Shown: positions 1 through 64,000 of the stretch, in pieces
How positions within the stretch are numbered: the first letter of the stretch is position 1
Layout of the letters: the number at the start of each line of letters is the position of its first letter
Origin: Mytilus edulis
Lineage: Eukaryota
NCBI RefSeq assembly: GCF_963676685.1
Contig: NC_092344.1
Span: 100,068,001 to 100,132,000, forward strand
Length of the DNA: 64,000 nt
Direction of reading: 5' to 3'
Made by a program: the position numbers and the translations under genes
Notes under the pieces: generated by a model
Seen by the model: the letters and a program-made list of their open reading frames with translations, nothing else
Databases searched by the model: none
What the model was told of the DNA's origin: nothing

Positions 1-197
1 GCGGCTTCCTTTAAATCATACTTTGACAGATGGAAAGTCGGAAGAATACTGAAGTATTATATGAGGAATTCGCTCCACAACTCAGTAAAATATTCACCAC
101 AATAACAAAATATGGATATATTATTTAAAGTGTATGGATATTGTTTTTTACGGAAGCGTTTTAGCGCCACACTTTTTTTTTATATTTTTCTTCCTAT

Positions 198-572
198 CTT
201 CGCAAAGGTTTGCGTAATATCGCAAAGGTTTGCGTAATATCGCAAAGGTTTGCGTTATATCGCAAATGTTTGCGTTATATCGCAAAGGTTTGCGTTGTAA
301 CGCAAACCAAACCTTTTGCGTTGTAACGCAAACATTTGCGATATAACGCAAACCTTTGCGTCACAACGTACACCTTTGCGTTACAACGTAAACCTTTTGC
401 GGTATAACGCAAACCTTTGCGTACCTTTGCGTTATAACGCAAACCTATGCGAAATAACGCAAAGGCAAACCTTTGCGTTGTAACGCAAACCTTTGCGATA
501 AAACGCAAATCTTTGAGTTATAACGCAAACCTTTGCGAAATAACGCAAACCTTTGTGAAATAACGCAAACCT
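198..572. repeat. Array of ~20-bp self-complementary units (CGCAAA-NN-TTTGCG), orientation flips near 300
   Basis: GCAAAGGTTTGCGTAATATC x5, then GCAAACCTTTGCGTTATAAC-type units. Short related block at 5047-5096; duplicated at about 12061-12415 and 16888-16937. Confidence 0.85.
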
Positions 573-2471
573 CTTGATTTCAATTTTTCATTAAGTTTTG
601 TATGTATATGACCGACTGTCATTCATTTCGTTTGTGGTTTATTAGTAGGTTAAAAAAGAAACATACATCCATGCAAGGCCAAATTATTATATTAAAAATG
701 CATAAGAATAATGGAATACTTGAAGTTCAATTATACATAAATAAAAACTGATTTGTGCATAAAAAAAGTATATAATTTAACATGAAAATAGACGCTATAT
801 AGGCATATTTAAATTGAAAGATAATTCTTTTTTTTTTTTTTGAAGCAAGAAATCGTTTTTTAAAATCTCAGAATATGATAAAGATTCTTTGATAGAAAGT
901 CATTGAATTTTCATTTCAATATAGTGAAGTATTTTTAAGATGCTTGGCTAGTAATTTTAATGGAGAGAACATAATTTTATTAATAAAACATCTTCATTCT
1001 GTACATTTATTGTCAAAGGGTAGCTTGTTTAAATCTAACCAACTTTACACAGTTCTCAAACGGGATCTTACTGTGGAAGTATATTTATATTCGGTTAAAC
1101 AACTCGTCTAAACATCAACCCAACAATGTTAGATCTGTAAATTTGCTTTCGCAAATTTTTTGTTCTTCCCTCGCCGGGATTTGAACCCATGCTACTGAGA
1201 TATCGTGACACCATATCGCCTGCACTGTAGCCGTCCCGCTAGACCACACGACCACCTGGGCTTCATAAAAATGAAGCTTTCGGTGGCCGGGTGTTACCTT
1301 TCCACGTCAGTTTTAATCTAGCGTCGTACTACAGTACATGATATATAAGGCATGGAGATGTTATTTTTACAGATCAGATAAATTATCTATAGTAAAGGAT
1401 CCTACAAATTAATGTAAGATACAGTCACAGAAAATAATTATATTTATAAGTACGTCTGAGCAGACTTGGGGTAATTGTAATTGTAATCATTAATCAGCTG
1501 TAATTGATTACAATTTTTCAAGTAATCATTGTAATCATTAATCAACCAAAAATCTGATTACATGTAATTTAATTTAATCAATTACTTTTCAAAATACCCT
1601 GTAATCCTGATTACTTTTTGATTACATTCTGATTACAATGAAAAAAATCTTAAACTGTGTTTATGGTCAATAAATGAACAATTTTGTTATTCTTATTTAA
1701 TAAATATGTACATCTTAAGATAGTTTGGTTTACTTTATAAAGCATTGATTTGTATACTTCAGAAAAAATAAACTGTTACAGTATTGAAAAGTCATCATTA
1801 TATCATCAAAGTCATCAAAATATATTTTACTGGCCTTAGTAAAATATATTGTACATATATTCAAAATTTAAAGATTTACATATATAATATATATTTGATA
1901 ATAACTGTTATATTCAAGTAATATTATACTTTTCTTTAATCCTGAATTATGATCTTTTGTTAATATTGTGATTTTTGTCAACTTTGAATTGACAGGTAGG
2001 AAACCAATTAAGGTTTGTTTTTATTGCAATTTCCAATTGAGTATAGCTGTAGGACAATGTATATGATAAAAGATTAATCAGACATGTGAAAATTTATCAA
2101 ATTTTAAGTTGGACAAATATCTTGTTCAAGATAAGCAAATTTTTGTATTTTCTTAAATTGGACATGTAAAATGCAATGATTTATAGGACTTATATTTTGT
2201 TTACAATTTGATTAAACAATTCTATTAAAATTTTACATAGTTTTTAACTGGTAACTTTATTTCATCCATATTTTAACTTCCATAAACTGCACCTTGAAAT
2301 ACATATAAAGTCTCAAAGAGGTCAGAAGACAAACAGCAAACTCTAAATGCCATATTCAATTGAAGTCAAAATAATTAAGAGATCAATGCTGATAAAGTGT
2401 AATGGGTAATAACCAGTGACACAATGTTCATGTATGTATGTTGTGAACTTTTGTGGTTTATTAAATAGATA

Positions 2472-4075
2472 GCATTCAAAAAATCAGAATGTGAATATAT
2501 ATGTTCAAACTCTTTTAGGTCATTTTTTAGTAGCAATAAACAAAAAAAAACTATGTTAATTGGACATGCTTTGATACTATATATGCCCTTGAATTTTTAC
2601 TAGATAACATTTTTGTTCGCTTTGGGGATTCCGTATATCGTCAGATTATCGGAATTCCAATGGGGACTAACTGTGCACCACTTATTGCGGACCTGTTTTT
2701 GTATTGTTATGAGTTACAATTTATGACAAAAATAAGCAAAGACCCATCGAAACAACATCTGATAAACAAATTTAATAATACTTTTAGATATTTGGATGAT
2801 ATTTTGGCTCTCAATAATGACGACTTCAGTATGTATATTAATGAAATTTATCCTGTTGAACTTACTTTAAATAAAGCTAATACTAACAATGACCACTGCC
2901 CTTTTCTCGATCTTGATATCTATATCACTAATGGAAAGCTGAATACTAAAATTTATGATAAAAGGGATGATTTTTCATTTCCTATCGTTAATTATCCGTT
3001 TTTAGATGGTGACGTTCCCTTGTCACCATCTTACGGTGTTTATATATCTCAACTTGTACGATTCGCTCGTGTATGTAACAATGTTTTAGATTTTAACGAG
3101 AGAAATTTATGTATTACTGATAAATTATTACACCAGGGTTTTCGATATCACAAACTAGTCAAAACATTTACTAAATTTTATCATCGCTATAAAGACATCA
3201 TTCGTAAATATAGCTCAACATGCAGACTTCTAATACGTTCAGGTATTTCACATCCAATTTTTATGGTAATATTCTTTATAAAGCACAAAGGTGTCAGTAT
3301 TCACCTCAGAAACTTACAAAACCTTTGAATAAACTTATTAAGAAGGGATATAATTACGATACTGTTGTCAAGTCATTAAAGATTGCATATTTTGGCGTTA
3401 ATATTGAGTCACTGATAAGGTCTTTGCATCGGAACTAAACACATTATTTTTTAAAAACAGTTGTTGGCATGACACGGGTTATGTTCTTCTCATATATGTT
3501 ATGATGGTATGATGCTAAACCCCTAACGGGAAGGATTGTGCCTGATGTTCATATGATGAAATCATAATCTTTCAGTCAGTTTAATTGAAGTCTGGAGCTG
3601 GCATGTCAGTTAACTGCTAGTAGTCTGTTGTTATTTATGTAGTATTGTCATTTTGTTTATTTTCTTTGGTTACATCTTCTGACATCAGACTCGGATTTCT
3701 CTTGAACTGAATTTTAATGTGCGTATTGTTATGCGTTTACTTTACTACATTGGTTAGAGGTATAGGGGGAGGGTTGAGATCTCACAAACATGTTTAACCC
3801 CGCTGCATTTTTGCGCCTGTCCCAAGTCAGGAGCCTCTGGCCTTTGTTAGTCTTGTATTATTTTAATTTTAGTTTCTTGTGTACAATTTGGAAATTAGTA
3901 TGGCGTTCATTATCACTGGACTAGTATATATTTGTTTAGGGGCCAGCTGAAGGACGCCTCCGGGTGCGGGAATTTCTCGCTACATTGAAGACCTGTTGGT
4001 GACCCTCTGCTGTTGTTTTTTATTTGGTCGGGTTGTTGTCTCTTTGACACATTCCCCATTTCCATTCTCAATTTT
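2472..4075 (+). mobile_element. 5'-truncated Penelope-like retroelement (Naiad-type RT), frameshifted
   Basis: RT motifs YRQIIGIPMGTNCAPLIADLFL, FRYLDD, FLDL, YDKRDDF. A 1-bp deletion in the T-run near 3258 splits ORFs 2660-3328 and 3220-3438. The ORF ends SLHRN* with no C-terminal GIY-YIG. The 3' UTR matches 52059-52697. Confidence 0.85.
3490..3556 (+). promoter_or_regulatory. Type II SECIS-like hairpin in retroelement 3' UTR
   Basis: Helix I TCATAT/ATATGA; core ATGAT (3501)...TGAT (3543); 11-bp helix II GGTATGATGCT/AGGATTGTGCC; unpaired AAA (3517-3519); mini-stem CCC-TAAC-GGG. About 50 nt after the stop codon. Confidence 0.75.
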
Positions 4076-4657
4076 AAGTTTGAAGTTATTATTTTCTAAT
4101 ATATATATAAAACAAAATCTTTTCTAAAAAGTGCTTTAGTTGTATCAAATTCATTCATATCATTCAAAATGTTTGTTCTTTTTAAATTCATTGTAATCAG
4201 ATGTAATCATGATTACTTTGCTAATGTAATCATTAATTTAATCAGACACTTTCAGAAATGATGTGATCATAAATTTAATTCAATCGTACAAATGACAAAG
4301 TAATTGTAATTTAATCAATTACATTGAAAGTAATCGGACCCATCTCTGCGTCTGAGCCAGTGACAACTCTACAACAGATTTATATTCGGTTATAGCTATA
4401 TTAGCAGGGTTGATTTTGTTTCTTCGGCATAATCTCAATTTACTCAATTTTCTTTGTAATATATATAAAAGTAACATGGATATCGTTTTTTGGTGGCCTT
4501 TACAGTTGCTGTTGGGTGTGAGCAATTTAATGCTCCGTGTTGAAGACAGTACTTGATGGTCTATGATGGTTTACTTTTACGAATAGTGACTTAGATGGAG
4601 AGTTTTCTTATTGGCACTCATACCACATCGTCTTATATTATTCTGCTCATTATTAGT

Positions 4658-4812
4658 TAAGGAATGACTGTAATATATTTTCTGTCTATTCAAAATAATA
4701 TAAAAAATGTGGTGCACACTGAATAACGCGCGTAGCGGGTTATTTAACAGTGTGCACCACATTTTTTAATGCTATTTTGAATAGACAGAAAAAATATTAC
4801 AGTCATTTCTTA
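4658..4812. repeat. ~155-bp near-perfect palindrome (duplicate 16499-16653)
   Basis: Arms TAAGGAATGACTGTAAT...GTGGTGCACACTG / CAGTGTGCACCAC...ATTACAGTCATTTCTTA around a short GC-rich loop. Confidence 0.85.
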
Positions 4813-5789
4813 TAATTTAATTCTAAATTCCATTTTAAACCGTAGAAAACCATGAAAAAACGTTGATGACGTCACGGTCACATGACTAAATTATGTCTAG
4901 GGGCTGATAACAAAATAACGTCAGCCAATCAGAAGACGCGTTACATCCAAAATTAAATTATTAAATGATTTGTTCTAATTATTCAAGCATTTTACTTTGC
5001 AATGACTACAAAGGTGATAAATTTTAATATATTCAGCCTCCTCCACATATCGCAAATGTTTGCGTTATAACGCAAAGGTTTGCGTTATTTCGCATAAGAA
5101 CGTTTCTAAAGTATTTTATTGTATTTTTGTGGCAAAAACTAAAATGACTAATTTTGTTTGTATACTCACGTATTTTGTATGCCTTTATCAGTAATATACA
5201 ATTTAGACTTTATTTTTTTCTTTATCATCAAAGTTGAAAATCTATATGTTATTTCTATTATCATTATGGAAAATATACCTACATGCAGACGGAAATATCC
5301 AACCAAAAATCTTCCCGAGTGACTGCATTTTGACTGAAAGAAATGTCGTTTGTTTTCTCACCTAATTCTTACACGATATATTCTATAATTCACACACTAA
5401 GTGCAATCTAATGTTATTGGTCCAATGTTTTTTCCCTTCTAACATGAAAACAAACTTTATTTTAAACACAACTTTACAGTCCCACTCATATTTTGTTTCT
5501 TGTTTTTATTGGTATTAATTGATTTAGATGTAGTAGATATGTTTAGTCATGCATGATTTGTTTTGGGAAATTCCTATTTATCTATTTTTTGCATGTATAC
5601 GCTCTTTAGATGGTAAAACTAGCCTATGCTCTACGTATCTTTTTTTGTGCTTTGAAACTTTTGTTAGGGTATTTTTTTTAGTGATAATTAGGAAGGTCTG
5701 GTGGGTTGTTTATTCCAAGTATCGACTCTGTGGTGATTATTTTCGCCTTGTTAGATTTTCGATTGTGTGCATGTAGTTTGGAGTATCGA

Positions 5790-6260
5790 ACTCACCGTAC
5801 AATATGACTCTTACGATTCTTTTAAGAATTCTCTTAGTAAAAATCGTTTAACTTTTGCTAAGAATAAAAAACTAAAAAAGGATTTCATAAAATTTTGGGA
5901 GAATTCCATTTCAAAAAGTATTAATGATAAAAGAGGAAACAAATTAAGGACTTTCAAGGATTTGAAATCGTTTGATATGGAGAACTTTTTAAAATTAGAT
6001 ATAGACAGAGCTAATATTTCAAACTTTATAAGAATAAGGATAAGTAATAGTATTCTTATGATTGGGAAAGGCAGACATAAAAAGATTGATTTAGAAAACA
6101 GATTATGCCCCGTTGTAAATTTGAAGATGAACTACACTTTACCTTAAAATGTGCCAAACTGAATGAATTGAGGAATAAATTTTTCCTGAATATTTCGGAT
6201 ATTTTACCATCTTTCAATAATCTTTCAGACATGGAAAAATTCTATTTCATGATTTCGAAG
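5790..6260 (+). mobile_element. Decayed CR1/L2-group LINE ORF2 C-terminus (duplicate ~22954-23424)
   Basis: KLRTFK...RIRISNS.L.I.KGRH...RLCP followed by frameshifted EDELHF.L.C zinc-finger motif. Confidence 0.7.
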
Positions 6261-6304
6261 TAATGAATCAATGTTAATACCAAAATATGCTATCTTTAAT
6301 TACA

Positions 6305-6745
6305 TTACAACAGTATCGTAACTATATCCTTTCTGAATAAGTCTGTTTAAAGGATGGTTAGCTTTTGAGGTGAATGCCAATATTTTTGTGCTTTCGGTAA
6401 AGAATATTACCATAAAAGATTTTGATGTAAAAATGTCCTTGTAAAATCTAATAAATGTTTTACCACTGGTTTGTGATATCGAAAACCTTGGTGTTATAAT
6501 TATTCAGTAATACAGAAATGGGTCACCTTCTAAAAATGGATGATTAACAATAGGAAATGAAAAGTCATATCATTAATTTCGGTATTATGCTTCCCGCTAA
6601 AGATGTGTCAGATGTTGTTTCGATGGGTCTTTGCCGATTTTAGTCTTAAATTGTAACTCATAACAATAAGGAAACGGGTCCGCAATAAGTGGTTCACAAT
6701 CAGCTCCCATTGGAATTCCGAAAACTTGGCGATATATTATAGGAA
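6305..6745 (-). mobile_element. Old degraded Penelope-like (Naiad-type) RT fragments (duplicate ~23469-23909)
   Basis: Minus strand reads YRQVFGIPMGADCEPLIADPFPYCYELQF (about 6740-6650). 6305-6420 resembles the reverse complement of the ORF 3' end at 3260-3370. Confidence 0.7.
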
Positions 6746-6970
6746 TCGACCATTTATGGCCGTGTTTTTGGATGCGGATATTTGCTGAAGTGATTGGTAA
6801 TGTGCTTTTCTTGATTGAGTTACTTTTTTGTAAACTCTATTAAAACCAAAATTTATAAAGCTCACTATAGCTTGTGTTTATCATAGTGTAGTTTATTGAA
6901 TATTGACTTTCATGTAATAAAATTTTGAATCTTGAAACTTAATCTTGAAAATTTAAACTTTAAAAGTTAA

Positions 6971-7536
6971 GTAGGCTCGCGGGTATAAGATTTTCAGAAA
7001 AAAATTAAATATTAATTTTTCATTACAAATTTTATTTATTACCTTAAGTAATTGTTACTATATGGTACAAAACTCATTCCAAAAAATCAATTCGTGTTGG
7101 CCCCAGGTGACTTTTAAAATGTAGATATCATTGAAAAAGCTCCAAATTACCTCCCTTTGGTGCAAAAATGCCATTTTTTAGCATTCAAATTGAAATATCT
7201 TTTTAACTCATCGGTGACCTATATTTTTTATTGTTGTTTTCGAATAAGCTGTACATAAACTAAATAACTGTAAAATTTAAGCGATTTCTGTAATTTAGTT
7301 CTTTTTTTATTTCGATATATTACTGCTATTTCTCCTATTAGTTCAACAGAAAAAAGGACATTAACAAAAATGTATGCTTCTTTCAAAGGCAGATTGTGAG
7401 CGTAAATGAACGGTGACCCCATTTTTTTATTTCATTTTTCTATTAAGTATAAGATAAAGTTCATTTATATAGAAAAATATGGAGAAATCCTATATTAAAT
7501 AAAAAAAAAATTGATTTAGCGGACCCGCGAGCCCCC
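6971..7536. mobile_element. Kolobok-like MITE (duplicate 24135-24700)
   Basis: TTAA on both sides; TIR G(T/G)(A/G)GGCTCGCGGGT; same family as 45425-46377. Confidence 0.8.
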
Positions 7537-7807
7537 TTAAGTACTGAGAGATGTTTAATAAAAAAATAATAAGATTGTTTATTGTTTTGTTTGTGGTTTC
7601 CGAATATGTGAGTTGCAAGAGCTTAAGCAGAGTTCCATTTGGTTCATATTATCACTTTATTTCATGATTACTTTGTGTACGTATTATGTGTATATATATT
7701 GTGTATTTCACTAAAAACTTGTTTTATAATAATCATTGTATTATGATGTGTATGTATCTTTCCGAAAAGGGGCCCATCATGGATTGGTCTGAAAATAATG
7801 CCTAATT

Positions 7808-8080
7808 AGGGTTCAATCTCTTGTTAGGTCAAACGAAAAACTTTATAAAAAAACATTTCCTGCTGCTCCACCGAAAACAAGACAGTAAGAAAAGACTAGT
7901 TGGCTAGGAGTCAGAATAATGTTGAGACTTCGTGTTACTCCCTGGCTAAAAAATGGTCCCAGTGTGTCAGTCTAGTACAAAGCAGGTTCATATTTATAAT
8001 GATTTTCTGTGTTTTCATGTACGCCATGTTATATTTGCCACTTCACATTAAACATCTATCAACCTCAATTAAACATCAAA
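7808..8080 (+). mobile_element. Decayed tRNA-derived SINE (Meta/RUDI-like), 5'-truncated at the duplication junction
   Basis: Starts at B-box-like GGGTTCAATC, then GGTCAAAC...TGCTGCT...AAAGACTAGTTGGCTAGGAGTCAGAATAATGT, resembling the bivalve Meta-SINE core from memory. Confidence 0.5.
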
Positions 8081-8481
8081 CAAGCGTCCTGTAATATCTT
8101 TAATGTATTTAGGTGTTTTTATTAAAAGTAAAGGTAGATATACAGTGTGTGCACTGCGTACTAGTTTCCTTTTTAAAATAGGAACAGTCAGTGTTAAGTG
8201 AGATCAAGTCCGAAAAAAATGGTATTTTAAGATTGAACTAGTGACATCAATGATAAATAATGCAAGATAGATGAAAGACTGAAGTGTAAGTAAGAAATTT
8301 ATCCTGATTACCCTAATTTCTTAGCCAGTAGGTTCAAAGGAAATTCGTGTCTTATTTTGCCATACTACCTAGTGGCAATGAAACGTTTTACACTTCAACA
8401 TATGCTATTCACTCATGCCTGACTTGTGTATATTAACTGGTGACTCTATGGTAGATGAAATTACTAGTAAGCTTCTTCATT

Positions 8482-10922
8482 TTATTGATATCTTATTACA
8501 AATATTGATATTACAACCATAACCATTGACCAGTCCTGACAAGTATTCATTGCTCCATTTTCTATGAGGGATTCCCAGAAATGGATAAATTCTTTTTGTG
8601 ATGTAGATCTATCTGAAGAGAGACAAGAATTAGTTTGTTCTTCATGATTGTATAGGTATATGAGTGTAAATATTCTTTTGTTGCCTTTAAAAAAGAAAAA
8701 CTCAGCACTTCTCTAGTAAAATACTTTTTGGCTTTTCACTTTCTCCAGTGTTAACTTCTGTGGATTTTTTTATAATTATTTTTGACATTCAAATTCTTTT
8801 TAAAATATTGTTCATAACTGTTGTATAGATAATGGTTATAATATTGGTGTTAAAGTTAACTAGGTGCATTGTTCAGAATTCATGCTTACGACATGTTTCA
8901 TCATAGTGATATTTGGCATAGATATTGGTTGTTTGTTGCTTTTTTGTCAGTTGTTGTCTCCGATACATTTTCGCTTTACATTCTCAGAATCTATACACCG
9001 CTCAACTGCATGCAGTTTGGTAATGTTCTAGTGACTTTATAATTTAAATGGTGAGTTTACTGATTGGGTAGATTAATGAGGATTGACTGGGTTTTTTTTT
9101 TCTTTATTTCCAGTGGCAAATATTTCAAGATAAATATTTGTAACCAGTTACATATACTGTTGATACATGCTATGATTATGCATAAGTATTCGTGTACCTA
9201 AGATTCAAGGACTACTCTTATCTCGATATCGAAGGGAATTTAGAATATTTATTTTGTTGAAATGTTTTTTTTTTTTATTTATGCATGTTTGATATATTTT
9301 GTATGCCTTTGCTAAAGATTTTTTTCAGAACAGTTTCAATTTCAATGTAAAGACGTCAGTCTTACTTCGCTGACTTTGGACTGTATGTTTTAATCAAAAT
9401 GTTAGTTTCTTATGCGAGTTTATAGAAAAGATCCTTATACAAGACCATTTATATTTGGTTATCTTTTTAATAGGCATTCTTCCATTCTATTTCCACGCTC
9501 CCTTGGTCAATTATTTTAAAATGCTAGACATTTGTTCAAATATTACGATCTCTGACTAGACATGTTGTAAAACAACAGTGTATTTTGCCATTGTGATTTG
9601 GTTAGCATCCCTTCACCTTTTTTCTTATATGTGTTTGTTTTGGGGTTTTGTTTCGTCTTTTTTAACAAACAATTCATACCGTGTTCTTGGCATGTCATTA
9701 TGGAATTCATCTGTTCAAAGACAGTATTCATCATATCCGTCACAACATCTACAGACGACTGTCCACACGAGTCACTTACAGACTTCTGCATACACTGGTA
9801 AGAACCAAGAAGTATTCTGAAACAGTAACATCACAATATTACATCCTCGAATAACTATCAAACTAGGATGAAAAACCGTGTCCTGCATTTATTTAAGTTT
9901 TTATCTCTGTCTTGACTTTTTATTTTTCACTCTACTCGGTCCTGACTACTTTTTATAGTTTATCCTGACTGTTTTACATACATTGTTATCCTGTCCTAGA
10001 CCCCCCCCCCCCTAAAATCAAATCCCTTACTTGCACCATTTTTGTTTAACTTGATCTGTGTACGCATCATCTAACATGGATATTTGTTCAAGTTGGCTCT
10101 TGACAGTTTCAACATGGTCCTTGTAACAAGCATTAGATCTTTTCTGTACCTCTGGTTTTCTCCAACAAGCATCATGTAGAACCATATCTACAAAATACAC
10201 TTTTAACATTAGGAACTCAATTGTTTGTCTTATTTTTTGGTTAAAAACGATAATGCTTATATGTTCATTTACTATTTGGGTTTCTTTACTGTGGCAATAT
10301 CCGAAGGCTGTTTGTCCTAGCCCTTCAATGTGTTTACGAAGAAACACCAAATCCTACAATATTTTGTATATTAGTTGGTATCTGTAGCATGATTTGCTGT
10401 ACAACTTGAGCTTAGGTTTTTTATATAGATCATTATAATATTGCTCACGTTGTATACATTTCTTAGTCTGCTTGTAACGTATTGTGTGCCTTGTGTTTGT
10501 ATAGTTTTTCAATAGGAGGACCTTTTATATATCACTAATAGTATACGGTATGGGTTTAATCATTTGTGAAGGAGACGATGACCTGTATAATGTTAACATC
10601 TTCATACTTTTGGTATATGGATCGCCGGTTGTCTCATGTCGGATATGATGATCTCTCATAGCAATCATGACACATTCTTTTTTTTCATATACTGAAAAAG
10701 GCATCTTGTTTAATGTCCTCCGTGGCCAGATAAATGTAAAAAAAAATGATGTACCGTTGTCGTTGTTTATTCATTTATCTAACTTATTGTATACCTGAAA
10801 ACCCAGACGTGCATATAAAGTTGACTGTTTTCAGTGTCGTCGCAAAAGTAGATGCATACATCAAGTCATCTGAACATTTCGATAACTTGGGCGTGTAACA
10901 GCTCTTGAATTCTCCTCTGTAT
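8482..10922 (-). pseudogene. Gene or pseudogene for a Cys-rich helical protein with a C-terminal GPI-anchor-like signal (3' exons 10922-10795, 10187-10031, 9816-9680, 8612-8482); 5' end unresolved or degenerate
   Basis: Four exons join in frame through canonical AG/GT sites (phases 1,2,1), giving YRGEFKSCYTPKLSKC...NFICTSGFSDMVLHDACW...QKWCKILLGSYQCMQKSVSDSCG...IMTCQEHDRS...ENGAMNTCQDWSMVMVVISIFVIRYQ*. TACTAAC branch point upstream of the 10922 acceptor. The upstream candidate exon (11033-11200) has stops in the needed frame. Confidence 0.6.
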
Positions 10923-13900
10923 CTGCAAATTGAAGTAATATCACAAGATTTCGACGTGCATTGCATTATACTGTTGCATGTTAGTATGTACAGTGAAATA
11001 GCCATCTTTATGTGTATTGTGGTTGGATTTACCTCGCTGAAAGCTCCTACAACAAAAGCTGGTCCAAACATCAATATATCGTGGAGTGAGTTTAAATTGA
11101 AGAATCAGTTTTAGTGTTGTGGGCTGTCTGCCAGCAGTAATGAAATAGAGCAGCAAAGAATATTCTGAGGAAACTGACTCGTAAAAGATATGCCGTACAA
11201 CCAAACAAAATGATGATTTGTTTTATTCGCCGAGATTTTGATTTTTGAAAAATGTAGAATATATACGTACTTACGAACAAAGACTTTCAATCTGTCTTTT
11301 ATGAGGCAAAACAGTGAATTCTTCCGATTCAGATACATTCTGCGACAGTTTCCAAGTACACAGATTAAGTCCAACAAAATCGCATCCGTTTACTGTACTC
11401 AAGACAACTAAAATGAAAAGTTGTCTATCAAAATTCTGTGTTGTCCAGGAGAAAAAAACTGTAATGTGTTGGTTTCATTTTTACAGCACTGGGTCGATAC
11501 CTTTGCCGGTGGACTACCAGTCCCCAGAGGTTTGCGCAACTCAGTAGTCAGTACTTCGGGACTGATATGATTTATAACAAACCTTTCTTAGATGGACCTT
11601 TTATAAATTTTTAAACAATGAAGACACTAAAGTTTCAACTCCCTCAGGCAAAGTGGACAGTAGATGGTTTAGTCTATTCTTTTAAGGCCTTTTTCTTCAT
11701 AAAGCTTCTATTAAAACTGTTTAGAATCTCACACATCCTCGGCTTTCAAATATTCGGCTTTGCGCGCTCCTGATGAAGGTAAAGTCAGACTGAAGTGAAA
11801 TTTTTGTGTTTGCTCTTAATCTATAGAATATCCAGAATATGCTGAAAAGTTAGTGGATATAATGCGGCTTCCTTTAAATCATACTTTGACAGATGGAAAG
11901 TCGGAAGAATACTGAAGTATTATATGAGGAATTCGCTCCACAACTCAGTAAAATATTCACCACAATAACAAAATATGGATATATTATTTAAAGTGTATGG
12001 ATATTGTTTTTTACGGAAGCGTTTTAGCGCCACACTTTTTTTTTATATTTTTCTTCCTATCTTCGCAAAGGTTTGCGTAATATCGCAAAGGTTTGCGTAA
12101 TATCGCAAAGGTTTGCGTTATATCGCAAATGTTTGCGTTATATCGCAAAGGTTTGCGTTGTAACGCAAACCAAACCTTTTGCGTTGTAACGCAAACATTT
12201 GCGATATAACGCAAACCTTTGCGTCACAACGTAAACCTTTTGCGGTATAACGCAAACCTTTGCGTACCTTTGCGTTATAACGCAAACCTATGCGAAATAA
12301 CGCAAAGGCAAACCTTTGCGTTGTAACGCAAACCTTTGCGATAAAACGCAAATCTTTGAGTTATAACGCAAACCTTTGCGAAATAACGCAAACCTTTGTG
12401 AAATAACGCAAACCTCTTGATTTCAATTTTTCATTAAGTTTTGTATGTATATGACCGACTGTCATTCATTTCGTTTGTGGTTTATTAGTAGGTTAAAAAA
12501 GAAACATACATCCATGCAAGGCCAAATTATTATATTAAAAATGCATAAGAATAATGGAATACTTGAAGTTCAATTATACATAAATAAAAACTGATTTGTG
12601 CATAAAAAAAGTATATAATTTAACATGAAAATAGACGCTATATAGGCATATTTAAATTGAAAGATAATTCTTTTTTTTTTTTTTGAAGCAAGAAATCGTT
12701 TTTTAAAATCTCAGAATATGATAAAGATTCTTTGATAGAAAGTCATTGAATTTTCATTTCAATATAGTGAAGTATTTTTAAGATGCTTGGCTAGTAATTT
12801 TAATGGAGAGAACATAATTTTATTAATAAAACATCTTCATTCTGTACATTTATTGTCAAAGGGTAGCTTGTTTAAATCTAACCAACTTTACACAGTTCTC
12901 AAACGGGATCTTACTGTGGAAGTATATTTATATTCGGTTAAACAACTCGTCTAAACATCAACCCAACAATGTTAGATCTGTAAATTTGCTTTCGCAAATT
13001 TTTTGTTCTTCCCTCGCCGGGATTTGAACCCATGCTACTGAGATATCGTGACACCATATCGCCTGCACTGTAGCCGTCCCGCTAGACCACACGACCACCT
13101 GGGCTTCATAAAAATGAAGCTTTCGGTGGCCGGGTGTTACCTTTCCACGTCAGTTTTAATCTAGCGTCGTACTACAGTACATGATATATAAGGCATGGAG
13201 ATGTTATTTTTACAGATCAGATAAATTATCTATAGTAAAGGATCCTACAAATTAATGTAAGATACAGTCACAGAAAATAATTATATTTATAAGTACGTCT
13301 GAGCAGACTTGGGGTAATTGTAATTGTAATCATTAATCAGCTGTAATTGATTACAATTTTTCAAGTAATCATTGTAATCATTAATCAACCAAAAATCTGA
13401 TTACATGTAATTTAATTTAATCAATTACTTTTCAAAATACCCTGTAATCCTGATTACTTTTTGATTACATTCTGATTACAATGAAAAAAATCTTAAACTG
13501 TGTTTATGGTCAATAAATGAACAATTTTGTTATTCTTATTTAATAAATATGTACATCTTAAGATAGTTTGGTTTACTTTATAAAGCATTGATTTGTATAC
13601 TTCAGAAAAAATAAACTGTTACAGTATTGAAAAGTCATCATTATATCATCAAAGTCATCAAAATATATTTTACTGGCCTTAGTAAAATATATTGTACATA
13701 TATTCAAAATTTAAAGATTTACATATATAATATATATTTGATAATAACTGTTATATTCAAGTAATATTATACTTTTCTTTAATCCTGAATTATGATCTTT
13801 TGTTAATATTGTGATTTTTGTCAACTTTGAATTGACAGGTAGGAAACCAATTAAGGTTTGTTTTTATTGCAATTTCCAATTGAGTATAGCTGTAGGACAA

Positions 13901-14314
13901 TGTATATGATAAAAGATTAATCAGACATGTGAAAATTTATCAAATTTTAAGTTGGACAAATATCTTGTTCAAGATAAGCAAATTTTTGTATTTTCTTAAA
14001 TTGGACATGTAAAATGCAATGATTTATAGGACTTATATTTTGTTTACAATTTGATTAAACAATTCTATTAAAATTTTACATAGTTTTTAACTGGTAACTT
14101 TATTTCATCCATATTTTAACTTCCATAAACTGCACCTTGAAATACATATAAAGTCTCAAAGAGGTCAGAAGACAAACAGCAAACTCTAAATGCCATATTC
14201 AATTGAAGTCAAAATAATTAAGAGATCAATGCTGATAAAGTGTAATGGGTAATAACCAGTGACACAATGTTCATGTATGTATGTTGTGAACTTTTGTGGT
14301 TTATTAAATAGATA

Positions 14315-15918
14315 GCATTCAAAAAATCAGAATGTGAATATATATGTTCAAACTCTTTTAGGTCATTTTTTAGTAGCAATAAACAAAAAAAAACTATGTT
14401 AATTGGACATGCTTTGATACTATATATGCCCTTGAATTTTTACTAGATAACATTTTTGTTCGCTTTGGGGATTCCGTATATCGTCAGATTATCGGAATTC
14501 CAATGGGGACTAACTGTGCACCACTTATTGCGGACCTGTTTTTGTATTGTTATGAGTTACAATTTATGACAAAAATAAGCAAAGACCCATCGAAACAACA
14601 TCTGATAAACAAATTTAATAATACTTTTAGATATTTGGATGATATTTTGGCTCTCAATAATGACGACTTCAGTATGTATATTAATGAAATTTATCCTGTT
14701 GAACTTACTTTAAATAAAGCTAATACTAACAATGACCACTGCCCTTTTCTCGATCTTGATATCTATATCACTAATGGAAAGCTGAATACTAAAATTTATG
14801 ATAAAAGGGATGATTTTTCATTTCCTATCGTTAATTATCCGTTTTTAGATGGTGACGTTCCCTTGTCACCATCTTACGGTGTTTATATATCTCAACTTGT
14901 ACGATTCGCTCGTGTATGTAACAATGTTTTAGATTTTAACGAGAGAAATTTATGTATTACTGATAAATTATTACACCAGGGTTTTCGATATCACAAACTA
15001 GTCAAAACATTTACTAAATTTTATCATCGCTATAAAGACATCATTCGTAAATATAGCTCAACATGCAGACTTCTAATACGTTCAGGTATTTCACATCCAA
15101 TTTTTATGGTAATATTCTTTATAAAGCACAAAGGTGTCAGTATTCACCTCAGAAACTTACAAAACCTTTGAATAAACTTATTAAGAAGGGATATAATTAC
15201 GATACTGTTGTCAAGTCATTAAAGATTGCATATTTTGGCGTTAATATTGAGTCACTGATAAGGTCTTTGCATCGGAACTAAACACATTATTTTTTAAAAA
15301 CAGTTGTTGGCATGACACGGGTTATGTTCTTCTCATATATGTTATGATGGTATGATACTAAACCCCTAACGGGAAGGATTGTGCCTGATGTTCATATGAT
15401 GAAATCATAATCTTTCAGTCAGTTTAATTGAAGTCTGGAGCTGGCATGTCAGTTAACTGCTAGTAGTCTGTTGTTATTTATGTAGTATTGTCATTTTGTT
15501 TATTTTCTTTGGTTACATCTTCTGACATCAGACTCGGATTTCTCTTGAACTGAATTTTAATGTGCGTATTGTTATGCGTTTACTTTACTACAATGGTTAG
15601 AGGTATAGGGGGAGGGTTGAGATCTCACAAACATGTTTAACCCCGCTGCATTTTTGCGCCTGTCCCAAGTCAGGAGCCTCTGGCCTTTGTTAGTCTTGTA
15701 TTATTTTAATTTTAGTTTCTTGTGTACAATTTGGAAATTAGTATGGCGTTCATTATCACTGGACTAGTATATATTTGTTTAGGGGCCAGCTGAAGGACGC
15801 CTCCGGGTGCGGGAATTTCTCGCTACATTGAAGACCTGTTGGTGACCCTCTGCTGTTGTTTTTTATTTGGTCGGGTTGTTGTCTCTTTGACACATTCCCC
15901 ATTTCCATTCTCAATTTT
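14315..15918 (+). mobile_element. Duplicate of the truncated Penelope-like (Naiad-type) element
   Basis: Identical ORFs 14503-15171 and 15063-15281; part of duplication copy 2. Confidence 0.85.
15333..15399 (+). promoter_or_regulatory. Type II SECIS-like hairpin (duplicate)
   Basis: Same fold as 3490-3556; one G>A at the single mismatched position of helix II. Confidence 0.75.
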
Positions 15919-17040
15919 AAGTTTGAAGTTATTATTTTCTAATATATATATAAAACAAAATCTTTTCTAAAAAGTGCTTTAGTTGTATCAAATTCATTCA
16001 TATCATTCAAAATGTTTGTTCTTTTTAAATTCATTGTAATCAGATGTAATCATGATTACTTTGCTAATGTAATCATTAATTTAATCAGACACTTTCAGAA
16101 ATGATGTGATCATAAATTTAATTCAATCGTACAAATGACAAAGTAATTGTAATTTAATCAATTACATTGAAAGTAATCGGACCCATCTCTGCGTCTGAGC
16201 CAGTGACAACTCTACAACAGATTTATATTCGGTTATAGCTATATTAGCAGGGTTGATTTTGTTTCTTCGGCATAATCTCAATTTACTCAATTTTCTTTGT
16301 AATATATATAAAAGTAACATGGATATCGTTTTTTGGTGGCCTTTACAGTTGCTGTTGGGTGTGAGCAATTTAATGCTCCGTGTTGAAGACAGTACTTTAG
16401 TCTATGATGGTTTACTTTTACGAATAGTGACTTAGATGGAGAGTTTTCTTATTGGCACTCATACCACATCGTCTTATATTATTCTGCTCATTATTAGTTA
16501 AGGAATGACTGTAATATATTTTCTGTCTATTCAAAATAATATAAAAAATGTGGTGCACACTGAATAACGCGCGTAGCGGGTTATTTAACAGTGTACACCA
16601 CATTTTTTAATGCTATTTTGAATAGACAGAAAAAATATTACAGTCATTTCTTATAATTTAATTCTAAATTCCATTTTAAACCGTAGAAAACCATGAAAAA
16701 ACGTTGATGACGTCACGGTCACATGACTAAATTATGTCTAGGGGCTGATAACAAAATAACGTCAGCCAATCAGAAGACGCGTTACATCCAAAATTAAATT
16801 ATTAAATGATTTGTTCTAATTATTCAAGCATTTTACTTTGCAATGACTACAAAGGTGATAAATTTTAATATATTCAGCCTCCTCCACATATCGCAAATGT
16901 TTGCGTTATAACGCAAAGGTTTGCGTTATTTCGCATAAGAACGTTTCTAAAGTATTTTATTGTATTTTTGTGGCAAAAACTAAAATGACTAATTTTGTTT
17001 GTATACTCACGTATTTTGTATGCCTTTATCAGTAATATAC

Positions 17041-17575
17041 TGTAATGGCCTGACCATTAAGTTTAACCGACGATTGGGCTCAAGCAACAAGACTATCAGG
17101 TGCTGATAATTTATTCTTAAACCAATCTAACAAATGGTAAAAAGCTGAAAAACAAATAAAATACAATTTTACAATGTGTTCAATTAATGTTATTATAACG
17201 AAATGTCAAAGGTAATTGATAGCACAGTCCGTTGAATGCGAGAAAATGTTGTACTTTCAAGGACAGATAAATTCCAGGTATTTCACGGAGAAAAGGTTCA
17301 ATCATACGAAAGGCAATTTGAAGGCTTCAAAAACAATGTTGTAAAGTTAACTCACTCTGTGGTTAGCCACGAATTGTGTCCTAGATGACGTTTGTCTTTG
17401 AAAAGTTCTCCAGAACTGGTATGACCTTGCAATGTTCAGTTTGAGAGAGGGAAAGGTAGCGACGGTACGATGTTTTAACGTTAAAGATGAATAATCCTCC
17501 TAGGTTGGAACACATAATTAGATTAAGAATATAATCAAACGAACTATATAAATTACGGAACGGTGTAACAGAATA
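17041..17575 (-). repeat. 3' LTR of BEL/Pao element
   Basis: Direct repeat of 21824-22358; adjacent to the PPT. Confidence 0.95.
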
Positions 17576-17745
17576 CTCCCCATCTGATGTCTATCTGATA
17601 TCACTTTTCCATAAATTTTTCGAATATGTAAACAAGATTTACACAAATGAATTAATCCCAATATAAATTGAATATATACAGGTGAAATGTCCACTATTTC
17701 GTGTGAGAAATATCAGATCTCAACGATTTTTCACTATAAAGGTTC

Positions 17746-20700
17746 CTAATAAGTACGTTCCACGTGAAACTGGGTAGGCACAGTTTTTTGTCCTTTAGAA
17801 GAAGGGTGTCTCGGACGACATTGTTGTGTTCTGTAGAATGTTCTATTACTGCTGTATCGATAATGGGAACTGTTTTCTCCAACGTAGTTAGACGGCGATG
17901 ACGATCGAAGATAGATCGAAGTATAACAAGAGTTAGTAGTTGGTTGTCTTCCGATTTGGCGATATGACACATCTTTGTGAGTATCAGACGAAATTAGGCG
18001 TTTCGTCATAACGTCCAATCCTGCAGATCTAGTCGCTCTATCTGTATCTGTAGAGTGGCGTCCTCTATGTTTGATTTTGTCGTAGTAATGTCCAAGAAAA
18101 GGTGTTACTCTGTGACGATGTCCAGATAAGACTACTGGTTCCTTTTCACTTATATTCAAGTCAGATTTGACAATACTGCTTCCTCCTCGTAGTAGACGTT
18201 GCTCATGCAATGGCAGATTGAGATTGGCAAGAGGTCCTTCTTTCGGAATAGGTTTGTGAATGCTATTGATTTCCTCTCCATGAACTTTAGGTTCTGTTGA
18301 TTTCGGATTGAAACTTTCTTTATCTATAGATTTTTCTATAGAAGTCACAGATTTTGCTTTTAGTGACGCGAGTGATGTCCCTTTAGATGAATTTGTGCGT
18401 TTACCAGGCTTGGTACTAGGTCCTGTACATTCAAGGGATTGCATTGAATGCGATTTAGCGACCTTGGCATTCGAATGAAGGTTTGTGTCGTTATACTGAA
18501 CAACAATTGGATTCTTGTCCTTGACGGCTATTTCCGGTCTTGAGGCAAGACGTTGTTCTGATTCCGTGATTGAAACGTTAGTTATCTTTGTGTTGACTTG
18601 AATAGGAGAAGTTTGCTTGTCAATGTATGTATTTCCAATTATGACCCAACCAAGTCTCAACTTTTGGGCAAATGGAGTTCGGGATGGTCCTAGGCGTTGT
18701 TCAAGGACGTGGTGTGCCTCTATAAGGTCCCTTCCAATAAGGAGAAGAATTTGACAACGTTCCTCTATTGGTGGAATGCTTCCTCTGAGTTCTTTCAGAT
18801 GAGGATGATGCATTGCAACTTCAGGAGTAGGAATTTCGTCTCGATGATTGGGAATATTTTTACATTCAATTAATGTAGGCAGATCAAATTGTACGTCACT
18901 ATGTACAGATTTTATGACGAAATCTTTTCCTCTTTTCCCGGAAGTAGCTACTCTGCCGGAGCATGTCGTAAGAGAGTAGTTTTCAGGTTTCTCCCGAACG
19001 TTAAACAGACTGAAGAATTCAGGCGAGGCAAGAGACCGGTTGCTTTGGTCGTCAATAATGGCGTACATCCTGATAATTTTGTTTGTCTTGTCCTTGTGGT
19101 ACACGTCCACAGGTAATATCTTGGCACAAGATTTCTCGCTCTTATGATCTTTGTAGATCTCTGTGCAGATCGAACTTACAGAGGTTAACTTTGTTTCAGC
19201 TGACTCTGTCTGCTCCCCGCCGTAGGCTTGTCTGGGTGAGCTAAACTGGGAACTTTCAGATTGTTGTGGTCTAGTGATGTGAAGTGCTGTGGTATGTCGT
19301 TCACTTCCACACTCGTTACAACTGATACTTGCGTTGCAGTCCCGACTTCTGTGTGTGGTTGACTCACAACACTTGTAGCACACATTGTTTTGTCTTAACA
19401 TTTCCTTGCGTTCCTCGATTGGTTTGGCTCGGAATGCTCGGCATTCATTCAAGGTATGCTTTGTCTTGTGTAGGATACACAGATTTTGTTGTTGACTGCT
19501 GTCTTCAGTTTGCTGTTCAACAGCCGTCTTATGGACGTTGACTTTAGAGTACGTCTGAGGTGTGAACCTTGGCGTAGAGTCTTTTGTATTTGGTGTTACT
19601 TTTGATCCAAAGATGAACCCAGGATCGTTCTTAATTTTGCTCATTTCCCTGATGAAGGCAGAGAATTCTGTGAATGGCGGAAAGGCAACTTCATATTTGG
19701 ACTTGTATCTTGAAGCCCTTGTTATCCACTTTTCTTGGAGTCCGTATGGTAGTTTTTCCACAATAGGATTTATACCGGACGAAGAATCGAAATAAGCAAG
19801 CAAACATCCCAGCTTGGGATTTTCCTTGTGATATTCGATTTCTGATAGAATATCAGACAAGTCATAAAGACGTGCGTTATCTTTGTTCGTCAAGGTAGGA
19901 AAATTGACGAGTTTACTCGTGATAGAGGCTTCCAACATTTCTGGAGCACCATATCGCTCATCCAGTCTTTGCCATAACCTCTGTAAGCCTCTAGTAGGGT
20001 TGTTGGCATTTGATGCCCTAATACTCATGGCATGTTTACCAGACTCTGGCCCTAGCCACTTTATCAGTAGGTCTATTTGTTCCGAGTCAGAAACTTGTAA
20101 TTCGTCTATGACGTTTTTAAAGCTTGCTTTCCATGTATGGAAGGATTCTGCCCGATCGTTAAAGCTTGTTAATCGAGAGAAAAGCAGGTCCTTACGCAAG
20201 AGAAATCTAGTAATCTCCGATGTTGGGTTGATTTGTTGCTGGTGTGCAACAGGGATCTCTTCTATTACGCCTTGTTTTTGGTGTGAAACAGGGATCTCTT
20301 CTATAACGTCTTGTTTTGTGCGTAAGACAGGGATCGCTTCTTTACTACCCTGTTTTTGGTGTTCAGCAGGGATCTCATCTGAAAGGCCTAGTTTTTGTAT
20401 GCCGGTTACTAATCCCAGATCTGGGATAAAGGTAACTTCCGGTGACTTATAATTGGAAGGCAAGACAGCAGATGTCTGTGACAGCAAGTTCTGTGCCACG
20501 GATGGCACGAACGCTGGTGCGTCGTGACTCAGCTCGATCTTAACAGGAATTTGTTTTTTCCTTTGAGGTTCTGTTACTTCCTTTACAACAGTTGATACAG
20601 GAAGTTTATTGACGAAATCTTGCACGCGCTGGAGCGGGTCTTCCTTTTCGTCAGGGAGATCGCTATACGCTTGGCTATCATCGTATTCCAGGATACGAGC

Positions 20701-21582
20701 CTCGGCTTCTGCGGCTGCAGCTTCTCTCTGTGCTTCAAGAAGGTTAAATTTGGCTTTAAGTTGGGCCTTTTCTCGGCTTACTCGTGCAGCTTCTTGTTGC
20801 ATTTGAGCCTTCCTGCGCATAGCCTCTTGTTCTAACTGAACTGTTCTCTGTGCGGCCTCCTGAGCGACTTCTTGTTCCATTTTTGCCTTTTTGTGTGCTG
20901 CTTCCTGTTCCATTTCAATTTGTCTGAACAGGGCTTGTTCCTCTAACATTGCTTCCTGTTGTAGGATAATGGCATGTTTTTCTACAAAGGCTATTTTAGA
21001 CTTGGCAGCCTCTGCCTTGGCACGCTTTCTCCGTGCTAGGCTTGACATGTCTGACACGTTAGAGCTACCACTGCGTGAGGTTTTCTTACCTTTTGAGGTC
21101 TTTGTTTTAGTGGATTTGGCCTTTGTTAGGGCGAGTCGATGCTCGTGTAGTTTTTCCATAACAAGTTCCACTTTGGACAGACGTAAATCCAAAGAGAGTT
21201 TACATGCATCAATTTCTTTTTGACTCTCCAATGTTCGGGTCCTTTTCAGAAAGTCTAGGTATTCATCTGTGAGCCTACGATAATTATTACAGGCTTTAAC
21301 AAGTTTGTCCTGGACTGTTAGGAGTTGCTGGAGATCGTTAGGAGGCGTTGTTACTTCCAATAACTGGGATTCAATGTCTGCCCAGAGAGCCTCTAGTTCC
21401 TGACAGAACTTGTCACGTTTTTCAGTGAAAGCTCCTTGTCCTTTTTCCGTGAGGTCACGTACTCGCCTAGCCTCGGGAGTTTCATCTGACTGTGATGTAT
21501 TAGACGGATTTTCTAATAGTTCAGGGACATCTCCTTCTTGGGGCTGAATCTCTTCTTGTTGTTCCACATGACTGGGATCCAT
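17746..21582 (-). CDS. BEL/Pao Gag-protease polyprotein (1278 aa) with in-frame degenerate pol remnant
   Basis: Coiled-coil N-terminus, DUF1759-type Gag (FHTWKASF...RLDERYG), three BEL zinc knuckles (CILHKTKHTLNEC, CYKCCESTTHRSRDC, CNECGSERHTTALH), aspartic protease (YAIIDDQSNRS...LLIGRD...LGWVIIG). No RT YxDD, RNase H or integrase DDE motif. Decayed LRVGGRL/HYH..HQGRH region only. Confidence 0.92.
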   Translation of the reverse strand: MDPSHVEQQEEIQPQEGDVPELLENPSNTSQSDETPEARRVRDLTEKGQGAFTEKRDKFCQELEALWADIESQLLEVTTPPNDLQQLLTVQDKLVKACNNYRRLTDEYLDFLKRTRTLESQKEIDACKLSLDLRLSKVELVMEKLHEHRLALTKAKSTKTKTSKGKKTSRSGSSNVSDMSSLARRKRAKAEAAKSKIAFVEKHAIILQQEAMLEEQALFRQIEMEQEAAHKKAKMEQEVAQEAAQRTVQLEQEAMRRKAQMQQEAARVSREKAQLKAKFNLLEAQREAAAAEAEARILEYDDSQAYSDLPDEKEDPLQRVQDFVNKLPVSTVVKEVTEPQRKKQIPVKIELSHDAPAFVPSVAQNLLSQTSAVLPSNYKSPEVTFIPDLGLVTGIQKLGLSDEIPAEHQKQGSKEAIPVLRTKQDVIEEIPVSHQKQGVIEEIPVAHQQQINPTSEITRFLLRKDLLFSRLTSFNDRAESFHTWKASFKNVIDELQVSDSEQIDLLIKWLGPESGKHAMSIRASNANNPTRGLQRLWQRLDERYGAPEMLEASITSKLVNFPTLTNKDNARLYDLSDILSEIEYHKENPKLGCLLAYFDSSSGINPIVEKLPYGLQEKWITRASRYKSKYEVAFPPFTEFSAFIREMSKIKNDPGFIFGSKVTPNTKDSTPRFTPQTYSKVNVHKTAVEQQTEDSSQQQNLCILHKTKHTLNECRAFRAKPIEERKEMLRQNNVCYKCCESTTHRSRDCNASISCNECGSERHTTALHITRPQQSESSQFSSPRQAYGGEQTESAETKLTSVSSICTEIYKDHKSEKSCAKILPVDVYHKDKTNKIIRMYAIIDDQSNRSLASPEFFSLFNVREKPENYSLTTCSGRVATSGKRGKDFVIKSVHSDVQFDLPTLIECKNIPNHRDEIPTPEVAMHHPHLKELRGSIPPIEERCQILLLIGRDLIEAHHVLEQRLGPSRTPFAQKLRLGWVIIGNTYIDKQTSPIQVNTKITNVSITESEQRLASRPEIAVKDKNPIVVQYNDTNLHSNAKVAKSHSMQSLECTGPSTKPGKRTNSSKGTSLASLKAKSVTSIEKSIDKESFNPKSTEPKVHGEEINSIHKPIPKEGPLANLNLPLHEQRLLRGGSSIVKSDLNISEKEPVVLSGHRHRVTPFLGHYYDKIKHRGRHSTDTDRATRSAGLDVMTKRLISSDTHKDVSYRQIGRQPTTNSCYTSIYLRSSSPSNYVGENSSHYRYSSNRTFYRTQQCRPRHPSSKGQKTVPTQFHVERTY

Positions 21583-21823
21583 GTTGACTCAACGTTGTTG
21601 GGTTGCTGTCGAGTTCACACAAGATATGTAGTCCACTGTCAGTGTAAAGGTATGTAAGTTGCTACGTTGTCGTTCCTTGTCTGGATATGTAAAGACAGGT
21701 TGTCGTCAATTTACTGTACGTCAAGGGATGACGCGTACATGCAGGGCTCAACAGGTAGGTTGCTGTGTAGCTGTGGAGTGGCGTTATCTGTGAGACACAA
21801 CAGGCAAGTTGTAGACTTTTTAC

Positions 21824-22358
21824 TGTAATGGCCTGACCATTAAGTTTAACCGACGATTGGGCTCAAGCAACAAGACTATCAGGTGCTGATAATTTATTCT
21901 TAAACCAATCTAACAAATGGTAAAAAGCTGAAAAACAAATAAAATACAATTTTACAATGTGTTCAATTAATGTTATTATAACGAAATGTCAAAGGTAATT
22001 GATAGCACAGTCCGTTGAATGCGAGAAAATGTTGTACTTTCAAGGACAGATAAATTCCAGGTATTTCACGGAGAAAAGGTTCAATCATACGAAAGGCAAT
22101 TTGAAGGCTTCAAAAACAATGTTGTAAAGTTAACTCACTCTGTGGTTAGCCACGAATTGTGTCCTAGATGACGTTTGTCTTTGAAAAGTTCTCCAGAACT
22201 GGTATGACCTTGCAATGTTCAGTTTGAGAGAGGGAAAGGTAGCGACGGTACGATGTTTTAACGTTAAAGATGAATAATCCTCCTAGGTTGGAACACATAA
22301 TTAGATTAAGAATATAATCAAACGAACTATATAAATTACGGAACGGTGTAACAGAATA
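21824..22358 (-). repeat. 5' LTR of BEL/Pao element
   Basis: Direct repeat of 17041-17575; upstream of the gag ATG (21582); AATAAA about 70 nt from its 3' end on the minus strand. Confidence 0.95.
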
Positions 22359-25113
22359 TATACAATTTAGACTTTATTTTTTTCTTTATCATCAAAGTTG
22401 AAAATCTATATGTTATTTCTATTATCATTATGGAAAATATACCTACATGCAGACGGAAATATCCAACCAAAAATCTTCCCGAGTGACTGCATTTTGACTG
22501 AAAGAAATGTCGTTTGTTTTCTCACCTAATTCTTACACGATATATTCTATAATTCACACACTAAGTGCAATCTAATGTTATTGGTCCAATGTTTTTTCCC
22601 TTCTAACATGAAAACAAACTTTATTTTAAACACAACTTTACAGTCCCACTCATATTTTGTTTCTTGTTTTTATTGGTATTAATTGATTTAGATGTAGTAG
22701 ATATGTTTAGTCATGCATGATTTGTTTTGGGAAATTCCTATTTATCTATTTTTTGCATGTATACGCTCTTTAGATGGTAAAACTAGCCTATGCTCTACGT
22801 ATCTTTTTTTGTGCTTTGAAACTTTTGTTAGGGTATTTTTTTTAGTGATAATTAGGAAGGTCTGGTGGGTTGTTTATTCCAAGTATCGACTCTGTGGTGA
22901 TTATTTTCGCCTTGTTAGATTTTCGATTGTGTGCATGTAGTTTGGAGTATCGAACTCACCGTACAATATGACTCTTACGATTCTTTTCAGAATTCTCTTA
23001 GTAAAAATCGTTTAACTTTTGCTAAGAATAAAAAACTAAAAAAGGATTTCATAAAATTTTGGGAGAATTCCATTTCAAAAAGTATTAATGATAAAAGAGG
23101 AAACAAATTAAGGACTTTCAAGGATTTGAAATCGTTTGATATGGAGAACTTTTTAAAATTAGATATAGACAGAGCTAATATTTCAAACTTTATAAGAATA
23201 AGGATAAGTAATAGTATTCTTATGATTGGGAAAGGCAGACATAAAAAGATTGATTTAGAAAACAGATTATGCCCCGTTGTAAATTTGAAGATGAACTACA
23301 CTTTACCTTAAAATGTGCCAAACTGAATGAATTGAGGAATAAATTTTTCCTGAATATTTCGGATATTTTACCATCTTTCAATAATCTTTCAGACATGGAA
23401 AAATTCTATTTCATGATTTCGAAGTAATGAATCAATGTTAATACCAAAATATGCTATCTTTAATTACATTACAACAGTATCGTAACTATATCCTTTCTGA
23501 ATAAGTCTGTTTAAAGGATGGTTAGCTTTTGAGGTGAATGCCAATATTTTTGTGCTTTCGGTAAAGAATATTACCATAAAAGATTTTGATGTAAAAATGT
23601 CCTTGTAAAATCTAATAAATGTTTTACCACTGGTTTGTGATATCGAAAACCTTGGTGTTATAATTATTCAGTAATACAGAAATGGGTCACCTTCTAAAAA
23701 TGGATGATTAACAATAGGAAATGAAAAGTCATATCATTAATTTCGGTATTATGCTTCCCGCTAAAGATGTGTCAGATGTTGTTTCGATGGGTCTTTGCCG
23801 ATTTTAGTCTTAAATTGTAACTCATAACAATAAGGAAACGGGTCCGCAATAAGTGGTTCACAATCAGCTCCCATTGGAATTCCGAAAACTTGGCGATATA
23901 TTATAGGAATCGACCATTTATGGCCGTGTTTTTGGATGCGGATATTTGCTGAAGTGATTGGTAATGTGCTTTTCTTGATTGAGTTACTTTTTTGTAAACT
24001 CTATTAAAACCAAAATTTATAAAGCTCACTATAGCTTGTGTTTATCATAGTGTAGTTTATTGAATATTGACTTTCATGTAATAAAATTTTGAATCTTGAA
24101 ACTTAATCTTGAAAATTTAAACTTTAAAAGTTAAGTAGGCTCGCGGGTATAAGATTTTCAGAAAAAAATTAAATATTAATTTTTCATTACAAATTTTATT
24201 TATTACCTTAAGTAATTGTTACTATATGGTACAAAACTCATTCCAAAAAATCAATTCGTGTTGGCCCCAGGTGACTTTTAAAATGTAGATATCATTGAAA
24301 AAGCTCCAAATTACCTCCCTTTGGTGCAAAAATGCCATTTTTTAGCATTCAAATTGAAATATCTTTTTAACTCATCGGTGACCTATATTTTTTATTGTTG
24401 TTTTCGAATAAGCTGTACATAAACTAAATAACTGTAAAATTTAAGCGATTTCTGTAATTTAGTTCTTTTTTTATTTCGATATATTACTGCTATTTCTCCT
24501 ATTAGTTCAACAGAAAAAAGGACATTAACAAAAATGTATGCTTCTTTCAAAGGCAGATTGTGAGCGTAAATGAACGGTGACCCCATTTTTTTATTTCATT
24601 TTTCTATTAAGTATAAGATAAAGTTCATTTATATAGAAAAATATGGAGAAATCCTATATTAAATTAAAAAAAAATTGATTTAGCGGACCCGCGAGCCCCC
24701 TTAAGTACTGAGAGATGTTTAATAAAAAAATAATAAGATTGTTTATTGTTTTGTTTGTGGTTTCCGAATATGTGAGTTGCAAGAGCTTAAGCAGAGTTCC
24801 ATTTGGTTCATATTATCACTTTATTTCATGATTACTTTGTGTACGTATTATGTGTATATATATTGTGTATTTCACTAAAAACTTGTTTTATAATAATCAT
24901 TGTATTATGATGTGTATGTATCTTTCCGAAAAGGGGCCCATCATGGATTGGTCTGAAAATAATGCCTAATAACTAAATGTCTATTATTTGTCTCTCAGGC
25001 ACTTGTCTCAGAATTGATTCCGAAAAATACGAAACATGTTTTATTCGGATTTGTGTCCGTGTTTTACTAATACTTCCGGTTGAAAAAATAGAAAACAAGC
25101 AGAAAATTATAAA

Positions 25114-28100
25114 ATGGATAAATATTTGATTAAGAAACCAAAAGAAATAAAACAAGATTCAAGTAAAAAAGGCTGCAGGAAGCAGATGAAACAGTCTACC
25201 ATCGAATCTCTCCAGGTCTAACACATAAAAGAAACAGATATATGCAATCATGTCCACAGCAAAATTCCAGTTATTTTCTTTATTTTCTATAACATAAAAC
25301 GAATTTTATTTATCCAGGGCATGCTCTGTCATAATTTTTTTCCAGATACACAAATTTTTCTTTACCCAGAGTAAATTTTGATCTGAAAACCGAGTTATTT
25401 TAGCCAAAGGGTCCATATGAACCTTAATCAGGTTGGGAACAAACCCTCTATATGGTGATTATACCTGTATAGAGGGATAATCCTTCTATAGAGGGGTAAA
25501 TTTATCCCTCTATAGAGGGGTATTTTTGTTTAGACTGGATTTAAATCAAAATAGGACAGAATGGCATTCTCTACTTATTATGGCAGTAACCTGGAACAGT
25601 TGATGCACCAATTGATGTACTTAATTTAATATGCACATGCCCAGTTTGATGCTTATCTGACTAAATATAAAATCTATTGTTCACCATGATTGAAAGCTGT
25701 GATGATCAGGTAAATTCTACTCACTTATGCCTCACTGAACAGAATTTCTATTGTTAGATTTAACATGAAATTTAAAGGTCAACTATTCCTTTTGTTGTTG
25801 ATCAGGTGTTCAGATAGGTATACAATAGATTGCAAGTTTTGTCACTTTAGCAGAAAACTGGTTATCCCAATTTTTAGTAAAGTGCATTTGTTGATGCATA
25901 TAATGCTAGAGATTATAGCCAATATAACTAGAAAATGCCATTCTGCCCTAATTTGCTTTAAATCCAGTGCAAACGAAAATACCCCTCTATAGAGGGATAA
26001 TTTTATCCCTCTAAAGAAGGATTATCCCTCTATACAGGTATAATCACCATCCAGGGGGTTTGTTCCCAACCTGTTAATTGCTGTACTTTGTTCTGTTTTT
26101 TCAGGCTCTCTCATATTTCTAACGCTTTCATGTCGATCCGGCCCCACGTTGATCTGTCCCCAAAAGAAAAATAAATTTATAAGGAATAAAAATAAAGATC
26201 TATATTAACATGATTAATTGTAATTCATAAATGTTTATAAATTTTATTATAATGTAAAAGGTGTACGCTAAAAAAAAGGCCTTTGACAAATTTTCTTCAG
26301 ATGAGTATAAAACAACTTTCATTACAAGTTTTCAAGATTATTGGGTATAATTATATCCAAAATGCTAGCCAGGAGGACAAACAAAAATATTAATATATTT
26401 TATGAATAAACAAAGTTTCTTCAGGACTGGTTTTCGTGTATTCGACAGAAGTTCAGAGAACTTGTATGTATTACTATTATGTCATTGTATAAAATAGGAG
26501 GATAATATTCTGTACGTTTTTGATCGAAAAAAGTACATTAAAATATATAGTGATATTCGTCACCAGTTTTTCTTAAAAATTTTGTAGCTAATAGCTTTTT
26601 ATTTCTATGTCGACCTAGGTCCCCGTAAACGATATTATGTGGTGTTGATGATTTCAGATTTAAAAGTAATTTACAGAATTTTAAATGTATCTTTTCTAAT
26701 ACCTCACTATTACTATTAAACCCCATACAACAAAATGGGCTTGGCAATTTTGTCAAAAAGATCTAGCTGACATTTTATGGAAAGCTGATACCTTCCTTCC
26801 CATTTTCAAGACTTCGAACATGGCTTTTAAGGCATTATCGGATAAATGTTTTTTAGTAATTTTGTTAAAGAATCCTCTGATGTTACCTAAAAAAAGATAC
26901 AATTAATTATTATAAGACATTACACAAAACAAGAGATCAAACTACAAAGATCTTGTTGATTTACTTAACTTTAGTCAATCAGGATTTGATTGAATTAAGT
27001 GATTACAAGTGGCATTACCTTAGTTCACAATCATCAAACAATTGTTGAATAAACAAAACAATTATTATAATAGACTAATAAAATGAATATTTTGATTAAA
27101 CAAGTCATTGTGATGAGTTAAATTTTATAGGCTCCATTGGATTGAAAATATTCATTTATCTCTTCTAAGTGTGATTTGAATAAATAAAAATCGCCATGAC
27201 ATTCAAAGGTATCAAGGAAATTTAATTTTATTATGCTGAAGCTGCTATACAAACAGACACAATCACAACCATTTTCTTATTGACTTAAAATATTTCATCC
27301 TACTGGTACTCCAATATATTCATACTTCACTTAACGGTTCTCATCCATCATAGATACTTTTTACAAATTCCATTTATACTGATTAAAAGTCTACATAGTG
27401 GACCTTATCATTTATTATGGGGCCAGATCGACGTGGGGCCGGATCGACGTGGGCCGGATCGACTTGGGCCAGATCGACTTGGGGTCGGATTGACTTGGGG
27501 CCAGATGGGTTTGGGCCCGGAACGATTGTTTACCTTTCTAACCAGAGACTTTCTTCACTAACGGGACTGGTCACTTATAACAATGTCTATACAAATTATC
27601 AGACAGATCACAGCCGTAGCTGATGTCACGTGACTTTATAGCAAAACATTTCACATTAACGAAGTTTTCTTCATAATCATAATTATATGTTCAAGTTTAA
27701 CAAAAAATCGTTTTTATGGAATTTAATACATTTTGTCATTTCAAAGTGCTGTTTTTCATAAGATTTCTCGGATCGTTTTTTTAAATATTGATTTTTGAAC
27801 TTTGAGGTATTTTATATTTGCTGAATTTTCAATAGCCGCCATCTTGTTTGATATGTAAACAATTTTACACAACTGCACTGGTTTTCTTCAAAACGATACG
27901 TCTAAGTTTGATAATTCATCATTCTTTCAAAATCTTATATTTTTTGTCATCATAAATGGCTATTAATCAGATTTTATTTTAACAACTAATAATAATTATA
28001 TAGTATAGTACTATACAATGTATTGTGAAATACTACTAGCATCGCATATCAGAGATACGAAACTAAATTTATTGTTGGGTGGTGGGGGCGGGTTAGCTTT

Positions 28101-30372
28101 AAACAGGTGGCTCAGTAATTGGTTAAAATCAATAGAGACGAGTCCCTTTAGTATAGAAAGTCCCTGTTCAAACAGATTGGACAATCTGCTTTAAGTGGGT
28201 CTCATTGGGGTCTAAGCGTGACATGGGATTGGCCGATTATTTTTAAGCATGATGAATAGCCCTAACCTGATTTACTGAGAAGATACAAGAATATGAAAAC
28301 TTCACTAAATAAACAATGTTTATCATTACATGTATATAGGATACCATCCTTGTCATGCTTGTGAAAATAATATGTACATGTACACTATAGCACAAAATTA
28401 TTATTTTTATATTTACTTATATATTTTTGTAGGGTGTAGTTGTGGTTGAAGAAATACGAAGGCTTAAATCCAAACTGCAGTTAGAAAGTACTTCAAAAGA
28501 AGAAATGGTTGATAGCTTGAACAAACTGGGACAGAAAATTCCTCCTAGACATGTCATGTTAGATACAAAAATAGGTATGAATTTCATACGATTGAAGTTT
28601 GGAGAGGCTTTTATTAATTTGTTCAGGGCAGGGCCAAAAATCAGACATTGGCACGACAGTTATAATACCTTGTTTATTAGAGATGAAATAAAAAAAATAC
28701 TGTACATTTTCTCCTAAAACACTTACACAAAATAGTTTGTGCTTATGAAACTTCTAGAATATGAGCATGTACTTATAAAAAAGAAGATGTGGTATGATTG
28801 CAAATGAGACAACTGTCCACAAGAAACCAAAATGACACAGACATTAACAACTATAGGTCACCGTATGGCCTTCAACAATGAGCAAAGCCCATACCGCATA
28901 GTCAGCTATAAAAGGCCCAGATAAGACAATGTAAAACAATTCAAACGAGAAAACTAACGGCCTTATTTATATAAAAAAATGTTGTAAGATTAATGCCTTA
29001 TTTGTTTGGATGAACCCCCACCCCAATGAAGCAAACAAAAATATGGAAGTTGTTGTTGTTAAACAACTTTTTTAATTAACTATATGTTTTTTTGTTTACA
29101 AATTGGAGTCCGTATTTGGTTTTCATTTTATAGGCAAACTGGTCAATAAGTTAAGAAAACACGAAGATAGTGACATAAGAAATGCAGCTAGACGTGTCTA
29201 TGTTAAGTGGAAGGAACATTTCGTAAGTCATGCTGAACGACCAGTTATTGAAGTCATGTGTGATACTAAAACAGATAAAATGAGAACATCTGGCAAGAAA
29301 CTGTTGGCTGGATCATTAGAATTAGAGGTAAAATCACTATTGCTATTAATAAAGTTAATAAAATTGAGAATTGAAATGGGGAATATGTCAAAGAGACAAA
29401 AACCCGACCAAAGAACAGATAACAGCTAAAAAACACCAATTGGTCTTCATCACATTGAGAAAATTCCACACTGTGAGGCTGGTTTCAGCTTAATACATGT
29501 AGCATGAAAATAAAAATATGGACACACAATAATTTTGGTTAGTTTAGTGTATCTGTATTTAGACATTCGAACAAGTAAGTATTTTCTCACATAAGAAACA
29601 ACAATTTGTAATGTTAGCACATTAAATAAGATGTGGGACAACATCAATAAGACAGCAACACAACAACACAGTAAAATAGTATACAATAATATTAATTACA
29701 ACATTGAAATCAAATGTGAAAATGGTGCTCTATACAAACAAGGTACATGTAATTCTTTTGAAACTTTGCTATTATTCAGTACACACCTGGACTTGAAGGC
29801 ATAAAACTTTGCTCAGTGCTCGGAGCACAAAAATCATGCTCGAAACATGAAATCCAGCAATTTGATTGGTTGATTTTCGAGTGAGTACAAAAATCATGCT
29901 CGAAAGTTTTATGACCGTAAGGCCAGGTATTTTATTCAAGAATTGTTTTACTGGTACAGTGTGAAATATCAGCTTCATGATTCAGTGTGAACTTTCGCAC
30001 TAAACAACAAGGTCAAGACAATTGATAATTAGAAGTGAATACATGTATATTTTGCAATCACTTCACTTGGATTTTTATTAACTTTTAAATTACTGGTAAT
30101 AATTATAATGTCCTGCTGTAACCTTTTATATCAACACATGTTTAAAATATGTTTTAAATTGTGATAAATGATCTGTTTTGTAGGAGAGTCACAATCTACC
30201 TGATGCCATAGAGAGAGAAGCATTTTACCACCATAAAAGATTAATCAGTTATGATTATCGTAGAACTATGAGAACTCTTGTATTTACACTGAAAAATAAT
30301 GAGGACATTCGACAGAAAGTCATAACTGGAGAACTTAAAGTACCAGAATTTGTACAAACATACAAAAAATGA
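25114..30372 (+). CDS. TCEANC2: Transcription elongation factor A N-terminal and central domain-containing protein 2 (4 coding exons: 25114-25215, 28433-28574, 29134-29327, 30184-30372; 208 aa)
   Basis: Manually spliced with GT..AG introns and consistent phases (0,1,0): MDKYLIKKPK...QSTIESLQ/GVVVVEEIRRLKSKL...KIPPRHVMLDTKIG/KLVNKLRKHEDSDIR...RPVIEV...LELE/ESHNLPDAIEREAF...YRRTMRTLVFTLK...FVQTYKK*. Collinear with vertebrate TCEANC2 as I recall it (MDKFVIR...QATIESLKRVVVVED...FVQTHKK). AATAAA near 30768. Confidence 0.95.
25429..26073. mobile_element. MITE with ~100-bp TIRs in TCEANC2 intron 1
   Basis: CAGGTTGGGAACAAACC...GGTTTGTTCCCAACCTG; TIRs built of CCCTCTATAGAGGG palindromes; 5-bp TSD TTAAT. 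Confidence 0.85.
26132..27535. mobile_element. Mutator/foldback-like element with 15-bp subterminal repeats, containing a LINE RT remnant
   Basis: TGGGGCCAGATCGAC-type tandem units at 27418-27520; inverted partial block at 26132-26162; internal minus-strand LEKIHLKFCKLLL...YGDLGR (26538-26756). Confidence 0.6.
28778..28975 (-). mobile_element. SINE-like repeat 3' part (Nin-domain-like)
   Basis: Minus strand GCTCATTGTTGAAGGCCATACGGTGACCTAT...GTTGTCTCATTTGCAATCATACCACATCTTCTTTT; decayed relatives at about 4520-4640 and 10545-10685. Confidence 0.55.
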
Positions 30373-32892
30373 TAAGTATGGAGATGATCAAAATCTGTGA
30401 TAAAATAGACCTATACTTGTTGTACAGTGTAGTTAAAAGGACAGAAAGAAATTGTAGGGGGTCAAGAAAATTTCAACAACTAGGCAGATGTGTTTCTTGA
30501 TTAAGCAAACAGAATATTCTTTAAAGATGAAGGAAAAAGGAAATTGTGTGAACTGCTAACTAATTTTTCAATTTCAAAGACAATTTAAATGAACTAATTG
30601 GGATTTAATGCAATTGCATGAATTATTTTAAAAACATTGTGATTCTATAAACTTACACAGGTTTCACATGAACATTATTTTGATAAACAGCAATAGGTTA
30701 ACTGTTTTATATATTTGTGTAATTAATTTTGATTTTATATTTATGTTTTTACTTTTTCATGTTGTCTAAATAAATTTGCATTTTTGCATAATATGGACTT
30801 AGTCTTTGAATATGAAGGTAGAAGTTTTAAAAATAAGATGGGTCTAGTTAATTGGAGTGTTTGCTATGATAGTTGTTCAAAAGGTGAAGACAATTTCAAG
30901 AGGACCTACTGGTATCTGGTTTCATGGTTTTATCAGGGGATTGTAATAGATGTATGATTGGAGTCTCTAAAATCTGGATTGAATGAAAAAAAGTAGAATT
31001 ATTGAAGTCTTTTATAATCATTGTTCTTCTAATGATCACCCAGTAATGTACAGGATGATATAATCTGAGCACTTTGAAAAGAAATGTCAGTTCAATGTCT
31101 TTTTGAATTTCATTTGAAATTCTTAACTTTATAATTGATATTATCAAGCTTGAAATAGAGACATAATCATGTGGATCATCCATACCACTAAAACAGACTA
31201 AAATTCCTCATCTTCCTAATTGAATATGTTCACAGTCTATTAGAAAAGGTTCATATTCAAGAAAACTCAACATCAATCAATAAACACCTTACATCCAGTG
31301 AAAATTAATTTGTGCACATTCAGGGCAAGAACAAATTAACAATTTAAAAAATACAAAATGGTAGGTTCTGCAAGTTTATGGCTGGAACTGGAAAATGGAG
31401 ATAGGATGGATAAAGGACAGAAATTAGGCCATTGAAAAGTCAATAAAGGACCCTTCAAAGAGTTGGTGCAAGGTTTCTTTAACATACAGAGGGAATTTCA
31501 CTTTCTACACAAGGAATAAGATTTAACATTCCCATTCAAATCCCACATTGCTGCACAGCCTAACAATGGCCTAACTTTAGCAAAGGTTTTAATGCAAAAC
31601 TGACAGATGTCATGTTCACTAAATTTTATGTTCCAGGCTACACCAAAGTGAAGTCATGTCAGGTGATCTCTTTTAAAATATAATGTACAAGTTGTTTCTT
31701 AAAACAAAAAAGATGACCTTAAACTTAGTAACTGAAAAATTTGCCTCAGCAGGAAAACTTAACAGTGACTATTATCAAATTTCTTATTGCTGGCAAATCT
31801 CTCTGTTATATGTATTCACCACTTTTCTAGAGGGTTATCTAGTCAATCTGGACCGTGAAATAATTAATAGACCTTTTGACCTATACTTACCATACCAAGA
31901 GTGTACATGCTGAAATGTTTCCTCTGCTTTACTTGACATAATTAAATAAAGTTTCAAATAAATAAAAATGATCAATGATCAAGGTAAGATGAAGCCTATC
32001 AGACAGACATGTGCATCTTACTATCATACAATATTTATCCACGAAACATAATTAAGTACGAAGATTTAACCTTGATCATTGAACAAAGAAAATGAGATCA
32101 AGGTCAGATGAACCATGGCAGACAATGTGTTCATCATACTATCAATCCAAACACCAAATAAGTGTGCTATTGCTTATAAAACAATCACAAGAGTGCACAC
32201 ACTGAAATGTCTCACCTTCTTTTCTAATCATTGATATTATGTTGATAGTCCTAAATATAAAGCTTTATTTACAACTGTCACATAAACTTAACATTAACCA
32301 AGAAAACTAAACCATATGAAAATGAGGTCAAGGTCAGATAAACCATGCCAGGCAGACATGTACAGCTGACAATTCTTCAATACAACAAATATAGTTGACC
32401 TATTGCTTTGATTTAAGAAAAACAGACCAAAACAAAAAAACTTAATGCTGAGCAATGATCCGTGAAAATGAGGTCAATGTCAAATAAAACCTGCGCGACT
32501 TACATATAGATCATAAAATATTTCCATACACCAAGTTTAGTTGACCTATTGCATATAGTATTAGAAAAAAAGACCAAAATTCAAAAACTTAACTTTGACC
32601 ACTGAACTATGAAAATAAGGTCAAGGTCAGATGACACCTGTCAGCTAAACATGTACACCTTACAATCATTCCATACACAAAATATAGTCGACCTATTGCA
32701 TACAGTATAAGAAAAACAGACCAAAAATTTACACTGAGCAATACATATAGTCTGGATACAACTTTAGAGAAATTTGTATTTCGTTGAACATTTAAATTCG
32801 TGGATCACCTATTCCCATGAAACCCACGAAAATTGGTATCCATGGAATAATAATGAATCCACAGTATCTTAACAAATAGACAAAATCAGAAA

Positions 32893-35128
32893 ACCAGATG
32901 CTCCGCAGGGCGCAGCTTTATACGACCGCAGAGGTCGACCCTGAACGGTTGGGGCTAGTATGGACACAACATTCAAACTGGATACAGCTCTGAATTTGGA
33001 TTGTGATTAAATAGTTGACACAGCATAGGTTTCTGACACCGAATGAATTTGGTCTAATGAACTTAAAATGTTTTTTTTGCTTTTGAGCAATTCACTATGC
33101 TGTTGAATATTAATCCTTTGATATTTGAAGAAATTTTCTTTTTCATTTCTGAAATCTGAAATAAGAAAATTGAACCCCACCAATTTTTTTTCACCTCCCC
33201 CTTTCCCTTATTCCAAAAATGATCTCAATTCAAATTTCTAATTGAGTTTTCAACAATAACTACTCATTTAAATACATCATAAAATATAAAATGTCATACA
33301 GTCATGATTTAAGTTGATATTACTACTATTCTGGACAAAGAAAGATATCTCCAATGCAACATTTTATATTGGGAAATTTCCAATGAAGTCCATTAAACTA
33401 AAGTTTTTGGCAAATTTCCAATGGAATTTATTAATAATAAAGTTTTTGGCAAATTTCCAATATACATAATTTAAGGTAGATAGGGTGTCTTCCTCCATTT
33501 TGGATTTTGAAATACCAGAAAACAAGGTCTAGATTTTAGATAAAATGTGAAAATTTTGAGATTAGTAGGTAATTCATGTGTAAGATTTTTCATTATAATA
33601 TAGAAAATGTCATGTTTTATCATATTTATGGTTGTATTCTACCAAAAAGCAAACACTTTTGTTTGCTTCATTTTTTTTCCAACTTTGCCAAATAAGGGGA
33701 GACATTTCAAATGCAAGGGCAGATAATTCAGACAGTGTTACTTTTACAATAGAATGTGTTAGGAATTTACCAATTTTATTATGTAGCAAGAAAACGAGTC
33801 CGGTGACCCCATTTTTTATTCTTCTTATCTGAAATAATATTATTGGAGCTATCTTCTCATATTTTATCTCAAAATTCTATGGTGTAGTTTTCGTTTATGA
33901 CTGAAAATTGGGTTTTCCATGCATAATCTATACAAAATCTGACAATTTTGCACAACCTGTAGTTTGAAAATAAGTCCGGTGACCCATTCTTTTTATTATT
34001 GTTCTTAAACAAGCAGGATATAAACTACATTTCTGCAAATTATTAAGAAATTCTATGGATTATAATTTAGACACCCCATCTACCTTAAGAGCAGTTTAGG
34101 TGAGATAATAAAATGAGTTACATTGCTTTTAAATTATGTTTTGTAATTGTCTATTAACCTGGAAACCCTTTTCCCCCCTTTTTTGCACCTTATTCCTTAA
34201 CGGTTCGAGCCATAACTCCCAAAGACAATTCTTGACATCCCTTTGTGGTATTCCAATATCCAAATCTAAATACATGGTTAGATTCATCATATCAAAGAAC
34301 CCCAAGAATTCAATTTTTGATGAAATCAAATAAAGTTCAATTTTGGACCCTTTAGACCTAAATGTGGGCCAATTTGATAACCGGTCCTAAATATTAAAAA
34401 TCTAAATACATGGTTAGATTCAGCATATTGAAGAACCCCATATATTGATTTTTTGTTGAAATCAAACAAAGTTTAATTTTGGACCCAATTTGGACCAACT
34501 TGAAAACAGGGCCCATAATCAAAAAACTAAGTACATGTTTAGATTCAGCATATCAAAGAACCCCAAGAATTCAATTTTTATCAAAATCAAACTAAGTTTA
34601 ATTTTGGACCCTTTGGACCTTAATGTAGACCAATTTGAAAACGGGACCAAAAATTAAGAATCTAAAAACATGGTTAGATTCGGTATATCAAAGAACCCCA
34701 ATAGTTCAATTTTTGATGAAATCAAACAAAGTTTAATTTTGGCCCCTTTTGGCCCCCCCCAATTCGTTTTGACCAAAACTCCCAAAATCAATCCAAACCT
34801 TCCCTTTGTGGTCATAAACCTTGTCTTAAAATTTCATAGATTTCTATTAACTCATACTAAAGTTATTGATCAAAAACCAAGAAAAATGCTTATTTGGGAC
34901 CTGTTTTTTTCCCCTAATTCCTAAACTGTTGGGACCAAAACACCCAAAATCAATCCCAACCTTCCTTTTATGGTCATAAACCTTGTGTTTAAATTTCATA
35001 GATTTCTATTTACTTTTACTAAAGTTAGAGTGCGAAAACCAAATGTCTTCGGACGACGATGACGCAGACGACGACGCCAACGTGATACCAATATACGACC
35101 AAAAAATTTTCAATTTTTGCGGTCGTAT
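32893..35128 (+). mobile_element. Helentron-like non-autonomous element with ~115-bp tandem units
   Basis: 5' TATACGACC sub-TIR; (GAC)n microsatellite; 3' hairpin TATACGACC...GGTCGTATA followed by an A-run; internal GGTTAGATTC.GCATATCAAAGAACCCC repeats. Confidence 0.65.
33475..34084. mobile_element. Kolobok-like MITE
   Basis: TTAA TSD; 16-bp TIR GGTAGAT(A/G)GGGTGTCT. Confidence 0.85.
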
Positions 35129-37297
35129 AAAAACTAACATTGATCAATTAACCATGAAAATGAGTTCCAGGTTATATGAAATTTGCCAGTCAGAAATGTA
35201 CACCTTACAATCATTCCATACACCAAATATGGTTGACATAATGGTTATAATATCTGAGTATATCATCAGATTTGACCACATAAACTTAATCTTGATCCAT
35301 GATCTTGAGGTCACATGAACACTATCTGATGGACATAGATAGGTTGCAGGGAACCTGTAAACCAAATACAGTTATCCTATTACTGATAGCAAGTGAGAAA
35401 TTCATATCACAAACATTACAATTCTTTTTTCAAGCAGTTGCTGAATAATGAAAATGAGGTCATAGACATTGAACATATGAAAGACAGAAATTTCATAAAA
35501 TAAGGCTTCAGCATACAAGGTATGAAGCATCTAGGTGTTCTAAGCTTCTGAAATATAAAGCCATAAATAGTTCTTGTCATCACAAGCGTTGGATTGTAAT
35601 TCCTATTTCTCCCATATCGTGATGATTTTTGTGGCAATCAAGACAAAAACTACCATATGTTGACCACTAGATTTATCTAGCTTTTTATGCTGTTAGTTGC
35701 TGTCCCACAAAACTAGACTCCATACATATTATTGTTTATATGTATACCCCACAAACATTCTATAAAAAAAAAGTGACTGAGAAAATGACAAAAGCACTAA
35801 ACCTTTACAATGATCATTTAGCCATGAAAATGACAGGTATGAACATATTTACCATGATATTACATACCAATAACAGTTGACATATTTCTTAGTAATAAAG
35901 TTCTTTTACTACTTTATTATGCAAACAGAGACATAACATCACAACTGTTGTTTAAAATAAGTAAGAAATCACTAACTAAATATGTTAATAACTTTATTTA
36001 GTACACAATACCATTAACAACAAGACATTCATAACATAAAGATAAAGCATGTATTTCTAAGCTGGTAATAGTACATTTCATTGTACTACCTATCAAATCC
36101 AAATATTGAAAAAAAATTGACAAATTGTCATGTATTGGTCAATAATATTACAAAAATTACTATGTACAGGTAATACATATCACTATTATCAGTTAATTAT
36201 TATAAAGTTTGAAGAGAAAGAAGTATTTATCCCTTTATGTAGAAGTTTTCGATTAGTAATTTAAAACTCAAGAAATGTATTCATGGTTTCATTTCTTCCA
36301 ACAAGTCTAGATTGATTGATAGATGCTTAACACCCAACAACAATTTTACAAACAAAATCAGTATGTTTTATGGATATACTCTGCATTTTACTAGAAAAAA
36401 GTAAGCAAGTCAAATATTTGCAAGAGCTAGTTCATGGGTAGAAATCTACAGTTGAGAATAAATCCACAACCTCCACCACATACGGAAAGACTTAAACCAC
36501 AAATACCACCAATATAGTTCTTCAATTTTTAAGCCAGTTGTTAACACAATGAAAAGTATATCAGTAACTGCCAATAAAGGTTTGGGATATCGGGATCAAT
36601 AAAAGACATTATGCATGAAATATTTATCCCTGTTAGGTATTAGTTAAATGTGTAAAAAATACCAGTAGGTGAAATCGTCGGTAAGAATGAAACAAAAAAA
36701 TAACATAAACATATATGCTGATCACACCAATCGGTTGGAACAAAAAATAAAATATAATCTGTTACAAAAACCAAAGAAACAATAGCTGTTTTTTTCTGCC
36801 CCCCTCCCCCTTCAAAAAATAAATTAAAAAAACGTATTTCACATTTCAACTTGATTAGAAAGGAACTATTTTGGGCATCATTTCCTTTTCGTCCCTTAAA
36901 TAATCTGCATATGAAAAATTGTGAGGCATGGACAAATGTGAATTAATAATGCTGGCAAGGAAATAATCTTGTATCAGTAAAATAGTTTCAAAGGGATTGA
37001 TAATTAAAACAAGTGTTCAGAAACCAACCAATAACAGATACTACTCTACTGAGTCTCAAAATAATAACATATATAAATGTTGGACCTACTTTGAAAGAAA
37101 AAATTAAAATAATTAAAAACACATGTAACAGGATAAAAACATTGACCTTTCAGTAAATATAAGTCAGCCATTTTATAAACCCTTGATGGATTATTACTGG
37201 TACATAAAACTTATATTATCATTAAAATACATGCATGTTAGAACATTGGACAAAAAAATCCCTAACATTGAGAACAAAAGAAACAAATAAAATAATA

Positions 37298-40200
37298 TTA
37301 TGTCCGTTGCTGTAGAAGGTACTGGGTAAGCAGTGGTGATGGCGGTAAGAAATGCTGATGTTTGTTTTCTACCTGTGTTCGACGATTTCCATTATCATCA
37401 TAACCTGGGGAAAATGAATAAAGTATACTAATTATCAATAAAATCTAGCATCAGATTAAATGTCCAAATTATCTGGTGAAAATAAAACAAAAGAAACTAT
37501 CTGTTATTTCAGCAATAAATGGTCAACTGTGTTTTTTATTTTTTACCTACCGGTATTTATATGCTTAAAATTAAAACACATTTGATAAAAAAAAATATTT
37601 TTTTTATCATGGACTGTCTGTAAAGGTTTGATGTGAAAACGAAGTCTATCTATCAGTAAAATACTGTTCCATTCTTAAGGGCATACGATACAGTTACAGG
37701 GAAGGTAAGACGTTGCTAACGTAAAATGTTATTTTCGCGACGTCAAACTGTGACATATCGGGAAAAGATTCATTTTTCGACTGATTTTTATCATTCAAAC
37801 TGATTTAATTTGAAAACGAGTGCATGGACCCCTATTTTTTAAAATAGAAATTTGTTTCATTTTGCAAGGAGATTATGTGACCCAAATTTTATAAAACTGT
37901 AAATAGCGCAATTTTTTTAATTTTAATAAACATGCAGCAAAAAATGATGTTTTTTCCTCTATTCATGAACATTTGATAAATATAGAGTTATTTCGGAATA
38001 AAAATTGCATAATTTTTAATGATACTTATAAAATACAGAAATTACCGATTATTTAACAAAACACAATTTGTGTTTATCTTTTAAAGCAAAAAAGTTACGT
38101 CGTTCTTTCGAAAAAGAAAATACGGACACAAATCTGAATTTTGAGCAAATATACAAAATTTCGACCTCATTTTACTCAAAAAGTAGCACATGAAGGTATA
38201 TTTTTTATGACATATTTGATTTAATCAGGTAAAAAATAGCATATATGCAAATTTTCATCAACTTCTAAATACAGGTTCAAAACTGTATCGTATGCCCTTA
38301 AGTAAAATATATAAAATTTTGCACTAAAAAACCTGTCGCATATTCTAGTTGTACATGTAAGGAAGCTTACTGATTAGTATGAAACTAAGTTATATTGTAC
38401 AAATTATATGTTTATATTCTAAAAAACAAACCAAGCAGTGAATAACATTTAACCGTTCTTGACTTTAGATTTGATTGTTTAACACTTACTAGATGAAATG
38501 AGATCCAGATACTGACATAATGCATGCAACATCATTCTCTCAAAACTGCTTTTATAGTCTGATAGATAGACCGATGAAGGCCACTCTGTGAAGAAGGATA
38601 ACAGATCTCTTTCCAAGCTCTCTAATACTCCCTAAAAGAAAGGTCTTAAGGTGTTATTATGTTTAAGATACAATATCATTGATTCAATACAATAACTCTC
38701 AGGGGCGGATCCAGCCATTTTAAAAAGGGGGGGTTCAAAACCCAGGACAAAGGGGGGGTTCCAACTATATGTCCCCATTCAAATGCATTGATCAGGCCAA
38801 AAAAGGGGGGGGGGGTTCCAACCCCGGAACCCCCCTGGATCCGCCAATGACTCTGATGTAGCCTTGTCCAACTCCCTCAACTTTTCTATTATTGAATACT
38901 GTATGTTGACTTTCTTCATTTGATTCTGGTTTTTGTGTTACTGGGTGACTTGTCTCATTTTCTTCTACATCTTGTAAATATAAGATTCCTGTTTAAAAAG
39001 TCTTTGATGTTTGAACACAAAATGAAGAATCTCTCTAAATGTTTCCTTACCTTATAATGCCTATAATGTTTGAATAAACGTAGATATATAATTAAAGTGG
39101 AGAAGAACCCCCCCCCCCCCCCCCCCCCCCTGACAACCATGTTTTGATCAGATTAGAATAAGTAGAAGAGAATATCATAATAGCTTTTTATAAATTTTTT
39201 GTGTACTACTGTAGTTCACAATTCATATTGCCTTGGTGATTTCTTACAAGTTTTTCAAGATAGATGGCTAACAATGTATAGTCATGCCTTTAGTTTGTAT
39301 GTTCCTTCAGCAAAAGAAGCTATAACGATACATTAGAAGATGTTAGACACAAAGGTTGAATAAATCAGTCTTTCCTTTAGTGGGAGTGAGCTGAAAATAT
39401 ACTAAAGATATACAAACCATTGGAACATGTCTTCTCTTCAAGAATGATTTGATATTCTTATCAATTTTCTGGAAGCATTCTTTGGCACTAAAGCTTGGAT
39501 GAGCTACAAAGTAACAAAATAATATTGTATTGTAGATAATTATAGCAAACTTCAAGCAAACAAAACTTTGAATAATATTTACAACAAAATTCATTACAGA
39601 TTAAGGATTACATATTGAAAGATAGGTGTCATCTTATTACAGTAAAATATACTTATTACTCAAGTTATTTCATTTGACTGGGCGGAGTCTAGCCGGTTCG
39701 CTCATAATAAACCAGTCCATCTTAACATAGGTGTTTTAGGATAAACTCATCAATAAAGTGTGTGCAATCATTGTTTTGTAAATTCATTTGATGACACTGC
39801 TAGGTGATCAGTAATAATTATAACGGCAATCATCCTTATCACACACATCTTTAAATAGACTGTTCTTATGCAAATTAAAAGGTAAACTCCGCCCGATCAG
39901 TTGAAATAACATTGGTAATAGTATATAATCAAGATTTTTAAATTGCCTGTGTTAAAACAAATGTAAATAATTTATCTCTATTTTCAACACTTGATTTTCT
40001 ACAGTACTGAAAATAGAAAACTTTATAGACTTGCCAACTACAATTATCATATGTAAAATTAACAAGCATTCTGTGAGTGCTGCATGGCAATACATAGTCC
40101 ACTAACGGTTAAAAATTTATTGTATGGAACAAAATTCTACCTTGATCTATAAATTTTCATAATGTCCGTTAACAATACAACAAATCAATATCTTCAAGCA

Positions 40201-43200
40201 TGACAAAAAGAGTGTGGAAAACTGAATATTTTAGTGAAGTCAAAGGACCATAACTCTACAGAAAATCTACAATTTTATGGGACTGTATAGAACTAACACA
40301 AACAATGTGCAGTGCATGTGCATATCCTGAAAAAAAATCTACAATCATGACAAAAGTCAAAATAACATCAAAGCTGATTCTTACAATATCAAACTCAATT
40401 TACCTTAACCTAATTCAAAGTTTTCAGGACCTGTTATATAACTGTACAAAATTCAACAACATTTTGGAGCTTCTTTTATCTTTGTTTGAGATAACAAACC
40501 TTAACAATATATATAACTGGTGCAGGACTTATCATCTCAAAATTGTGCTTTATTTTAGTTAAAACATTCAAATACATATTAGAAATTACAACATGCTCTT
40601 TAAAGTTCAAAACATTTTACCTCAGTTTAAGAGACAAATGAAGAAGTTGTCTATATCTGGTAAGGACAAAATATGTTATACATGTAGAAGAGAACTACAT
40701 ACATAGACATTTTCATCATACATGTACAGGTAACCTGTATATTAATGTAGACAAACCCTACATTACAGGACAGAATAATTATAACCCGTACATGATCTCA
40801 TGTCCACCTTTTCCCATGTTTCATCAAGATCACTGCTGTCAGTGTTGTTCCCTTCGTCATTTTTCTTCCTTGAATCTTTCATTTCTGCTCTTGTCAAAAA
40901 CTGCTGTTGCTCATCTTCTGATGAGTTGATGAAATCATTCCAAATCTATATATAATGATAATAGAAACCATTTAGATGTATGTCTTATCATAAAAGATAT
41001 GTGTTGCCTATCTAAGCTATTACCTGAATGAGACATTTAATGTCTACAAATGTTTGAACAATGACAAATACAATTCTATGCATAGTGCCAACTATTTGAT
41101 TTTATTCCAGCCTAACTCTCAGAGTGTATAATTATAACATATAAGTTGTTTGCTTGTTTGTCTGGTAAATCAGGAATATTTCATTAGTTATTGTTTGTAA
41201 TATTATAAAAAACTAGAGGCTCTAAAGAGCCTGTGTCGCTCACCTTGGTCTATGTGAATATTAAACAAAGGAAGAAGATGGATTCATGACAAAATTGTGT
41301 TTTGGTGATGATAATGTGTTTGTACATCTTACTTTACTGAACATTCTTGCTGCTTACAATTATCTCTATCTATAATGAACTTGGCCCAGTAGTTTCAGTA
41401 AAAAATGTTTGTAAAAATTTACAAATTTTATGAAAATTGTTAAAAATTGACTATAAAGGACAATAACTCCTTAGGGGGTCAATTGACCATTTCAGTCATG
41501 TTGACTTATTTGTAAATCTTACTTTGCTGTACATTATTGCTGTTTAAAGTTTATCTCTATCTATAATAATATTCAAGATAATAACCCAAAACAGTAAAAT
41601 TTCCTTAAAATTACCAATTTAGGGGCAGCAACCCAACAACGGGTTGTCCGACTCATCCGAAATTTCAGGGCAGATAGATTTTGACCTGATAAACAATTCA
41701 ACCCAATGTCAGATTTGCTCTAAATGCTTTGGTTTTTGAGTTATAAGCCAAAAACTGCGTTTTACCCCTATGTTTTATTTTTAGCTATGGCAGCCATCTT
41801 GGTTGGATGGCCAGGTCACTGGACACATTTTTTAAACTAGATACCCCAAAGATGATTGTGGCCAAGTTTGGATTAATTTGGCCCAGTAGTTTCAGAGGAG
41901 AAGATTTTTGTAAAAGATTACTAAGATTTACGAAAAATAGTTAAAAATTGACTATAAAGGGCAATAACTCCTAAAGGGGTCAACTGACCATTTCGGTCAA
42001 GTTGACTTATTTGTAAATCTTACTTTGCTGAACATTATTGCTGTTTACAGTTTATCTCTATCTATAATAATATTCAAGATAATAACCAAAAACAGTAAAA
42101 TTTCCTTAAAATTACCAATTTAGGGGCAGCAACCCAACAACGGGTTGTCGGATTCATCTGAAAATTTGAGGGCAGATAGATCTTGACCTGATAAACAATT
42201 TTACCCACAGACAGATTTGCTCTAAATGCTTTGGTTTTTGAGTTATAAGCCAAAAACTGCATTTTACCCCTATGTTCTATTTTTAGCCATGGCGGACATC
42301 TTGGTTGGTTGGCCGGGTCACACCACACATTTTTTAAACAAGTTATCCCTATGATGATTGTGGCCACGTTTAGTTTAATTTGGCCCAGTAGTTTCAGAGA
42401 AGAAGATTTTTGTAAAAGATTACTAAGATTTACGAAAAAATGGTTAAAAATTGACTATAAAGGGCAATAACTCCTTCAGGGGTCAACTGACCATTTTGGT
42501 CATGCTGACTTATTTGTAAATCTTACTTTGCTGAACATTATTGCTGTTTACAGTTTATCTCTATCTATAATAATATTCAAGATAATAACCAAAAACAGCA
42601 AAATTTCCTTAAAATTACCAATTCAGGGGCAGCAACCCAACAAAAGGTTGTCCGATTCATCTGAAAATTTCAGGACAGATAGATGTTGACCTGATAAACA
42701 CTTTTACTACATGTCAGATTTGCTCTAAATGCTTTGGTTTTTGAGTTATAAACCAAAAACTGCATTTTACCCCTATGTTCTATTTTTAGCCATGGCGGCC
42801 ATCTTGGTTGATTTGCCGGGTCACGCCACACATTTTTTAAACTAGATATCCCAAAGATGATTGTGGCCAAGTTTGGATTAATTTGGCCCAGTAGTTTCAG
42901 AGGAGAAGATTTTTGTAAAAGATTACTAAGATTTACGAAAAATGGTTAAAAATTGACTATAAAGGGCAATAACTCCTAAAGGGGTCAACTGACCATTTTG
43001 GTCATGTTGACTTATTTGTAAATCTTATTTTGCTGAACATTATTGCTGTTTACAGTTTATCTCTATCTATAATAATATTCAAGATAATAGCCAAAAACAG
43101 CAAAAATTCCCAAAAATTACCAGTTCAGGGGCAGCAACCCAATATTGGGTTGTCGCATTCATTTGAAAATTTGAGGGCAGATAGATCTTGACCTGATAAA

Positions 43201-46200
43201 CAATTTTACCCCATGTCAGATTTGCTCTAAATGCTTTGGTTTTTGAGTTATAAGCCAAAAACTGCATTTTACCCCTATGTTCTATTTTTAGCCATGGCGG
43301 CCATCTTGGTTGGTTGGCCGGGGCACGCCAAACATTTTTTAAACTAGATACCCTAATGATGATTGTAACCAAGTTTGGTTTAATTTGGCCCAGTAGTTTC
43401 AGAGGAGAAGATTTTTGTAAAAGTTAACGACGACGGACGACAGACGACGGACGACGACGACGCCGGACGCCAAGTGATGGGAAAAGCTCACTTGGCCCTT
43501 CGGGCCAGGTGAGCTAAAAATGGTCGAAGAGGTTTTTAAGTCAACATAAAGTCAACAATTAATTCAATGATTTAATTGGATACTGGATAGTAAGAAATAT
43601 ATTGATAACCTTTAACTAGATAATAAACTAAAGTTAAAGTTATTTTATAGTCCAATTAACAAACTTTACTAACTTCATTGGTTTTTTTTATACACACTCA
43701 AGTGTATTGATGCTGTACAATTTGATCTTCTCTTGTCTGAATACAGAACAAATGAGAACAAACCTGCATCTTCTCTTGTTCCATGAACAATTCTGCAAAG
43801 TGAGATACTGATGGTTCAAACAAATCAGTCTCAATATCAATTGAAGTGCCATCATCCTTTTCATTCAAATTAAGCAGGTACTTCACTGCAATATAAGTAT
43901 ACATGATTATTCTGAAGCTTGTGATTCTCTTGGCATGTAAATGTTATTGCATTAATTTATATACACCACATTAAATCCAAATCAGTATGACAAATAGCAT
44001 AAAACCAGTTAAACCAGCTGCATTCTAATTAAACCAGCTAACCATGGATATTCTTTTGATAAATTTTGTTAAAACAGCATAGTACAAATAGTGCCTCACT
44101 TAATATAAGCTACCTGTCAATTAACAAGCATTCTGAGAGTATTGCATGGCAATACATAGTCCCCTACTGGCTAAAAATTCATTGTACTAGAAGAAAAATC
44201 TAGCTTTATCAGTAATTTGTAATATTTTCTATCCAAAACAATATCTCCTGATAAAATACAACCCAACAAAATTCTAACTTGATCTATAACTTGTCATGGT
44301 TAAACTTTATAACAAATATCAAAACAATTTCTTCATACAGCATGACAATAAAAGGGGGAAACTGATTTAATACTTGTGAGAATTTTCTAAAGCAAAATGA
44401 CTACCAGCAAATTCAACAATTTTTCCATAATTTATAAAGGGACATAACTCTTGAAAGGTAAAAGTGACATCACCATAATTAGAACTTGATTGGTGGAATC
44501 AATCAATTTGTGTAAGTCTAATTCTATTTGTTTTAGATAAAACTAAAGTCAAGTTGTAGGTATTAAAAATATAACTTGAAGTTTTGAGTAGTTGCAAATT
44601 CAGAATTTCCCATGTGCATTTATAAATAATAATAATGATGACTATATTTTAAAGAGCTTTTGTCTGCAATGGAGACATAAAATGCTGCATGGCTTTCATT
44701 AATTAATCTTTTACTACAAGTGCAAATAATTACTGTTTTCAACTCTCCTAGCCTGCTTTGCTCCTGTCTTCTTCCTGCATACATAGTTGATGTTGTTATC
44801 ATATGTATTTGCAAATATGCGGTTTCTATTCACACGTCTTTTCTTAGATTCTGATCTTACTTCCTCTTTTATATCATGCTGCAATTCCCTGAAACAAAAA
44901 TAGCCTTATTATTAATAAAAAAATCAAATAAAAACAAGAGGCTGTCGTAGTCACAGCAAACCAGATTTTCCAGGAGAGGTCGAAACCTGAACAGTTGATC
45001 AAGTATGGACATATAACAGTTAAGCGTCAAAAACTCTGAATTTGGATTGTGATCGAATATTTGACACATCATAGGTTTGTGACAAAAAATGAATGTGGTC
45101 AAAGAACTGAAAAATTTGAAATAAGACATTTATATTATTACCTATTTAGGTCCAATATAAAAAATCTAAGTACATTGTAAGAATCAGCATATCAAAGAAT
45201 CCCCAAAATTCATTTTTTTTAAAAAGACTCAGAAGAGAATTAGTTCAGCAGTGGCGGATCCGGAACTTTTCATAAAGGGGGGCCCACTGACTGACCTAAG
45301 AGGGGACAGCTGAGCTGTCATGCTTCATTGATTCCCTATATAATCAATCAAATTTCCCCACAAAAGGGATTTCAGTCAATATCTACTTGTATGACAAAAA
45401 AAGTGTTGAAAACTGATTATTTAAGGAGGCTCACGGGTATCATCTTCAATAGCCAAGGGTTACGATCCACTCCCGTTCTCTTCACCCTTGGCGGATTGAG
45501 ATAAAATTTCAGAGACACAAGGTAAGGATTTTTATTGGTTGCAGTCGAAACTCACTGCATCCAATCAAAAAGCGCCTATAACCTGATCACGTGTAAATGT
45601 AGAAAGTGTTTGTAAACAATTGCCACATGTTTATTGTGCAACAAGTCTTTACATCCCTAAACATACGACTACATTTAGTGACAATTTGAATGTTTTTAAT
45701 CAACTGAAGAAGTTCCTGTGTATGTTCCATGCACAAATGCATGAATATTGACGTATATTTTCATTTCAAGGGTGAAGAGAACGGGAGTGGATTGTAACCC
45801 TTGACTAGCGAAGATGGCAGGTACAAATGTACAAGATTTTCAGAAAAAATTAAACATTTATTTTTTATTACAAATTTTATTTATTACCTTTAGTAGTTGT
45901 TACTTTATCCATATGGTACAAAAATCATTCCAAAAAATCAATACTTGTTTGTCCCAGGTGACTTTTAAAATGTAGATATCATTGGAAAAGCTCCAAATTA
46001 TCTCCCTTTGGTGCAAAAATGCCATTTTTTTGCATTAAAATGAAATATCTTTTTCAACTCATAGGTGACCTATATTTTTTATTGTTGTTTTCAAATAAGC
46101 TGTACATAAACTAAATAATTGTAAAATTTAAGTGATTTTTGTAATTTAGTTCTTTTTTTATTTCGATACTACCGCTATTTCTCCTATTAGTTCAACAAAA

Positions 46201-48307
46201 AAAAGGACTTTAACAAAAATGTATGCTTCTTTTGAAGGCAGATTGTGAGCGTAAATGAACGGTGACCCCATTTTTTTATTTCATTTTTCTATTAAGTATA
46301 AGATAAAGTTCATTTATAGAAAAATATAGAGAAATCCTATATTAAATAAAAAATTTGATTTAGACCCGCGAGCCCCCTTAAGTTAATTTTCTACGTCCAA
46401 GGACCATAACTCTGGACAAAATCATCAGACTGGAACAAAATTTGAACTTGATCTGTAACTTGTCATGATGCATTTATACACTTTACATTTCTATAATTGA
46501 TTGTCTAATGATGGACTTTGCATGACCAAGATTTATGCAATATTGCATTGCATTTTAGCTGTATCAAAAAATTAGTGCCAAATACATTTGTACCTTTTGG
46601 ACTCTCAAATGTTAATTACAACCAAAGATACCTTTGCTTATAATTGTACAAAATAACTAAAAGACTATATTCTTTACTATTAATTTTAACAGTTTGATAG
46701 CCATCGTAAATTCACATCCAATCTGACACCCCCACCAACTGTTTAAGGAATTTATAGAAAATATAAACAATAGCTAAATGATAAATGTAATCGATGGTAC
46801 TGTTCATCCCATGCATTGTAAAATTATATTTATATCTCAAAAGATAGCCTGGGTCCTATTCAAATTGTCTACATTCTAAATATGTCAGGGTAATTGTTGT
46901 TGTCCCAATGAGATTCAACCATGAATTGTATTTGGAATCTGTTGCTTTAAAACTGTTTAAATACAATTTATGAAATTCAATTAATGCTGACTAATAAAAT
47001 TTGGATGAGCTCCCAAATAAAAGACAGAAAAGGGCCATGGCGCCAATTTTGTTTCCCTAAATAGAGCAGGGCACTATACCATGCCAAAACCTCCTGCAGG
47101 AAAAACTATAATTGGGTACAATTGCAAATGTACCCTAATTATATTATAATAAATGATTAGTTTTTACCTAACATTATATATTGCTGGATATACATGTACA
47201 TGAGGGTAGTAAGGCTCTTTACCGTCAGACATCAAACAGTTATTTTCGGCTAGCATTAGCATGAAATTAATTGAAATTTTACTGTGATTTGTCAAAATAT
47301 CCTTATCATGATTCCTCCAAATATCCTTATCATGATTTGTCAGAGGTCTCAAATATTTATCAATAACGTCATTTAAAAATAAAAATTAACGTGACTCGTT
47401 AAAATCAGTCCATTTTTTTAGCATCTAAGAGAAAGTGTACATTTTATCGTCATGCACCAAAAAATACCGTTCACGTCATTTGGCAAGAATTTTTATCGTT
47501 ATTCGTCATGAAGGTACCCCCATTTATAACTGAAAAATCTGAGTTTGGAATACTCTGTTATTGAAAAAATTAGACGTGATTTGTCAAAACTAATCATTTT
47601 TTTTTTTCGAAAAGAAATCAAAATTTTGTCGTCATGCATCTAAAATTACAGTTAACATCTTTTAGTTTTAGCAAGAATCTTTACCGTTGTTCTACATGAT
47701 GTACCCCCATACACCTTATCGCTATTTGTCCGCCATTGCTGGATATCACACAGGTTCCCGTAAAATGTTGACGTCATAAAACAAAACATCTGACGCCACA
47801 ATGGAAAAGTGATTGTTGTTGACGTCAAAAGTTCAAGCGGCCGGGTCAGCCGGGATTAGCGATAAGCTATATTAAGGTCAATTCGCCCTTTCAGAATCTA
47901 ATGCATCCTGGGTAATATTTTCAAAAGCGTACACCAAAGCGTTTTGATTGGTTTAAAACGTTATAAACAATGGAAATTCAACCAATGACGTAACGTTATT
48001 TTCACTTTGGGGTACGAACAATGAAATTACCCATGATGCTTTAGATTCTGAAACGGCCAATTAAGGTCCCCATACATGTACATGTACACGACAACAATGC
48101 AAAACATCTGTAAGAGGAGGCAGATGGGGTAATTTATATGGGACATAATTTGATTAGTTGAACTTGACAGTTGTAAACTTTTCCAAGGCTACAGCCTACA
48201 CTACAGAGCAATGTGAGACACAAACATATTTCGAAATAAACTTACTCTAGTTCATCTTCAATATATCCATAAAAGAATACATCTTTTCCATCTCTTGTAA
48301 CTCCCAT
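37298..48307 (-). CDS. R3HDM4: R3H domain-containing protein 4 (7 coding exons: 48307-48246, 44888-44734, 43885-43764, 40945-40792, 39503-39418, 38631-38490, 37404-37298; 275 aa)
   Basis: All six introns GT..AG with matching phases. The spliced peptide contains ARRVENMKYLL, IWNDFINSSEDEQ, ECFQKIDKNIKSFLKRRHVPM, the R3H motif SSFERMMLHALCQYLDLIS and C-terminal HFLPPSPLLTQYL, matching the R3HDM4 family as I recall it. Exon 1 is the least certain. Confidence 0.92.
37679..38297. mobile_element. Kolobok-like MITE in the last R3HDM4 intron
   Basis: TTAA TSD; perfect 17-bp TIR GGGCATACGATACAGTT. Confidence 0.88.
38700..38849. mobile_element. Small G-run-rich MITE
   Basis: TIR CAGGGGCGGATCCAG/CTGGATCCGCCAATG; ACTCT duplicated on both sides; relatives near 45249 and 58106-58263. 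Confidence 0.7.
39655..39920. mobile_element. MITE-like inverted repeat element
   Basis: TTATTACTCAAGTTATTTTCATTTGACTGGGCGGAGT versus ACTCCGCCCGATCAGTTGAAATAACATTGGTAATAG. Confidence 0.6.
41213..43515 (+). mobile_element. Helentron-like (HINE/pearl-type) element with four ~502-bp tandem units in R3HDM4 intron 3
   Basis: TTGGCCCAGTAGTTTCAG recurs at 41381, 41878, 42380, 42883 and 43385. 5' hairpin GGCTCT..AGAGCC plus GCTCACC sub-TIR, (GAC)n tract, 3' hairpin AGCTCACTTGGCCC-TTC-GGGCCAGGTGAGCT; flanked by A-runs. Confidence 0.8.
45425..46377. mobile_element. Kolobok-like MITE (family of 6971-7536) interrupted by another MITE
   Basis: TTAA-GGAGGCTCACGGGT ... ACCCGCGAGCCCCC-TTAA; body matches 6985-7536. 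Confidence 0.85.
45441..45816. mobile_element. MITE with ~50-bp TIRs (CAT...ATG ends, P-like)
   Basis: CATCTTC..TAG.CAAGGGTTAC.ATCCACTCCCGTTCTCTTCACCCTTG at both ends; decayed 8-bp TSD; partial inverted copy at about 53355-53540. Confidence 0.75.
47880..48062. mobile_element. Small MITE with ~37-bp TIR (adjacent small element 47715-47865 with CTTATCGCTA TIR)
   Basis: AATTCGCCCTTTCAGAATCTAATGCATCCTGGGTAAT / ATTACCCATGATGCTTTAGATTCTGAAACGGCCAATT. Confidence 0.65.
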
Positions 48308-49720
48308 ATTTACTAGTTTGTATGTTTACTTCTGACAATCACAAGTGAAGGATTTCCGTTGGTGATGAAACGTCAAATTTGACATTTAGGTAGGGGAAAG
48401 TCCAGAGACTGTCCGAATGTAAATTAAGGTTTCTTAGGGTTTTTTACGGACTTGTTAACCATTTAGCAGTGTAGAGGGATAACTCAAAATATAGAACCTT
48501 ACATCAATTAATAATTGCTATTCATATTTTTGGTGATCATCTGTAGAAATCTGTTGAATATGTTATTCATGAACGATAATAATAATATTTTTGATATTAA
48601 ATCCCCCAATGAAGCCTATTCAATGACTCACAATCAGTAAAATGTTTGAGTGTCCCTCCAAACACAGTGCAATAAAATGATTTTGAAATACATCGAACAT
48701 AAAAAGGAGAAAAATATTCCTTTTGTTAGCCAGAAAAATAATCCAGCTGGAGTCGTTAGTAGAAAACAGCAGGTAATCATAACTGGATTATTTTGAAATA
48801 TAATAAAAACAAAACATGTAATCCAAAGCATATAGTGAAAATGAAAAGGTAAAACACTTGCTGATTCACCACTTCATAACCTGTACAAGCACAACACAAG
48901 ATAAATTTATCAGTATTTGAAAAATTAGTAGATGTTAAATGATTGCTTATGAAACAACTGTCTACCAAAACGACCAATTGATAAGAATGCTATCAACTAC
49001 TGATTACCATACTGGATACATGTCAAGTCATACTTTTGGCAACTCGTACTCCACCAACTCGTACCCTATTTTTGGAAAATGACGCAGTCATTGTTCCATT
49101 ACTGGCGACCTGAACTTCATTACATTTCTCTGCCTACCGCGCTTGGTCTCGTATTTACTATTTTCTATACAAACTGGAATTTGCTCGTGTTATCATTATG
49201 CATGAGAGGTCATTGTGTAGTAATCAGCCAGGAACCAGTTTACAAACTAACTGGTTTCTGCTTGTATTCCACTACACTCGAACAAAGTGTTGTAGTTTGT
49301 CGGGAACCAGTTTAGAATTTGTAAATTACAAAACGTAATCGGTTATTGTTCATTCCGTTTTGGTGTTTCATACCGACTTTTATGGTTTGAATAAGCTTAA
49401 GACCCTTCAAACATTAATGTGATAGGTATATTAAAGACTGTTTTACAAAAGGATGGAACTGTTTTGCTTTCAAAGTCGTACTATAGTGATATCTGTTATG
49501 TACGGATTTCCACTCTCACCGGTTAATTTCTTCTTTTACACGTGCTTTTGAAACTTCCTGTTTAAACATCGCAAGTTTTAAAATTGTTTTTTGAGTGAAT
49601 TTAACTTATTTTAACAATCATGAAGCGTTCCAGAATCATTTTCAAGCAGTTTCTTCTTCTCTTTGATGATGGAAAATAGGTCTTTCTCAAGAAAATACCG
49701 CAAACGATCGCAGAGGAATT

Positions 49721-50628
49721 GAAACGTACAAGTCAAGTCGGCACCTGGTTAAATTGGCATCTAGTCAAATCAGCACCTATTTGACGTCAATTCGGCATCC
49801 AATAATATTTGTTATGATATTTTCTATTCAATTAATTAATAATTGTTACCAAGTACATAGTGAATATGTTGTTGTGTATTTAGGTAAACAACGAAACCAA
49901 AGTGAAATTATGTTGTTGTGTATAAAGGTAAACAACGAAGCCCTTACCCAAGCTGTTGTTTTAACAATTTGACAATTATTAAAATAAAATGGAAAACTAT
50001 GAGTCCCTTTCAATAAATCAAACTTTCATGCCAAATAATAAGCAAATTTAAGGTGTTTTTTTTCAGTAAAATTTAAAAAGCATTAATCAAACAATCCTGT
50101 AAAATGCTCAACTGGTTTAAATAATGCATAAAAATATCCAATATCTCATGTATTAGTCCAAATAATTATGACGTCTGGCAAGACTTTTTTATTTTTTTTC
50201 TGTGATGTCTTCCTACGAAGTTCGTAGGAAGGCGTCCCAGAAAAAAATTAACATACATGTAGCCTTGCGGTCATAGAAAGGTGTCCCAGAATAAAATTTA
50301 AAAAGCCTTGCCAGACGTAATAATTATTTTGACTACTCATATCTATAACATTAAAAATACACCAAAAAAGTCATTAAGTTGAGAAAAATAAATATATACA
50401 AAATGTACATGAACACCCAAAAATGTGAAAGTTAGTATTTAACTCTTTTTGCTTAAATACTGAAAAAAATTCTGGCAACCCTTTACTTATTTTTACTCTT
50501 TTTGCTTAAAATACTGTTAAAATTTATATTTAACATGGGTGACGAATTGACTATATCAGGTGTCGATTTAACCAGGTGCTGATTTGTCCAGGTGCCAATT
50601 TAACCAGGTGCCGGTTTGACTAGAATTC
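49721..50628. mobile_element. Mutator-like element with 15-bp subterminal repeats; nested TAG...CTA MITE at ~50154-50335
   Basis: GGCACCTGGTTAAAT-type units inverted at both ends; inner TIR TAGTCCAAATAATTATGACGTCTGGCAAG / CTTGCCAGACGTAATAATTATTTTGACTA. Confidence 0.6.
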
Positions 50629-50733
50629 TTTGACAAATGTTTGAAATTACTTGAGTTTCATTAGACCTTTGATAACAGTAACAAAAAGATTATTTACTTT
50701 ATATTTTGTGGGAGAAGGGGGTTCAGACTATGT

Positions 50734-51460
50734 GGTATCAGGTCTGTTCGCGCCCAATACACTTTCGCACCCTACACGTTCGCACCTCGCACGTTCGCAC
50801 CCAAGGTCCGTTTGCACTCTACTCATTCGCGCCCAATTTTAATTCAAATTCAAGTTGAATAATTGGAAAATCATGATTGTTGTTTTAAATTGCTTTGGTG
50901 TAAATACTGAATGTATTTATAGCTTGGTATGAGTAAAAAAACATTGAAGATTTTAAAGGAAAAACACAAAAGATAATTGTTTTTAACAGCTTGGTCCCTT
51001 TGATCTGAAACAACGAAACAATAAAATATAGGAACCAAAATATAGCAATCCACTATTATAACCAAAACATGATAAAATCTATTCAACACACAGAAAAAAA
51101 CATAGTCAGAATCTCACTTCATTTTGAAAGAAGTCAATGAAACAAAGTTATAGCAATACACTAACAAAACATGATTAAGAGTTATTCAACACAAAATAAA
51201 ACGTTGACAAAATACCACTTTATTTAGAAAGGATTATTATAATTTTTAACAATACACTATCTAAAACATGATTAAGATTTATTCAACACAAAAAAAAATG
51301 CTGTCTCACTTTATTTTGAGACAATGACAACAATTATACTTATAAGAAAACACTTGCTTACAGAGTTATTAAACACAAAACCAATTAAGATTGGGTGCGA
51401 ACATGTAGGGTGTGAAAGTGAAAGGGGCGAACATGAGTGGGCGCGAATGGACCCGGATTC
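50734..51460. mobile_element. Mutator-like MITE
   Basis: 9-bp TSD AGACTATGT (50725-50733, 51461-51469); G...C ends; subterminal TTCGCACC / GGTGCGAA repeats. Confidence 0.8.
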
Positions 51461-52048
51461 AGACTATGTACCAGTGAGAAATATACAAGCCTTTCTACGG
51501 TATTTATTTGTACAATTCAGGTAGTCTTGACCTATTCATTTGTCTTAAAAAACAGCCAGTTGTCACCCTCACTTCACACACACACACACATACGAATATC
51601 AATTATATGCTTACGAGACATGTTGCATTGTTAAACTAATACGGTATGTGAAAATCAAGACTTGCATAAAAACTATCCCAATATTAGAGACAGTGGCGTC
51701 ATTTTTCTTCATAGCTTTCAGCTCTTTGATTACCAACTCTTACTTCTACCAACTAGTGCTTCTACTAAGTTGTACCCAATATTTTTTTAACATTATAATA
51801 TAAGTTATCTTCGTTCATATCCGTATATCTATGTGTTGTCAAATCATACAGTTTTCCTAACCGGTTTCTCGGATAATCGTTCAACCGATTTACAGGAAAT
51901 ATTAAAAGTTTTTACTTTTTAACTTTTAAAGTAATTCTATATTATAGTTACAATACAGCAGTACTCGAGTTATTTGCGATGAAATAATAACTACTGTTTT
52001 ACGTCTTATTTTATACTTCTTAAAAAGGGGGATGCTGATTGCGTAAGT

Positions 52049-52938
52049 TAAAATAAAATAAAATTGAGAATGGAAATGGGGAATGTGTCAAAGAGACAAC
52101 AACCCGACCAAATAAAAAAAAAACAACAGCAGAGGGTCACCAACAGGTCTTCAATGTAGCGAGAAATTCACGCACCCGGAGGCGTCCTTCAGCTGGCCCC
52201 TAAACAAATATATACTAGTCCAGTGATAATGAACGCCATACTAATTTCCAAATTGTACACAAGAAACTAAAATTAAAATAATACAAGACTAACAAAGGCC
52301 AGAGGCTCCTGACTTGGGACAGGCGCAAAATGTGGCGGGGTTAAACATGTTTGTGAGATCTCAACCCTCCCCTATACCTCTAACCAATGTAGAAAAGTAA
52401 ACGCATAACAATACGCACATTAAAATTCAGTTCAAGAGAAATCCGAGTCTGATGTCAGAAGATGTAACCAAAGAAAATAAACAAAATAACAATAATACAT
52501 AAATAACAACAGACTACTAGCAGTTAACTGACATGCCAGCTCCAGACTTCAATTAAACTGACTGAAAGATTATGATTTCATCATATGAACATCAGGCACA
52601 ATCCTTCCCATTAGGGGTTTAGTATCATACCATCATAACATATATGAGAAGAACATAACCCGTGTCATGCCAACAACTGTTTTTAGAATAAATGTGTTTA
52701 GTTCCGATGCAAAGACCTTATCAGTGACTCAATATTAACGCCAAAATATGCAATCTTTAATGACTTGACAACAGTATCGTAATTATATCCCTTCTTAATA
52801 AGTCTATTCAAAGGTTTTGTAAGTTTCTGAGGTGAATACTGACACCTTTGTGCTTTATAAAGAATATTTCCATAAAAAATTGGATGTGAAATACCTGAAC
52901 GTATTAGAAGTCTGCATGTTGAGCTATATTTACGAATG
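52049..52938 (-). mobile_element. Independent, shorter 5'-truncated copy of the same Penelope-like family
   Basis: Reverse complement of about 3200-4075, without the frameshift (SHPIFYGNILYK...SLHRN). (TTTTA)n tail; possible GTAAG duplication at 52043-52047 and 52939-52943. Confidence 0.88.
52581..52647 (-). promoter_or_regulatory. Type II SECIS-like hairpin (third copy)
   Basis: Same fold on the minus strand; differences fall at the helix II mismatch and in the apical mini-loop (TAAC>TAAT). Confidence 0.75.
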
Positions 52939-54266
52939 GTAAGCACGTTTTCGACTTGTTAAACTTTATTTGATTATACTATATAAAAAGCCTGAGGGTT
53001 TTGCAATAACATGCATTTGATTATAATTGCTAAAAAATTGGCGTCAGGTTATAAAACCGATTACAGTTTTGAATGATGGCGGAAGACAATTGAACGATGG
53101 CACGGGTCATTTGACGATGGCGCAAGACATTTGAACGATGGCGGGGCGCCATCGCTAAACAGGCCATGGAGATCCCTGAGCGTTTAGATTCTACACACTT
53201 GGTAAAGCAGTAAACGAAAATATACATTGACATTCATGCATTTGTGCAAGAAACATTCACAGGAACTTTTATTAATTGATTAAAAACATTCAAATTGTCA
53301 CTAGATATAGTCGTATGTTTAGGGATGTAAAGACTTATTGAATGTTGCGCAATAAGCAGGTGGCAATTGTGTACATACACTTTCTACATTTACACGTGAT
53401 CATGTTTATAGGCGCTTTTTGATTGGATGCAGTGCGTTTCGACTGCAACAAATAAAAATCATTACCTTGTGTCTATGAAATTCTATCTCAGTCCGCCAAG
53501 GCTGGAGAGGAGGGATTGTAACCCTTGGCTAGCGAAGATGATCAAACAATCATGACAATATTTATTAAAATGAAATTGTAAATGTGCTCCTTCCTATATT
53601 TTACTCGACTGATATATACATGTATATTACTCAAAGTCTCATGTCAAACAAGACTGGAAGAAAAAAAGATGTTTCTGGTCAAATAAGGGAAATCAAAAGG
53701 TAAGAAAATAAATAAGTTCATAAGTACATGTAGTAAAATGGGTTTTTTTTTTTATTAATTTTTCTACTTTAATTGGGGACTTCGTCCCCATATTAATTGA
53801 AGAAACTTTTCCCAAAGAAGTATAAATCTACATTTTACATGTTATAATATATGGTCAAAACATGTCCAAGAATTTTTGTAATATTCCTGGACTTATATCT
53901 TCTTTATTATAATAAGTAATTGGACCCCTCTTTTAGAAAAATTGTTCCAGATATAATGAATCATGGATGTTCACACTTTTGAGTTAAAAAATCTAAATTT
54001 TTTATTTAACTTTTCTACAACAGTAAAATGACAGTCCCTCATTTAAAGAATACCGTTCATTTGGGGGGATGTTCCCAACCTGTTCTAGTAGACATGTCAT
54101 TCTCCTGTATCACTATCACTATACCTTATCAAATAAAAATAGACCCCATCATGGTTAGTTTGGCCATATTGAATAGGCAGATTTGCATAATAAGGTAAAA
54201 ATGGTCTGAAAAATACGGGAAAACATCATTAACACAGAGCAGTTTCTTGGAAATAATGCATTAGAT

Positions 54267-55487
54267 TTTTGTCGAGCGTTCGACTTAAGTCGCAGAAAGC
54301 TGGACATAGGGATCTGGCAGCGTTAGCTAACTTTTCAAAAGCTTTATATTTAAGAACCGGAAGACCTGGATGCTTCATACTTTGTATATAGACATGTAGA
54401 TGCCACATGTTACGAAGTTTTCGTCTGTCACATGTCCAATGTCCTTGACCTCATTTTCATGGTTCAGTGACTACTTGAAAAAACAGATAATGTTTTTTGT
54501 AATGTTAATTTCTCTCTTACTATGTGTAATAGGATAACCATATTTGGTATGTGAATACCTTGCAGGGTCCTCATGTCTGTCAGCCAGTTTTCACTTGACC
54601 TCAACATCATGGATGATCAGTGAACAAGGTTAAGTTTTGGTGATCAAGTCCATATCTCAGATACTGTTAGCAATAGGTCTAGTATATTGGGTCTATGATA
54701 GTACTGTAAGGTGTACATGTCCAACTGGCAGGTGTCATCTGACCTTGACCTCATTTTCAAGGTTCAGTGGTCAAAGTTAAGTTTTTGTTTTTTGGTCTGT
54801 TTCTCTTATACATTGTAATGTATGTAATAGTTCTACTATACATTGTGTGTGGTGTATAGAATGATTGTAAGGTGTACATGTTTAGCTGACAGGAGTCATC
54901 TGACCTTGACCTCATTTTCACGGTTCAGTGGTCAAAGTTAAGTTTTTGAGTTTTGGTCTTATTTTCTAATACTATATGCAATAGGTCAACTATATTTGGT
55001 GTATGGAAATATTTTATGATGTACATGTCACTGTCAGTCCCATAGGATTTATTTGACCTTGACCCCATTTTAACGGTTCATAGCTCAATGTTAAGTGTTT
55101 GTGTTTTGGTCTGTTTTTCTTAAACTATAAGAAATAGGTCAACTATATTTGTTGTATGGAAGAATTGTAGTCTGCATGTCTGCCTGGCATGGTTCATCTG
55201 ACAGTGACCTTGCTCTAATTTTCATGGTTCATAGGTCAATGTTTAGTTTTCTTGGTTAAGCTGTTTCTTAGAAACTATAAGCAAATGGTCAACTATATTT
55301 AGTGTATTGAATGATTGTAAGATGTACATGTATTTCTTGTTTGGTTTATATGACCTTGACCTCTATTCCTGGATCATGATAAGTTTATGTGATATTTGTA
55401 GTAAAGCTTTTTATTTAGGACTATCAACATATTAAAACTATCAATGATTAGTAAAGAAGGCAAGAAATTTCAGCGTGTGCACTTTTG
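54267..55487 (-). mobile_element. Helentron-like element with TGACCTTGACCTCATTTTCATGG tandem units
   Basis: Terminal hairpin TGTCGAGC...GCT.GACA and end CAGCGTGTGCAC; collinear with 59381-60456. Confidence 0.7.
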
Positions 55488-56134
55488 TTTCATTTAATCA
55501 TACTATTTCCACCTCTTTTTACCCCCTATTTGATATTGCTGAACTAACCTGATGTGGCTTATTACGATCAATTATAAAATCCACACTGTAATGTAAGCAT
55601 ATTTGAGGAAGATTTTACTTTTATATATTTTTATTTTTTTGGGGGAGAGGGGTCTGTTTAATTTTTCCTCTCCAATGGCCTTCAAACCTTGTATACAGAT
55701 ACCTTATGCTTGCTTTGCCTGTCATATGTCTATTGTCCTCAACCTCATTTTCATGTTTCATCCTTTGTTTAAAAAACTGCATAGTTTGATGTTTTGTCAG
55801 GTGTATTTCTCACTTATTAGTAATCGGATAACTCCATTTGGTATATTATATAGGATCCTTGCAAAATTCACATGTTGGTCAATCATGGACTCATGGTTTA
55901 TCTGACCTTAACGCCAGATTTAAGAAAAAAGGGGGAGGAGGGCAAAAAATTAAATTGCCATGTCCCCAATAAATTATGGCTCACAGTGATTTAGCACTAC
56001 AAAAATCCTGCTCAGTATGTTGGTCTAGCTGTTTATTTGCAGATAGATTTTTTTCAGTTTTTTTTTAACACTATATATTCAGGGATAATGTATAAAATAA
56101 ATGTGGACTATTTTTTTTCAAGATTGTATAATGG

Positions 56135-57050
56135 TATGATGTCATCGTCTGCATCATCGTCTGCATTGTCCGAAGACACATTTTGTTTCCGGATAATAAC
56201 TTGAATTAAGTGAATGCATCTCTATGAAATTTGTTAAGAAGGTTCAATACCACAAAAGGAAGGTTGGTATTGATTTTGGGGATGATGGTCCTAACCGTTT
56301 AGGAATTAGGGGTCCAAAAGGGGCTCAAAACAAGCATTTTTCTAGTTTTAGGATAATAACTTGACATTGTGTATAAGTATTTTGATTGCTCTGAAATCAT
56401 ACCACAATGTTTAATACCAAAGGTACATATAGAAGGTTTTGAATCAGTTTAGGAAGTTAGGGCCAAAAAGGGGCCAAAAACAAGCATTTCTGTAGTTTCT
56501 GGACAATTACTTGTGTGTGAGTGTATGAATCTCTCTGCCATTGTACTACATTGTTCCATATAACAAAGGGAAGTCTGGGATTGAATTTTGGGGTAATTGC
56601 CCCAAACATGCAGGAATAGGGGCCAAAAAGTGCCACAAACAAGCAGTTTTCTAGTTTCAAGACAATAAATTGTGTTTAACAGAATAGTTCTCTTTAAAAT
56701 TGTACTACAAGGCTCCATACTACAAAGGCTTGAATTGTGATTGAGGGTAATTGCCCCAAGGAGGGATTCAAAAAGTTTGGGGGGTTCCAATTTTTTAAGG
56801 GGTTCATATTTTCAAATTTTTGAAAAGTTTCAAGAAGAAAGAAGAAACCTTCAATTGCACAGTATTGCACAATTGATTTGTAAGATCTTTGACCACATTT
56901 GTTTTGTACAACTCAACATCAGAAACCTATATTATGTTAGAAATTTGATCACAGTCCAAATTCAGACAGTACCAAGCTTGAATATTGAGTCCAAATTTAC
57001 TGTTTAGGGTTCAACCTCTGCTGTCATGTCAGGCTGTGCTCAGCAAAGCA
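56135..57050 (-). mobile_element. Decayed copy of the 32893-35128 family
   Basis: Reverse-complement similarity to 34760-35080 and 32900-33110. Confidence 0.55.
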
Positions 57051-57282
57051 ATGTATTATTTCTATAATGGTTAGTGGTTATCCAGTTCAAGTCTTTTCTG
57101 GAGAGAATACTGATACCAGAGACGTATAAAAAACATAATTGTATTAAATGGTGATATCAAGGGAAACAATTGGTCACATTTTCAGTTAGAGCTATCAAGC
57201 AATATGATTACATTTTTAATGACAGTACAACAAATCTTGTAATAGATGTACATTTGTGGAAATACCCTACATCATCAGTTTA

Positions 57283-57563
57283 GGGAGCTACCATTTGATT
57301 TTTATGGGGGGGCTAGGATGAAAAATTTTGTCCTGCCTTTTTTTTTAGTTCTAATCTCTGTCCTGCCTTTTTATTTTTCACTCTATTCGGTCCTGGTTTT
57401 TTTTTTTTTAGTTTATCCTGACTATTTTTACATAAATTGTCATCCTGACTTTTTTTTTTTGCAAGTGTCTCATCCTGCCTTTTTTTTTACTCAAAACTCC
57501 TGTCCTGCCTATTTTTTTCAAATTTCATCCTAGCCCCCCCATAAAAATCAAATGGTAGCTCCC
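57283..57563. mobile_element. PIF/Harbinger-like MITE
   Basis: TTA TSD; ~40-bp TIR GGGAGCTACCATTTGATTTTTATGGGGGGGCTAGGATGAAA; internal TCCTGCCTTTTT repeats; decayed copy at about 9863-10024. Confidence 0.85.
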
Positions 57564-59380
57564 TTACCAAAAAAATACTGCATCTAGTTTTAAAAGATGT
57601 AACTAACACTGATGACTCCACTCAGGCAATCTAATTAAATTTGAAATCATGAGAAGAAATACATTTGTACTATTTTTTCAACCAAGAGTTGATGTTATCA
57701 GTGTTTAAGTTAAAATGATCTTTTTGGAAGCTTTACAGAAGCCATTTTTAATGTGTCAACAATTATATATGAGATATCAGCATCACATATGACCACGGAT
57801 ATGTACTAATTTGTAGTAATCACAGTCCTGCCCTGTTTCCTCTTTTGTGACATCATTTTATGAAGCTTATCAGAGGATTTGTACTTGCATTTTTCCTTTT
57901 TGTCTCAACTTGCATTGAAAGTCGCAGTAATGGTCTGTCTGTCAGAAATGGTTCATCTGACCATGACTTTATTCTCATTGAACAATAATAATGTAACGTT
58001 TATGTGATAGTTGTACATGTTGTAGTAAAACCTTCATATGACAAGCTTTCAACATGAATTCAATGATAAGTTAAGTAAACTAAAACAGTGTCTCTTTTGC
58101 ATCCACAGTGGCAGATTCAGAACTTTCATAAGGGGGGCCCACTGACTGACCTAAAAAAAAGGGGGGGGGTGTGCTCTTGTACTGCTTCTTCAGTGATTCA
58201 TTCTATAAATAACCAGATTTTGCCCACCAAAAGGGGGGCCTGGGCCTTCTGTATCCGCCTATGATACTTTCCTCCGTCTGTCTAAAGTTTTTTGTCATGG
58301 TAGTTTTTGCTGAAGTTGAAATCCTATCAACTTGAAACTTAGTACACATGTTCCCTATGATATGATCTTTCTAATTTGAATGCCAAAGATAATTTAACAG
58401 TTCAATGAACATAAAAAAATGATAGAGCGAGTCGGGTATCCATGTACTATGGGCACATATTTGTTTCTTAATATTTGTCATAAATCATATGGTAAAATTC
58501 TAATTTGTCCACCCAGAATGCTTTAAATACCAAAGATTTTTATGCCCCCGCCAGAGTTTTAACCAAACGTTATTAAACTTATACACAATACTTGTTACTA
58601 CAAAATACAGATCAATTTTGTATTTTGGTGGTGTCACTTCAACCGTTCTAGATTTATGCTCCTTCATAAATGGGAAAAAAGGGAATCAAATTTCTTCTAA
58701 AAATGTCAATGGTATAATTGTTAAAATTGATTTAAAAAATTGGAGTTATCTTCCTTTTTCCACAATTGTAGAAATTTCAACTACACTTATTGACACAATT
58801 ATGTATGTCGGATAAAAGCTCTACAGAGCTTACATGTTGTATGTTGTATTGTTATATGTATAACCGACTTTAAATAAATCTTTTATGCTTTATGCTTTTT
58901 ATGCAACTACAATTATGGACAAAGGAAGATAAAAGGGATTTTAATAATTACATCAACTATAACCCATGCTCATACAATGCAATGTTCACTGAAAAAAATA
59001 AAACAATCTTTACCCATTGGGCTTACAAGCACTTTGATTACTGTTCTTTAGTTTTGTCCCTTTATAATCTTTTCAGAAGCATTACTTTTAAAGTCCCTTT
59101 ATTCTGTTATATGCTAGCAGGGGTATCATATGTGTCCCTATGGACACATTCCAGATTTATTTATTTTTATCAAAGGGATTATCCAGGTACTTTGTATTTT
59201 TGGAAAACATATCCTGAGAGGTTTGGGAATTATATAATCAAATTTTCCATAATTTGATACAAAGTGAATGTTACTGCAGACCTTATTTAATTTGATAAAA
59301 TTGTTCATTCCACAAATAGAATGGTGTCAATCAACTAGTTCTGTTCCTATCTATTAACTTGAGTAGTGATTCTTAATTCT

Positions 59381-60456
59381 TGTCGAGCCTGCAACTTTTG
59401 TCGCAAAAAGCTCTACATAGGGATAGTGATCTGGCGGCGTCACGTTATTAGCTAACTTCATAAAAGCTTTATGTTTTAGAAGGTGGAAGACATGGATGCT
59501 TCATACTTTGTATATGGATGTCCCATGTTACAAATTTTCTGTCTGTCACATGTCCAATGTCCTTGACCTCATTTTCATGGTTCAGTAACTACTTGAAAAA
59601 ATATTTAAGATTTTGTAATGTTAAATTCTCTCTTAATATAAGTGATAGGATAACTATATTTGGTATGTGCATACCTTGCAAGATCCTCATGCCCCTTTAG
59701 ACAGTTTTCACTTGACCTTGACCTCATTTCATGGATCAGTGAACAAGGTTAAGTTTTGGTGGTAAACTCCATATCTCATATACTATAAGAAATAGGTCTA
59801 GTATATTTGCTGTATGGAAGGACTGTAAGGTGTACATGTCCAACTGGCAGGTGTCATCTGACCTTGACCTGATTTTCATGGTTCAGTGGTTATAGTTAAG
59901 TTTTTGTGTTTTGGTCTGTTTTTCTTATACTGTATGCAATAGGTCTACTATATTTGTTGTATGGAATGATTGTAAGGTGTACATGTCAAGCTGGCAGATG
60001 TCATCTGACCTTGACCTCATTTTTATGGTTCAGTGGTCAAAGATAAGTTTTTGAGTTTTGGTCTTTTTTTCTAATACTTATTGTAATAGGTCTTGAAACT
60101 GTATTTGGTGTAAGAAAATATTTTATAAGCTATATGTCAGTCTTGCAGATTTTATTTGACCTTGACCTCATTTCATGGTTCATTGCTCTGTGTTAAGTTT
60201 TTGTATTTTTGTCTGTTTTTCTGAAACTATAAGCAATAGGTCAACAATATTTGTTGTATGGAAGAACTGTAAACTGTCCATGCCCGCCTGGCATGGTTCA
60301 TCTGACCTTGACCTCATTTTCATGGTTCATTGGTCAATGTTTAGTTTTCTTGGTAAAGTTTATGTGACAGTTGTAATAAAGCTTTATATTACGGACTATC
60401 AATATAATATTATTAATTAATAAAGAAGCAAGACATTTCAGCGTGTGCACTCTTGT
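59381..60456 (-). mobile_element. Helentron-like element, same family as 54267-55487
   Basis: Same termini and internal tandem units. Confidence 0.7.
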
Positions 60457-60887
60457 CTTGTATGAAAGCACAATGCTGAAAAAACATATGTACTACGTTC
60501 TATAGTATACTTTCCTTCTTCCATAAATGTAAAGTAAATGTACAACTAAACTGATTCATTATATACTGCTGCCTTGCATCTTGAATGCCGTGTGGAAATT
60601 ACTTATCAATCAAGGAAGTTTATTCCCAAATAAATCTATGCCAATTTTCTGTCTCATGTAGGTAACACATGTCAAGGATGGAAATAATTTATTTTTTTAA
60701 TTTTCTCAACTTTAAACATGTTAAAATAGAGATAAGGACATTCAAACTCATAAGTTAGAAATAAATTGTCATGACAACAATGACTAAAAGACAACAGTAT
60801 ATAAAATAAACATAGCAAACTAAATTTTGGTCAGAGGCTGCCAGGTTAATAAAATAAAAATATAAAAAAAACAAATATTGTTCTTTA

Positions 60888-61179
60888 GGCAGCAACCATT
60901 TGATTTTCTGGGGGGGGGGGGGGGGGGCTATGGTTTTTTTTGGAAAAAAAAGTTTGTTTCGAGTTTTTGGAGAAAAAATAATTTGTTTTTGATTCTGAGA
61001 AAAAAAAATTGTTTGTTTCACCCTCAGCTGCCACTATATGTAATGCTAAAATTGAAAGAAAAATATTGTTTTCGACTTGTCTCGAAAAAAATAGATTGTT
61101 TTTGCCGCAGGCGAAAAAAAAAATTTGTCCAGAAAAAAAAACCATAGCCCCCCCCCCAGAAAATCAAATGGTTGCTGCC
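60888..61179. mobile_element. PIF/Harbinger-like MITE
   Basis: TTA TSD; TIR GGCAGCAACCATTTGATTTTCT(G)nCTATGGTTTTTTT. Confidence 0.85.
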
Positions 61180-62864
61180 TTATATATACACACGTTTTTA
61201 TTTAGGGGCCAGCTAAGGCCCACCTCCGGGTGCTGGATTTTCTAGATGCATTGAAGGCCTTGAGGGGGGGGGGGGGTCTCTTTGACATATTCCTCATATC
61301 TATTCTGAATTTAATTATCTTTATAAAACGGAAAAATATTTATCATTTTTGTTAGTTGATAAAGTTACAATCATGACTATTCTAGGAACTTTTGGTCTTT
61401 GTTCTTTTTTTATATAAGTATCAGTAAAACAAATTTATTGTTCATATTATATTTGATTATATTTGAAATATAATAGTTAAAAAATTAACAACAGTTACAT
61501 TAAGTAAAAATAAAATGCTTTTTTATTTCCTTCTCATAGTTAAAAAATTATGCCATGTACATTGTTCTGTAACTGTTTTACTGGGAACTTTTGTAAGTTA
61601 AAGAGAAAAAGATTAAATTTGATCTAGTTTAAGGAAGAAATATGAATCATTTGTTGACAAGAAATGTTCTTGATATTGACAACATTGTTTTATTTCCTGT
61701 CTGGTTCAATGATGACTTCCCTTTCACTCTCGAAATAAACAAGATAAATTTAATCTCTGTAATCTTATACATGTACTTGTATTGTGTCACAAGACGATAT
61801 CTGGAGATGAAGAAGGCATTTGTTGTGGTTTGTAAATGTTTTACTATTTTATTTTCAATATTTTGAACACACAAAAACGATTTAGAAGCAGAAACATACA
61901 TATAACATGTGTATAAGTGTATTTTGATATGCCGGCACTCCATACATGTTAATTTGCTTTGTAAAGAAGCTGCATCATGTACATTTACATTTGAAGTCTC
62001 ACAATGTTTATTATTTATGTACATGTATGTCTATTGGTTATTTGTGTCTGTGATTGGGCTGCTGTCTCATTGATTTGTACTTACATCTCCTTTTATTCAA
62101 GACTGCCTTTATATTTGAGCTTTTTGTATATTCTTATTATTTCATTAATATTTTGAAGTTTCATTTTGATTTCTTTACTTAATTATTTATGTGTAACAAA
62201 ATGTCTCATTTGAGTACTACTACAACGTAGAGAGAAGAGGGCATTGTTCCTTTACTTTTCTAATGAAACAATTTAAAAACCAAAAACCCATTGATTGAGT
62301 AATTTTCATTTCCCATTTAAAAATGTATACCACTTCATTGTTACTGGGAAGTGTAAGGTATAAAGCTTTGTGCCAGTGGATTATGTCCTGAATATATGTG
62401 GCTATTGTACAAGTTATATATTTTATGCCTCTGTTAAATCCTAAAAAATAAATAAAAAAGGGAGACATTAGAATGACTATTCCTTTTGCTAGTCTTTAGG
62501 GGTATAATGTATCATATGTATTATCTTGGAAACACCTGAAACACCATAAGTACATCTGCAATACTCCAGTCCAAGAATCCTTTTTATGGTCTGCTTTTGA
62601 TAGTAAAGGGGGTGTTTTGTTTTCTGTCTGTAAATCCATCTGATAGTCCATTTGTTCGTCTGTTTTGTATCAGGTTTATGTTTTGGTTTGAGGTATTAAT
62701 TCACCTAGAAGTTGTAGTGGCATCAATTTGAATCTTACTAGAGACATGTTCATTATCATGTTATCTTTAATTAGTATAGTCCAAAGTAGAGTTTTGACCC
62801 ACACACCCCTAAATCATAGTCCAGGGCCTTTGAATATGAACAATTTTTAAAGTTGTCTGCTTAC

Positions 62865-63827
62865 GGATGTTCTTAGGTGAGGTTTTGGAATTTGTGTCAA
62901 ATGTTCTGACTCCTTGGTGTTTTTCCATACAATACAATGTAAAATATTTTGCCCCATAACACCCATTTATTTTTTCATAGAAAACTTAAAGTCATATGAA
63001 ACGAGTGAGTGGTGAAAAATAATGTGTTTCCAATTCTTGAACCAATGCATGTATATATCACAAACTAAGTCCTCTGTGCACGATTTCATCATTATTTACG
63101 CAAATATATCGTATAATCGTCAATTGTTAATCTCTCTGTCTGTTATGATTTAACAAATATGGCTGCTCATTAAATGCCGTGTTTTGAAGCCGAAGTTTAC
63201 CGATTGTCACCTTATAGTAAATAAATAACAAAAAGCATGGGTATTGAGCACGTGCTTAACATGTACAATCAGATAATTGTTTATTTTAATGACAGATTCA
63301 TGCGTATTGCGACCACCGGATTTTTACGAGGAGGGTTACGCTCAGGTCACTATGCATACGGAAAATATGTCGGCGAATTGCTTCCTGGAAGCAAGCAATT
63401 AAAAATAAGTAAACTTCTTCTAAATGTGGACAAATTAAAGAATTTTCCTCAGAAAAAAGTATATGTACAAAAGTTTTATAATGAAAACTATCCATTTAGT
63501 TATAAAAAACAGATGCATATTTTTTTTTAATTTGAGGTTTCTTATGACTTTAATAACTTATGAAAGATCTTTTACCAAAATTTTAGAAGATTCTTGATTT
63601 TCTTTCTTTTGTTTTGAGACCCAAATAATACAAATCAAATATAAGGTAAAAGTCCGAGTCAGACTTTTCCCGCCATATTTTAAATCTCAAATATCTCGAA
63701 AAGGAGGTCCATGACCTATCAATATTTTTAGCTTATTTTTATCCTTAATTGATGCTCTACCAGCTTATAGTATCAATTTTAGATTCTTAATTTATTAATT
63801 TTCACCTAACCTTACCTAAGTACATCC
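62865..63827. mobile_element. Kolobok-like non-autonomous element
   Basis: TIR GGATGT(T/A)CTTAGGT; TTAA on the right, TTAC on the left. Confidence 0.65.
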
Positions 63828-64000
63828 TTAATTAAGTTTGATAGGAACTACTTGTGATAGATCAATGATATTTTCATTAAACTAAAGTTGCATTAATATT
63901 ATCAGTTAATATCAGTTTAATAACTATTTCAATGCCCTGATCCGTTAGGTCATGTAACTTTCAATTTATTCCAAATTTTCAATGTAAAGTTTTCTGGTTA

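Follow-up and report, generated by a model that had tools for sequence, protein, structure and literature searches.

A Gag-protease-only BEL/Pao element of Mytilus edulis, its complete partner family and a probable splice-built primer

A retrotransposon that lacks reverse transcriptase (RT), RNase H and an integrase core raises two questions: how such an element is copied and primed, and why it would keep a decayed pol remnant in an open reading frame. The element addressed here lies in a 64-kb stretch of Mytilus edulis DNA, which was analysed whole and is called the window. It is a BEL/Pao element of 5318 bp at 17041-22358 on the minus strand, with long terminal repeats (LTRs) of 535 bp each. 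We consider it likely that this copy is a young member of a semi-autonomous BEL/Pao Gag-protease family, which recombines with a complete family, is copied in particles shared with it and is primed by its own spliced RNA. The borders of the element are as follows.

17036..17040, no strand: target site duplication (TSD), left copy, 5 bp
17041..17575, minus strand: 3' LTR, 535 bp, ends TA...CA, same sequence as the 5' LTR
17576..17587, minus strand: polypurine tract (PPT) adjoining the 3' LTR
21824..22358, minus strand: 5' LTR, 535 bp
22359..22363, no strand: TSD, right copy, 5 bp
5195..5199, no strand: paralogous site of the adjacent tandem unit, empty

The host DNA is a tandem array of at least three units of about 11.86 kb, 99.5-99.9% alike, and a second empty paralogous site lies in the same array upstream of the window. 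The two LTRs agree at every position over 538 nt (100% identity); once the 5-bp TSD is counted, the true LTRs measure 535 bp. Identical LTRs and an empty paralogous site, both reported in an earlier note on this DNA, were seen again. Between the LTRs, a single open reading frame (ORF) is divided as follows.

17746..21582, minus strand: single ORF, 1278 aa, with Gag, three zinc knuckles, protease and a 275-aa tail
20143..21582, minus strand: aa 1-480, 5' gag common to the complete family
19708..20133, minus strand: aa 484-625, capsid-region DUF1759 match in Pfam, E 5e-4, below cut-off
18574..19602, minus strand: aa 661-1003, lineage-specific module with the capsid-region end, nucleocapsid (NC) knuckles and protease
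18373..18573, minus strand: tail A, aa 1004-1070, across the RT/RNase H deletion, without a reliable partner match
17944..18372, minus strand: tail B, aa 1071-1213, in the pol frame, with the pre-integrase linker and the zinc finger of integrase in decayed form (partner aa 1676-1819)
17749..17943, minus strand: tail C, aa 1214-1278, integrase remnants mostly off frame, the frames differing between two subfamilies
17878..17884, minus strand: 7-nt microhomology at the deletion of about 665 nt that took out the integrase DDE core

The ORF has no internal stop. The LTRs, PPT and 5-bp TSD expected of BEL/Pao (Belpaoviridae) are present, as are three zinc knuckles in Gag, a BEL/Pao feature; the knuckle starts are aa 702, 735 and 755, with the IDDQS motif of the protease at aa 843. 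Intact Gag, knuckles and protease in one frame had been described in the earlier note, as had the loss of RT, RNase H and the DDE core. A Pfam scan of the window ORF agrees, returning the DUF1759 match alone and no RT, RNase H or integrase core, so that the copy is not an autonomous BEL/Pao element.

The tail had been described as about 290 aa of pol remnants. The remnant is real, but the tail measures about 275 aa and follows the pol frame only over aa 1071-1213 and about 1222-1235. It was mapped onto the partner by local alignments with shuffles, which superseded an overfitted global DNA alignment with cheap deletions. By this method, aa 1004-1070 have no reliable match above shuffles, and the last 45 aa or so are integrase C-terminal DNA read out of frame. 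The integrase zinc finger has lost its CxxC, as previously observed, and retains its His pair. Removal of the integrase core by splicing is ruled out by the microhomology at the junction. No closer pol donor for the tail was found among the 150 of 281 candidates scored, the best complete-element match being 49% at the amino acid level. Single-sequence AlphaFold modelling of protease and tail gave a pLDDT of 34, too low to be informative.

The family and its complete partner

The Gag-protease-only family to which the window copy belongs occupies more than 50 places in the genome. All 40 candidates scored, from a list of 136, proved to be family places, and there are 53 exact LTR-end/leader matches. 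A 5-bp TSD flanks 33 of 36 full-length copies, and the ORF runs unbroken to aa 1276 or beyond in 22 of 43 complete internal regions; these 22 unbroken copies all keep the three knuckles and the protease motif. Against the complete partner, dS is about 0.8. An old, multi-copy and recently mobile non-autonomous lineage, as previously proposed, fits these numbers, and a single-copy deletion of a near-identical autonomous element does not.

The same genome also holds a second Gag-protease-only family and the complete partner family. Among partner loci chosen for long frames, 18 of 20 carry ORFs of 2127-2196 aa bearing pol domains. The partner has the single BEL/Pao gag-pol ORF with DUF1759, Peptidase_A17 and DUF5641, of which the window copy retains DUF1759 only; in Pfam, Peptidase_A17 and DUF5641 are above cut-off, and RVT_1 and Integrase_H2C2 are weak. 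Over its aa 1-1003 the partner matches the window ORF at 80-85% identity. All begin their LTRs with the same 7 bases, and the autonomous partner with related LTR ends, for which the earlier note proposed a search, is present. The canonical LTR ends, TG...CA, occur in older copies of the second Gag-protease-only family and in outgroups; the ends are TA...CA in the window element and TA...TA in the main partner type. Since the departure from TG...CA is common to the complete partner as well, it does not exclude the family from BEL/Pao. The two short families group together (support 95/90), and an AU test rejects neither a single nor a double origin (p 0.28).

Over aa 1-480, the best partner copy is 98-100% identical in 11 of 12 forty-codon segments and 96% in the remaining one; the module at aa 661-1003 is 77-84% identical to the partner. 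In thirty-codon segments across aa 1-390, a partner copy with 95% identity or more exists for 9-19 of 21 family copies; across aa 661-990 it exists for 0 of 21, bar one patch in copy L107. Seven pol-bearing copies carry this family's LTR (98.5-99.5% identical to that of L045), most with the same leader as well, and their LTRs are 99.3% alike mutually, nested in the family's 94% diversity. The near-identical 5' gag and the family LTR on these seven copies indicate that the two families recombine and likely share particles. Co-packaging is highly probable: partner RNA and short-family RNA would enter the same particles, the partner would give RT, RNase H and integrase, and template switching between the two RNAs would account for the mosaic copies. 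Gene conversion between genomic copies could mimic this pattern. The earlier view of an element that supplies its own capsid needs amending: this is not an old private Gag, because its N-terminal half has repeatedly been exchanged with the partner. For the same region, omega mirrors the history of the partner and cannot be credited to the short family.

The open frame of the tail

A comparison of dN/dS between gag-protease and tail, proposed in the earlier note, indicated purifying selection on the private, lineage-specific module at aa 661-1003 (omega 0.36) and a near-neutral tail (omega 0.75, not different from 1). Between family and partner, dN is 0.15 and dS 0.8-0.9 in NC-protease, versus dN 0.38-0.43 and dS 0.72-0.95 in tail B, where the values are those expected if constraint acts on the partner side alone. 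Shared synonymous and nonsynonymous changes stand at 35:22 in aa 661-1003 versus 22:74 in the tail (p 3e-6). An omega of 50 for tail C in one subfamily comes from too few changes to use.

Judged by the sequence comparisons, the reading frame of the tail is selected, with stops and frameshifts disfavoured. Shared tail changes include no stop in the ORF frame (0 of 131), whereas the two alternative frames have 14 of 266 (p 0.003). For a count of zero the Poisson probability is 0.001-0.006 among family copies and, along the deep branch, 0.0005-0.003. Shared tail indels are in frame in 3 of 3 cases, one of which may be an alignment artefact, versus 9 of 23 private ones. Selection for an open frame had been suggested before and is upheld; a new role for a basic tail had been suggested with it and is not, given the omega, the neutral-looking shared changes and the last 55 or so codons, which the two subfamilies read in different frames. 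Nor does the basic charge taken as its sign exceed that of the other frames or of the corresponding partner segment. Three stops are common to pairs of decayed copies, in Gag/NC, and "shared" is thus a noisy filter. Three otherwise young copies (L032, L044 and L049) have early stops, 50-150 codons short.

From stop codon to PPT end the distance is 118-185 nt in the family and 78-140 nt in complete elements, and would be about 1 kb if translation ended after protease. The chances seem even that the tail frame is kept open so that the stop codon sits near the 3' LTR, a position in which the RNA would likely escape nonsense-mediated decay; on this view the peptide made from the tail would be filler. 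Less probably, the Gag-protease-tail fusion might instead act in cis, capturing its own RNA during translation like mouse IAP 1-delta-1, with RNA decay not the cause. The 1-delta-1 gag-pol fusion is reported to act in cis (PMC6466679), and the conserved private NC-protease module has not been separated from the tail, but such capture has no obvious need for translating 275 extra, freely drifting codons in shifting frames.

It is unlikely that the tail, under weak selection for composition, has become a disordered peptide, polar or basic in nature, that binds RNA or serves as a spacer. The hydrophobic fraction is 0.19-0.26 in the tails of both families, against 0.28-0.38 when the whole tails are read in the other frames and 0.33 in the partner segment, and hydrophobic-to-polar changes stand at 16:5 in the window copy (p 0.03). 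However, the same test was not significant for L066 (15:10) or for the second family (9:4); changes to hydrophobic residues are alike in shared and private sets (p 0.27), net charge is not above that of other frames, seven copies carry the same 19-codon tail deletion, and omega does not differ from 1. An accident of descent from an ORF, with chance survival in few master copies, is very improbable, for although the pol-frame part was stop-free from the outset, the related copies represent fewer events than copies, and the contrast of shared with private tail stops (0/131 vs 6/231, p 0.07) is not significant alone, some 145 deep-branch substitutions and the 131 shared changes brought no stop, and both families and both subfamilies terminate within those 118-185 nt of the PPT end.

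Priming without a tRNA site

A tRNA primer site was looked for after the 5' LTR and none was found; there is no TGG. The earlier note had mentioned neither this nor the intron in the LTR. The features concerned are listed below.

21813..21823, minus strand: primer-binding site, 11 nt, directly after the 5' LTR, without TGG, exactly complementary to the LTR junction after splicing
21920..21927, minus strand: first 8 nt past the intron acceptor, pairing with primer-site positions 1-8
21928..22138, minus strand: GT-AG intron of 211 nt in the 5' LTR, its donor of consensus type and its acceptor rich in pyrimidines
22139..22240, minus strand: putative first exon, its last 3 nt pairing with primer-site positions 9-11, its start taken from the inverted primer copy in L089
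17145..17355, minus strand: GT-AG intron inside the 3' LTR, normally retained, exactly absent in family copy L102/L190

Splicing of the LTR intron forms the exact complement of the 11-nt primer site. In a survey that left out 9 of 51 loci for want of clear LTR ends, 10-12 perfect pairs over the GT-AG junction occur in 12 of 12 families from two RT subclades, with compensatory changes, and a spliced-junction complement occurs in 0 of 25 tRNA-type elements. The main partner LTR type fits only once the donor pattern is relaxed, and a third tRNA-less subclade (L159, L169, L184) gave no junction match. Two genomic fossils bear on the matter. Copy L102/L190 lacks the intron exactly, and L089 carries at its primer site 122 nt in inverted orientation that copy spliced exon 1 and a further 8 nt. 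Together they are a DNA record of spliced RNA, and L089 places the beginning of the RNA some 114 nt ahead of the donor.

From these sequences it is quite probable that the transcript begins near 22240, that the 5' LTR intron is spliced out and the junction then pairs with the primer site, and that a cut after exon-2 nt 8 frees the primer. As the pairing ends at that nucleotide, we infer an RNase H cut, probably by the enzyme of the partner as in Tf1. Tf1-like priming from an unspliced 5' end (a transcript beginning at the AG that precedes the paired 8 nt), or a U5-leader structure combined with another primer, is improbable. Most families do have 8-9 contiguous pairs without splicing; however, the pairing extends by 0-1 nt unspliced versus 3-6 nt spliced, at consensus donors, and L089 copies exon 1 joined to exon 2, with exact intron loss in L102. 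When the unspliced 5' region was folded, pairing probabilities were mixed (0.01-0.98).

Small RNAs of about 30 nt cover the element, the family-specific tail included. All 8 listed antisense peaks begin with U, and 4 of 5 listed sense peaks have A at position 10. The reads contain no splice joints, as expected at 30 nt. A search of sequencing runs holding the element listed none registered as RNA, a result without weight in either direction.

Known systems and wider reading

The family has the structure of the semi-autonomous Gag-protease class (the Sabrina_SA/TR-GAG kind): an intact ORF without RT or integrase, in multiple copies of the same structure, and a co-active complete partner whose LTR ends and primer site are related. 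According to PMC9744471, RLG_Sabrina_SA and RLG_WHAM of wheat and barley, with partner RLG_Wilma, have an intact Gag-protease ORF and no RT or integrase, and are likewise of high copy number, with a long co-evolution with the complete partner and the LTR 5' end in common. They are plant Ty3/gypsy elements with a tRNA-Asp primer and almost no partner sequence in common, whereas the mussel family is animal BEL/Pao, trades almost identical 5' gag and LTRs with its partner, keeps a pol remnant free of stops and has a primer site of the tRNA-less type. TR-GAG and GAG/PROT-only families, plant copia/gypsy elements, likewise keep Gag or Gag and protease, some with decayed pol remnants; the available portion of PMC13570524 does not describe testing remnant frames for selection. 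Mouse IAP 1-delta-1 (PMC6466679) likewise has an internal deletion, one in-frame gag-pol fusion ORF and enzymes in trans, and is very active. It is retrovirus-like, close to its parent and has lost part of gag, whereas the mussel family has whole Gag and protease, a private module at about 0.8 dS from the partner and a neutral tail.

Tf1 and Tj1 (PMC4600332 and PMC6934838, in excerpt) likewise have no tRNA site, a primer site that complements their own LTR-derived RNA and need of a cut. The mussel element shares with the Tf1/sushi group the missing tRNA site and the LTR-derived RNA complement. In Tf1 the primer is the 5' end of the unspliced mRNA (same excerpts), whereas here it is not the first mRNA nucleotides: the full complement spans the splice junction, found only across exon-exon sequence about 110 nt into the RNA. 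Nor is the element of the Ty3/gypsy chromovirus lineage; its superfamily is another, the Pfam domains being Pao-type. Mollusc BEL/Pao clades, the Sailor lineage among them (PMC6238403), belong to the same superfamily and host group, and the terms "non-autonomous" and "PBS" are absent from the available text of that paper. A term search of the accessible parts of PMC554778 and PMC3118150 returned no passage on PBS or tRNA. By titles and abstract openings, in a search of chiefly non-subscription journals, no paper was found on splice-built primers or Gag-protease-only BEL/Pao families, nor a splice-dependent, tRNA-independent priming route in print; Repbase entries or supplements may describe BEL elements of this sort.

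A wider and rather doubtful reading is that of a cooperative retrotransposon consortium, in which one complete and two ancient Gag-protease-only families would use a common, recombining 5' gag/LTR pool, each with its own NC-protease and a spliceosome-built primer. The short elements would supply Gag in excess of the capacity of a single-ORF element, and the host spliceosome would build every member's primer from the intron inside the LTR. Nonsense-mediated decay would keep the junk tail translatable and remove RNAs with a spliced 3' LTR, and by that removal the intron would survive copying.

The mussel family offers an animal BEL/Pao case of a Gag-protease-only lineage that has persisted for long, and direct DNA exchange, not motif resemblance, identifies its partner. 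It sets selection on a reading frame apart from selection on a protein. The exact intron loss and the inverted spliced-primer copy are physical DNA evidence for splice-dependent, tRNA-independent priming. With ordinary mussel RNA sequencing, both the Gag/Pol balance in single-ORF BEL/Pao elements and the number of elements that prime without a tRNA site become testable.

The window element and its family

The earlier note described an intact Gag-protease frame between identical LTRs, opposite an empty paralogous site, and all of this was recovered, including three zinc knuckles and the protease motif. The frame is the following:

17746-21582, minus strand: ORF, 1278 aa, stop-free

The element is 5318 bp long, its two 535-bp LTRs (termini TA...CA) are 100% identical, and the target site duplication (TSD) is 5 bp. 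A Pfam scan of the ORF yields DUF1759 only. The insertion lies in a single unit of a tandem array that has at least three; the units are about 11.86 kb long and 99.5-99.9% alike. Because two other units hold the empty site, the insertion postdates a very recent duplication or is allelic to it. The array covers window positions 1-24970 and the locus L191; it may have arisen by a very recent duplication, or the assembly may have placed near-identical haplotypes side by side.

Several other repeats were seen in the window. An inverted pair of 20-bp tandem units lies at 177-587 and 12040-12430, and a short copy of these units recurs roughly 100 nt away from the insertion site (5027-5114 and 16880-16940). 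An RT-like YLDD motif (222-aa ORF) is carried by fragments at 14503-15281 (plus strand), about 2660-3440 and about 52700, which we take to be probably a Penelope-like or LINE remnant; they recur in the array and are inverted near 52059-52938. A 502-bp tandem repeat of four units occupies 41375-43466, and satellite-like arrays of about 150 bp lie in both orientations at 32187-32727, 54323-55363 and 59448-60456.

The element is not single-copy: a genome search with tail DNA gave 40 places from 40 scored candidates out of 136, and an exact 21-nt pattern of LTR end and leader matched 53 times (control, 0). The closest database proteins are annotated in M. edulis (98%) and M. galloprovincialis (88-96%, tail included), so this short, Gag-protease-only family is present in at least two species. 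We fetched 52 loci including the window; with 8 incomplete and 1 duplicate, 43 were scored, and in 22 of them the ORF runs unbroken at least to aa 1276. A 5-bp TSD flanks 33 of 36 full-length copies, and 8 distinct copies have identical LTR pairs. Most of the length variation among copies comes from two variable-number repeat tracts in Gag, an EQEAA-type coiled coil and an EEIPV-type spacer (aa ~205-290 and ~400-455 of the window copy).

The protease search returned two blocks, one at 89-100% identity, many with frames of about 1200-1330 codons, and one at 72-76%, many with about 2130-2200. The long-frame family exceeds the Pfam cut-off for Peptidase_A17 and DUF5641 and weakly matches RT and the integrase zinc finger; it is therefore a complete BEL/Pao family, the partner sought in the same genome. 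A second Gag-protease-only family of about 5 kb occurs in at least 30 places, mostly older, with long ORFs in 2 of 24 fetched. A tree rooted with five outgroups joins both short families (95/90), with alternatives not rejected. The second family (L093-L096, L110-L129) has a basic tail of 168 aa, and its pol remnants resemble those of the first (partner aa ~1670-1756 and ~2066-2107); such common remnants may mark cis-acting RNA or common descent.

LTR ends have shifted from TG...CA, seen in outgroups and older second-family copies, to TA...CA and TA...TA in the partner (L070-L088, L093-L123), though 5-bp TSDs remain clean; young second-family copies have likewise switched to TA. Two head-to-tail tandem pairs, L055/L056 (G000:C11:10.84 Mb) and L080/L133 (G000:C12:57.48 Mb), apparently have the middle LTR in common. 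A 2042-aa database relative named from the shrimp Palaemon carinicauda (P0013) is 59% identical in NC-protease, nearer than other mollusc matches from outside Mytilus, and horizontal transfer is possible on this likeness.

Expression and exchange with the partner

For three small-RNA runs from one study, 12-13% of each yielded 829-1557 reads that map to the element, and none outside it. They are mostly antisense, about 30 nt long, and cover the family-specific tail. Of the peaks listed, 8 of 8 antisense ones have U as their first base and 4 of 5 sense ones A as their tenth, and one pair overlaps by 10 nt. These features fit piRNA ping-pong, which implies sense transcription of the short family, not of the window copy in particular.

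Within aa 1-480 of the window copy, 11 of 12 forty-codon windows have a match of 98-100% identity in one partner copy or another, the donor changing along the way; starting at aa 661 the identity drops to 77-83%. When 21 short-family copies were compared with 23 pol-bearing ones, the short-family copies with a match of at least 95% numbered 9-19 of 21 in aa 1-390, 3-10 in aa 391-600 and 0 in aa 661-990, the sole exception being one patch in the mosaic copy L107. Trees of 5' gag intermix all families, and the NC-protease tree separates them. The short family's LTR sits on seven pol-bearing copies, whose LTRs are 99.3% alike and nested within the short family's 94% diversity; the main partner LTR has little in common with it past the first 7 bases. 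The simplest reading of these sequences is co-packaging and template switching in both directions.

A tail selected for its frame

We aligned the tail locally to four partner copies and used shuffled sequences as controls: aa 1071-1213 correspond, in the pol frame, to partner aa 1676-1819, and aa 1004-1070 had no match reliably above shuffles. Later pieces derive from partner aa ~1822-1846 and 2063-2107. The integrase core deletion has a 7-nt microhomology at its junction, typical of RT template switching. Three aligned short-family copies depart from the pol frame through the loss of 1 nt near aa 1213, and a further 5-nt loss in the window's subfamily restores it for aa ~1222-1235. Hence the last ~55 codons are in different frames in two subfamilies, which nonetheless stop at aa 1276 and 1279.

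The 22 unbroken copies yield an omega of 0.09 for the capsid region, 0.29 for protease, 0.75 for aa 1004-1213 (p 0.09 for a difference from 1) and, in one subfamily, 1.0 for aa 1214-1278. With L107 left out, omega becomes 0.36 for aa 661-1003 (p 1e-7) and 0.745 for the tail. In the comparison with the partner, dN is 0.15 and dS 0.8-0.9 for NC-protease, so constraint acted on both sides; aa 1071-1213 have dN 0.38-0.43 and dS 0.72-0.95, near the values expected with a neutral short-family side. The new role proposed earlier for the basic tail thus finds no support, as its amino acids are not under selection; a mild depletion of hydrophobic residues occurs, though not consistently.

The claim that the frame itself is kept open fared better. 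In 49 of 52 tails, usable and picked regardless of ORF state, changes shared by at least two copies comprise 31 synonymous, 100 non-synonymous and 0 stops, against 14 stops in 266 shared changes in the two other frames (p 0.003); 5-7 stops are expected within the short family, and likewise on the deep branch. Of 231 private changes, 6 are stops (p 0.07 for the difference from shared ones). Indels are in frame in 3 of 3 shared and 9 of 23 private cases, and beyond aa 1214 the frame is broken by each of the 10 that are shared. In Gag/NC, three stops are common to pairs of decayed copies, so the shared filter admits recurrent mutations. These counts argue for selection on the frame as far as about aa 1213 and for an ORF end kept close to the 3' LTR.

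Probable priming from a spliced LTR and a proposed cycle

No TGG follows the 5' LTR. Leader bases 1-8 complement a site about 100 nt within the LTR, preceded by a T-rich tract and YAG, and the 8-mer and site co-vary across families. Of 51 loci, 42 could be resolved and 9 were dropped; in the RT tree of the 42, all tRNA-less elements fall in a single clade of 17. With a consensus donor joined to the YAG acceptor, pairing is perfect over 10-12 positions in 11 of 11 families, and the main partner, in addition to these, reaches 11 pairs with a relaxed donor pattern; pairing without splicing lengthens by just 0-1. The junction site is found in 0 of 25 tRNA-type elements, many with short LTRs. Loci L159, L169 and L184, a third tRNA-less subclade, have the YAG site and a 5-nt leader match offset by 2-4 nt, and no fitting donor was found in them. 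Of 43 copies, 39 retain the donor context and 40 the acceptor context.

Searching the genome for the spliced junction turned up one copy from whose 5' LTR the intron is precisely absent. At the primer site of another, L089, lies an inverted stretch of 122 nt that copies exon 1 joined directly to exon-2 nt 1-8, by its sequence the primer copied into DNA. The DNA therefore demonstrates splicing of the LTR intron, and we infer that the spliced junction serves as primer. The far end of the L089 copy is LTR nt 130 (about 22240 in the window), a pyrimidine-A step with an AT-rich box ~25 nt before it; a further locus, L036, has a 3-nt form of the extension.

Parts of this are already known: Gag-protease-only elements, called semi-autonomous, in wheat (PMC9744471) and other plants (PMC13570524), here found in a mussel BEL/Pao; an in-frame fusion with a role in cis in mouse IAP (PMC6466679); and self-priming in Tf1/Tj1 (PMC4600332). 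No published BEL/Pao case of a Gag-protease-only family or splice-built primer was found in searches of the open-access literature.

We propose that the short family would produce Gag and protease, that its RNA would join particles with partner RNA and enzymes, that priming would occur in cis by its own spliced 5' fragment, and that partner integrase would integrate it via the TA ends common to both. RNA with a long 3' UTR is subject to decay (NMD). The main rival holds that the open frame would be kept for cis capture, by analogy with mouse IAP 1-delta-1. Judged by the distances from stop to polypurine tract, the most likely role of the open tail frame is to hold the stop close to the 3' LTR, by which the RNA would escape decay.
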